In this document: positions 1 to 32,000 of the stretch, in pieces
Numbering within the stretch: position 1 is the stretch's first letter
How the letters are laid out: each line of letters starts with the position of its first letter
Assembly: GCA_001790095.1 (NCBI GenBank)
Contig: MGBH01000001.1
Location: 240,001 to 272,000, forward strand
Origin: Candidatus Saccharimonadota bacterium
GTDB lineage: Bacteria; Patescibacteriota; Microgenomatia; UBA1406; GWC2-37-13
Direction of reading: 5' to 3'
Length of the DNA stretch: 32,000 bases
Made by a program: the position numbers and the translations under genes
The notes under the pieces: model-generated
The model's input: the letters and a program-made list of their open reading frames with translations, nothing else
The model's database searches: none
Told to the model about the DNA's origin: nothing

Positions 1-403
1 TCCAGACTCTGTTACATCAACTGGAATAACTTCTATCCCAACCCCGCAATCACCCTCACCAAAGGTCCCATACGTGCAAACGACACTACAACCATCAGTT
101 ACTGTTCCTACGACTACCCCTGTTACTATGCCGTCTCCAACCCGACCGGCGCCCACGCTTGTGGTATTTACTCCAACTCCAACAACAATGCTTCTTGCTT
201 ATCGTACCATGACGATAACGCCCACTCTCATACCGTCTCGTAACACAGGGGGTGAAGAGCAAAAAAAAAGCATATCACCAACATTTCAACCAACCAGGGG
301 AGCGCCCATTGAAAACAAACTTCCGGAGACAGGATGGGTACAATTAAGCACGATCCTATTTATAGTAGCCGTGACAACAATCTTCTTATCCTTCTTATTT
401 TGA
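1..403 (+). CDS. C-terminal part of a Pro/Thr-rich LPXTG-type sortase-anchored surface protein (5' end outside window)
   Basis: Frame 2 is open from nt 2, so the track's GTG at 74 is probably internal. A P/T-rich linker is followed by LPETG, a hydrophobic helix (WVQLSTILFIVAVTTIFLSFLF) and a stop at 401-403. Confidence 0.7.
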   Translation, partial: PDSVTSTGITSIPTPQSPSPKVPYVQTTLQPSVTVPTTTPVTMPSPTRPAPTLVVFTPTPTTMLLAYRTMTITPTLIPSRNTGGEEQKKSISPTFQPTRGAPIENKLPETGWVQLSTILFIVAVTTIFLSFLF

Positions 404-1060
404 TTCATCTAATGAAGCTGCCTGAATCAAAGAAAGAAATTGTTTAGCATCCCATGAGGCTTTCCCAGGGAGAAAACCGCCAACCTCATCAGAGGTAAGA
501 TATTGTCCAACATTCTGCTCATTCACAGAACCCCCATATATAAATACACAATTTTTAGGGAGGGATAATTTCTTCTTCATGTTTACTACATCCTCAAGCT
601 TTTCATTTTTTCCTGTTCCAATAGCCCATACAGGCTCATAGGCAACATATTTTACATCATGCGGGATGGGGTCTTTCTCGTCACGGACACAATATACTGG
701 TTCAATGCCGTATTTTACTGCTAATTTTACTTTGATCGCTAAGTCTTCGTTTGTTTCATGGAAAGTACTCCTTCTTTCACTATGACCAATAAGGCTAAAC
801 TTGACTATTTCTGATAATGAACGTGCGGTTACTTCGCCAGTATAGCTTCCTTGTTCAAATGCGGATAGTGTCTGAGCTCCGACATATACATTTTTTAGTC
901 CAAGTATTCTTTCCTTTATGTATAAGAGAAAAGGGTATGGAGCACAAATACTAATTGTTACCAGATTGTGGGGACGATATCCAAGAAGGAATGTGTCTAA
1001 CCAATTTTGTACTTCTTTTATTGTTTTATTTGCTTTCCAGTTGGCGAGGATAAACTTCAT
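395..1060 (-). CDS. tpiA: Triosephosphate isomerase
   Basis: From ATG 1060 (MKFILANWKANKT...) the protein carries the substrate Lys context NWK, the catalytic His motif LIGHSERR and the catalytic Glu motif AYEPVWAIGTG. The 22 extra codons in the track ORF (to 1126) would run into the helicase start. The 3' end overlaps the convergent LPXTG gene by 9 nt. Confidence 0.9.
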   Translation of the reverse strand: MKFILANWKANKTIKEVQNWLDTFLLGYRPHNLVTISICAPYPFLLYIKERILGLKNVYVGAQTLSAFEQGSYTGEVTARSLSEIVKFSLIGHSERRSTFHETNEDLAIKVKLAVKYGIEPVYCVRDEKDPIPHDVKYVAYEPVWAIGTGKNEKLEDVVNMKKKLSLPKNCVFIYGGSVNEQNVGQYLTSDEVGGFLPGKASWDAKQFLSLIQAASLDESK

Positions 1061-1106
1061 ATAAGTAATAATATAACTTGTAATCAATAGACTATAATTA
1101 TAGTTT

Positions 1107-2882
1107 ATGTTAGACGATGTCTTCAAGGGATTAAACGAACAACAAAAAAAAGCAGTTTCTTATGTAAAAGGACCCTCAATTATTCTGGCCGGGGCAGGTT
1201 CGGGTAAAACACGAGTGCTTATTTATAAAGTGATACATCTCATAAATAATCATAAGGTTGATTCTTCCTCAATTCTCATGATTACTTTTACTAACAAGGC
1301 TGCAGGAGAGTTGAAAAAGAGAATGCGTTTTCATCAAAAAAAAAGCCTTGGATATGTAGGAACGTTTCATTCTTTTTGTGCTCAGGTATTAAGATCTGAG
1401 GGGATACATATTGGATTAAACAAAGGATTTGTTATATATGATGATGATGATCAGTTAGCCCTCATGAAAGCAATCGTAAAAGAAAAAGAGGTAAAAAGAT
1501 TTTCCCCTTCGTTTATTCTCAACAGAATATCTGCAGCAAAAAACCAACTCATATCTCCTAAAAGATACTTACAGACATTTTCGGATTACTCAGCTTCGCA
1601 AATATACGAATTATATACAGAATATGTTCGCAGATTACGATTGCATCAGGCGGTGGATTTTGATGATCTCATCATGCTAACAGTGGAATTATTTGCTAAA
1701 TATCCTTCAATACTTAAACAGTATCAAGACAAATATACATACATTTTTGTTGATGAGTTCCAGGACACCAATTATGCACAGTATCACTTAACTCAGTCTT
1801 TGGGCAATAGAAACAACAATATAACTGTTGTTGGAGATTTCTCACAGAGTATTTATTCTTGGAGAGGGGCAGATATGCGCAACCTTGAAAAATTCAAAGA
1901 GGATTTCTCTCAATGTAAAACATTTCTTTTGGAACGTAATTACCGCTCATCACAAAAGATACTCGACTTTGCCTATGAAATTATTGCAAAAAACGAAGGG
2001 CATCCGATACTCAAACTCTATACTGAAAATAAAATAGGAGAAGAAATTCCCATATATGAAGCTCGTGATGAAAGTGATGAGGCCTTTTATGTATCTACAG
2101 AGATAGAAAGATTAAGAGGCATATATCTATATGAATCAATAGCAGTTCTATATCGTACAAACGCTCAGTCTCGGGCGATTGAAGAATCCTTTTTGCATTA
2201 TGGAATCCCATATGTTTTAATTGGCGGTACGCGATTTTATGAACGCAAAGAGGTTAAAGATGTACTTTCTTATATGAGACTACTTATTAACCCACTTGAT
2301 GGGGTTGCTAGGGAACGAATAATAAAACTTGGGAAGCGAAAATGGATCGCTTTTAAAGAAAAATACGAAGAACTGCAAAAAAAATCAGAAAATTTACAAA
2401 CGGCAGAATTAATGGAGCGGGTTTTTCAGGAAACCGGATATTTGGAGCTATACAATCCAAGCGACGAAGAAGACTATAGTCGTCTGGAAAATATCAAAGA
2501 GTTAAAATCAGTTGCGATTCATTTTCCAAACATTATCGAGTTTCTCCAGCAAGTTGCCTTGGTTGAATCAGAGTATTCTGAAGGAGAAAAGAAAAAGAAA
2601 GCAAATGAGGGGGTCAGGTTAATGACTCTTCATCAAGCTAAGGGACTAGAGTTTAAGGCAGTGTTTATCGTTGGGGTAGAAGATGGTATATTACCGCATG
2701 CTCGTTCAATTGATGATTATTTTCAGTTAGAAGAAGAGCGGAGATTATTTTATGTGGGGATTACGAGAGCGCAAGAAAAGCTCTATATTAGCTACGCAAG
2801 ACGCAGATATATGTATGGAAGAAGGGGAGAGGGGATGAAGTCAAGATTTTTAGGGGGAGAGGAAGCAAGGATTGATTGGTGA
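1107..2882 (+). CDS. UvrD/PcrA/Rep-family superfamily-1 DNA helicase (compact, 591 aa)
   Basis: Walker A AGAGSGKT, ITFTNKAA, motif II FVDEFQDTN, motif III GDFSQSIYSWRGA, and C-terminal MTLHQAKGLEF ... LFYVGITRA. Confidence 0.9.
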   Translation: MLDDVFKGLNEQQKKAVSYVKGPSIILAGAGSGKTRVLIYKVIHLINNHKVDSSSILMITFTNKAAGELKKRMRFHQKKSLGYVGTFHSFCAQVLRSEGIHIGLNKGFVIYDDDDQLALMKAIVKEKEVKRFSPSFILNRISAAKNQLISPKRYLQTFSDYSASQIYELYTEYVRRLRLHQAVDFDDLIMLTVELFAKYPSILKQYQDKYTYIFVDEFQDTNYAQYHLTQSLGNRNNNITVVGDFSQSIYSWRGADMRNLEKFKEDFSQCKTFLLERNYRSSQKILDFAYEIIAKNEGHPILKLYTENKIGEEIPIYEARDESDEAFYVSTEIERLRGIYLYESIAVLYRTNAQSRAIEESFLHYGIPYVLIGGTRFYERKEVKDVLSYMRLLINPLDGVARERIIKLGKRKWIAFKEKYEELQKKSENLQTAELMERVFQETGYLELYNPSDEEDYSRLENIKELKSVAIHFPNIIEFLQQVALVESEYSEGEKKKKANEGVRLMTLHQAKGLEFKAVFIVGVEDGILPHARSIDDYFQLEEERRLFYVGITRAQEKLYISYARRRYMYGRRGEGMKSRFLGGEEARIDW

Positions 2883-2939
2883 TTTGTACCGGCAGGTATT
2901 ATTATATATAATACATTTTATACGATATAACAGAAAGCT

Positions 2940-3536
2940 ATGATAAGAGATAAAACAGGTAAACAATTAACGACGTTGGAGATAGTGCAAAAAATGAGAA
3001 ATAGGTTTTATAAAGTAATTGTTGAAATTGAAATATATATTCTTCACATCGTAGGGTATATTCCATCACATACTATACGCAACTTTTTATATTTTCTTGC
3101 AGGAATACAGATAGGAAAAGGTTCAGCCATACACATGGGAGCTCATTTTCATGATCCAAAGCGCATTGTAATTGGTGAGGATACGATCATTGGTGAGGGA
3201 ATGGTTTTTGATGGGCGAGATAAAATAAAGATTGGAAACCATGTAGATATAGCCTCTCAAGTTATGTTTTATAATAGCGAACACGATATACACAGTGAGC
3301 ATTTCGAAGCAATTTGTGCACCAGTTATTATTGAAGACTATGTATTTATAGGACCGCGTTCCATCATTCTTCCTGGGGTTACAGTTGGCAGGGGGGCAAT
3401 CATTGCAGCTGGGGCTGTCGTAACAAAAGATGTTCCTCCATTTTCAATTGTTGGAGGAGTGCCGGCACGGCTAATTGGAGAGCGGAAAAACAAAGATCCT
3501 CACTATCGTTTGGGAAGGGCTGAATTGTTTCGCTAA
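2940..3536 (+). CDS. Hexapeptide-repeat (left-handed beta-helix) O-acetyltransferase, WcaF/Maa-like, with N-terminal hydrophobic segment
   Basis: Hexapeptide repeats [14 protein letters not shown] and [44 protein letters not shown]. Confidence 0.75.
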
Positions 3537-3550
3537 TACTTTCGTCTTTA

Positions 3551-4972
3551 TTAATCTTGGGTTCCGACTAAAAAGACTGCTTGCCAGGGTTTGTATGAAG
3601 AGAAAAATTTCTTGTCAAACAAAACTTCATTTTTTCTTGAGACTTTATAAGTAAACGTTGCCTTACCGCCCCACGCAGGGAAGTCAACTTGTTTTACTAT
3701 CCCACGTTTAAGAGTTGGATCATCTTGATATAAAGGGTCAGGAGGAGGAGCAACATCAAAAAGTACTGGTACAGAAAGCTCAATATTGCGATCGTCTTTT
3801 TTTCCATAAAGCTTAAAGGTAAGTATCATTTTTTCCTCATCTATCTCCGTTTGAATAAGAATTGAAGCCGGAGTATTATTTTGAATTTTTAAATCAACGC
3901 TTGGGGCGAAAACAGTCGCATCTAGTCCTGGTTTTGAATCATTCTCATAGTAAGAAACGCGGTATGCGTGAGGGTGTTGTTCAAGGATAGGGAGGCCAGC
4001 ATTGAGAGCGGCACGAAAAAAGGTTGTTGAGACTTGGCAAACCCCTCCCCCATCTCCCAGTACGGTTTTTCCACCTTTAATAATATAGGCGGGTTGATAT
4101 CCTGTTTGAGCTGATATATCTCCTATTGTTTCATTAAATGAGAGCTCACTGTTTTTGGGTATAAGAACGCCATTAAACTTAGAAGCAGCAAGAATTACAT
4201 TGTGTATTCTACCAGGGATAGAATGAGAATAGTTAGAGACGCCTTGTCCAATCAGCTCTTCTATCCCAAAACCATTTGCTTTTGCAAGTAACACCTCAGG
4301 TTCAACTGGTTGTTCTTTTAGAGTGATAACGTAGTTTTTTTGTTTATATTTGAGGCTGCGAATGGATTGATCGATGTCCCGCAGTAAAGCTTCTGTGAGA
4401 AGAGCGTTCCCTTTTTCTTCTTTTCGAAAACTGACTACGCGGCCTTTTTCAAATTTAAATAGGGCATTTTTTGCAGGTTTGTCATAAGATTCCTTATATC
4501 GTTCAACATTCTCAGAAATGACACTGTTTAGATACTGTACTTGTGTAGAAAATTGGAATTTGTCCAGTCCAAAAAGCGTTGTTATTCTTTGATATATACG
4601 AGAAGATGTATGGGGCGTTCTACCGACAAGATAGGCCTTTTCAAATATCTCATCAGTATTAGTGTGAAGACCTAATAACTGAGCGGAGAAAGTGCCAATG
4701 ATTTCTTTATGGTAAAAGATCTGTATCTTCGTATTTAGTAGTTTCTGTTCCCTCTCCTTAAAAAGAGAAATTACTTCTGCTTTTGTTTTTCTTCCGACAG
4801 ACACATTATCGATATATACCTGTGGATAGATCCTATCTGTAAGCTTTTTTAACTCCTGAGTAATATATCCGACCATCATAGCTAAAAAAAGAAGGATGGA
4901 AAGAGTAATCAAGAGAAAAACACGCACAAAGCGCGTGTGATTCTTTAGGATATTTGTTATCATAATATACAT
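3551..4972 (-). CDS. VanW-family membrane-anchored protein
   Basis: N-terminal TM helix (VFLLITLSILLFLAMMVGYI) and VanW-type core GGGVCQVSTTFFRAALNAGLPILEQHPHAYRVSYY. The first ATG (4972) overlaps the ATG of the divergent gene. An in-frame ATG at 4963 is equally possible. Confidence 0.8.
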   Translation of the reverse strand: MYIMITNILKNHTRFVRVFLLITLSILLFLAMMVGYITQELKKLTDRIYPQVYIDNVSVGRKTKAEVISLFKEREQKLLNTKIQIFYHKEIIGTFSAQLLGLHTNTDEIFEKAYLVGRTPHTSSRIYQRITTLFGLDKFQFSTQVQYLNSVISENVERYKESYDKPAKNALFKFEKGRVVSFRKEEKGNALLTEALLRDIDQSIRSLKYKQKNYVITLKEQPVEPEVLLAKANGFGIEELIGQGVSNYSHSIPGRIHNVILAASKFNGVLIPKNSELSFNETIGDISAQTGYQPAYIIKGGKTVLGDGGGVCQVSTTFFRAALNAGLPILEQHPHAYRVSYYENDSKPGLDATVFAPSVDLKIQNNTPASILIQTEIDEEKMILTFKLYGKKDDRNIELSVPVLFDVAPPPDPLYQDDPTLKRGIVKQVDFPAWGGKATFTYKVSRKNEVLFDKKFFSSYKPWQAVFLVGTQD

Positions 4973-6503
4973 GGATGATAATAAACAAAATTCAGATGGA
5001 AATCAATCCCCATCAAATACAGAGGTTCCGAAGCCTATATTTGAAACAGTTCCTGTTGAGGGAACCGATGTAAATCCATTGACCGATGATATGAGGCCAG
5101 AAGAAATAGGACCAAATGTATCGGCGACCGAGGAAATGGGGGCGGGCGGAATGACAGATCCTGAGATATTACCATCAGAGCAACCGCTTGTATATGAAGA
5201 AAGTAAAGTAAAATATGTCGTTATTGGATTGGGAGTAGTGGTCTTTGTGATTGTCGTGGTTTTTCTTTTCTCGTTATTTGTCAATGCAAGAAAAGGTGGA
5301 CCACCGAAAAAAGATATTCAATTAGTGTATTGGGGTTTATGGGAAGAGAAAGAAGTATTTGATCCAATTATTAAATCATATGAGCAAAAAAATCCCGGTG
5401 TTAAGATCAGTTACGAAAAAAAGGCACCACAGGAATACAGAGAAAAACTAATTGTGAGAAGTCAAAAGGGTCAGGGACCGGACATATTCCGTTTTCATAA
5501 TACCTGGCTTCCTCAAATAAGAGACATAACAGCTCATTTGCCTGAAGAAGTGATGGGGGGCGCCGATTTTGAAAAGACTTTTTATCCCATACATCAAAAA
5601 GATCTCAAAATTGGCACATATTATTATGGTCTACCTCTTTATATTGATGGGCTTGTATTGGTCTATAACGAAAGTCTATTTAAAAAAGCCGGTCTCAACA
5701 CGGCTCCAAGCAACTGGGATGAACTTATTGAATATGCTGGTAAAATCCAGGTACAAGGTGAAGATGGGAAGCTTATCACTTCAGGGATAGCTTTGGGAAC
5801 CGCATCAAACACAGAACATTTTTCGGATATCTTTGGATTAATGTTGCTTCTAAATGGTGGGGATTTGAGGAGACTTGATGAACCTGAAGCCAGTGGGGCG
5901 CTTGAAGCGTATAGACGCTTTGCAGAACTACCCAATAACACATGGGACGAATCTATGCCAAATTCAATAGCCGCATTTATTCAGCAAAAAGTAGCGATGA
6001 TTATTGTACCCTCATGGGAGCTTATTACCATTAAGACGGCAGATCCAGATTTAAAATTAAAGGTTGTTCCCATACCCAAACCTCCTGGGGGAAAGCAGGT
6101 TTCTCTTGCAACATATTGGGTAGAAGGTGTGTCTAAGATGAGTAAAAATCAACTAGAAGCATGGAAATTCTTGAAATATTTAACAGAAAAAGATACGATG
6201 ACAAAGCTTTACGAAAACCAAAGCGCTACTCGTATCTTTGGTGAACCATATTCGAGAATAGATTTGGCCCAGCTGATTATCCAAGATCAGTATGTCGGTG
6301 CAGTTATAAAACAAGCAGAAGATGATGTCTATGTTTCACTCCCTCTCAGCTCTAACACATTTGATAATGGATTAAATGATGAGATCGTCAGATACATTGA
6401 AAACGCAATCAACGGTACCATAAAGGGAGCGTCATATAACGATGCTCTTCAAACAGCAAAAATGGGGATAGAACAGGTTATGGGTAGGTATAAAATTGAG
6501 TAA
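4971..6503 (+). CDS. Membrane-tethered extracellular solute-binding protein (family 1, sugar-type), orphan
   Basis: An acidic/Pro-rich N-terminal ~80 aa is followed by one TM helix (YVVIGLGVVVFVIVVVFLFSLF) and an SBP-like domain (VYWGLWEEKEVFDPIIKSYEQKNPGVKISYE, YYYGLPLYIDGLVLVYNESLFKKAGL). There is no permease or ATPase gene in the window. Confidence 0.75.
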   Translation: MDDNKQNSDGNQSPSNTEVPKPIFETVPVEGTDVNPLTDDMRPEEIGPNVSATEEMGAGGMTDPEILPSEQPLVYEESKVKYVVIGLGVVVFVIVVVFLFSLFVNARKGGPPKKDIQLVYWGLWEEKEVFDPIIKSYEQKNPGVKISYEKKAPQEYREKLIVRSQKGQGPDIFRFHNTWLPQIRDITAHLPEEVMGGADFEKTFYPIHQKDLKIGTYYYGLPLYIDGLVLVYNESLFKKAGLNTAPSNWDELIEYAGKIQVQGEDGKLITSGIALGTASNTEHFSDIFGLMLLLNGGDLRRLDEPEASGALEAYRRFAELPNNTWDESMPNSIAAFIQQKVAMIIVPSWELITIKTADPDLKLKVVPIPKPPGGKQVSLATYWVEGVSKMSKNQLEAWKFLKYLTEKDTMTKLYENQSATRIFGEPYSRIDLAQLIIQDQYVGAVIKQAEDDVYVSLPLSSNTFDNGLNDEIVRYIENAINGTIKGASYNDALQTAKMGIEQVMGRYKIE

Positions 6504-6521
6504 ATTGTGTTAAAATGAAAT

Positions 6522-8591
6522 ATGAGACTCCCCTTTTTTTCATCACGTTCTGTTCCTCAAGAATTGTTTTTTGGTCTTTTTTTAAAGGAAAAAAAAGGTG
6601 TCGGATATATATTTAGTGGAAACAAAGATAAAATATCCTTGGTTGCAAAACACGAATTCAAATATTCAAACGGTTGGGATAATCTAACAGAGGATGTTGA
6701 TGATGTTTTATTTAAGCTGGAGGATGAAACAAAAACTCGGATTGAAAAAACAATTTTCTTCGTTTTCTCTCACTTAGTGGATGACGCAACAAAAGAAATA
6801 AAAAGACCTTATTTACAAAAGATAAAAGAGCTGACAAAGAACCTTGAGATCAAACCTATAGGGTATATCGAATGTTATGAGGCTGTTGTTTCCTTTTTGC
6901 AGCAAAGAGAAGGGACACCGCTAACCTCTATTCTTATTGAGCTTGACAGTACAAACGCAGGCGTTTTTATCTATAAAGGAGGTCATAAAATCAATAATTT
7001 CATCGTTGCACGGACTAATAGCATTGTTGATGATTTATCTTCAGTTTTTGATACCTTAGGTAAGAATACGTTATTGCCCAATAGAGTAATTCTTTATAAT
7101 TCTTCCAACTTGATCGAAGAATCGACAAAAATTATATCTCATAAGTGGAGTTCTGAATTGTTTGTACAACTTCCTCGTGTTGAGATATTAAAAGAAGAAG
7201 ATATGCTTACTGGTTTGATGTCTGTTTTTGAACAACAAATCTACTCAGATCAAAATATTGATAAGGGGAGTGTCGATCACGAAGAAGAAAAAGAAGTGTT
7301 AGGTTTTGTTATAGGAGCTGATGTTAAGAAAAAAAGAAATTTTGTTCACAAAGAAAGCTCTTCTTTGCTTAAACAGTCGCCCTATATACAAAGAATATTT
7401 GGATCAGTGATGGTATTTTTTAAAAAAATAGGAATGCCGCAAGTAAAGATTATGGGGGCATCAAAAAAAAAGTATGTGACAGCTTTTATTTGCATATTGT
7501 TTGTTGGAGCATTCTTCTTTCTCCTTGAATTTTTCTTACACAAGGCAACGGTGAAAGCTGTATTTCCCTCAAAAAAAATTGACAAAAAAGTAGAAATAAA
7601 TGGAGCCATTGATGAGCAGAAAGAAGGGTATCTAAACATCCAGATTGCTACTTCTTCAGTTGAGATGAAGGATATAAAGACAACTACGGGAAAAAGAGAC
7701 GTAGGTGAAAAAGCAAAGGGCGAGGTAATTCTTTATAATTTTGATGACAAGGAGAAAACATTTCAGAAAGGAACCACTATCCAAGTAGATACCTTACAGT
7801 TTACAACAGATGAGGATGCAAAAGTAGCCGCTTCAACTCTTGCAAACGATGCTTCTGCTAAACTACCTGGTAAATCTAAAGTAAAAGTAACAGCTGTTGA
7901 GATTGGGACAGAATCAAACCTCGACAAAGGAAAACGTTTTAAAATCACAGACCTATCACCATCAACATACTTTGCCTTAAATGAAACTGCCTTTTCCGGT
8001 GGAACAAGAAAATCTATTAAAACAGTCTCAAAAAAAGACTTAGATGAACTACAGGCTTCTTTGTTACAGAAGGCAAAAGACCAACAAAAGGAATCGATCT
8101 ACAAAGCCAAGGATAAACGAGTGACATTGATTGATTCAATGATGGATTTCCAACTGTCAAATATTAAATTTTCCAAAGAGTTAGGAGAAGAAGGAGAGAC
8201 TATTACCCTTAACGCTAAGGTGGTTGCTAAATATTACTATTTTGATAATGCTCTCATGAGTACCGTATTAAAAAAAGAGATGGAACAAGACATACCTGAG
8301 GGGTACGTTCTTAAAGAAAAGAATATTTCTTATAAAATTGATGATGTATCTCAGGGTAAAACAAATACAAGTTTGGAAGTCCATATTCAGGCAAAAGCAA
8401 CGAAAAACATTAACACTCGAGAGATTATTTCTCGATTTCGTTTTAAACAGGTCTCACAGGCAGAGAATGAACTTAAGAACATCTATGGTACAATATCAAA
8501 TCAAATAAGCATAGCGCCTCCCCTATTTATTTTAGGTGATTTTATGCCCCTTTTTGAAAGAAATATCGATTTACGAATTGAATCAAATTGA
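6522..8591 (+). CDS. Bitopic membrane protein of unknown function (cytoplasmic N-domain, one TM, large extracytoplasmic beta-rich C-domain)
   Basis: Long uninterrupted ORF with no signal peptide. A single TM (YVTAFICILFVGAFFFLLEFFL) lies at nt 7473-7538. The N-domain has a faint actin-fold/FtsA-PilM-like flavour (ILIELDSTNAGVFIYKGG). The C-domain (GEVILYNFDDKEKTFQKGT...) recalls proteins annotated as baseplate-J-like in CPR genomes. The family assignment is weak. Confidence 0.6.
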   Translation: MRLPFFSSRSVPQELFFGLFLKEKKGVGYIFSGNKDKISLVAKHEFKYSNGWDNLTEDVDDVLFKLEDETKTRIEKTIFFVFSHLVDDATKEIKRPYLQKIKELTKNLEIKPIGYIECYEAVVSFLQQREGTPLTSILIELDSTNAGVFIYKGGHKINNFIVARTNSIVDDLSSVFDTLGKNTLLPNRVILYNSSNLIEESTKIISHKWSSELFVQLPRVEILKEEDMLTGLMSVFEQQIYSDQNIDKGSVDHEEEKEVLGFVIGADVKKKRNFVHKESSSLLKQSPYIQRIFGSVMVFFKKIGMPQVKIMGASKKKYVTAFICILFVGAFFFLLEFFLHKATVKAVFPSKKIDKKVEINGAIDEQKEGYLNIQIATSSVEMKDIKTTTGKRDVGEKAKGEVILYNFDDKEKTFQKGTTIQVDTLQFTTDEDAKVAASTLANDASAKLPGKSKVKVTAVEIGTESNLDKGKRFKITDLSPSTYFALNETAFSGGTRKSIKTVSKKDLDELQASLLQKAKDQQKESIYKAKDKRVTLIDSMMDFQLSNIKFSKELGEEGETITLNAKVVAKYYYFDNALMSTVLKKEMEQDIPEGYVLKEKNISYKIDDVSQGKTNTSLEVHIQAKATKNINTREIISRFRFKQVSQAENELKNIYGTISNQISIAPPLFILGDFMPLFERNIDLRIESN

Positions 8592-8601
8592 TCCTTTGTA
8601 T

Positions 8602-9342
8602 ATGCCACTTCATGTATATCTTAAGAAAAATAATTCTTTCAAAAAAAGAGTAGTTAATCACTTTTCATATCTATCACTTATTATCGGCATGCTCCTTTTA
8701 TTTTGGTCTTTTTACCCTGTAATATCATTTGAACTATACTCAAGATTATTTATTCAACAACATACGTTGTCTCCCCTCCCTGCCTCTGAAACAGTTTCTT
8801 CCTTGAAAGAAGCTGATTCTGTGTTAGGAAGCTATGATGTATATTCAAATAATTTAAGAGACTTTACTCAGGCTCATCTTTGGTTCCCAAAGCAGCAGCA
8901 GTCAAGCCAAACCAATAATTTTATTGTCAAAGACTACTATCTAACGATACCAAAACTCAATATAACAAGGGCTCATGTTATAGTAGGTGGAGAGGATCTT
9001 ACTAAAGGACTTGTACACTATATGCCTCGTACGATGCCGGGGGAGTATGGCAACGTTGCTATCTTTGGTCACTCTACCCTACCTCAACTCTATGACGAAA
9101 AAGACTATAAAACAATCTTTACCTATCTGCCCTCACTTGAAAAAGGAGATAAAATCTTAATACAAGTTGGAGACCTCGAATATGAGTATGTGGTAGATGA
9201 TATGTTTGTAGTCAATCCGGATAAAATTTCGGTTTTGGATCAAAGATATGATGCTTCATATGTAACACTGATAACCTGCGTACCTCCGGGTACATACTGG
9301 AAGCGATTGGTGATTAGGTCGAAGCTTGTGCAGCTTCCCTAA
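8602..9342 (+). CDS. Sortase (cysteine transpeptidase)
   Basis: IFGHSTLP (His), TLITCVPPG (TLxTC Cys), WKRLVIRS (Arg), and an N-terminal TM helix. Start placed at ATG 8602 (MPLHVY...) because the track's 8536 start lies inside the upstream gene. Confidence 0.85.
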   Translation: MPLHVYLKKNNSFKKRVVNHFSYLSLIIGMLLLFWSFYPVISFELYSRLFIQQHTLSPLPASETVSSLKEADSVLGSYDVYSNNLRDFTQAHLWFPKQQQSSQTNNFIVKDYYLTIPKLNITRAHVIVGGEDLTKGLVHYMPRTMPGEYGNVAIFGHSTLPQLYDEKDYKTIFTYLPSLEKGDKILIQVGDLEYEYVVDDMFVVNPDKISVLDQRYDASYVTLITCVPPGTYWKRLVIRSKLVQLP

Positions 9343-11771
9343 TGAATGTCCATTTACCTTTGATTTATCCTATAATACGTGGTAAAATATATCCTATGTT
9401 CCTAGGTGAAAAAAACGGATTTAGATTATTCTATCAAAGACTTCTAAACTTTATCTTTTACATCACTTATCTTTTTGTGCAGTTTTTTATTTCCATTGGA
9501 GAAATTTGTCAAAAAATTATTTTATTACCTTATCATATCCTCCTAACATTTAATCAAGCTATATCTTTTACTAAATCTCCAAAAGTAGAAAGGAAGCCTA
9601 CATTTGAAGAAAGTGTGGAAAATCCTTCAAATAAAAGAAGGAAATTAAGATCAATATTAAACGTTTTGCGCATTGGAATAATTTATATATTTAGAGGACT
9701 TTTTTTTATTGTTAAGGCGCTTCTTATTTTTATATATCACACTATCCAACGAATAGTGTCTGGAATAATATGGTTGGTATTGTTACCTTATCGTATTTTT
9801 ATAGCACTTTTTTCAGTAGAGTTTCGTTTTTTTATTTTGGGTTTTTTTATCTGCTTTATTGTGGTTATCCTGTTTCAGGCTTACTATTTTATAGTTGCGT
9901 TGCCTTCTCCAAAAGCTATTGGGACTGTGAACTTTGCCCAATCGACACATCTTTACGATCGTAATGGTAAACCATTATATGAAATCTATCGAGATCAAAA
10001 CAGAACACCAATTAATCTTGGAGAACTACCAGAATATGTCAAACAAGCGACCATCGCTATAGAGGATAAGGATTATTTTAAACATAACGGGGTTTCACTT
10101 TCAAGCGGTATACTACGCGCACTCAGAGAAACCGTCATGACAAAATCCCTTCAGGGAGGGTCAACAATCACACAGCAGCTGGTAAAAAGCGCTCTTTTAA
10201 CACCAGAGCGAACTATTCAAAGAAAAATAAAGGAAATCATTCTGGCTCTTTGGACAGAAAAATTATTTACAAAAGAACAGATACTTCAAATGTATTTAAA
10301 TCAAGTCCCTTATGGTGGTTCATCATATGGGATAGAGGAGGCCTCTAGAACCTATTTTGGAAAAGGAGCGCAAGAACTTACTCTCGATGAAGCAGCGCTT
10401 CTTGCCGGACTTCCTCAGTCTCCCTCAATCTATTCGCCTTACGTTAATCCAAATCTTGCGATAGCTCGGCGAAACGAAGTATTAAAAAAAATGAAAGAGC
10501 AGGGATATATAGACAACGAAACAAGGAAGGAAGCTCAAAATTCACAGTTGCAGATCGTTCCTTTAACAACGAATATAAAAGCTCCTCATTTTGTTTTTTT
10601 TACGAAATCAAACCTTGAAGAAAAATACGGAGAGCGTATGGTGTCTGAAGGAGGGCTAAATGTCATTACTTCTCTAGATCTTGAGATCCAGGAAGAAGCT
10701 GAGCGCATACTTGTTGAAGAGCTTGAAAAGATAAGAAATCTTAATGTAACTAACGGTGCGATCCTCATCACCAAACCCACAACAGGAGAGATCTTAGCGA
10801 TGGTTGGCTCAGCAGATTATTTTGCAGCCCCCTCAGGTGCTTTTAATGTAACAACTGCTATGCGACAACCCGGATCATCCATAAAGCCCCTTATGTATTC
10901 TCTTGCTCTTGAAAAGGGATTTACTGCGGCCAGCATACTGGATGACTCGCCAGTGTCTTTTAGTATTCCGGGAAGTAGCGCTTATCAACCTGTAAATTAT
11001 GACGGAAAATTTCATGGTAAAGTGCCCCTTCGTTATGCACTGGCAAACTCCTTCAATATTACAGCTGTTCGAGCATTGAATGCAATTGGAGTGGATGCTT
11101 TTGTCACCCACGCCAAAAAAATGGGCATAAGCACATGGAATGATTCCTCTCGTTTTGGTTTATCATTGACTTTAGGGGGAGGAGAGGTCCATATGACCGA
11201 TATGGCAACAGCCTTCGGTGTATTTGCAAATGGAGGAAGTAGGGTAGACGTAAGTGATGTTTTGCGGATTCAGGACACAAAAGAAAGGTTACTTTATGAA
11301 TTGCAGCCGACAAAAAAGAAAGTGATAAGCGAGGGAACGGCCTATATTATGTCAGATATACTGTCAGATAATTTTGCACGCAGATGGGCTTTTGGTACAA
11401 ACAGCGCTCTTGAAATACCAGGATATAAAGTGGCGGTAAAAACAGGAACAACCGATGAGAAAAAAGACAACTGGACAATCGGGTATACTCCTGAGTTTTT
11501 AGTTGTCGTATGGGTTGGTAACAACGACAACACCCCCATGAATCCGTATTTGACATCAGGCATAACAGGAGCTGCTCCTATTTGGAACCGTGTAATGAAA
11601 TATATGTTGACGAAATACGGGAGCAATACGTGGTTTCAAAAACCAGAAGACATCACAGAGAAAATGTGTTATTTTGGCAAGACCGAGTATTTTTTGAAAG
11701 ACACCGAAAACAAAACCTCTTGTCGTGATTCACTTTTTGGAATCACTCCTACACCCAAGAAGTCGCCTTAA
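9342..11771 (+). CDS. Class A penicillin-binding protein (PBP1A-type glycosyltransferase/transpeptidase) with long multi-helix N-terminal extension
   Basis: GT51 motifs IAIEDKDYFKHNGV and GGSTITQQLVK. Transpeptidase motifs SxxK (GSSIKP), SFN and KTGTT. The ATG overlaps the sortase stop (TAATG). Confidence 0.9.
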   Translation: MNVHLPLIYPIIRGKIYPMFLGEKNGFRLFYQRLLNFIFYITYLFVQFFISIGEICQKIILLPYHILLTFNQAISFTKSPKVERKPTFEESVENPSNKRRKLRSILNVLRIGIIYIFRGLFFIVKALLIFIYHTIQRIVSGIIWLVLLPYRIFIALFSVEFRFFILGFFICFIVVILFQAYYFIVALPSPKAIGTVNFAQSTHLYDRNGKPLYEIYRDQNRTPINLGELPEYVKQATIAIEDKDYFKHNGVSLSSGILRALRETVMTKSLQGGSTITQQLVKSALLTPERTIQRKIKEIILALWTEKLFTKEQILQMYLNQVPYGGSSYGIEEASRTYFGKGAQELTLDEAALLAGLPQSPSIYSPYVNPNLAIARRNEVLKKMKEQGYIDNETRKEAQNSQLQIVPLTTNIKAPHFVFFTKSNLEEKYGERMVSEGGLNVITSLDLEIQEEAERILVEELEKIRNLNVTNGAILITKPTTGEILAMVGSADYFAAPSGAFNVTTAMRQPGSSIKPLMYSLALEKGFTAASILDDSPVSFSIPGSSAYQPVNYDGKFHGKVPLRYALANSFNITAVRALNAIGVDAFVTHAKKMGISTWNDSSRFGLSLTLGGGEVHMTDMATAFGVFANGGSRVDVSDVLRIQDTKERLLYELQPTKKKVISEGTAYIMSDILSDNFARRWAFGTNSALEIPGYKVAVKTGTTDEKKDNWTIGYTPEFLVVVWVGNNDNTPMNPYLTSGITGAAPIWNRVMKYMLTKYGSNTWFQKPEDITEKMCYFGKTEYFLKDTENKTSCRDSLFGITPTPKKSP

Positions 11772-11778
11772 GACGGGT

Positions 11779-12849
11779 TTATACGTCTAACAAAAAGCGT
11801 TTAAGCGATATATAATACTCTTTCAGGCTGTTTATGTCTACCCATTCGCAATCAGTGTGAAGACCATAACCAGTTGGACCAAACTCTACTCCATCACAAC
11901 CAACTCTATTAAAATGCCTTATATCTGAGGCTCCGTAGCCAGCGATGATGGATGCTGATTTATTAATTGATTTTTTTACTGCGTTTTGCAATTTTTTTAG
12001 ATAAACATTGTTTTTACTTGTAAACTGAGCTGGTTCTTTTACTTTGATGTCAAGTTGGACATAAGAAGGGAGAGTTTTTTTTAACAGACTAACGATTGTT
12101 TCCGTATCTTTGGGAATATAACGGATGTCAATCCCCACTGTACAATCATCTGCTACTTTATTGTATGTTTGGTTGGATGAATTTATCGTTGATAAATTTA
12201 GTGTTGTTTTCCAAATGGGTTTTTGAGGTTCTGGAAATTTTTTTGCAAGTTGATTAAGCGCTTGATTCATCATACGGATTGCATTTGACCCCTGCCACAG
12301 ATAGGCAGCGTGTGCCGTCTTTCCTTTGATGGAAAGATTTGCCCACAGCACTCCCTTTGCTTCATTTTTCACCTTGAGGTCGGTTCCTTCACCTGCAATT
12401 GCAAACTCTGCACGGACTCCCTCATCAGCTTGATATTTTGCACCATTGAAGCCGCCAATCTCTTCATCTGTCACCAGTTGAAGCGCAAGAGGATAATTGA
12501 CTTTTTGAGCAACTTCTTTAAATACGAGAAGTTCAACTGCAGCTGCAGCCTTCATGTCAAAGGCCCCTCTAGCATACAACCTCCCATCTTTTTCAACAGA
12601 AGCGTATTGTTCTTTATTACCCGGTACAACATCAAGATGAGCATCAAGGATGATTTTAAAGTTACGAAGTTTTTTGTTTTCTTTGTAAACCAAGATGCTA
12701 GGTATTCCATCCTTCTCAAATTCTTCAATATGAAAGCCTGAGAGCTCTCCTTTTGCGATGTCCAGAACCTCATGAAGAGCTTTATTATTTTCCTTGATAG
12801 ACGGGATTGAAATAAATTGTTTAGTTAGAGAAAGAATTTTGGTTAACAT
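11779..12849 (-). CDS. M20-family metallopeptidase/deacylase (ArgE/DapE/LysK-like)
   Basis: DAHLDVVPG, GAFDMKAAAA and VTDEEIGG motifs, with M20 length and layout. Sits 21 nt downstream of the HTH gene and may belong to the same transcript. Confidence 0.8.
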   Translation of the reverse strand: MLTKILSLTKQFISIPSIKENNKALHEVLDIAKGELSGFHIEEFEKDGIPSILVYKENKKLRNFKIILDAHLDVVPGNKEQYASVEKDGRLYARGAFDMKAAAAVELLVFKEVAQKVNYPLALQLVTDEEIGGFNGAKYQADEGVRAEFAIAGEGTDLKVKNEAKGVLWANLSIKGKTAHAAYLWQGSNAIRMMNQALNQLAKKFPEPQKPIWKTTLNLSTINSSNQTYNKVADDCTVGIDIRYIPKDTETIVSLLKKTLPSYVQLDIKVKEPAQFTSKNNVYLKKLQNAVKKSINKSASIIAGYGASDIRHFNRVGCDGVEFGPTGYGLHTDCEWVDINSLKEYYISLKRFLLDV

Positions 12850-12870
12850 AGGGATATTATAATGTATATA

Positions 12871-13341
12871 TTATTTTTTGAATTTGTAAATCAGTATTTG
12901 CGACCGTCTTAAACTTCTCTCTCCTTGATTACGCAACTGTCTAATATATTCTGTACTTGTTTTGAATGAAAGAAAAGAAGCGACCTGTTTAAGTGTTCTT
13001 CCATATGTTTCAGGATTATCAAGCGAATATGATACTCTAATAACTTCTTGCAACTTTGGTTTAATTAAACCAATTGCATTTTCTAATGATAGAACCAGAG
13101 AATAAAGTTCACTTGCATCATTTAATGAAATGGCAAGGGTCCTTCGATTAATAAGAGGTATTTCTATTTCATATTCAGCACTTGGGAAAAATGGCCTTTG
13201 AAAAAGAATTACAGCCAAAGTAAGTCCAAGATATCCTATATGTTGTTCAACAGTGGGTAGTATATCTTGTGGAATACTTTTTTCAGTAATTGATTCTAAC
13301 CGCCTGATAAGATTATTTTTTGCTTCTGGATGAGTAGCCAT
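12871..13341 (-). CDS. Small protein with C-terminal sigma-70 region-4-like helix-turn-helix
   Basis: The C-terminus LQEVIRVSYSLDNPETYGRTLKQVASFLSFKTSTEYIRQLRNQGERSLRR resembles a region 4.2 HTH. The start is 1 nt after the stop of the upstream GNAT gene (TAGTATG), which implies coupling. Confidence 0.5.
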   Translation of the reverse strand: MATHPEAKNNLIRRLESITEKSIPQDILPTVEQHIGYLGLTLAVILFQRPFFPSAEYEIEIPLINRRTLAISLNDASELYSLVLSLENAIGLIKPKLQEVIRVSYSLDNPETYGRTLKQVASFLSFKTSTEYIRQLRNQGERSLRRSQILIYKFKK

Positions 13342-13342
13342 A

Positions 13343-14449
13343 CTAATTATTCAATACATTTGCTCTTAGATTTGTAACAAACTCCTCAAGCTGTCTACGC
13401 ACAGTTTCATCAAGTCGTATATGATGAAGGCATTGATCATAGTCATTCATTGTTTTTCGAAAACCGACTTGCCATTCAGGTGCTTTTTTTTCACTTACCT
13501 GCCAGGGTCGAACCATTGCAGGTATAAGACTATCTTCTGACATCAATAGAACACGTTTACCATCATGAACGTTTTCATAACCAGTAACGATCTGTAGGCC
13601 AATTGCTTCAGATAATCTGAGGACATATTCCAAATCTTCTTTTGAGGTTAGTTCATTTGTCTCCAAAAAGCCTGATGCATCAGGTTTGATGATTGTCATC
13701 TTTATATTACCATGCGAAATAATGGTAACATCTTGTTCATCATATAACACCTGAAATCCGTTTTGTGCTTCGCTTAACATACCATATATTTTTTCTCTTA
13801 CCTTTTGTGCTGAAGGCAGTCTTGTGGTGGCGACTTCTCTGTTTTTTTCTTCTGGGTTATGTTGGGCTTTTTCCATATTTTCAATCAATTTTTCGGCTAG
13901 TAAGGGTGGCCATTTTCTTAGTCCTTCATATAAAGACTCAGAGGGTATTTCAAGACTGGTCATATGTACCATACTTTCACGTGCTGGACCAACGGGTTTA
14001 TCATCGCCATCTCTATGGTCAAATACTACGTGTTTTCCAGTTTCAATTGAAACGGCTTTTAAACCTGCTCCAAGGCTTGATCTTTGCATACCAATCTGAT
14101 CTGCCCGTGTATCAGTATAAGGATGTGCGTGACGTTTTTCAGCCTCTTGTGCTAAATGAATAGTCATATCTTTTGCCAGTCCATTTTTCCGATAGTCAGG
14201 ATCGACGATAACCCGTTTTATCTCAGCCATTAATCCATCAACTCCTAATACTGCGGTTCCGATAATCCTTTGCAGGTCAGGTTGAAGTAAAGCAATAATC
14301 CTTATTTCACCTTTTGCAATATTACCAGCCAATGATATAGGATCATAAACACTCTCGAATGGATATCCTTTAAAACCTCTTTGGGCGAGTGAAGCCAAAC
14401 CTGTTGCGTCTTTGGGTTGTGCGTTTTGTATTTTATACTCGATACTCAT
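13343..14449 (-). CDS. GNAT-family acyl-CoA N-acyltransferase domain fused to ~200-aa C-terminal domain of unknown family
   Basis: The N-terminal ~160 aa have GNAT layout with acetyl-CoA motif A (RVIVDPDYRKNGLAKDM = R-x-x-G-x-A). I recognise nothing in the C-terminal half. It could be a second, degenerate GNAT fold. Confidence 0.65.
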   Translation of the reverse strand: MSIEYKIQNAQPKDATGLASLAQRGFKGYPFESVYDPISLAGNIAKGEIRIIALLQPDLQRIIGTAVLGVDGLMAEIKRVIVDPDYRKNGLAKDMTIHLAQEAEKRHAHPYTDTRADQIGMQRSSLGAGLKAVSIETGKHVVFDHRDGDDKPVGPARESMVHMTSLEIPSESLYEGLRKWPPLLAEKLIENMEKAQHNPEEKNREVATTRLPSAQKVREKIYGMLSEAQNGFQVLYDEQDVTIISHGNIKMTIIKPDASGFLETNELTSKEDLEYVLRLSEAIGLQIVTGYENVHDGKRVLLMSEDSLIPAMVRPWQVSEKKAPEWQVGFRKTMNDYDQCLHHIRLDETVRRQLEEFVTNLRANVLNN

Positions 14450-14471
14450 AAGTTAAGAAATAATGTTTGTT

Positions 14472-14492
14472 TATAACTAAAAAGCCCGCCTT
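14472..14492. repeat. 21-nt exact direct repeat, copy 1 (TATAACTAAAAAGCCCGCCTT)
   Basis: Identical to 16555-16575. Both copies continue into the same GGCGGG stem with different loops. A related copy (ATAACTAAAAAACCCCGC) is at 16438-16455. Confidence 0.9.
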
Positions 14493-14501
14493 GCGGCGGG
14501 T
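14476..14501 (-). terminator. GC-rich hairpin + T-tract (intrinsic terminator-like) 27 nt upstream of the GNAT gene start
   Basis: Stem CCCGCC/GGCGGG (14485-14490 / 14495-14500), loop TTGC. On the minus strand it is followed by CTTTTTAG. Confidence 0.6.
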
Positions 14502-14524
14502 ATATTTTGATTTACTATTAATCT

Positions 14525-14596
14525 TTATGCATCAAAAACCCCGCCCAAGATCGGGCTCATAAAGTAGAAGAAGTAACTATTTCTTTGGGGTAACAT
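14525..14596 (-). CDS. Speculative 23-aa micro-ORF (MLPQRNSYFFYFMSPILGGVFDA); may instead be a non-coding leader
   Basis: The ATG lies 6 nt downstream of a TGnTATAAT extended -10, which is leaderless geometry. The 3' half overlaps a weak hairpin. No Shine-Dalgarno sequence. Confidence 0.2.
   Translation of the reverse strand: MLPQRNSYFFYFMSPILGGVFDA
14534..14557 (-). terminator. Weak hairpin + T-tract
   Basis: The minus strand reads GCCC-GATCTT-GGGC followed by GGGGTTTTTGA. The stem is only 4 bp. Confidence 0.3.
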
Positions 14597-14602
14597 GAAG
14601 AT

Positions 14603-14630
14603 ATTATACATTATCAATACCATTTTTCAA
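14603..14630 (-). promoter_or_regulatory. Sigma-70-type promoter with extended -10, internal to the cassette
   Basis: The minus strand reads TTGAAA (14630-14625), 16 nt, TGtTATAAT (-10 at 14608-14603). It lies in the 218-nt gap between the ligase and GNAT genes. Confidence 0.55.
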
Positions 14631-14667
14631 TCACTATTTATTTTTTTTAGTAAACATAATCTTATTT

Positions 14668-16434
14668 TTAGGCAAATAAAGCTTTAATATTTCCATTGAG
14701 ACCTGCTAAGAATGTATGGTATGCACTGCCTAAATTATCCATACAGTCTTTGATTGCATCTTCTTCAGACATTCCTCTTTTTTCAATCAAATCCCTTGCT
14801 CTTTGTTTTAACCAATGCGATAAAGTACCGATACCGCTTTTATAGAATCCATCGATTGATACAACACCGTCAGGTTCTCTATAATTCTGAAAAGATTGTT
14901 GATTTGGTACCTGAGCGCTTTTCATTAATTCATGCATAATACCTTGAGGTAATCCTTGATATTCGACTTCCTGTCCGAAGTCATGTATAGGTTCATTGAC
15001 AAAAAGAAGCAGCTGATTAAATAATTCTCCTGCGGTTGCCTGTTGATCATCTGCTGTCTGCAACACTGCGTCAACGCCTCTCTTTGCAACCTCAATACTA
15101 TTTATATGAGCTAATCGTAATATATTTTCTGTTATTTGAGGAGGAAATAACTGCGGGTACTCATGGGACAGTTGTTCCATTTTCCCAGCTTTAGCATATA
15201 GTTGTAATTTCCACATTAAAACTCTTGTAAATTCTTGTATCGCAGCAAGCTTGAGTACATTTCCTCCAAAAGTATCCATATTTGAAATTTCAAGAGTACC
15301 ATTTGGTCCAATATCTACTCGAATACGATCAGTATGGTGACCGCCGGCCCTTGCGGGAGATGGTATGTTTTCAGGTGAATGAGGATCATTATTTTTTAAC
15401 CCAGCCTCAGCAAGAGTAAAAAATTCACCTGCGTTTTCGGGTAAGGGCTTAACATATGACCCTCCTGAGGGTGATCCGCGCCACCTTGCTGGATATCTTA
15501 TAGACATCCAATCATCGTTATTTAACATATCATAGCTTTCTGTATCACTCACTCTTCTTGGACTTGACTCATCTTGGATATACATATCATGAAGATTTGG
15601 CTGAGTTGATCCATGAGCAAAAGGTCCAGCTAAAGATAGAGCATATAATAGCGGGGCTATTTGTTGGTACATATTCATAGCTTTTAATCCCGATTCAAGA
15701 TCTAACATCTCAACATGCACTTGAAACGAAGAGCCGATAAAATGTCTTACGTTTTCCCATCCCATAAACTCCATTGCAATTCTTTTCACATATGGGTCTT
15801 GGCTTGTATCTTTTGGTTCAAGCGGTCTGTGAGGAAAAGCGGAAATTGGAGTTAATCTCCATCCTTCTTTTTCCGCAGCTTTTGCCAAAGTTTTAAGTGA
15901 CCTTGCCATTGATAATGCAGCCTGGAAGGTGTGGGGGGTATGATGAAAGTTCATCTCTATACAGCTTGTCGCTAATTCGGCTGAGTAACCAATTTGTTTT
16001 TTGTCGGGATCAAGTTCTTCAAATATTGGATCTTCGGCTTCAAAATGTGCTCCATTATTTGCTTCTTCCAATGTATTTGGCACAGAGCTGTTAGGTGCCA
16101 TTACGGGTGCTTCTGTTTGATTGCCCGGATCCCACACATACATTTCAAATTCTCCACCCGTTTCAACCCCTTGTAGAGAAGCAGATGGTTTTGGTTCAGT
16201 AAAAACAGGTCGAATGTCTGATCCATGTAATTTCGTATCATTCTCCCTTGCTCGCCAAAAGGGACTTCTTATATACCCTGTGGGTAGACCATCTTTCCAA
16301 ATAAATCCTCCCTCAGTCTTAGGATCAAAATTGATATATTCTCCGTTGTCATCTAACAATCTACGAAATGCATCTTCACGAATCCCTTTGCTCGTCGTCA
16401 TAGCTTTATGATTTATCTTTTTTGCTTCTTTCAT
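14668..16434 (-). CDS. Enlarged GCS2/YbdK-type carboxylate-amine ligase (glutamate-cysteine-ligase family 2 fold)
   Basis: An ordered motif series matches my memory of E. coli YbdK: GVETGGEFEMYVWDP (GIELEMQVVNP), AELATSCIEM (ESMLELAT), SSFQVHVEM (GQHVHVG), ALSLAGPFAHG (ALSAASPYMQG), GTLEISNMDT (GTVEVRVMDT). At 588 aa against ~370 aa, it has a ~90-aa N-terminal extension and internal insertions. Confidence 0.65.
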   Translation of the reverse strand: MKEAKKINHKAMTTSKGIREDAFRRLLDDNGEYINFDPKTEGGFIWKDGLPTGYIRSPFWRARENDTKLHGSDIRPVFTEPKPSASLQGVETGGEFEMYVWDPGNQTEAPVMAPNSSVPNTLEEANNGAHFEAEDPIFEELDPDKKQIGYSAELATSCIEMNFHHTPHTFQAALSMARSLKTLAKAAEKEGWRLTPISAFPHRPLEPKDTSQDPYVKRIAMEFMGWENVRHFIGSSFQVHVEMLDLESGLKAMNMYQQIAPLLYALSLAGPFAHGSTQPNLHDMYIQDESSPRRVSDTESYDMLNNDDWMSIRYPARWRGSPSGGSYVKPLPENAGEFFTLAEAGLKNNDPHSPENIPSPARAGGHHTDRIRVDIGPNGTLEISNMDTFGGNVLKLAAIQEFTRVLMWKLQLYAKAGKMEQLSHEYPQLFPPQITENILRLAHINSIEVAKRGVDAVLQTADDQQATAGELFNQLLLFVNEPIHDFGQEVEYQGLPQGIMHELMKSAQVPNQQSFQNYREPDGVVSIDGFYKSGIGTLSHWLKQRARDLIEKRGMSEEDAIKDCMDNLGSAYHTFLAGLNGNIKALFA

Positions 16435-16442
16435 ATAATAAC

Positions 16443-16467
16443 TAAAAAACCCCGCATTTGGCGGGGT
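16443..16467 (-). terminator. GC-rich hairpin + T6 (intrinsic terminator-like) ending 8 nt before the ligase ATG
   Basis: Stem CCCCGC/GCGGGG (16450-16455 / 16461-16466), loop ATTTG. The minus strand continues TTTTTTAGTTATTAT then ATG at 16434. Confidence 0.6.
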
Positions 16468-16489
16468 TGTAATTATTAATTAATAAATA

Positions 16490-16555
16490 CTAACCCGCTA
16501 TATAGAGGGTAAGGATAATAATAACAAGAACTAAATTTAATACAGATTCTGTCAT
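16490..16555 (-). CDS. Speculative 21-aa hydrophobic micro-ORF (MTESVLNLVLVIIILTLYIAG)
   Basis: ATG to TAG ORF bracketed by two terminator-like hairpins. It encodes a single TM-helix-length hydrophobic core. No Shine-Dalgarno sequence. Confidence 0.3.
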   Translation of the reverse strand: MTESVLNLVLVIIILTLYIAG

Positions 16556-16575
16556 ATAACTAAAAAGCCCGCCTT
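16555..16575. repeat. 21-nt exact direct repeat, copy 2 (TATAACTAAAAAGCCCGCCTT)
   Basis: Identical to 14472-14492. Read directly from the sequence. Confidence 0.9.
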
Positions 16576-16587
16576 TTGAGGCGGGTT
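16561..16587 (-). terminator. GC-rich hairpin + T-tract (intrinsic terminator-like)
   Basis: Stem CCCGCC/GGCGGG (16568-16573 / 16580-16585), loop TTTTGA. The minus strand continues CTTTTTAGTTAT then the micro-ORF ATG. Confidence 0.6.
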
Positions 16588-16609
16588 TGTGTATCTTTCT
16601 ATACAACAA

Positions 16610-16672
16610 TTACTCCGCCCTTTTGGGGGTAATAAGTTGAATAAAAAGGACTGATAATGATTTGTGTACCAT
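16610..16672 (-). CDS. Speculative 20-aa micro-ORF (MVHKSLSVLFIQLITPKRAE), C-terminal Glu; may instead be a non-coding leader
   Basis: The ATG is 11 nt downstream of the -10 element of the promoter at 16684-16712, so it is nearly leaderless. It is followed by the hairpin at 16561-16587. Confidence 0.2.
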   Translation of the reverse strand: MVHKSLSVLFIQLITPKRAE

Positions 16673-16683
16673 GTTAGTCTACT

Positions 16684-16712
16684 AATATACCAAATGCTTT
16701 CTCAAAATGCAA
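16684..16712 (-). promoter_or_regulatory. Sigma-70-type promoter with extended -10, starting 7 nt after the serS stop
   Basis: The minus strand reads TTGCAT (16712-16707), 17 nt, TGgTATATT (-10 at 16689-16684). Confidence 0.5.
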
Positions 16713-16719
16713 GGGGTTT

Positions 16720-17979
16720 TTACTTTTTCTTGATGACATCAAATCCGGTTAAGGATTTAAGTACATCGGGGATAGCTACAGTGCCATCTTCTTGTTGATA
16801 ATTCTCAAGAAGGGCGATTAAGATCCTTGGTGAAGCGACCGCTGTATTATTAAAAGAAAAACAGTATTCTTTTGTTCCATCCTTTTTCCGGTATTTGATA
16901 TTGAGTCTTCTTGTTTGGAAATCACCCATGATCGAATTGCTCATGGTTTCACCATAACCTTGTCGGGATGGCATCCAGGTTTCGGTGTCATATTTTTTGT
17001 GCTGAGGCTCACCCATGTCTCCGGTACACATGAGAAGTACTTGATAAGGAAGATTCAGATCCTGCAGGATCTCTTCTGCATTTTTTTGAAGTTCATCATG
17101 AATTTTGCGCGCCTCATTAATATTACTTTTTCCTATGATTACCTGCTCGATTTTCCAAAATTCATGTAGTCGATACATGCCTTTGGTATCTTTTCCATAT
17201 GATCCAGCTTCTTTTCTAAAGCAGGGGGAGAAAGCGACAAATTTTTTAGGCAAATCTTCTTCTTTGAGAATTTCGTTTGCATAATAAGATGTGACAGGCA
17301 CTTCTGCAGTGCCGGAAAGATATGCATCTTCATCGTTAAGCTTATATACCTCTTCCTGTCCCCAAGGGAATTGGCCAGCGCCAAAAAGGGTAAATCCCTT
17401 AACTATAGCTGGTGCAATAAGAGGAGTGTAGCCTTTTTTAATGAGTTTCTGTAAAACATAAAAAAGAAGACTTAAATGTAAGACCGCTCCTTCATTTTTC
17501 AGAAAGTATCCTCTGAAACCTGAAACTTTTACCCCTCTTTCAAAGTCGATAATGTTTAGGTCTTTTCCCAACTCTATATGAGACTTTATAGGAAATTTAA
17601 ACTGCTTCGGCGTTCCCCACTGGTGTTGGAGTACATTGCCTGTTGCATCTTTACCAATTGGGACTTCATCAAAGGGAATATTGGGAATGAAACTTAAAAG
17701 CGTCTGCAATTGCTTCTCTGTTGCATTAAGCGTTTCTTCTATTGATTTCAGATCTTCTTTGATTTGCCTACCTCTTGTCTTTGTTTCCTCAGTAAATGTC
17801 TTTTTTGAAATCAAATTTCTTTCTTCTCGAAGTTTTTGTGATTGTGCTGCTAGTTTTTTTCTTTCTTCATCAAGGGAAAGTATCTTTTCCACATTATCAA
17901 TGTATTTTTCTCTATTTTTATTACGAAGAGCGTCAATTACTTTTTGTTTATTGAGTCGTATAAAATCTATGGATAGCAT
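16720..17979 (-). CDS. serS: Seryl-tRNA synthetase
   Basis: N-terminal coiled-coil arm, class II motif 2 region FRKEAGSYGKDTKGMYRLHEF, and motif 3 region NNTAVASPRILIALLENYQ. Confidence 0.95.
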   Translation of the reverse strand: MLSIDFIRLNKQKVIDALRNKNREKYIDNVEKILSLDEERKKLAAQSQKLREERNLISKKTFTEETKTRGRQIKEDLKSIEETLNATEKQLQTLLSFIPNIPFDEVPIGKDATGNVLQHQWGTPKQFKFPIKSHIELGKDLNIIDFERGVKVSGFRGYFLKNEGAVLHLSLLFYVLQKLIKKGYTPLIAPAIVKGFTLFGAGQFPWGQEEVYKLNDEDAYLSGTAEVPVTSYYANEILKEEDLPKKFVAFSPCFRKEAGSYGKDTKGMYRLHEFWKIEQVIIGKSNINEARKIHDELQKNAEEILQDLNLPYQVLLMCTGDMGEPQHKKYDTETWMPSRQGYGETMSNSIMGDFQTRRLNIKYRKKDGTKEYCFSFNNTAVASPRILIALLENYQQEDGTVAIPDVLKSLTGFDVIKKK

Positions 17980-17987
17980 ATGATAAT

Positions 17988-18605
17988 TTATTTTATCAAA
18001 TCAGATTTAATTTTATTGACCAATCTTCTTAATGCTTTAAGACGGTGACTGATGAGGCGATGTTCTTCTTCGGTTAGCTCATCATAATATTTATTAATTT
18101 TACTTACTACGAATAAGGCTCTAAACGGATATCCATGGGTCGGCTTATTGCTTTGTTTTTGAGCAATTACTCCACGAATTTTTCCACCTTCAAGAATAGT
18201 TTTTCTGTTTATTGGGTTATAATAACAAAGCGATGTTTGAAGATATGCGATTCGCTTTTGAGATGGTATATTTGAAAGACGTTTCAATGTGTAGTTAATG
18301 AGCTCATTATCTGTAGCATCTTTTTCCATCCATCGTTTTGACTTTACACCGGGTTCTCCGTTTAAAACGTTGATAAGTAGTCCACCATCATCGGCAATAG
18401 TCGGTATTCGGCTAAGTTTTCCGTAAAACTCTGCCTTTATCTGTGCGTTTTCTTCAAATGTTTTTCCGGTTTCATCTGGATCATGTGTAATGTGAAGGTC
18501 ATTTAGATTCAGTATTCTAACTCCATTTTTTGACAGTTCTTTTAGACCCATCAAAAGTTCGTTAAGCTTTGCCTTGTTGTGTGTTGCTATGAGAAGCTGA
18601 CTCAT
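17988..18605 (-). CDS. rdgB: Non-canonical purine NTP pyrophosphatase (RdgB/HAM1 family)
   Basis: LIATHNKAKLNE and IADDGGL motifs with Ham1 length. Lies 3 nt after lysK and 8 nt before serS. Confidence 0.85.
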   Translation of the reverse strand: MSQLLIATHNKAKLNELLMGLKELSKNGVRILNLNDLHITHDPDETGKTFEENAQIKAEFYGKLSRIPTIADDGGLLINVLNGEPGVKSKRWMEKDATDNELINYTLKRLSNIPSQKRIAYLQTSLCYYNPINRKTILEGGKIRGVIAQKQSNKPTHGYPFRALFVVSKINKYYDELTEEEHRLISHRLKALRRLVNKIKSDLIK

Positions 18606-18608
18606 TGC

Positions 18609-20924
18609 TTATACAGCGATTGCTGCTAAAGTTACTTCACCACCACAGTATTTTGTGATTATATCTATTGTTTCCTTTAATGATCGTTCAACCATCTCTC
18701 TTGTGATGTCGTATATACCATCGATATTAATGAGGATGTTTTTTGTTTGTTCAGTTACCTTGGTTCGTACAGCATCTCGATAATTAAAATCTATATTATA
18801 ACCACCCACCTTGTCAAAATAAGCAAGTTCGGTTGTTTTATAAAGAGTTGGTTCTTTGTCGCCCAAAAGATGTATATGCTCTTCTGGGTTTGGAAAACGC
18901 AGTATGGTAGGAAAGGATACCGCATCAAGATCAAAAGCTCCAACTGAGACGCGGTGACTCATCACCACAAGGTTATATGCATCCACACACGTATTGACAC
19001 AATAGAGCCCTTTTTTCATAGCAACTCTTCGGAGGAGCGCCTCAGGTGATGGGCGGCGAGAGTGCCAGTCAATCTTCATCTGTCTATACAAGGTACGATA
19101 TGACAGAACTTCAGGATAAGAACTTATGACCTCATTTGTGAGGGTTTCTTGTGTCTTAAGGAACTCTTGTTGTTTGGTGTTAAGATCGGGATTTTCTTTT
19201 TGGATTGATACCCCTTTAATAATCGCAACTCCAACACTAACTGTAGGGAACTGTTTTTTTACTAAGGGATGAATAGAAAAAATCTTTTCATCATAAAGGG
19301 TTGGGAACTTGAATGCGGCTTTGGGGGATTGGTCTTTTTGCTTGATTGAATCTGTAAGTTTCTTAGCAGTCGTATTTACTCCTAGTTCTAAAATAAGATC
19401 TGCTATTTTGGGACCGAACTGTTTTCCTGTTAGAATTTGATATAAAAGTCCAAATACATCTTTTGGTTTAACAAGAGCTGTTTTCATGGTTGCAAAGACT
19501 ACGTTTTGAATAGATTCCCGGTCTGAGGATGGAAGATTTTCCAGTTGACGGGTGAGAGAAATGATGAATTTTTTTTGCTGATCGTTCAACTTAACAAGGG
19601 GGGGTGTGGTTTCTTTGATGGTGCTCGTTCCTTCAGCATATTTCTTAAGAAATATATTTGCATAGGTAATGCGTTCATTGAGAAGAGCGAGTTCGGTTGG
19701 GGAAAGCGACCTTCCTAGTTGTTTCTCAAACATAGATTTGGGATCCCCCTTGCTTTTGAGTATGTTTGCTATTGTCCGAAAACGGGGAAGAAAATACCTT
19801 TTTTTGACAAGCGGCTTGACTTCTGACAGTTCAATAATTCGGGCAAAATCAGACAGTACTTCACCTTGTTTGTTTTGAGGGATTACGCCTTCATATTTAT
19901 CAAAATATGCATTCATACAGCGATCATAATCATCAAAGAGATTAGGTATGGTATCGCCCGCAGGATCAAAGTCAAGCACCGTTCCAATAGGAGTTCTTAC
20001 GATTAAGAATCGTAGTACTTCAGGTGGTAATATTTTTGTCATTCCAATAGCCGTTGCACCAACCCCCTTGGATGAAGACATTTTTCTACCGCCAATTATA
20101 AACCATTCGTAGGGAATAGGATAGGGAGGGTTATATTGTAACACCTCTTTACATATTGCAGAACCAAAATCATATGAACCACCCTTTGACATGTGATCTT
20201 TTCCCGCTCCTTCTATGCTTACACCCACTACTTTCCATGTTGCCGGCCAGTCCAGTCTCCATGGTAGTTTTCCATTGTTGCCGACAGGTTTAATTTTACC
20301 TTCATATCCACAGCCCGTAGTCCATTTGACTGCATCTATAGCACATCGGTAATGCACATATACTCCATCCCATTTGTGTGCTTGGGTAGTACTAAGCTTT
20401 CCGCATTTTTCGCAAACAGGCGTATAGGGGATCCAGTTTGCTTTTTTTATGGCTTTTGATACACGAAAATATATCCCCCTTATTTTATCTGCACTATCCA
20501 AAATAGTTCGTACTACATCGTCCATTTTTCCTGAACCATAGAGCTCTGAAGACCAGATGATTTTGGGATGACAGTTTATCGATTCAAACACATGTATAAA
20601 TTCTTTTCCATAGGTTTGAGCAAAGCTATCGTATCCTTTTTCAGGTGGGGGGATTTTATAAAGAGGCATTCCCATATATTTGCTCCATTTTGTTGCATCA
20701 AGATACGAAGGCATGCCGTCCATAGGGTCATGATCGTTTATGACATATGAAAAAGTTGCATTGACTCCGGCAGCAACAAGTCCTTTATACATGAGGTCAT
20801 GTATCACTACTCCACGAAGTGCACCTACATGGACACGTCCCGATGGTGTCTTCATATCATCCACCCACTCAAGAGGTATTTGCCTATCTTTTATTATTTT
20901 TGCTTGGCGGTCGACCCAAATCAT
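18609..20924 (-). CDS. lysK: Class I lysyl-tRNA synthetase fused to a C-terminal B3/B4 (PheRS-beta-type) domain
   Basis: HIGH-equivalent TPSGRVHVGALRG and KMSKS-equivalent KMSSSKG. The C-terminal ~225 aa (nt 18609-19292) carry RRPSPEALLRRVAMKKGLYCVNTCVDAYNLVVMSHRVSVGAFDLD, typical of COG3382/B3_4 proteins. Confidence 0.85.
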   Translation of the reverse strand: MIWVDRQAKIIKDRQIPLEWVDDMKTPSGRVHVGALRGVVIHDLMYKGLVAAGVNATFSYVINDHDPMDGMPSYLDATKWSKYMGMPLYKIPPPEKGYDSFAQTYGKEFIHVFESINCHPKIIWSSELYGSGKMDDVVRTILDSADKIRGIYFRVSKAIKKANWIPYTPVCEKCGKLSTTQAHKWDGVYVHYRCAIDAVKWTTGCGYEGKIKPVGNNGKLPWRLDWPATWKVVGVSIEGAGKDHMSKGGSYDFGSAICKEVLQYNPPYPIPYEWFIIGGRKMSSSKGVGATAIGMTKILPPEVLRFLIVRTPIGTVLDFDPAGDTIPNLFDDYDRCMNAYFDKYEGVIPQNKQGEVLSDFARIIELSEVKPLVKKRYFLPRFRTIANILKSKGDPKSMFEKQLGRSLSPTELALLNERITYANIFLKKYAEGTSTIKETTPPLVKLNDQQKKFIISLTRQLENLPSSDRESIQNVVFATMKTALVKPKDVFGLLYQILTGKQFGPKIADLILELGVNTTAKKLTDSIKQKDQSPKAAFKFPTLYDEKIFSIHPLVKKQFPTVSVGVAIIKGVSIQKENPDLNTKQQEFLKTQETLTNEVISSYPEVLSYRTLYRQMKIDWHSRRPSPEALLRRVAMKKGLYCVNTCVDAYNLVVMSHRVSVGAFDLDAVSFPTILRFPNPEEHIHLLGDKEPTLYKTTELAYFDKVGGYNIDFNYRDAVRTKVTEQTKNILINIDGIYDITREMVERSLKETIDIITKYCGGEVTLAAIAV

Positions 20925-20925
20925 A

Positions 20926-21393
20926 TTACGTTATGGCCAGAATTTTATATATTATCTTTCCGGAGGGAATAATAATTTCAACAGTATCCCCGGGCTTTTT
21001 GCCCAAAAGAGCTTTACCGATGGGAGATGTTGCGGATAATTTTTTATTCATAGGGTCTGATTCAAACTCTCCAACGATCTCAATAGTATCTTCTTCCTTT
21101 CCATTTATGTGTACTTTTATCTTTGCCCCAAGTTGAATAACATCATTTTTCATGGTTTTTGTGACAACCTTTGCATTTTTCAATATATATTGAATCTCAA
21201 GTATACGACCCTCAACTACACCCTGTTCTTCCCGTGCGCTGGTGTAAGCGCTGTTTTCTGATAGGTCTCCCATGCTTCGAGCACGGTGAAGTTTTTCAAG
21301 CATCAAAGGTCTCTCGATTGTTTCAAGCCTATGAAGCTCTGCTTTTAATTTTTCCAAGCCCATCTGGGTAATCTCTATTTTTGCTGTTGTCAT
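20926..21393 (-). CDS. greA: Transcription elongation factor GreA
   Basis: N-terminal coiled coil with RARSMGDLSENSAYTSAREEQ, and a C-terminal domain SATSPIGKALLGKKPGDTVEI. Confidence 0.95.
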   Translation of the reverse strand: MTTAKIEITQMGLEKLKAELHRLETIERPLMLEKLHRARSMGDLSENSAYTSAREEQGVVEGRILEIQYILKNAKVVTKTMKNDVIQLGAKIKVHINGKEEDTIEIVGEFESDPMNKKLSATSPIGKALLGKKPGDTVEIIIPSGKIIYKILAIT

Positions 21394-21425
21394 AGGATAA
21401 ATATATCTCCATCAAACAAGTTCTA

Positions 21426-21454
21426 TTGAGTAAAGATGGAAGTGATGCTACAAT
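21426..21454 (+). promoter_or_regulatory. Sigma-70-type promoter for tRNA-Glu
   Basis: TTGAGT (21426-21431), 17 nt, TACAAT (21449-21454). The tRNA starts 13 nt further on. Confidence 0.5.
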
Positions 21455-21467
21455 TATATATTATTTT

Positions 21468-21540
21468 GGTCCCATCGTCTAGAGGCCTAGGACGGCAGGT
21501 TCTCATCCTGCAAACACCGATTCGAATTCGGTTGGGATCA
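21468..21540 (+). tRNA. tRNA-Glu (anticodon CUC), no encoded CCA
   Basis: Manual cloverleaf: acceptor stem GGTCCCA/TGGGATC, anticodon stem GCAGG/CCTGC with loop TTCTCAT (CTC at 21502-21504), T-arm CCGATTCGAATTCGG, and discriminator A followed by CAT. Confidence 0.9.
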
Positions 21541-21545
21541 CATAA
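21535..21545 (+). repeat. 11-nt direct repeat copy 1 (GGATCACATAA) spanning the tRNA-Glu 3' end
   Basis: The exact 11-mer recurs at 21834-21844, 299 nt downstream. Confidence 0.85.
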
Positions 21546-21833
21546 TATTATTGAAAAAAATATTATTCACCATGGCGGCCCATCTGGATTTGGGGGTATT
21601 GAGAGCTCATCTTACCATGAGTAATGGAGTTGATAATGATAATAGGCGTTTGGGCTTACTGAGAGTATCTTCCTTAGAAAAATTGATTGAAACACTCCAA
21701 GAGCCAGTTTCAATGCCACCACCTGGAGGAACAGCATAACTGAGGAAATTGTTGGTTCTGTCCAAAACTAGAATACCAGTCCAATACTTCTTGAATAACT
21801 AGCTTCAGCTCTGCTTCAGTTGCTATCATGAGT

Positions 21834-21844
21834 GGATCACATAA
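21834..21844 (+). repeat. 11-nt direct repeat copy 2 (GGATCACATAA)
   Basis: Exact match to the tRNA 3' end and flank, located immediately upstream of the bidirectional terminator. Confidence 0.85.
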
Positions 21845-21848
21845 AAAA

Positions 21849-21879
21849 TCCCTCTCCGAATCGGAGAGGGATTTTGTTT
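21849..21879. terminator. Bidirectional intrinsic terminator
   Basis: Perfect palindrome TCCCTCTCCGA-A-TCGGAGAGGGA flanked by A6 on the left and TTTTGTTT on the right. It serves the minus-strand gene ending at 21890 and any plus-strand transcript from the tRNA promoter. Confidence 0.8.
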
Positions 21880-21889
21880 AGTTTTTATA

Positions 21890-22939
21890 TTAGTTTGCTG
21901 GAGCGCATCCTGCAGCAGACGTTGTAGTACCTGAACCTTCTGCGGCTTCATCAGTCTTTGATAAAGACACAGCTATATCAGCCTTTGATAGTTCACTGGC
22001 ACAAAAACCAGGTTTTTCTTTACTTCCACAACATACCAATTGTTTGATGGCATCAGGAGTGCGTCCGCCAAAGTCAAACTCAGACACAGTTTGTTTTTCA
22101 TTTGAGATAAGAGTTGGTGATCCACTAACTCCATATTTATTTGCTAAAGTAAAATCAGCTTGAGCATATTTTAAACCTCGATTCGCATCGCCTGTACATG
22201 CGGTTAACTCAGATGTATCAACTCCTGTTGTAATAAGACACTCATCTGTTTTGCCCTCCATCATGTAACAGGATACATATGGCCAGTATTTCTCTTTCTG
22301 TTCTTCACGAATACATATTTGCTTTAGATTTTCTTGTGCTTCTTTATCACCGTGCATAGATGTAATCTTTCCGTTTTCAACTGATCCAATATATTTAATA
22401 TTCAAATAAGACGATAAATCTGGCGCCTCGTTCAGGGCCTTTTTAAAGACTCTTTGCATTTGAAGTCCAAAAGGACAATCAGCTACGACATACGCGGTAA
22501 GACTAGCTTTGTCCGTTTTTGGAACATCATCACATGTAAGCTTTTTAGTCTCTTTTGCCGGTTGCTGACTTTTTGACAGTTCGTCAACCTTTATACCCGA
22601 TGTAAAAAGGATTTTTCCATCACGGGAAATGTATGAAGTATATTTTTGTCCAGCTACTTCTAACTGAAATTCAACTAGTCCGCTTGCCTCTTTTACGTTT
22701 AAGATAGAGACTTTGGTAGAGGGATTGTTGATTACTTTTTTTACAGCTTCAGGGATAATTTGCGTTTTCATTTTGTTGATATCAGGACCCGATCCTTTGA
22801 CAAAACGTAAAACCAAAAAGACTGCAATAAGCCCTGCAATAAATGCGAGCGGTTTCCAATTATTATTTAACTGAACATTTCCTGGTAGATTTTTTTCTAC
22901 TTCAGGACTTTGGTTATGAGAAGTGTGAATTTTTTTCAT
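21890..22939 (-). CDS. Membrane-anchored thioredoxin-fold (DsbA-like) protein with CPFG motif and Cys-rich C-terminus
   Basis: N-terminal TM (LAFIAGLIAVFLVLRF). VVADCPFGLQ sits where DsbA-type proteins carry CxxC. A cis-Pro-like loop reads VSGSPTLISN. The tail contains LVCCGSKEKPGFCASE and AAGCAPAN. Confidence 0.5.
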   Translation of the reverse strand: MKKIHTSHNQSPEVEKNLPGNVQLNNNWKPLAFIAGLIAVFLVLRFVKGSGPDINKMKTQIIPEAVKKVINNPSTKVSILNVKEASGLVEFQLEVAGQKYTSYISRDGKILFTSGIKVDELSKSQQPAKETKKLTCDDVPKTDKASLTAYVVADCPFGLQMQRVFKKALNEAPDLSSYLNIKYIGSVENGKITSMHGDKEAQENLKQICIREEQKEKYWPYVSCYMMEGKTDECLITTGVDTSELTACTGDANRGLKYAQADFTLANKYGVSGSPTLISNEKQTVSEFDFGGRTPDAIKQLVCCGSKEKPGFCASELSKADIAVSLSKTDEAAEGSGTTTSAAGCAPAN

Positions 22940-22946
22940 AGTATAT

Positions 22947-22976
22947 TATTTAATCGTATTTTCAAACAAAAGTCAA
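22947..22976 (-). promoter_or_regulatory. Candidate promoter placing the transcription start at or near the ATG (leaderless geometry)
   Basis: The minus strand reads TTGACT (22976-22971), 18 nt, TAAATA (22952-22947), 7 nt, then ATG at 22939. Confidence 0.4.
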
Positions 22977-23002
22977 CTCATATTTTTTAGGTATAAGTTT
23001 AA

Positions 23003-23344
23003 TCAACAAATGACAGTACCTGGTAAAAGGTTGTCGGGTAAATAAAAAAGATGGGCGATATGACCTGGCAGGTCTCCCATAAGAATAAAGCCATTGGATA
23101 TTTTTCCGGCCATTTGTTTTGGTTCGAGATTGGCAACGACTGGAACTTTTTTATCCACAAGGTCTGTTGGCAAAACATATTTTGCGATGCCCGATAAAAT
23201 CTCGACAATGCCGTAATCTGTACCCAAATCTACTCGCAATAGTAATAGTTTTGATGAGTTAGTTATATGAGTTGCTTCTATAATCTGTCCGACTCTTATA
23301 TCCAGCTTCAAAAAATCCTCAAAAGTACAGTTTGGTTTTTTCAT
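23003..23344 (-). CDS. Free-standing OB-fold tRNA-binding domain protein (CsaA/Trbp111-like)
   Basis: FEDFLKLDIRVGQIIEA ... ANLEPKQMAGKISNGFIL is typical of the MetRS C-terminal/EMAPII-type tRNA-binding domain. 113 aa. Confidence 0.8.
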   Translation of the reverse strand: MKKPNCTFEDFLKLDIRVGQIIEATHITNSSKLLLLRVDLGTDYGIVEILSGIAKYVLPTDLVDKKVPVVANLEPKQMAGKISNGFILMGDLPGHIAHLFYLPDNLLPGTVIC

Positions 23345-23386
23345 ATGAGATCAATTATAATAGAGAGAAAGTTATTCGTAAACAGT

Positions 23387-24313
23387 ATGACTCACACAGT
23401 TCAACTTACAGAATTTAGGTCAACTGACAATATTGTACTGCCTGCTCTATTATTTACACCAAACATTAAAACCAGCAAGATCGCACTCTATTTACACGGA
23501 AATGGCAGTTCATCTGTTTTTTACTCAGTAAAAAAAATGAATACTCTTGCAAAGACGTTATCCCAAAATGGAATTGCATTTTTCCCTTTTAACAATAGAG
23601 GTGCTCACTATATTCATAAACTTACTAAAGGAATAGGAAGTAATAAGACAGATGTTAAGATGGGCACCGCAAACGAATTAATTAAAGATTGTGTCTACGA
23701 TATTGATGGCGCAATAGATTTTCTTAAAGATAAGGGTTTTAACACTTTTTATCTTATAGGTAGTTCAACGGGTGCAAATAAGATAGTGGTATATCATTTT
23801 TATAAAAGAAAAAATCCCGTATCAAAATATATTCTTTTGAGCGGCGGTGATGATACGGGTTTATACTATGAAATGCTGGGAAGAAAAAAATTTAAAAATC
23901 TTCTTAGCAAAAGTAAAAAGGCTGTAAAAGAAAATAGAGGCGGTGAGCTTGTTACAAAGTATCTAGAAGGTGGTCTCATGTCCAATCAATCATTATTTGA
24001 CACAATCAATCCGGATGGCGACTACAACATTTTCCCTTTCAACGAGTATATGAATAAGCTTGATCTTTCAAAAAAAAATCTATTTCAGGAGTTTACAACA
24101 ATCGACAAACCCACACTTGTCATATACGGCGAGCAAGATGAATACTGCTACGGAAATGCTTCAAAATGCATGGCTATCCTTGAGGACCAAGTGCGGGGAA
24201 ATCCTTTATTTATATTCAAGATTATCAAAAATACAGACCACGGTTTTCATGGCAAGGAAAGTGAGTTGTCACAAACTATTAGTTTATGGTTAAAGAAAAA
24301 TGGAACAAGTTGA
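23387..24313 (+). CDS. Alpha/beta-fold hydrolase
   Basis: LYLHGNGSS, nucleophile elbow IGSSTGA, and C-terminal NTDHGF. Start set at ATG 23387 (MTHTVQL), downstream of TTGGTT-18 nt-TATAAT. The track start (23267) and ATG 23345 would overlap or abut the divergent gene. Confidence 0.7.
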   Translation: MTHTVQLTEFRSTDNIVLPALLFTPNIKTSKIALYLHGNGSSSVFYSVKKMNTLAKTLSQNGIAFFPFNNRGAHYIHKLTKGIGSNKTDVKMGTANELIKDCVYDIDGAIDFLKDKGFNTFYLIGSSTGANKIVVYHFYKRKNPVSKYILLSGGDDTGLYYEMLGRKKFKNLLSKSKKAVKENRGGELVTKYLEGGLMSNQSLFDTINPDGDYNIFPFNEYMNKLDLSKKNLFQEFTTIDKPTLVIYGEQDEYCYGNASKCMAILEDQVRGNPLFIFKIIKNTDHGFHGKESELSQTISLWLKKNGTS

Positions 24314-24809
24314 CATTGTTGATGAAAACGGAAAAGTCCTATACTCTGTCTCAAAACACGAGGCGCATATCAAAGGACTACTTCATATGACAGTCATTTC
24401 GGAAATCACCAACTCAAAAGGTGAATGGTTGTTAGTTAAACAGGCTTCAGACCGCCAAGATGCGGGTCAGTATGTATCACCGGTTGGAGGTCATGTGCAA
24501 ACCGGTGAGAGCTTGGAAGATGCACTAAAACGAGAAGTCTTTGAAGAAGTGGGTATAACTGCTTCAACATATCGATACATCGGAAAGAAAATATTTAACA
24601 GAGAAGTGTTGGGGAGAAAAGAAAACCACTATTTTTTTCTTTATGAGATTGTCTCGGATTCTCCTTTAAAATTAAACGGTGAGTCTGAAAGCTGTAGATG
24701 GTTTACAACGAGGGAGTTAAAAGAAGAACTTAAAAGAAATCCAAAAAAATTTGGAGACGCATTTCATTTTGTAGTCAAAGCATTTTTCAAAGACGTGTTA
24801 CTTATGTAA
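24300..24809 (+). CDS. Nudix hydrolase
   Basis: Nudix box GGHVQTGESLEDALKREVFEEVGI. The start overlaps the upstream gene by 14 nt. Confidence 0.85.
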   Translation: MEQVDIVDENGKVLYSVSKHEAHIKGLLHMTVISEITNSKGEWLLVKQASDRQDAGQYVSPVGGHVQTGESLEDALKREVFEEVGITASTYRYIGKKIFNREVLGRKENHYFFLYEIVSDSPLKLNGESESCRWFTTRELKEELKRNPKKFGDAFHFVVKAFFKDVLLM

Positions 24810-25750
24810 CCTATACGTATTCCCTTATTATTCTGGGTTCTTGCATTTTCGACTTCCTTTTTAAAAGACACGTCTTCACTTGAGAGAGTTCTTAATTTGC
24901 CGTTTTCAAGAAAGTATGGATCGACAAACCGGAATTTTTTGAAATGTCTTTTTCTTGTTTTCATGAGGTGGGAAAGATTCTTCTGCCGCATTGTTTTAAG
25001 GATGCGGGCAATTTTGAGGTTTGAAGAGCTAGTCATTTTATCTAAAACTGTTTTTTCATCACCTGTAAAATCATTGTGGGTAATCAATTTTTTTCTTAGC
25101 GCTTCTCGAAGTGCATCCGCAAAAAGGCGATATCTTGTAACCGCTTCATATCCTCCCCAGTGACTTACTTGTTTTTTAAGAAAGTTGTGGGCAAAGGTAT
25201 GAGTACTCTTTTTATTTTTGAAAATTATTCTGTTATTGAATGTTGTAAGGCGTCGAAAACAGCTTTGGGCGGTTTGAGGGTCAAACTCTCGTAAAGCGTA
25301 GTCTATCCGGTCTGCACATAGATTTGGAATTTCTTGCTCAAGAAGCGGATACTTTTTGTAATCTGTGACAGTATACAGACTCAATCCGTTCATTTTTAAA
25401 ATTCTCACAATCTCTGTTTTTTTTATAAAATTAAAGTGCTGATCATCTTGGTAGTTTTCGTTTTTTCCTGTTCCAACAACCCAGTCTATTACGTGCGAAA
25501 ATGTTGTATGGGATACATCATGCAAAAGACCCGCAATTTGTTCATTATCAGACGCTCCTAAGTGTTTGAGAAGAAGGAATACACCGATACTATGTTCGTA
25601 TCTGCTGTAGTTTTTTATATGGTAAAAAGTAGTTGGAGGACCCATCTGAGAAATATTCTTTAATCTTTGGAACGGTTTTGACTCAATTAATGCAGCAATT
25701 AAGGGAGAGGATATGTTAAAAGAGCCATATATCCTGTCTTTTAAAATCAT
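24764..25750 (-). CDS. HD-domain phosphohydrolase (COG1078 / SAMHD1-like layout)
   Basis: FQRLKNISQMG, RYEHSIGVFLL and LLHDVSHTTFSH metal-ligand motifs. The 3' end overlaps the convergent Nudix gene by 46 nt. Confidence 0.8.
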   Translation of the reverse strand: MILKDRIYGSFNISSPLIAALIESKPFQRLKNISQMGPPTTFYHIKNYSRYEHSIGVFLLLKHLGASDNEQIAGLLHDVSHTTFSHVIDWVVGTGKNENYQDDQHFNFIKKTEIVRILKMNGLSLYTVTDYKKYPLLEQEIPNLCADRIDYALREFDPQTAQSCFRRLTTFNNRIIFKNKKSTHTFAHNFLKKQVSHWGGYEAVTRYRLFADALREALRKKLITHNDFTGDEKTVLDKMTSSSNLKIARILKTMRQKNLSHLMKTRKRHFKKFRFVDPYFLENGKLRTLSSEDVSFKKEVENARTQNNKGIRIGYISNTSLKNALTTK

Positions 25751-25763
25751 GTGAATTTAGGTT

Positions 25764-27545
25764 TTACTTTGCGTAAATCCTGTATAAATTACTTCCTATT
25801 TTTTCATTTTTAAATATAGTTATTTTTCCTATTTCCTTTGTATTCTTTACATGGGGGCCACCGCAAAACTCCTTAGAATAGTTACCAATAAAATATACTT
25901 TTACCATATCCGGGTACTTTTCGCGGAAAAAGGATTTGGCGCCGAGTTTTTCTGCTTCAGCCTTAGGCAGTATTTTAAACTCCACAGGGAGAGCTTCTTG
26001 TATTTTTGAGTTGATGGTGTCCTGAGCCTTTGCAATCTGTTCGGGTGACGGCTTTTGGGTTGAGTAAAAATCAAACCTGAGACGTTCACCGGTTATATTT
26101 GAGCCTTCCTGTCTGATCTCGGATCCTAAAACATCATAAAGTGCTTGGTGGAGCAAGTGGGTCGCTGTATGGTAGTTGAGGGTTTGAGCACTATTATCTG
26201 CAAGCCCACCCTTAAACTTTCCCGATGAGGCGGTACGGGATAAATCTTTATGTTTTTGGAACTCTGCGTAAAATTGTTTTTTATCAACGGTTTGTCCTTT
26301 TTCCCTAAAAAGTTCCTCGGTGATCTCTAACGGGAATCCGTAGGATTGATAAATATCAAAAGCTTGTTTTCCGTCAATAGTCTGAATTTTTTGGATCTCT
26401 TTGAGTCCCCGATCAATGCTTTTGCTGAAACGATTTATTTCCTCAACGATGACGTTCGTAATGAGTTTTTTATCTTGTTCACGGTCAAAGTGAACTTTAT
26501 CGTAGGTGACCAAGACTCCTTGATCGGCGATCAATCCCAGTTCCTTTGCATTGAGTTTACCAGTTAGCTTGTGCATTTTTACCGCCGCTCTTCTTAGTAG
26601 TCTTCGAAGAAAATAACCCTGTTCTTTGTTGGAAGGATAGACACCGTTTTTGATAATAAAAACAGACGCCTTTATGTGATCTGCTATGACACGAATCTGG
26701 GATTTATTTTCAAGATCGGTATATTTTTTGCTCGATGATTGTTCGATAGACGTAATGATTGTTGCATATAGATCAGTTTTAAAGATATCAGGATCGTTGT
26801 TTACGGCTGCAAGTATCCGTTCCAGGCCGCCTCCGAAATCCACATTTTTTTCAGGTAGTTCACTAAAGGACCCGTCGGTATTTTTCTTAAACTGCATAAA
26901 GACCGAATTTCCTATTTCCAAGAAGCGTCCGCAATCACAATTAGGATGGCACTTCTCACCATATGTGGGATTATGCTCCACCTGAGTGAATTCATAAAAC
27001 ACTTCGCTATCCGGTCCTCCGGGTTCACCGGGCGGCATATTTTCTGGCACGCCTGCCCGTGACCACCAGCTTTCAGGTCCGTAGCGGAAAATATGATTTT
27101 CTTTTAATCCCAATTTTTTCCAGGTTTCATAAGTTTCTTCATCTGCTCCTATGTTTTTTATCCCTGCAAAAACAGCAACGTATAATTTCTCTTTGGGAAG
27201 TTTCAAAATATCTGTGAGAAATTCCCAAAACCAAGTGATCTGCTCTTTTTTGAAGTAAGTTCCAAGCGACCAGTTACCCATCATCTCAAAAAAGGTAGTG
27301 TGTCTGTTATCTCCGATTTCTTCGATGTCTTGCGAGCGGAAACAGGGTTGGATGTTATATAATTTCTTTCCTAACGGGTGTGGTTCGCCAAGAAGGTAGG
27401 GAACTAATTGTTGCATGCCAGATCCTGTGAATAATGTGGTTGGGTCATCTTTTGGTACAAGAGGGATTGGGGGGATTTCTTTATGATCATGCGACAGGCA
27501 ATATTTCATAAAAAGCTCCCTAAGTTTGAAATGAGTCATTGCCAT
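25764..27545 (-). CDS. alaS: Alanyl-tRNA synthetase, short form (catalytic + minimal editing domain, no C-Ala domain)
   Basis: DPTTLFTGSGMQQ, FEMMGNWSLGTYFK and GGGLERILAAV. Editing-site zinc motifs HTATHLLHQAL and CGGPHV. The ORF ends ~30 aa after CGGPHV (593 aa). Confidence 0.9.
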   Translation of the reverse strand: MAMTHFKLRELFMKYCLSHDHKEIPPIPLVPKDDPTTLFTGSGMQQLVPYLLGEPHPLGKKLYNIQPCFRSQDIEEIGDNRHTTFFEMMGNWSLGTYFKKEQITWFWEFLTDILKLPKEKLYVAVFAGIKNIGADEETYETWKKLGLKENHIFRYGPESWWSRAGVPENMPPGEPGGPDSEVFYEFTQVEHNPTYGEKCHPNCDCGRFLEIGNSVFMQFKKNTDGSFSELPEKNVDFGGGLERILAAVNNDPDIFKTDLYATIITSIEQSSSKKYTDLENKSQIRVIADHIKASVFIIKNGVYPSNKEQGYFLRRLLRRAAVKMHKLTGKLNAKELGLIADQGVLVTYDKVHFDREQDKKLITNVIVEEINRFSKSIDRGLKEIQKIQTIDGKQAFDIYQSYGFPLEITEELFREKGQTVDKKQFYAEFQKHKDLSRTASSGKFKGGLADNSAQTLNYHTATHLLHQALYDVLGSEIRQEGSNITGERLRFDFYSTQKPSPEQIAKAQDTINSKIQEALPVEFKILPKAEAEKLGAKSFFREKYPDMVKVYFIGNYSKEFCGGPHVKNTKEIGKITIFKNEKIGSNLYRIYAK

Positions 27546-27608
27546 AATGTAAAATTATAACACGTAAGTTAACTTAAATAAAAAAATTTGCAAGATTTGG
27601 ATTCATCC

Positions 27609-28541
27609 ATGCTCATAAAAACATCAGATATTGACTCAATAAAACCATTTCTCACTAAACTGCATCTTCCAAGCAGAGACTCCCATAAAGGGCAAAACGG
27701 GAAAGTGATGCTAATTGGCGGATCGCATCTTTTTCACAGTGCAATCATATGGCCAGCTGAAGTTGCTTCATACTTTGTTGATATGGTACATGTGGCATCG
27801 ACAAAAGAGAATAATACAATTATTAATTCTATAAAGAAGAAATGGCGAAACGGTATTGTCATACCGCAAATTCAAATTGATGAATACATTAGAGAAGATG
27901 ATGCGATACTTTTAGGTACAGGAATGATGAGAGAAGAAAAAAAACAGGTGGTTGGTCCGGAACCCAAAGATCTAAACTCAATCCTTGATAATAAAAATGA
28001 AGGCAAAAAAACATTCGAACTGACTCAATACCTTTTAAAAAGATTTCCTGAAAAAAAATGGGTTATAGACGCTGGTTCTTTACAGATGATGGATGTGGTT
28101 TGGCTTATGAATTTACGTACCAAACCCATTCTAACACCCCACCAAAAAGAGTTTACATCCTTATTTGGAGAGCATATCGTTGATTACGACAGAGACAAGA
28201 AACAAGAGACAGTTAGGAAATATGCGCTTAAGTATAAATGCATCATCTTGCTTAAAGCGGGATATGATATTATTTCCGATGGAGAATCAACTTTTGTCGT
28301 TGAAGGAGGAAATGCAGGATTAACCAAGGGCGGAACGGGAGATGTTTTGTCAGGAATCATTGTTTCATTCTTTGCCAAAAATGACCCCCTAGTCTCCTGT
28401 CTATTAGCCTCCTATCTCTTAAAAAAAACGTCAGAGATACTTTATGAAAAAAAGGCTTTTTGGTATAATAATTCTGATATTATTCCCCGTCTTCCTGAGG
28501 TTTTAAACACATTGATACGACAATGTAAATTAAATATATAA
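27609..28541 (+). CDS. nnrD: NAD(P)HX dehydratase (YjeF C-terminal / carbohydrate-kinase family)
   Basis: HKGQNGKVMLIGGS and GNAGLTKGGTGDVLSGII. ATG 27609 is preferred over the track's TTG at 27588. Confidence 0.8.
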   Translation: MLIKTSDIDSIKPFLTKLHLPSRDSHKGQNGKVMLIGGSHLFHSAIIWPAEVASYFVDMVHVASTKENNTIINSIKKKWRNGIVIPQIQIDEYIREDDAILLGTGMMREEKKQVVGPEPKDLNSILDNKNEGKKTFELTQYLLKRFPEKKWVIDAGSLQMMDVVWLMNLRTKPILTPHQKEFTSLFGEHIVDYDRDKKQETVRKYALKYKCIILLKAGYDIISDGESTFVVEGGNAGLTKGGTGDVLSGIIVSFFAKNDPLVSCLLASYLLKKTSEILYEKKAFWYNNSDIIPRLPEVLNTLIRQCKLNI

Positions 28542-28554
28542 TGTCTTTCTAAGG

Positions 28555-28583
28555 TTGACAGATAAGACAAAATGAAGTAGTAT
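28555..28583 (+). promoter_or_regulatory. Candidate sigma-70 promoter
   Basis: TTGACA (28555-28560), 17 nt, TAGTAT (28578-28583). An AAGGAA Shine-Dalgarno sequence lies at 28590-28595, before ATG 28602. Confidence 0.45.
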
Positions 28584-28601
28584 TAATATTAAGGAATCTG
28601 T

Positions 28602-29033
28602 ATGAAAAAAGAAACAATTTTTGCCATTATGCTCGGAATTGCCTTTGGAGTAATCGTATCTTTTTTTATGATCTCAAAGACAAAAGATAATCAACTAGGT
28701 AAGTCAAAACCCCTTACCAACGAAAAGAAAATCATTATTCCAACTGGAAAAATTGATATTCAAACACAAACATTTAAAATACTTGAGCCTCAAGATAAAC
28801 AAATTTTTAATTCAAATACAATCTCTATAAAAGGGGAGGCAGAAAAAGACTCGCTTCTCATCATACAGTCTCCTATTAAGGACCTCGTATACAAAGTGCC
28901 CACAGAAAAATTTGTAGTAGAGATGCCTCTTGCACTAGGAGAAAATATTATCAACCTTACTTTATATCCAAAAAACACCCAGGGTCGAATACAACAAAAA
29001 GACTTACGAATTTATTATCTTGAAGAACAATAA
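28602..29033 (+). CDS. Small membrane-anchored protein, unknown function
   Basis: One of the few genes here with a clear Shine-Dalgarno sequence. It has an N-terminal TM helix (IFAIMLGIAFGVIVSFFMI) and a beta-rich C-terminal ~100 aa. No family recognised. Confidence 0.6.
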   Translation: MKKETIFAIMLGIAFGVIVSFFMISKTKDNQLGKSKPLTNEKKIIIPTGKIDIQTQTFKILEPQDKQIFNSNTISIKGEAEKDSLLIIQSPIKDLVYKVPTEKFVVEMPLALGENIINLTLYPKNTQGRIQQKDLRIYYLEEQ

Positions 29034-29041
29034 CTAAACCT

Positions 29042-29746
29042 ATGAAAAAAAAGAACGCAATATTACTGATAGCAGCATTTGTGCTTTTTTGTACCGGTAA
29101 TGTACTGGCTGAAGTAGTTGAACCCACCATATCGTCCGGGTCAGGTACGGTTAAAGAGGATAAAGAGATAAAGGGCTTAAAAGAACGGCTTGCCAATAAG
29201 GTCGCAGAGATAAGAAAAAAAGACCAAAAGGCTGTTGGAGGTTTCGCTATAGTAAAGGATGATAAAATTTCCCTTAAAAACGATGAGGGGATAGATCTGA
29301 CCGTAAAGATTGATGAGTCTTTGACCAAACTGTATCAAATCGCTGGAACAGCAAAAAAGGAGATAAAATCAAGCGACATAAAGACAGACTCATATCTTAT
29401 TGTTACCGGTCCGATTGTTGACACAACGATAAACGCTAATTTTGTTTTTGTTGATGAGACGTATATTGTACAGTCAGGGAAAATTACAGAAGTCAGTAAG
29501 AGCGATTTTTACATCAAAGTTATGTCGGCAGACAAGCAAGTATATCAATTAGATATTGAGTCCACAACAAAACAGAACATGCTCAATATTAAGACATTAG
29601 AAATTGAAAAAACTGGGTTTTCCAAAATCAAAGAAGGCGATACGGTACACTTTGCGGCCAAGAAAGATCGATCTGAGGATAGTTCAAACAATAGATTTGC
29701 TGCCCAAAAAATACTCGTTATCCCACAAGAATATTTCATCAAGTAA
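29042..29746 (+). CDS. Secreted protein, unknown function
   Basis: Signal-peptide-like N-terminus MKKKNAILLIAAFVLFCTGNVLAE followed by a Lys-rich beta-rich body. No family recognised. Confidence 0.6.
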   Translation: MKKKNAILLIAAFVLFCTGNVLAEVVEPTISSGSGTVKEDKEIKGLKERLANKVAEIRKKDQKAVGGFAIVKDDKISLKNDEGIDLTVKIDESLTKLYQIAGTAKKEIKSSDIKTDSYLIVTGPIVDTTINANFVFVDETYIVQSGKITEVSKSDFYIKVMSADKQVYQLDIESTTKQNMLNIKTLEIEKTGFSKIKEGDTVHFAAKKDRSEDSSNNRFAAQKILVIPQEYFIK

Positions 29747-29766
29747 AAGGGTTTTTGGTCCCTTTT
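29745..29766 (+). terminator. Weak hairpin + T-tract after the 234-aa gene
   Basis: AAAGGG (29746-29751), 8-nt loop, CCCTTT (29760-29765), then T. The stem is AT-rich. Confidence 0.25.
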
Positions 29767-29790
29767 ACACATTTTATGTGAATAAATAAT

Positions 29791-32000
29791 ATGTTTACCT
29801 TTGTAAAGAAATTGTTTGACTTTAACCAAAAAGAAATAAGTCGATTACAAAAGAAGGTGGATACGATCAATGCCCTTGAAGATGAGGTCAGGAAACTGCA
29901 AGACGCTGACTTTGTAAGTGAGACCAATAAGTTAAAAGAGATGATCCAGTCAGGAAAAAAAACACAAAGTGAGATTCTACCCTGGACATATGCTTTGGTA
30001 AGAGAGGCTGCAAGGAGAGTCTTGGGCGAGAGACACTATGACGTACAACTTTTAGCAGGGATTGCTCTACATGAAGGGAAAATAGTGGAACAGAAGACAG
30101 GTGAAGGAAAAACACTATCTGCAACGACCGCTCTCTATCTAAATGCCTTGACTGGTAAGGGTGCACATTTAGTGACAGTAAATGATTATCTTGCTCGTCG
30201 TGATGCCGGATGGATGGGGAAAGTATTTCATTTTTTAGGTTTAAAAACTGCGGCAATGATCGCAGAGCAGTCTTTTATCTACGACAATGAGTTTGAGGAT
30301 AAAGAGGTACATGATTGGCGCCTTGTCCACCTCAAATCCGTATCGCGGAATGAAGCGTATTTGGCAGATATAGTTTATGGTATAAACAGCGAGTTTGGGT
30401 TTGACTATCTTAGAGACAACATGGCCTCTTCACCCCATGACTTAGTGCAAAGAGGTTTCCATTTTGCCGTTATTGATGAAGCAGACTCAGTTCTTATAGA
30501 TGAAGCACGTACTCCACACATCATTTCCGCTCCATATGAAGAAGATACTTCAAAATATTACAAATATGCTGGGATTGTCAAACAACTTGATCCACAAAAA
30601 GACTACAAAATCGATGAAAAATCAAGAACTGCAAACTTAACGGAAGAGGGAGTAAAACATATAGAAACTATTTTAGGGATGGAGAATATTTATGAGAAAG
30701 ACTTCGACACATTATTTCACATAGAAGCATCGCTTAAAGCAGAGGCATTGTTTAAAAATAATAAAGAATATATTGTTAAAGACGGGCAGATTGTAATTGT
30801 CGACGAATTCACAGGACGACTTCTTGAAGGAAGACGTTTTTCTGAGGGCATACATCAAGCAATAGAAGCAAAAGAGGGAGTGAAGATACAGCGTGAATCA
30901 AAGACACTAGCTACTGTATCCTTACAAAATTATTTCAGAATGTATGAGAAAATTGCAGGAATGACCGGTACTGCAGCCACAGAAGCTGAAGAATTCCATA
31001 AGATCTATAAAGCTGATGTTTTAACTGCGCCTACCCATCGTCCGATGGTCAGAAAAGATCATCCTGACATGATTTTTAAAACAGAAAAGGGGAAATGGGA
31101 CGCAGTGGTTGAAGAAATTGCTACCAATTACAAAACAGGTCGGCCTGTCTTAGTCGGAACCACCTCCATCGAAAAAAATGAACATCTATCTCATCTTTTA
31201 AAAGTAAAAGGTATTCCTCATGAGTTACTTAATGCAAAAAACCACGAACATGAGGCCTCAATCATTGCCTCAGCGGGAAAAAAAGGTAGTGTAACGGTTG
31301 CAACCAATATGGCCGGTCGAGGAGTAGATATTATACTGGGAGGAATGCCGCCAAATCAAACAAACGATGCAGATGTCGAATATAAAAATAAAAAAATAAA
31401 ATGGCAGAATGAACATGATGAGGTTGTTGCACTTGGGGGTCTTTATGTCATTGGAACAGAACGACATGAGTCTCGCAGGATTGATAATCAATTAAGAGGT
31501 CGTGCAGGAAGACAGGGGGATCCAGGCGAAACATGTTTTTTTGTCGCACTTGAGGACGATCTCATGAGGATTTTCGGCGGAGAGCAGATTTCGCGTCTCA
31601 TGACTTTTTTTAACTTTCCGGAAGATCAACCTCTAAGTCATCCTATGGTGTCAAAAGCAATCGAACAAGCCCAGGTGAAAGTGGAAGGATTCAATTTTGA
31701 TATCAGAAAACATCTCGTTGATTTTGATGATGTTTTAAACAAACAACGCGATATTATATACGCTAGGCGCCGAAAGATACTCTACTCTTCTGAAGAAAAA
31801 AAACAAGAGTTTAAGGGGGAAGTATTGGGGATGCTTAATGAAGAGGTGCAAAGAATCGTTGCTCAGTTTACATTTGAAGATGTGGAGTTAAATACAGATA
31901 TGTTAGTTAAGATTGGAAACGAGTTAAATTTTGTTCTCCCATTTGATCACGGAAAGCTACTAAGCTTTGCAAAAAACAAAGACACAGTTGGTATGAGTAA
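29791..32000 (+). CDS. secA: Preprotein translocase ATPase SecA (3' end outside window)
   Basis: Absent from the ORF track because no stop falls in the window. Read by hand from ATG 29791: MFTFVKKLFDFNQKEISRL, TGEGKTL, TVNDYLARRD, VIDEADSVLIDEARTP, ATNMAGRGVDI, GTERHESRRIDNQLRGRAGRQGDPG. Confidence 0.95.
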   Translation, partial: MFTFVKKLFDFNQKEISRLQKKVDTINALEDEVRKLQDADFVSETNKLKEMIQSGKKTQSEILPWTYALVREAARRVLGERHYDVQLLAGIALHEGKIVEQKTGEGKTLSATTALYLNALTGKGAHLVTVNDYLARRDAGWMGKVFHFLGLKTAAMIAEQSFIYDNEFEDKEVHDWRLVHLKSVSRNEAYLADIVYGINSEFGFDYLRDNMASSPHDLVQRGFHFAVIDEADSVLIDEARTPHIISAPYEEDTSKYYKYAGIVKQLDPQKDYKIDEKSRTANLTEEGVKHIETILGMENIYEKDFDTLFHIEASLKAEALFKNNKEYIVKDGQIVIVDEFTGRLLEGRRFSEGIHQAIEAKEGVKIQRESKTLATVSLQNYFRMYEKIAGMTGTAATEAEEFHKIYKADVLTAPTHRPMVRKDHPDMIFKTEKGKWDAVVEEIATNYKTGRPVLVGTTSIEKNEHLSHLLKVKGIPHELLNAKNHEHEASIIASAGKKGSVTVATNMAGRGVDIILGGMPPNQTNDADVEYKNKKIKWQNEHDEVVALGGLYVIGTERHESRRIDNQLRGRAGRQGDPGETCFFVALEDDLMRIFGGEQISRLMTFFNFPEDQPLSHPMVSKAIEQAQVKVEGFNFDIRKHLVDFDDVLNKQRDIIYARRRKILYSSEEKKQEFKGEVLGMLNEEVQRIVAQFTFEDVELNTDMLVKIGNELNFVLPFDHGKLLSFAKNKDTVGMS

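Follow-up and report, generated by a model that had tools for sequence, protein, structure and literature searches.

Ligases of the YbdK/GCS2 type (PF04107; PDB 1R8G and 1TT4) have a GS-type fold, a GhExE metal/ATP motif and conserved Glu, His and Arg residues, all of which are shared by LigA, the large ligase of the locus analysed here. Relative to YbdK, LigA is longer by about 220 aa and carries a conserved N-terminal extension of 90 aa (GGF...YIRSPFWR) as well as a C-terminal helical region of roughly 190 aa; it differs from YbdK/GCS2 ligases in general in belonging to a very rare family that appears to be attenuator-controlled. The genes of the ‘New CAL’ GS-fold ligases have as their neighbour one for either a GATase-like thiol peptidase or an Aig2 cyclotransferase (Iyer, Burroughs and Aravind, 2008; PMC2588565). 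Loci encoding LigA resemble these in combining an uncharacterised GCS2-like ligase with an amide hydrolase and no Pup-like ORF; in two distant LigA loci, L003 and L014, the ligase is indeed paired with a GATase/C26-type enzyme. They differ in that the usual partner is an M20 deacylase accompanied by a swappable GNAT or second ligase, in that the proteins are larger, and in their leader-peptide regulation, which is not described for the ‘New CAL’ families.

The PafA/Dop, Puu (PuuA/PuuD) and LysW/LysX/LysK systems likewise combine an ATP-dependent amide ligase with a cognate amidohydrolase, PuuA being a GS-type enzyme and LysX an ATP-grasp enzyme. Unlike them, our cassette has no conserved carrier or tag protein, and unlike protect–deprotect pathways it has no oxidation/reduction enzymes between ligase and hydrolase. 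A known GNAT plus M20 amino-acid system, a co-encoded pair that acylates and then deacylates amino acids, is echoed by unit B of our locus (below), in which, however, the GNAT has an extra conserved C-terminal domain and in some loci gives way to an ATP-dependent ligase. An enolase-superfamily racemase was not found in any locus examined. The initial annotation of this DNA knew of no described system with the composition of the cassette, and our literature search likewise found none.

The pheL/pheA, pheM/pheST, ilvL and leuL attenuators have a run of regulatory codons in a short ORF, alternative 1:2, 2:3 and 3:4 pairings and an intrinsic terminator (PMC3082878, PMC1262725). The leaders described below share this anatomy, and in one locus pheST lies downstream of a Phe leader, as in pheM/pheST; unlike in the classical cases, the regulated genes here are not known biosynthetic, synthetase or transport genes. 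A point against such a reading is that leader-like ORFs of Streptomyces ilvB did not behave as classical attenuators (PMC1262725).

The window (the whole 32-kb stretch of DNA that was analysed) carries four co-directional ORFs on its minus strand, encoding the ligase, a GNAT, an HTH-like protein and an M20 enzyme. They are flanked on one side by greA, class I lysS, a Ham1/rdgB-type gene and serS and on the other by PBP1a and sortase genes. Their placement in the initial annotation agrees with the translations, in which all the motifs that it quoted (GVETGGEFEM, AELATSCIEM, FQVHVE, ALSLAGPFAHG, GTLEISNMDT and RKNGLA) were found. The three micro-ORFs that it mentioned are also present, and proved to be the most informative feature of the locus. 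We tentatively read the region as two adjacent transcription units, each with its own attenuator, with the following features in the order of transcription:

16720-17979: serS (flanking gene)
16676..16705, minus strand: promoter-like site of unit A (TTGAGA-18-TAGACT; consensus match only)
16610..16672, minus strand: leader micro-ORF 1 of unit A, MVHKSLSVLFIQLITPKRAE; 6 of 8 core residues I/L/V/F
16560..16585, minus strand: terminator 1 of unit A, CCCGCCTCAAAAGGCGGG plus T-run
16490..16555, minus strand: leader micro-ORF 2 of unit A, MTESVLNLVLVIIILTLYIAG; 8 of 8 core residues I/L/V/F
16441..16468, minus strand: terminator 2 of unit A, AACCCCGCCAAATGCGGGGTT plus T-run; its end lies a few nt upstream of the LigA ATG
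14668..16434, minus strand: LigA, predicted 588-aa enlarged YbdK/GCS2-fold carboxylate-amine ligase (Pfam, NCBIfam, model, fold match, family profile)
14603..14630, minus strand: promoter-like site of unit B (TTGAAA-16-TATAAT, 11/12), its -10 box ending 6 nt before the leader ATG
14525..14596, minus strand: Phe-type leader micro-ORF of unit B, MLPQRNSYFFYFMSPILGGVFDA; 5 of 6 consecutive codons F or Y
14543..14556, minus strand: 1:2 hairpin inside the unit B leader, GCCCGATCTTGGGC; dG -13.2 versus -6.7±2.1 for shuffles
14478..14500, minus strand: terminator of unit B, CCCGCCGCAAGGCGGG plus CTTTTTAGTTAT (RNAalifold consensus)
13343..14449, minus strand: 368-aa two-domain acyltransferase, the GNAT (Pfam, NCBIfam, model, homologues)
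12871..13341, minus strand: 156-aa ORFan with a weakly sigma-70 region-4-like C-terminus (weak Pfam match, no homologues, GC3)
11779..12849, minus strand: M20 (ArgE/DapE-type) deacylase of 356 aa, the constant last gene of unit B (Pfam, NCBIfam, orthologues)

In unit A, a promoter would be followed by two tandem Leu/Ile/Val/Phe-codon leaders, an intrinsic terminator after each, and then LigA. The 3′ end of the first micro-ORF (GGGCGGAG) can pair with the 5′ arm of terminator 1 (dG -12.4 versus -5.6±2.1 for shuffles), and homologous leaders lie upstream of LigA in L007, L008, L009, L022, L029 and other loci. L013, L027 and L028 likewise have a second or third leader in tandem, and in every lineage examined LigA is preceded by one to three Leu/Ile/Val/Phe-rich micro-ORFs with a terminator after each. 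Twenty leaders of this type were collected, before LigA or its positional substitutes; their eight-residue cores are 83% I/L/V/F, and the antiterminator pairing is stronger with the cognate than with non-cognate terminators (-11.6 versus -9.5; none of 20,000 permutations was as low).

In unit B, a promoter would lead into a Phe/Tyr-codon-run leader, the 1:2 hairpin and a terminator, and then into an N-acylating enzyme and the M20 deacylase. The antiterminator strand consists of the 3′ half of the 1:2 hairpin and the G's that follow it. This design recurs in 15 other loci, giving 16 Phe-type leaders ahead of the GNAT, LigB or X395 (see below). The best six-codon window of the 13 that were scored contains 4–6 F/Y; the other three (L033, L034 and L035) were judged by eye, a Phe run being evident in L034 and L035 and only two F in L033. 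The terminator hairpin is the RNAalifold consensus of the 16 loci, with compensatory changes in three of its six pairs, and cognate antiterminator pairings again exceed non-cognate ones (-14.0 versus -11.8 kcal/mol; permutation p 0.00015). Many of these ORFs are probably leaderless, since they start 6–8 nt after the -10 box.

Taken over both classes, the order of codon run, hairpin and terminator is found at the same gene position in 36 units, in loci down to 33–40% LigA identity, and the antiterminator pairing covaries with the terminator arm. The hairpin plus TTTTTAGTTAT motif occurs three times in the 32 kb, always within the cassette, as compared with 0.24 expected; terminator-like sites number 15 between 11500 and 17200 (4.2±2.2 expected), with no excess elsewhere in the window. 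By this anatomy, conservation and covariation the leaders of both units qualify as classical attenuators, and for the micro-ORFs a role as leader peptides is a better reading than one as ligase substrates. A shortage of charged tRNA for the regulatory codons would stall a ribosome on the run, masking region 1 and leaving region 2 to pair with the 5′ arm of the terminator and so permit read-through; we infer this response from the leaders' architecture. Rfam Phe_leader, Leu_leader and Thr_leader gave matches below gathering only (35 versus 55 bits), and our literature search brought up no description of attenuators of this kind in CPR bacteria. Hydrophobic-codon attenuators could also be general sensors of starvation or translation stress that are not pathway-specific.

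LigA scores 22.9 bits against Pfam GCS2 (cut-off 21), over residues 152–276 only and only 125 of the 291 model positions, while its NCBIfam scores of 30–35 bits are about a tenth of the cut-offs (176–409). The family is rare: its profile retrieves only 172 proteins among 1.84 billion cluster representatives, those with a named organism coming from Microgenomates-group CPR bacteria. An AlphaFold model (pLDDT 92.7) has a YbdK-like core with conserved N- and C-terminal additions, its best solved match being YbdK 1R8G (E 4e-11, TM 0.75 on target), and G93, E95, E97, E153, E160, H240, E242, R313, R317, R370, R372 and E382 are invariant in 24 homologues. [quoted passage not shown]

The GNAT (28.7 bits against Pfam Acetyltransf_1, cut-off 20.7; model pLDDT 95.3) has an N-terminal GNAT domain with motif A and, at the C-terminus, a conserved alpha/beta domain whose strand order is GNAT-like. 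It has 39 homologues, all those with a named organism being from the Microgenomates group (Woesebacteria, Roizmanbacteria). The gene between leader and M20 is exchangeable among at least three types: the GNAT; LigB, a second and very divergent GCS2-like ligase that is a distant co-linear paralogue of LigA and takes the GNAT's place in seven lineages; and a 395-aa protein (X395), which does so in one. The GNAT is absent in two lineages, and in L032–L035 the GNAT and M20 pair occurs without LigA.

By sequence comparison, the M20 enzyme is the constant partner and the most conserved component; the initial annotation had thought a dedicated hydrolase possible. It scores 89.9 bits against Peptidase_M20 and also matches M20_dimer. 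Its orthologues (46–67% identity), which form one orthologous group, keep their position after the GNAT, LigB or LigA in 17 fetched loci, equivalent to about 12 distinct contigs; more distant M20s (27–33%) occupy the same position in L030 and L035. Wherever the sequence reaches far enough downstream, LigA and M20 are linked, L003, L014/L015 and L031 being the exceptions.

The explanation we favour, though we would put it slightly below an even chance, is that each unit is switched on by hydrophobic amino-acid shortage and that its enzymes raise the supply of hydrophobic L-amino acids by cap and release. CPR bacteria generally lack biosynthetic pathways for hydrophobic amino acids; the organism would probably be unable to make them, and the hydrophobic-codon leaders suggest that the enzymes raise their supply. 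A hydrophobic amino acid or close precursor, for which a D-isomer or an amino acid taken in by diffusion are candidates, would have its amino group capped by the ligase or GNAT with a gamma-glutamyl, aminoacyl or acetyl residue, and the M20 enzyme would then free the L-amino acid. Such an acylate-then-deacylate salvage route is a low-confidence proposal. The cassette has no conserved racemase, transporter or other middle enzyme, which leaves both D-to-L conversion and trapping short of a step or a precedent; adding an acyl group and removing it again achieves nothing unless there is an intermediate step, and induction of a ligase by shortage is counter-intuitive if the short amino acid is its substrate. 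The sequence and fold of the enzymes do not reveal their specificity. Several neighbours fit a hydrophobic amino-acid theme: ilvE-like class IV aminotransferases near the cassette (L005, L022, L029), a PaaK-like ligase behind a Trp/Phe/Tyr-rich leader (L029) and an M20 dipeptidase (L016, L019, L020, L021). Also in favour, in L035 a Phe leader, GNAT, M20, pheS and pheT follow one another on one strand with no terminator between. The attenuators would tie uncharacterised enzymes of tiny CPR bacteria to hydrophobic amino-acid shortage.

Toxins can be inactivated by N-acylation, as by MccE/RimL, PAT, MddA and Ttr. The attenuators might accordingly sense impaired charging of tRNA-Phe, -Leu, -Ile or -Val by toxic amino-acid analogues or aminoacyl-tRNA-synthetase inhibitors, which the GNAT or ligase would N-acylate, with M20 processing or recycling the products. 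The GNAT N-domain is structurally nearest to RimI and amino-acid(-analogue) N-acetyltransferases (TM about 0.77 on target), its Foldseek neighbours including tabtoxin resistance protein, phosphinothricin acetyltransferase, YncA and ArsN, but these are generic GNATs at 11–20% identity. The interchangeable acylating gene recalls resistance modules, there are mobile insertions in the locus, and in L035 the GNAT and M20 adjoin pheST; yet many lineages keep the cassette in a stable housekeeping neighbourhood, and its most conserved part is a hydrolase that would undo the modification. We consider detoxification unlikely.

A starvation-induced small amide metabolite (a di- or tripeptide, N-acetylated gamma-glutamyl compound, Trojan-horse antibiotic or signal), with M20 acting in maturation or self-protection, also seems improbable; it corresponds to the ‘N-acylated gamma-glutamyl-type metabolite’ of the initial annotation. 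Two to three ATP-dependent ligases and an acyltransferase in a single locus would suit it, as would the GATase/C26 pairing in L003 and L014, and GS-fold ligase/amidohydrolase pairs have been proposed to produce novel metabolites or peptide modifications (PMC2588565). However, the classical targets of codon-specific attenuators are the supply of the cognate amino acid or its synthetase rather than secondary metabolism (PMC1262725, PMC3082878), conserved genes for export or immunity are absent, and exchange of GNAT for ligase would alter the product.

Tagging of a protein or of the micro-ORF peptides (RiPP-like, or to recycle amino acids through degradation under starvation), with LigA and LigB acting as PafA and Dop, is highly improbable. 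PafA and Dop are of the same fold class and among the structural matches of LigA (E about 1e-5), LigA and LigB are similarly related as distant paralogues, the large extra domains of LigA could bind a macromolecule and some leaders end in ...AE or ...GG. Nevertheless, YbdK is a far better match (TM on target 0.75 versus 0.37–0.50), an unsystematic look at the window revealed no Pup-like gene or proteasome, and the micro-ORF sequence tracks RNA pairing, the G-rich 3′ ends covarying with the terminator arm while the peptides are poorly conserved outside the codon run.

A dedicated system of ligase, GNAT and controlling HTH protein, as first proposed, is scarcely tenable and, as a conserved system, refuted. 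The tight TAGTATG stop/start junction between the HTH-like ORF and the GNAT and the 21-nt spacer to M20, both visible in the sequence as annotated, favour it, as does a weak region-4-like match; however, whereas the predicted GCS2, Acetyltransf_1 and Peptidase_M20 matches exceeded their Pfam cut-offs, Sigma70_r4 fell short (16.4 versus 24.1 bits). Among 5.8 billion protein clusters the HTH ORF found only itself, it has no counterpart in 35 related loci, and its GC3 (0.17 versus 0.26–0.32 in its neighbours) is atypical, so that it looks like a lineage-specific insertion in the source species, outside the conserved system. LigA and the GNAT, moreover, occur apart in other loci, the independence that the initial annotation had itself named as telling against the trio. 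Control by the HTH protein was rejected, given its lack of conservation and the leader-peptide attenuators preceding both units.

We strongly disfavour a reading in which the hydrophobic micro-ORFs arose by chance in AT-rich intergenic DNA and the hairpins are either ordinary terminators or copies of a repeat element: TTT, ATT and TTA codons are frequent in such sequence and the Rfam matches are subthreshold, but a single design recurs at the same position in 36 units, its covariation is significant, and within the window the hairpin motif is confined to the cassette.

The four minus-strand ORFs of the initial annotation, and every sequence motif quoted for them, were confirmed in the window, as were the TAGTATG junction between the GNAT and HTH ORFs and the 21-nt spacer ahead of the M20 gene. 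The genes are arranged as follows.

16720-17979, minus strand: serS
14668-16434, minus strand: LigA, enlarged YbdK/GCS2-type ligase, 588 aa
13343-14449, minus strand: GNAT, 368 aa
12871-13341, minus strand: HTH ORF, 156 aa
11779-12849, minus strand: M20, 356 aa

On one flank the cassette is bordered by greA, a class I lysS, a Ham1/rdgB-type gene and serS, and on the other by PBP1a and sortase genes. The PBP1a/sortase adjacency, considered as a hint of a peptidoglycan function, was discarded, being confined to the window's own clade.

Between positions 11500 and 17200 there are 15 terminator-like hairpins as compared with 4.2±2.2 expected, with no enrichment elsewhere in the window, and all three copies of a hairpin+TTTTTAGTTAT motif lie within the cassette's two gaps. 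Each gap has the same order of promoter-like site, micro-ORF, hairpin and T-run. In the serS–LigA gap, MVHKSLSVLFIQLITPKRAE and a terminator are followed by MTESVLNLVLVIIILTLYIAG and a second terminator, which stops a few nucleotides short of the LigA start. In the LigA–GNAT gap, TTGAAA-16-TATAAT precedes the micro-ORF MLPQRNSYFFYFMSPILGGVFDA, inside which GCCCGATCTTGGGC forms a hairpin whose 3' side, rich in G, complements the 5' arm of the next terminator, CCCGCCGCAAGGCGGG-CTTTTT.

In order to compare lineages, 35 related loci (L001–L035) were fetched and the window proteins mapped onto each. Phe-type leaders occur in 16 units, ahead of the second gene whatever its identity, and Leu/Ile/Val/Phe-type leaders in 20 units before LigA, the latter including leaders before a protein in LigA's position (L032) and before proteins upstream of LigA (L031); since some clades are represented by several loci, these units are not all independent. 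The Phe-type leaders have 4–6 F/Y in their best six-codon window (13 units scored; three more were read by eye), and that of L033 has two Phe codons only. The 8-residue cores of the Leu/Ile/Val/Phe type are 83% I/L/V/F; a possible likeness of IFVL-type leaders to the stalling motifs of Erm leaders was considered but set aside.

Leader peptides of related loci. LigB, divergent 560-aa GCS2-like protein of sister lineages; X395, 395-aa protein of L029.
Phe type, L027: MSVHHLSFFFFFSPSRRGYVM, before LigB
Phe type, L028: MSEHQITFFFFFTRLGGVI, before LigB
Phe type, L031: MISQRKSYFFFFFTRESGGVYDK, before GNAT
Phe type, L019: ...NFGFFFFKPTRSGEVV, before LigB
Phe type, L029: ...KLAFFFFFTPLLRGS, before X395
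Phe type, L034: MKQHVMFFFFYPTYGGELF, before GNAT, no LigA nearby
Leu/Ile/Val/Phe type, L029: MSNKSLSMIFVLLINPLKAEA
Leu/Ile/Val/Phe type, L009: MQSKVYSNIFVLLFIAR
Leu/Ile/Val/Phe type, L013: MNSFGFSLIITQLVLLTEAGA
Leu/Ile/Val/Phe type, L030: MNKFLLISLIIINLFRG

An intrinsic terminator (the 3:4 pairing) separates the leader ORF from the regulated gene, and the alternative 2:3 pairing, the antiterminator, is stronger between cognate segments than between non-cognate ones in both leader types. For the 13 Phe-type units the values were −14.0 versus −11.8 kcal/mol (permutation p 0.00015), and in 11 of the 13 no more than 2 of 200 shuffles did as well; for the 20 Leu/Ile/Val/Phe-type units they were −11.6 versus −9.5 kcal/mol, with none of 20,000 permutations as low, and most units paired better than nearly all shuffles. 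Minimum free energy folds adopt the 1:2 plus 3:4 state in some loci and the 2:3 state in others, while RNAalifold recovered the terminator from the 16 Phe-type units, with compensatory changes in three of its six stem pairs. Judged from sequence, the leaders have every testable property of a classical leader-peptide attenuator, and read-through would respond to charged tRNA. Our confidence in this regulatory architecture is high. The leaders would behave like the pheL/pheM and ilvL attenuators but fall outside the Rfam families, Phe_leader (RF01859), Leu_leader and Thr_leader staying below gathering (35 and 25.5 bits versus 55). In an Rfam search of 10 sources tRNA alone reached gathering, and a riboswitch or T-box in the long leaders was dismissed, none being found at that threshold. 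A literature search returned no paper describing leader-peptide attenuators in CPR/Patescibacteria; as far as it shows, these are the first described in this radiation.

Most Phe-leader ORFs begin 6–8 nt downstream of a TAnAAT box, a spacing that suggests leaderless transcripts. The sequence TATAATATCCCTATG, with its −10 box 6 nt before ATG, occurs both at the M20 start in the window (12847-12873, minus strand) and at the Phe-leader start in L031 (about 6850-6868). The M20 gene of the window possibly has a separate promoter.

Behind LigA, and on the same strand, an M20 gene is present in every lineage with enough downstream sequence, bar L003, L014/L015 and L031, and these M20s form one orthologous group of 46–67% identity. 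The gene between the two varies among lineages: it is GNAT in the window, L001 and L030, LigB in L009, L018, L019, L020, L022, L023, L027 and L028, and X395 in L029, and there is none in L005 and L013. Synteny of L027 and L028 with the window runs from lysS (there of the class II lysS/aspS type), the Ham1/rdgB-type gene and serS through PBP1a and sortase, with greA also present in L028, and these two loci carry LigB exactly in the position of the window's GNAT and HTH ORFs. GNAT follows LigA in L031 as well, with no M20 in the remaining sequence. The comparison shows that the parts of the cassette are linked, and that the putative acylating gene is interchangeable while the M20 is constant. 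Since GNAT can be swapped for LigB, X395 or nothing, and GNAT is followed by M20 in L033, L034 and L035 with no LigA nearby, the ligase, GNAT and HTH trio that had been proposed at the outset is not a conserved neighbourhood. L032 likewise has GNAT and M20 without LigA nearby, and a toxin–antitoxin pair is inserted between them. In L003 and L014/L015, LigA is paired with a class I GATase/peptidase-C26-type protein in place of M20. LigA homologues in L007, L008, L011, L012, L014 and L015 are 34–66% identical to that of the window, and L007 also has serS and a Ham1/rdgB-type gene.

Several loci carry further variants. In L014 (6904-11144) and L015, two chromosomes of 1.3–1.6 Mb, LigA is fused to a C-terminal region of ∼500 aa, with a GATase/peptidase-C26-like gene upstream and no obvious leader or terminator. 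In L031 (1196-4545), the 613-aa protein X613 and a 483-aa protein without family match (X483) stand behind Leu/Ile/Val-type leaders, and in L032 (3136-4851) a 429+140-aa pair (X429/X140) takes LigA's place behind such a leader, the 140-aa part having an ATP-grasp-like end by eye only. Searches with X395, X638, X429/X140, X483 and the C-terminal half of the L014 fusion gave no family or profile match.

LigA scores 22.9 bits against Pfam GCS2 (PF04107; cut-off 21), over a single 125-residue stretch (residues 152–276, profile positions 40–166 of 291), and only 12–35 bits against the NCBIfam YbdK/GshA equivalogs (TIGR02050, NF010039/41/43 and TIGR02048), the cut-offs of which are 176–409. Searching 5.8 billion protein clusters by word index gave 40 relatives, nearly all of 550–600 aa, and the source names, where given, are Woesebacteria, Roizmanbacteria or the Microgenomates group. 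When 1.84 billion representatives were scanned exhaustively with a profile, the family came to only 172 proteins at E≤1e-3, with canonical YbdK proteins essentially missing from the retrieval; the cluster names of second-tier relatives were uninformative. The alignment shows conservation of the 90-aa N-terminal extension as well as of the C-terminal third, and the invariant residues, G93-E95-E97 (GhExE), E153, E160, H240, E242, R313, R317, R370, R372 and E382, are those expected of a GS-fold ligase. The profiles of LigA and LigB matched nothing significant among PDB sequences, and LigA was placed by fold search alone: its confident AlphaFold model (pLDDT 92.7) has YbdK (1R8G/1TT4) as best solved match by Foldseek (E 4e-11 to about 5e-11, TM 0.75 on target), followed by glutamate-cysteine ligases, and then by Dop/PafA (E 4e-5 to 1e-3) and glutamine synthetases. 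Together, the profile scores, invariant residues and fold matches argue that LigA is an active-looking, enlarged and very divergent carboxylate-amine ligase of the YbdK type. It would work as YbdK/GCS2 enzymes do, but lies under their equivalog thresholds and bears large conserved additions, which bears out the initial view that it is no ordinary YbdK/GshA orthologue.

LigB has no match in Pfam, NCBIfam or PDB sequences. Its profile match to LigA is weak but co-linear (E 4.8e-4, 416 columns, probability 32%), the aligned region taking in the N-terminal motif, GxExE and the Arg-rich segment; on this weak match we read LigB as a probable, very distant paralogue of LigA. X613 in turn has a weak LigB-like profile match (E 1.6e-4).

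The 368-aa protein carries the GNAT motif A, RKNGLA, and scores 28.7 bits against Acetyltransf_1 (PF00583; cut-off 20.7) over residues 60–120; its N-domain reaches a TM of about 0.77 on RimI 5ISV, and its C-terminal domain gave no internal repeat signal. Although a GNAT, it is none of RimI (15.9 bits versus a cut-off of 86.4), AblB (31.5 versus 205.1) or MshD (12.3 versus 163.1). The family has 39 members, conserved over their full length, and all those with an organism-naming source come from the Microgenomates group. The M20 protein scores 89.9 bits for Peptidase_M20 and 57.9 bits for M20_dimer, above both cut-offs, and resembles ArgE/DapE but falls far under all equivalog cut-offs, those for DapE/ArgE/LysK included, and also under that of TIGR01910 (170.6 versus 217.6). 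Its best solved relative is 2RB7, an uncharacterised M20.

The initial annotation had also cast the HTH ORF as the cassette's own regulator, a part played instead by the intergenic attenuators. The ORF scores 16.4 bits for Sigma70_r4 (PF04545), under the cut-off of 24.1, and 15 bits for the RpoD C-terminal model of NCBIfam (cut-off 354). It retrieved only itself from the 5.8 billion clusters and is absent from the related loci, and was therefore rejected as a component of the system. Its GC3 is 0.17 as compared with 0.26–0.32 in its neighbours. At the same position L032 has a HEPN/MNT toxin–antitoxin pair (8211-8941), and L001 has an IS200-type transposase between LigA and GNAT (9929-10609). 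Because the ORF lacks homologues, is atypical in GC3 and sits where insertions are found elsewhere, we conclude that it is a lineage-specific insertion. Profile comparison showed no relation to LigB, LigA or GNAT, which disposes of the idea that it is a remnant of one of them. The stretch between LigA, GNAT and M20 is an insertion hot spot (L001, L032 and window 12871-13341). Gene neighbourhood can be a misleading guide to function: here the HTH gene, for all its tight coupling, is an orphan insertion, and regulation lies in the ‘empty’ intergenic regions.

Transport genes are one class of genes under codon-specific attenuators. Classical attenuators with codons for a given amino acid control the biosynthesis of that amino acid or its tRNA synthetase (PMC3082878; PMC1262725). 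L035 (5858-11005) has, all on the same strand, a promoter-like site, then a Phe leader (MKAIQKVYSAFFFTS), GNAT, M20, pheS and pheT, and no terminator-like site interrupts this series. In L029 (3021-6833) a Trp/Phe/Tyr-rich leader (MKNQTLWFYFNYFTPLTRARA) and terminator precede an AlaDh/PNT-like gene, a PaaK-like aryl-acid ligase (NCBIfam 84–112 bits, under cut-off) and an M20 of a third type. Class IV aminotransferases like ilvE adjoin the cassette in L005, L022 and L029, and an M20 dipeptidase lies ahead of LigA in L016, L019, L020 and L021. Since the attenuator precedent and the pheST, aminotransferase, dipeptidase and L029 neighbours fit together, we read the locus as two units that would answer shortage of charged tRNA, one (LigA) for Leu/Ile/Val/Phe and the other (acylating enzyme and M20) for Phe.

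As to chemistry, GNAT, LigB and X395 may all form one type of bond, capping a hydrophobic amino acid or a precursor with an N-acyl group that the M20 would take off to yield the free L-amino acid. We hold this cap-and-release scheme with low confidence. The enzymes might alternatively use energy to trap amino acids that permeate the membrane. A broader and more doubtful proposal is that Microgenomates CPR bacteria possess a hitherto unknown, attenuator-controlled supply route for Phe/Leu/Ile/Val, in which novel GS-fold ligases or a two-domain GNAT act with M20, either in N-acyl trapping or by converting D-isomers or other precursors independently of a racemase; the swapped acylators would be ATP or acyl-CoA couplings of the same step. 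The operon converting D- to L-amino acids (GNAT, NSAR and M20) differs in its enolase-superfamily N-succinylamino-acid racemase, which is absent from all listed loci.

Other readings compete with a supply route. The enzymes could detoxify analogues or synthetase inhibitors, or they could make a small amide metabolite induced by starvation. Pup-like or RiPP-like tagging was also considered; among the fold matches of LigA, YbdK and the glutamate-cysteine ligases come ahead of PafA and Dop, and a non-systematic look through the gene listings of the window and loci brought up no Pup or proteasome gene of a pupylation context. The LysW/LysX/LysK pathway employs an ATP-grasp LysX and a small carrier ending in Glu, in contrast to the GS fold of the ligase here; no conserved carrier ORF is present, and the endings of the micro-ORFs vary. 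A gamma-glutamyl cycle was rejected, there being no GGT or cyclotransferase gene.

Ligases and thiol peptidases occur together in the ‘new CAL’ neighbourhoods (Iyer et al., 2008; PMC2588565), echoed by the pairs of LigA and GATase/peptidase-C26 in L003 and L014/L015. GS-fold ligase plus amidohydrolase pairs, GNAT plus M20 pairs and leader-peptide attenuation are all of known kinds; what is new is their combination, together with the protein families and the phylum. Hosts are thought to supply CPR/Patescibacteria with amino acids, and the ways in which these bacteria sense and answer a shortage have, to our knowledge, hardly been described. In the present locus the sequence by itself reveals the regulatory signal, leader peptides with Phe or Leu/Ile/Val/Phe codons, and this signal points at enzymes without assigned function (the rare enlarged YbdK-like family, LigB, X613, the two-domain GNAT and a specific M20). 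The leader codons give a handle on their substrates, hydrophobic amino acids or N-acyl, gamma-glutamyl or D-forms of these. The finding would gain considerably in importance if the enzymes proved to form an unknown supply route for hydrophobic amino acids in CPR bacteria.

Some minor features of the loci were also recorded. An acylphosphatase gene lies directly upstream of the genes with the Trp/Phe/Tyr leader in L029, and directly upstream in L034 as well. Two ORFs of the window, one of 689 aa (6522-8591, plus strand) and one of 349 aa (21890-22939, minus strand), have no Pfam match at E≤1e-5. Genes for aminoacyl-tRNA synthetases (Ser, Cys, Thr) adjoin or lie near LigA in separate lineages (L022 276-1766, L003 4848-6557, L005 11216-12715 and window 16720-17979), which chance could explain, the genomes being small and gene-dense. 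The class I lysyl-tRNA synthetase of the window (tRNA-synt_1f; 18609-20924, minus strand) is fused at its C-terminus to a B3/4 domain, of the type that makes up the editing module of the PheRS beta-subunit, which is unusual.

Follow-up and report, generated by a model that had tools for sequence, protein, structure and literature searches.

Probable tandem leader-peptide transcription attenuators ahead of a YbdK-like ligase gene in Candidatus Roizmanbacteria

Between serS and the gene of a YbdK-like ligase, the window (the whole 32-kb stretch of DNA that we analysed) carries a promoter-like site and then, twice in succession, a micro-ORF followed by a terminator-like hairpin. Are the micro-ORFs there for their peptide products, on which the ligase might act, or do the ORFs and hairpins together control transcription of the ligase gene? 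As read from its sequence, the region most probably consists of two transcription attenuators in series before the ligase gene, of the ilv/leu/phe type, in which a ribosome on a leader-peptide ORF makes the decision. The features that the first-pass annotation had placed at 16435-16719 of the minus strand are all present, with small corrections of the coordinates only:

ends at 16720, minus strand: serS stop codon TAA, from sequence reading
16712-16707, minus strand: -35 element TTGCAT of the promoter-like site of unit 1, from sequence reading
16692-16684, minus strand: extended -10 element TGgTATATT of unit 1, from sequence reading, its spacing to the leader ATG kept in relatives
16672-16610, minus strand: leader ORF1, MVHKSLSVLFIQLITPKRAE plus stop, from sequence reading and the ORF list
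16648-16596, minus strand: predicted extended 1:2 hairpin (anti-antiterminator) of unit 1, its apex CCCCC (16629-16625) paired with GGGCGG (16620-16615)
16620-16579, minus strand: predicted antiterminator of unit 1, GGGCGG (16620-16615) paired with CCCGCC (16585-16580), enclosing the spacer hairpin TGTAT/ATACA (16605-16590)
16585-16562, minus strand: terminator T1 (hairpin 1), CCCGCCT-caaa-AGGCGGG then CTTTTT, stem 16585-16568
16555-16490, minus strand: leader ORF2, MTESVLNLVLVIIILTLYIAG plus stop, from sequence reading and the ORF list
16499-16461, minus strand: predicted antiterminator of unit 2, AGCGGGT (16499-16493) paired with CCCGC of the T2 5' arm, enclosing an AU spacer hairpin (16490-16469)
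16468-16444, minus strand: terminator T2 (hairpin 2), AACCCCGC-caaat-GCGGGGTT then TTTT, stem 16468-16448
16434-14668, minus strand: YbdK/GCS2-like carboxylate-amine ligase of 588 aa, Pfam GCS2 at 22.9 bits

The promoter-like match TTGCAT-17-TGgTATATT, which begins 7 nt past the serS stop and has a 17-nt spacer to its extended -10, was described correctly in both sequence and position. Matches to the promoter pattern are as frequent in the window as expected (34 found against 34.8), and a single one is not significant alone. Across 30 related leaders, a -35/-10 pair is found 4-15 nt upstream of the micro-ORF ATG, with a mean best score of 9.3/12 against 5.7 in shuffles and with 57% of the leaders, against 1.1% of the shuffles, scoring at least 10/12; many of these leaders have the extended -10 TG as well. 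As the ATG of ORF1 lies 11 nt downstream of the -10 hexamer, its mRNA is predicted to be near-leaderless, and the spacing of 6-14 nt from promoter to ATG in the related micro-ORFs is likewise consistent with leaderless initiation. Such initiation suits the organism, as its genes in the window are not preceded by Shine-Dalgarno sequences, and in many of them a -10-like hexamer lies 6-10 nt ahead of the ATG. The ATG of ORF2 comes 12 nt past the T1 stem, and no promoter fits between T1 and this start. A candidate within ORF2 (TTGTTA-17-TATATA, 16527-16499) was rejected: it matches at only 4+4 of 12 positions and is unfit because the resulting transcript would lack segment 2 and would always terminate. 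Nor does a promoter fit between T2 and the ligase ATG, where the T-tract does end just before the start, with a gap of 9 nt and not the 8 nt first reported (last T at 16444, ATG at 16434). This supports the earlier proposal that expression of the ligase needs read-through of two terminators. The gene caller chose a later ATG for the ligase (577 aa); conservation of the N-terminal NHKAM motif in 33 homologues supports the start at 16434.

The clearest GC-rich terminators in the 32 kb are T1, T2, a third at 14500-14485 and a bidirectional one at 21849-21871 (a few weaker stems were also returned), and the window leader RNAs are more stable than shuffled sequence, with z-scores of -4.7 for unit 1 and -3.2. 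In both units the ORF stop is no more than 1 nt away from where segment 2 ends, AGCGGGT of unit 2 immediately preceding its TAG. By its complementarity to the 5' arm of the terminator, this segment, located at the 3' end of the micro-ORF, could form an antiterminator. For unit 1, the antiterminator fold of 16622-16575 reaches -15.8 kcal/mol (z -3.99), and the duplex test returns -11.7 for the real sequence and -5.9 for shuffles (z -4.17); for unit 2, the fold of 16500-16456 reaches -12.6 kcal/mol (z -3.87), and the duplex test gives z -3.7, with a duplex as good in 1 of 200 shuffles. Folded alone, the antiterminators of the window have z-scores of -4.0, -3.9 and -3.0. When folding is constrained in silico by a ribosome footprint, the antiterminator forms with the A site in the hydrophobic or Phe run and is blocked once the ribosome is at the last 5-9 codons; in a few Woesebacteria units (L004, L011 and L012), a simulated ribosome at the stop codon leaves it unbroken, and in window unit 1 it fails to form without a ribosome. 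Folding of 16677-16562 gives the extended 1:2 hairpin as the structure of lowest free energy (-33.3 kcal/mol, z -4.68). Across the family, segment 1:2 pairing reaches p<=0.05 in 4 of 42 units, which is not significant, and we dropped the anti-antiterminator as a general feature, strong as it is in window unit 1.

From Microgenomates (CPR), the comparison drew on about 25 related ligase loci for which DNA upstream was available, and 44 attenuator units were scored. A module of promoter-like site, micro-ORF and terminator abutting the ligase ATG is kept in all of the roughly 25 loci, the terminator ending 3-31 nt upstream of the ATG in every locus with upstream DNA, including those without serS upstream; the closest relatives also keep the gene order ham1-serS-leader-ligase. 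Tested against dinucleotide shuffles, the 5' arm of the terminator has a complementary partner 24-38 nt upstream in 34 of the 44 units (p<=0.05; mean z -2.8), and segment 2 covaries with the terminator arm across lineages, as CCCGCC/GGGCGG, AGACCTCTC/GGGGAGGTCT and ACCTCCC/GGGAGG. In three of four classes, the arm pairs with the upstream region of its own class at -10.8 to -12.4 kcal/mol, compared with -6.0 to -7.7 kcal/mol between CG-type and CU-type classes; swapping partners between the two CG-type classes, or between the two CU-type classes, makes little difference to the pairing. This observed covariation of segments 2, 3 and 4 comes from custom duplex tests that are alignment-free, with no alignment-based test: owing to varying loop and spacer lengths, the MAFFT alignments (of 37 core regions and of 16 Phe-type leaders) were out of register, with RNAalifold recovering 3 terminator pairs only, and so duplex tests were used and no covariance model was built. 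The placement of the ORFs is equally regular. An ATG-initiated ORF of at least 12 aa whose stop falls between -18 and +12 nt relative to the segment 2 end is present in 41 of the 44 units, against 5.8 expected from shuffles and a maximum of 17 units in 200,000 simulations, and ORF1 has equivalents in 21 non-redundant relatives. The suggestion of a two-step attenuation leader thus gains support, with a terminator before every related ligase ATG and a covarying antiterminator overlapping each micro-ORF end.

The same comparisons bear on another account of the region, that of plain terminators (T1 being that of serS) with chance ORFs, or of two independent small-RNA genes without effect on the ligase. 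It is true that serS has no terminator of its own ahead of T1. The Rfam search proposed in the first pass gave the leaders no family membership: at the gathering threshold, the window and five related loci returned only a tRNA, with no T-box or riboswitch core, and the E-value search returned only sub-threshold leader and sRNA matches, driven largely by the terminators, the sRNAs among them ending in terminators. The best near-match of units 1 and 3 was Phe_leader RF01859, scoring 35 and 25.5 bits where the threshold is 55; this family, Leu_leader RF00512 (24.6 bits against 50), Thr_leader RF00506 and Trp_leader RF00513 all stayed below their gathering thresholds, with the non-Phe scores at 15-28 bits; as near-matches to leader-peptide families, they speak in favour of attenuation. 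For the small-RNA reading, other attenuators are described whose terminated leader transcripts can function as sRNAs (PMC6614838). Yet a promoter has no room in the 9 nt that separate T2 from the ligase ATG, the adjacency of terminator and ATG is universal in relatives, the ORFs are far above chance and the antiterminators covary, and we consider this account highly improbable.

In the attenuation mechanism that we propose, transcription would start at the extended -10 promoter right after serS, and the near-leaderless ORF1 would be translated as the RNA polymerase proceeds, transcription-translation coupling and intrinsic termination in CPR being assumed. With plentiful charged tRNAs (for Leu, Ile and Val, and to some extent Phe), the ribosome would reach the ORF1 stop and cover GGGCGG (segment 2); segment 3 (CCCGCC) would then pair with segment 4, T1 would form and transcription would stop. 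A ribosome stalled in the hydrophobic codon run V-L-F-I-Q-L-I (16651-16631) would instead leave segment 2 free to pair with segment 3, and the resulting antiterminator would allow read-through. ORF2, with its hydrophobic run at 16543-16505, and T2 would repeat the decision, and the ligase would therefore be made only after two successive read-throughs. Actual termination and read-through are what we infer here, as is the identity of the sensed amino acids. Of the elements of a leader-peptide attenuator, the sequence shows a leader ORF, an intrinsic terminator before the gene, an alternative antiterminator and, in silico, the fitting placement of the ORF end and regulatory codons.

Among ORF1-type peptides, variable columns are spread over the three codon positions as 6/6/5 and 8/7/6, with 6/8/10 in one group; lengths range from 16 to 33 aa, and the RNA segment GGGCGG determines which residues come last. 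A C-terminal Glu occurs in 2 of 21 non-redundant leaders (window ORF1 and that of L002), other endings including A, G, R, V, L, Q and T. Given this even variation, the range of lengths, the RNA-dictated ends and the rarity of Glu, these leaders have no conserved core or C-terminal acceptor. The first-pass annotation had considered the peptides as precursors or carriers for the ligase, which the same observations fail to bear out. In lantibiotic and other RiPP operons, a structural gene is followed by a leaky terminator and then by the modifying enzymes, and the linear order of small ORF, hairpin and enzyme gene is the same here; the ORF1 peptides of the window and L002 could, by their terminal Glu, be likened to LysW or Pup. 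The AlphaFold model of the ligase (pLDDT 93) has YbdK 1r8g as its best PDB fold match (TM-score of 0.76, normalised to the target), and it also resembles, at lower rank, the Pup ligase PafA and Dop; the fold search places the enzyme only in the YbdK/GCL/GS/PafA superfamily, and a PDB sequence search with the ligase profile gave no match. Against an enzyme acting on the micro-ORF products stand the missing core or recognition sequence, the unconserved Glu, which led us to reject the carrier idea, and the recurrence of the design ahead of unrelated genes with other amino-acid runs. Unlike in a RiPP operon, the antiterminator overlaps the ORF end, and the neighbours of the ligase in the cluster are a GNAT and an M20 peptidase, with no RiPP enzyme family. 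The comparisons largely refute RiPP precursors or carriers, which we judge very unlikely.

ORF2 behaves differently. Its family (M-x-E...V-Y) is kept in relatives with variable columns of 10/3/14, U at second codon positions and many synonymous changes, and none of its members departs from Glu3 or from a Tyr near the C-terminus; this peptide-like conservation exceeds the needs of a pure leader. It would be expected if the micro-ORFs, ORF2 especially, encoded functional small hydrophobic membrane peptides and the hairpins were leaky terminators that set the stoichiometry of peptide to enzyme, and the peptides are indeed hydrophobic and of about transmembrane-segment length. But the ORF1 types have little codon periodicity, variable lengths and C-termini fixed by segment 2, their sister leaders are FFFFF with a polar tail or Met-rich and so not membrane-like, and the covarying antiterminator would be left without a role. 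As a replacement for attenuation, membrane peptides are unlikely; for ORF2, the two readings are compatible.

The amino-acid bias of the leaders speaks to what the attenuators may sense. In leaders of the ORF1 type, Leu (1.9x) and Ile (1.6x) are over-represented, as are Leu (3.1x) and Val (2.6x) in the ORF2 family; together, ORF1 and ORF2 have a mixed Leu/Ile/Val enrichment of 1.3-3.1x with no single-residue run. As a long run of one amino acid is missing, it is uncertain whether the signal at these two ORFs would be Leu, Ile, Val or all three. The bias is sharper ahead of the next gene after the ligase, where we found another unit, outside the coordinates covered by the first pass:

14630-14479, minus strand: third attenuator of the same design, ahead of the GNAT gene (13343-14449)
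14630-14603, minus strand: promoter TTGAAA-16-TATAAT of the third unit
14596-14525, minus strand: leaderless ORF of the third unit, MLPQRNSYFFYFMSPILGGVFDA, with a Phe/Tyr run (SYFFYF) at 14575-14561
14546-14539, minus strand: segment 2 of the third unit, GGGCGGGG, duplex test z -4.43
14500-14485, minus strand: stem of the third-unit terminator, CCCGCC-gcaa-GGCGGG then CTTTTT

With its Phe/Tyr-rich leader, this unit would exert the same control over the downstream GNAT gene. Relatives have FFFFF or FFYFF leaders at this position, those of GNAT-type genes being mixed Phe/Tyr. Phe makes up 25% of the second-gene leaders, 5.3x the proteome level, with runs of FFFF and FFFFF; each C within the T runs that encode Phe sits at a third codon position, and Phe is counted 58 times in the reading frame, compared with 28 in each of the other two frames. 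At L016, a Met-rich leader (NMMNMMAM) and a Leu-rich one (LYLLNLLLL) precede paralogous genes. The amino acid that forms the leader run thus differs from gene to gene in the clusters (Phe, Phe/Tyr, Met, Leu), which is the signature of charged-tRNA sensing. The same runs weigh against attenuators that sense stalling by an antibiotic or nascent-chain arrest, as the erm, cat and msr leaders do, with the ligase, GNAT and M20 genes as a detoxification or stress module. Drug-sensing leaders typically encode hydrophobic peptides, as these leaders do, the cluster holds both a GNAT acetyltransferase and a deacylase, and ORF1 and ORF2 have no clean single-amino-acid run; the design, though, has no Shine-Dalgarno sequestration and acts through a terminator, and we regard drug or arrest sensing as quite improbable.

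Leader-peptide attenuation itself is a known, textbook mechanism. The enterobacterial ilvL, ivbL and leuL leaders (ilvGMEDA, ilvBN and leu operons) have, like the units described here, a Leu/Ile/Val-rich leader ORF and mutually exclusive hairpins between which the position of the ribosome decides; here, the ORF is near-leaderless and lacks a Shine-Dalgarno sequence, the units are two in series, the target is a YbdK-like ligase and the host belongs to the CPR. The 'IIIPP...' ending of the L001 leader recalls E. coli IlvL. The third unit and its relatives share with pheL (pheL/pheM: RF01859; PMC3082878) runs of 4-6 Phe codons just ahead of alternative hairpins, but in place of pheA or pheST the gene downstream encodes a GNAT or a protein of about 565 aa that has no known domain. 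In Deinococcus deserti, leader ORFs of leaderless leader peptides start at or within a few nt of the transcription start (PMC4007540), a layout shared by our units; these are in another phylum with targets that are not recognised amino-acid genes, and their start rests on promoter-to-ATG spacing only where that in D. deserti rests on dRNA-seq. Branched-chain leader-peptide attenuation outside Proteobacteria is also shared with the Leu-rich attenuator peptide of Staphylococcus aureus ilv-leu (PMC5794164) and with Corynebacterium ilvBNC (PMC11857589, PMC10272879), which are single units on biosynthetic operons of prototrophs, whereas ours are in tandem. In the full-text literature that we searched, we found no leader-peptide attenuation for Patescibacteria/CPR. 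What is new is the CPR clade, the regulated genes (YbdK-like ligase and domain-less proteins) and the tandem near-leaderless layout.

Microgenomates are minimal, largely auxotrophic CPR bacteria thought to lack most amino-acid biosynthesis, and the regulated genes have no known role in it; Pfam found no domain in the partner proteins of 565, 482, 395, 309, 638 and 173 aa. The pairings are Leu/Ile/Val leaders with the YbdK-like ligase, Phe with the 565-aa protein, Phe/Tyr with the GNAT, and Met and Leu with paralogous unknown proteins. It is possible, though we would not presume it, that Microgenomates carry a small amino-acid-specific attenuator regulon in which leader composition reports the substrates of the enzymes, together forming an undescribed route of hydrophobic and aromatic amino-acid salvage or synthesis. 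If the attenuators operate, CPR bacteria would monitor charged-tRNA pools directly, without a protein regulator, leaderless translation would be coupled to transcription tightly enough for attenuation, and the leader amino acids would hint at the function of the ligase, the GNAT and the 565-, 482-, 395- and 309-aa proteins. Two serial units would respond multiplicatively and hence more steeply than one attenuator alone.

The three hairpins of the window (T1, T2 and 14500-14485) have a common tail, CTTTTTAGTTAT. A repeated mobile element was considered and rejected: hairpins with this tail occur in three copies only in the 32 kb, each directly before a gene, and are found at the same places in relatives.

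Comparative and thermodynamic evidence gives good support to reading the minus-strand interval between serS and the YbdK/GCS2-like ligase gene (16435-16719) as a set of predicted transcription attenuators, whose mechanism is of a known kind. Rereading the minus strand of 16300-16900 recovered everything that the first-pass annotation had named there, the promoter, two micro-ORFs and two hairpins; only the distance from the T run of the second hairpin to the ligase ATG (16434) needs correction, being 9 nt and not 8. The elements, read from the sequence and, for the micro-ORFs, taken from a small-ORF listing, form two units, each with an ORF, an antiterminator and a terminator, and a third unit precedes the GNAT gene:

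Ending at 16720, minus strand: serS stop codon
16712-16684, minus strand: promoter-like site, TTGCAT (16712-16707), 17-nt spacer, TGgTATATT (16692-16684)
16672-16610, minus strand: ORF1, product MVHKSLSVLFIQLITPKRAE
16620-16615, minus strand: terminator-arm copy GGGCGG, partner for T1
16585-16568, minus strand: hairpin 1 (T1), CCCGCCT-caaa-AGGCGGG, then CTTTTT
16555-16490, minus strand: ORF2, product MTESVLNLVLVIIILTLYIAG
16499-16493, minus strand: terminator-arm copy AGCGGGT, partner for T2
16468-16448, minus strand: hairpin 2 (T2), AACCCCGC-caaat-GCGGGGTT, T run to 16444
14479-14630, minus strand: unit 3, in the ligase-GNAT gap (14450-14667), with the leaderless, Phe/Tyr-rich leader MLPQRNSYFFYFMSPILGGVFDA

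Both leader RNAs fold far more stably than their dinucleotide shuffles (z -4.68 and -3.22). Our custom terminator scan of both strands of the whole 32 kb gave 11 matches, among which T1, T2, a similarly built hairpin at 14500-14485 and a bidirectional terminator at 21849-21871 are GC-rich and well formed, the rest being weaker stems in or next to genes. Apart from units 1-3, that bidirectional terminator (TCCCTCTCCG/CGGAGAGGGA), lying between a tRNA-Glu gene and an ORF at 21890-22939, is the only clearly strong one in the window.

For comparison, we assembled 32 loci encoding homologues of the ligase; the sources were genome and metagenome collections, together with contigs with exact protein matches. 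Every locus with upstream DNA shares one module, in which a promoter-like site is followed by a Leu-, Ile- and Val-rich micro-ORF, 16-33 codons long, then by a GC-rich terminator whose T tract stops 3-31 nt before the ligase ATG, and finally by the ligase itself. The closest relatives, with ligases 58-67% identical, also lie 3' of ham1-serS and, like the window, carry two serial terminators, against one in more distant loci (Woesebacteria and others). Taken alone, one promoter match lacks significance (34 found in the region, 34.8 expected). Across 30 leaders, a -35/-10 pair occurs whose -10 ends 4-15 nt ahead of the micro-ORF start codon; the best score averages 9.3 of 12 versus 5.7 in shuffles, 57% of leaders reach at least 10 of 12 versus 1.1% of shuffles, and an extended -10 TG is common.

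The micro-ORF of each unit closes with codons that contain a copy of the terminator 3' arm, and this copy can pair with the 5' arm. An alignment-free duplex test of the 5' arm with the 95 nt upstream, made on 44 non-redundant units with 200 dinucleotide shuffles, gave p<=0.05 in 34 units and a mean z of -2.8, and the partner always lay 11-51 nt upstream, mostly 24-38 nt. Arm and partner covary, as CCCGCC-GGGCGG, ACCCCGC-GCGGGG, AGACCTCTC-GGGGAGGTCT and ACCTCCC-GGGAGG. With every arm tested against every upstream region, own-class energies were -9.4 kcal/mol in one of the four classes and -10.8 to -12.4 in the other three, versus much weaker values of -6.0 to -9.0 kcal/mol between CG-type and CU-type classes; the two CG-type classes cross-pair about as well as with themselves, and likewise the two CU-type classes. 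The stretch separating the two segments often folds into a small hairpin of lineage-varying sequence (TGTAT/ATACA in the window, AAAAGG/CCTTTT and GTAAT/ATTAC elsewhere), with p<=0.05 in 16/41 units. Folded alone, the window's antiterminators reach -15.8, -12.6 and -17.6 kcal/mol (z -4.0, -3.9 and -3.0).

In 41/44 units, an ATG ORF 12 or more codons long has its stop close to the upstream antiterminator strand, -18 to +12 nt from that strand's 3' end, against a shuffle expectation of 5.8 and a maximum of 17 in 200,000 simulations; in window units 1 and 2 the stop lies +1 and 0 nt from that strand (segment 2). We also folded the nascent leader in silico up to the terminator loop, masking a ribosome codon by codon. 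The antiterminator is predicted to form as long as the A site has not passed the hydrophobic run and to be blocked with the ribosome in the last 5-9 codons. In unit 1 an extended hairpin (16648-16596) that sequesters GGGCGG also keeps it from forming when no ribosome is present, and in these folds the unit behaves like a trp/ilv-type attenuator. Family-wide, however, this anti-antiterminator (1:2) hairpin is statistically weak, so the general design may be a simpler two-state switch.

The first-pass annotation had offered, besides a two-step attenuation leader, the reading that the micro-ORFs encode RiPP precursor or carrier peptides for the ligase. Variable columns in ORF1-type frames fall about equally on the three codon positions (6/6/5 and 8/7/6; two further groups give 6/8/10 and 6/5/8), the terminal residues are the plain translation of GGGCGG, and a C-terminal Glu occurs in only 2/21 leaders; together these disfavour such peptides. 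The ORF2 family, in which relatives have MGEFLLFALVMAVVYKML and similar products, is peptide-like: its columns vary 10/3/14, with Glu3 and a Tyr invariant, a pattern that speaks clearly for translation, and it may have a separate role of its own. In relatives, a third micro-ORF 5-11 nt after ORF2 bears the antiterminator strand, which in the window is borne by ORF2 itself.

For attenuation, the strongest argument on specificity comes from unit 3, just beyond the serS-ligase interval. Its order is TTGAAA-16-TATAAT, 6 nt, the leaderless ORF, GGGCGGGG and a CCCGCC/GGCGGG terminator. At this position, relatives have FFFF or FFFFF leaders where the gene encodes a protein of ~565 aa; GNAT-type genes are preceded by FFYFF or FFSFY. 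Phe makes up 25% of these second-gene leaders, 5.3x the proteome level, with 58 counted in the ORF frame vs 28 in each of the other two, and every C within their T runs is at a third codon position. Scanning the collected loci gave further Phe leaders before proteins of 309, 395 and 638 aa. Different single-residue runs before different genes are the signature of charged-tRNA sensing. In unit-1-type peptides Leu (1.9x), Ile (1.6x) and Val (1.3x) are over-represented, as are Leu (3.1x) and Val (2.6x) in the ORF2 family; both leaders of the interval are, by their predicted peptides, of the mixed branched-chain kind. One related locus, L016, has a Met-rich leader (MKSAYLNMMNMMAMPQKRGGLFR, NMMNMMAM; 1230-1406) and a Leu-rich one (MKNVTKGVLYLLNLLLLKENFGRPF, LYLLNLLLL; 2855-3032), each with its own antiterminator and terminator, before two paralogous proteins of 482 and at least 173 aa in which no Pfam domain was found.

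Against Rfam, the leader region had no match at the gathering threshold in the window or in five related loci; the best sub-threshold hits were to leader-peptide families, namely Phe_leader (threshold 55 bits; unit 1 scored 35 and unit 3 scored 25.5), and also Thr and Leu leaders. The region works like these families yet lies outside their membership. Deinococcus deserti has leaderless leader peptides (PMC4007540), and branched-chain attenuators are known beyond Proteobacteria, in S. aureus (PMC5794164) and Corynebacterium (PMC11857589, PMC10272879). A full-text literature search found nothing on leader-peptide attenuation in Patescibacteria/CPR; what is new in this instance, as read from the sequence, is the clade, the targets, the tandem layout and the near-leaderless design.

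Judged by their leaders, the regulated genes may be linked to hydrophobic and aromatic amino-acid supply. The confidently predicted ligase structure (pLDDT 93) is nearest in fold to YbdK (1r8g; TM-score normalised to target 0.76), followed by glutamate-cysteine ligases, PafA/Dop and glutamine synthetases; the ligase profile found no relative among PDB sequences, and partner proteins of related clusters gave no Pfam domains. The 588-aa start at 16434 is correct rather than the rival public 577-aa call from the second ATG (16402-16434 region), since the N-terminal NHKAM, 5' of the later ATG, is conserved in 33 homologues. All 40 detectable homologues come from Microgenomates-type CPR bacteria (Woesebacteria, Roizmanbacteria and others), and the cluster is present in Candidatus Roizmanbacteria MAGs with contigs of ~1.2 Mb.

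On the minus strand, the order is greA, a class-I lysS fused to B3_4, ham1, serS, the attenuator interval and the ligase, then a 218-nt gap, a 368-aa GNAT, a 156-aa ORF and an M20 deacylase. The window (37.5% G+C) has genes without Shine-Dalgarno sequences (gene starts at, for example, 1107, 2940, 6522, 11779-12849 and 25764-27545), many with a TATAAT-like -10 hexamer 6-10 nt 5' of the ATG, a pattern suggesting that the mRNAs of this genome are leaderless as a rule.

Related loci hold further elements. Between terminator 1 and ORF2, L001 (4360-4510), L019 (~2640-2800) and L020 (~2400-2520) carry an insert of 120-165 nt, absent from the window, with a long covarying 5' hairpin and a conserved core (GCGNGGNNGTARNCCTC ... 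GGAGGAAG); it had no match in Rfam and could be an unknown structured RNA. Several copies of a short palindromic element (GTCATTCC...GGAATC) are inserted in L003 (1700-1930), after the promoter-like site and before the leader ORF; they may be a miniature repeat family. Additional neighbours of the ligase cluster (L025 and L026 flanks; L030, 1831-2559) encode a class-IV aminotransferase, an AMP-binding enzyme, an AstE/AspA-type deacylase, a shikimate kinase and a Peptidase_C26/GATase, which hint at amino-acid or gamma-glutamyl chemistry. In the window, the class-I lysyl-tRNA synthetase with the C-terminal B3_4 fusion is 771 aa long (18609-20924, minus strand); the B3_4 domain is known from the PheRS beta subunit.
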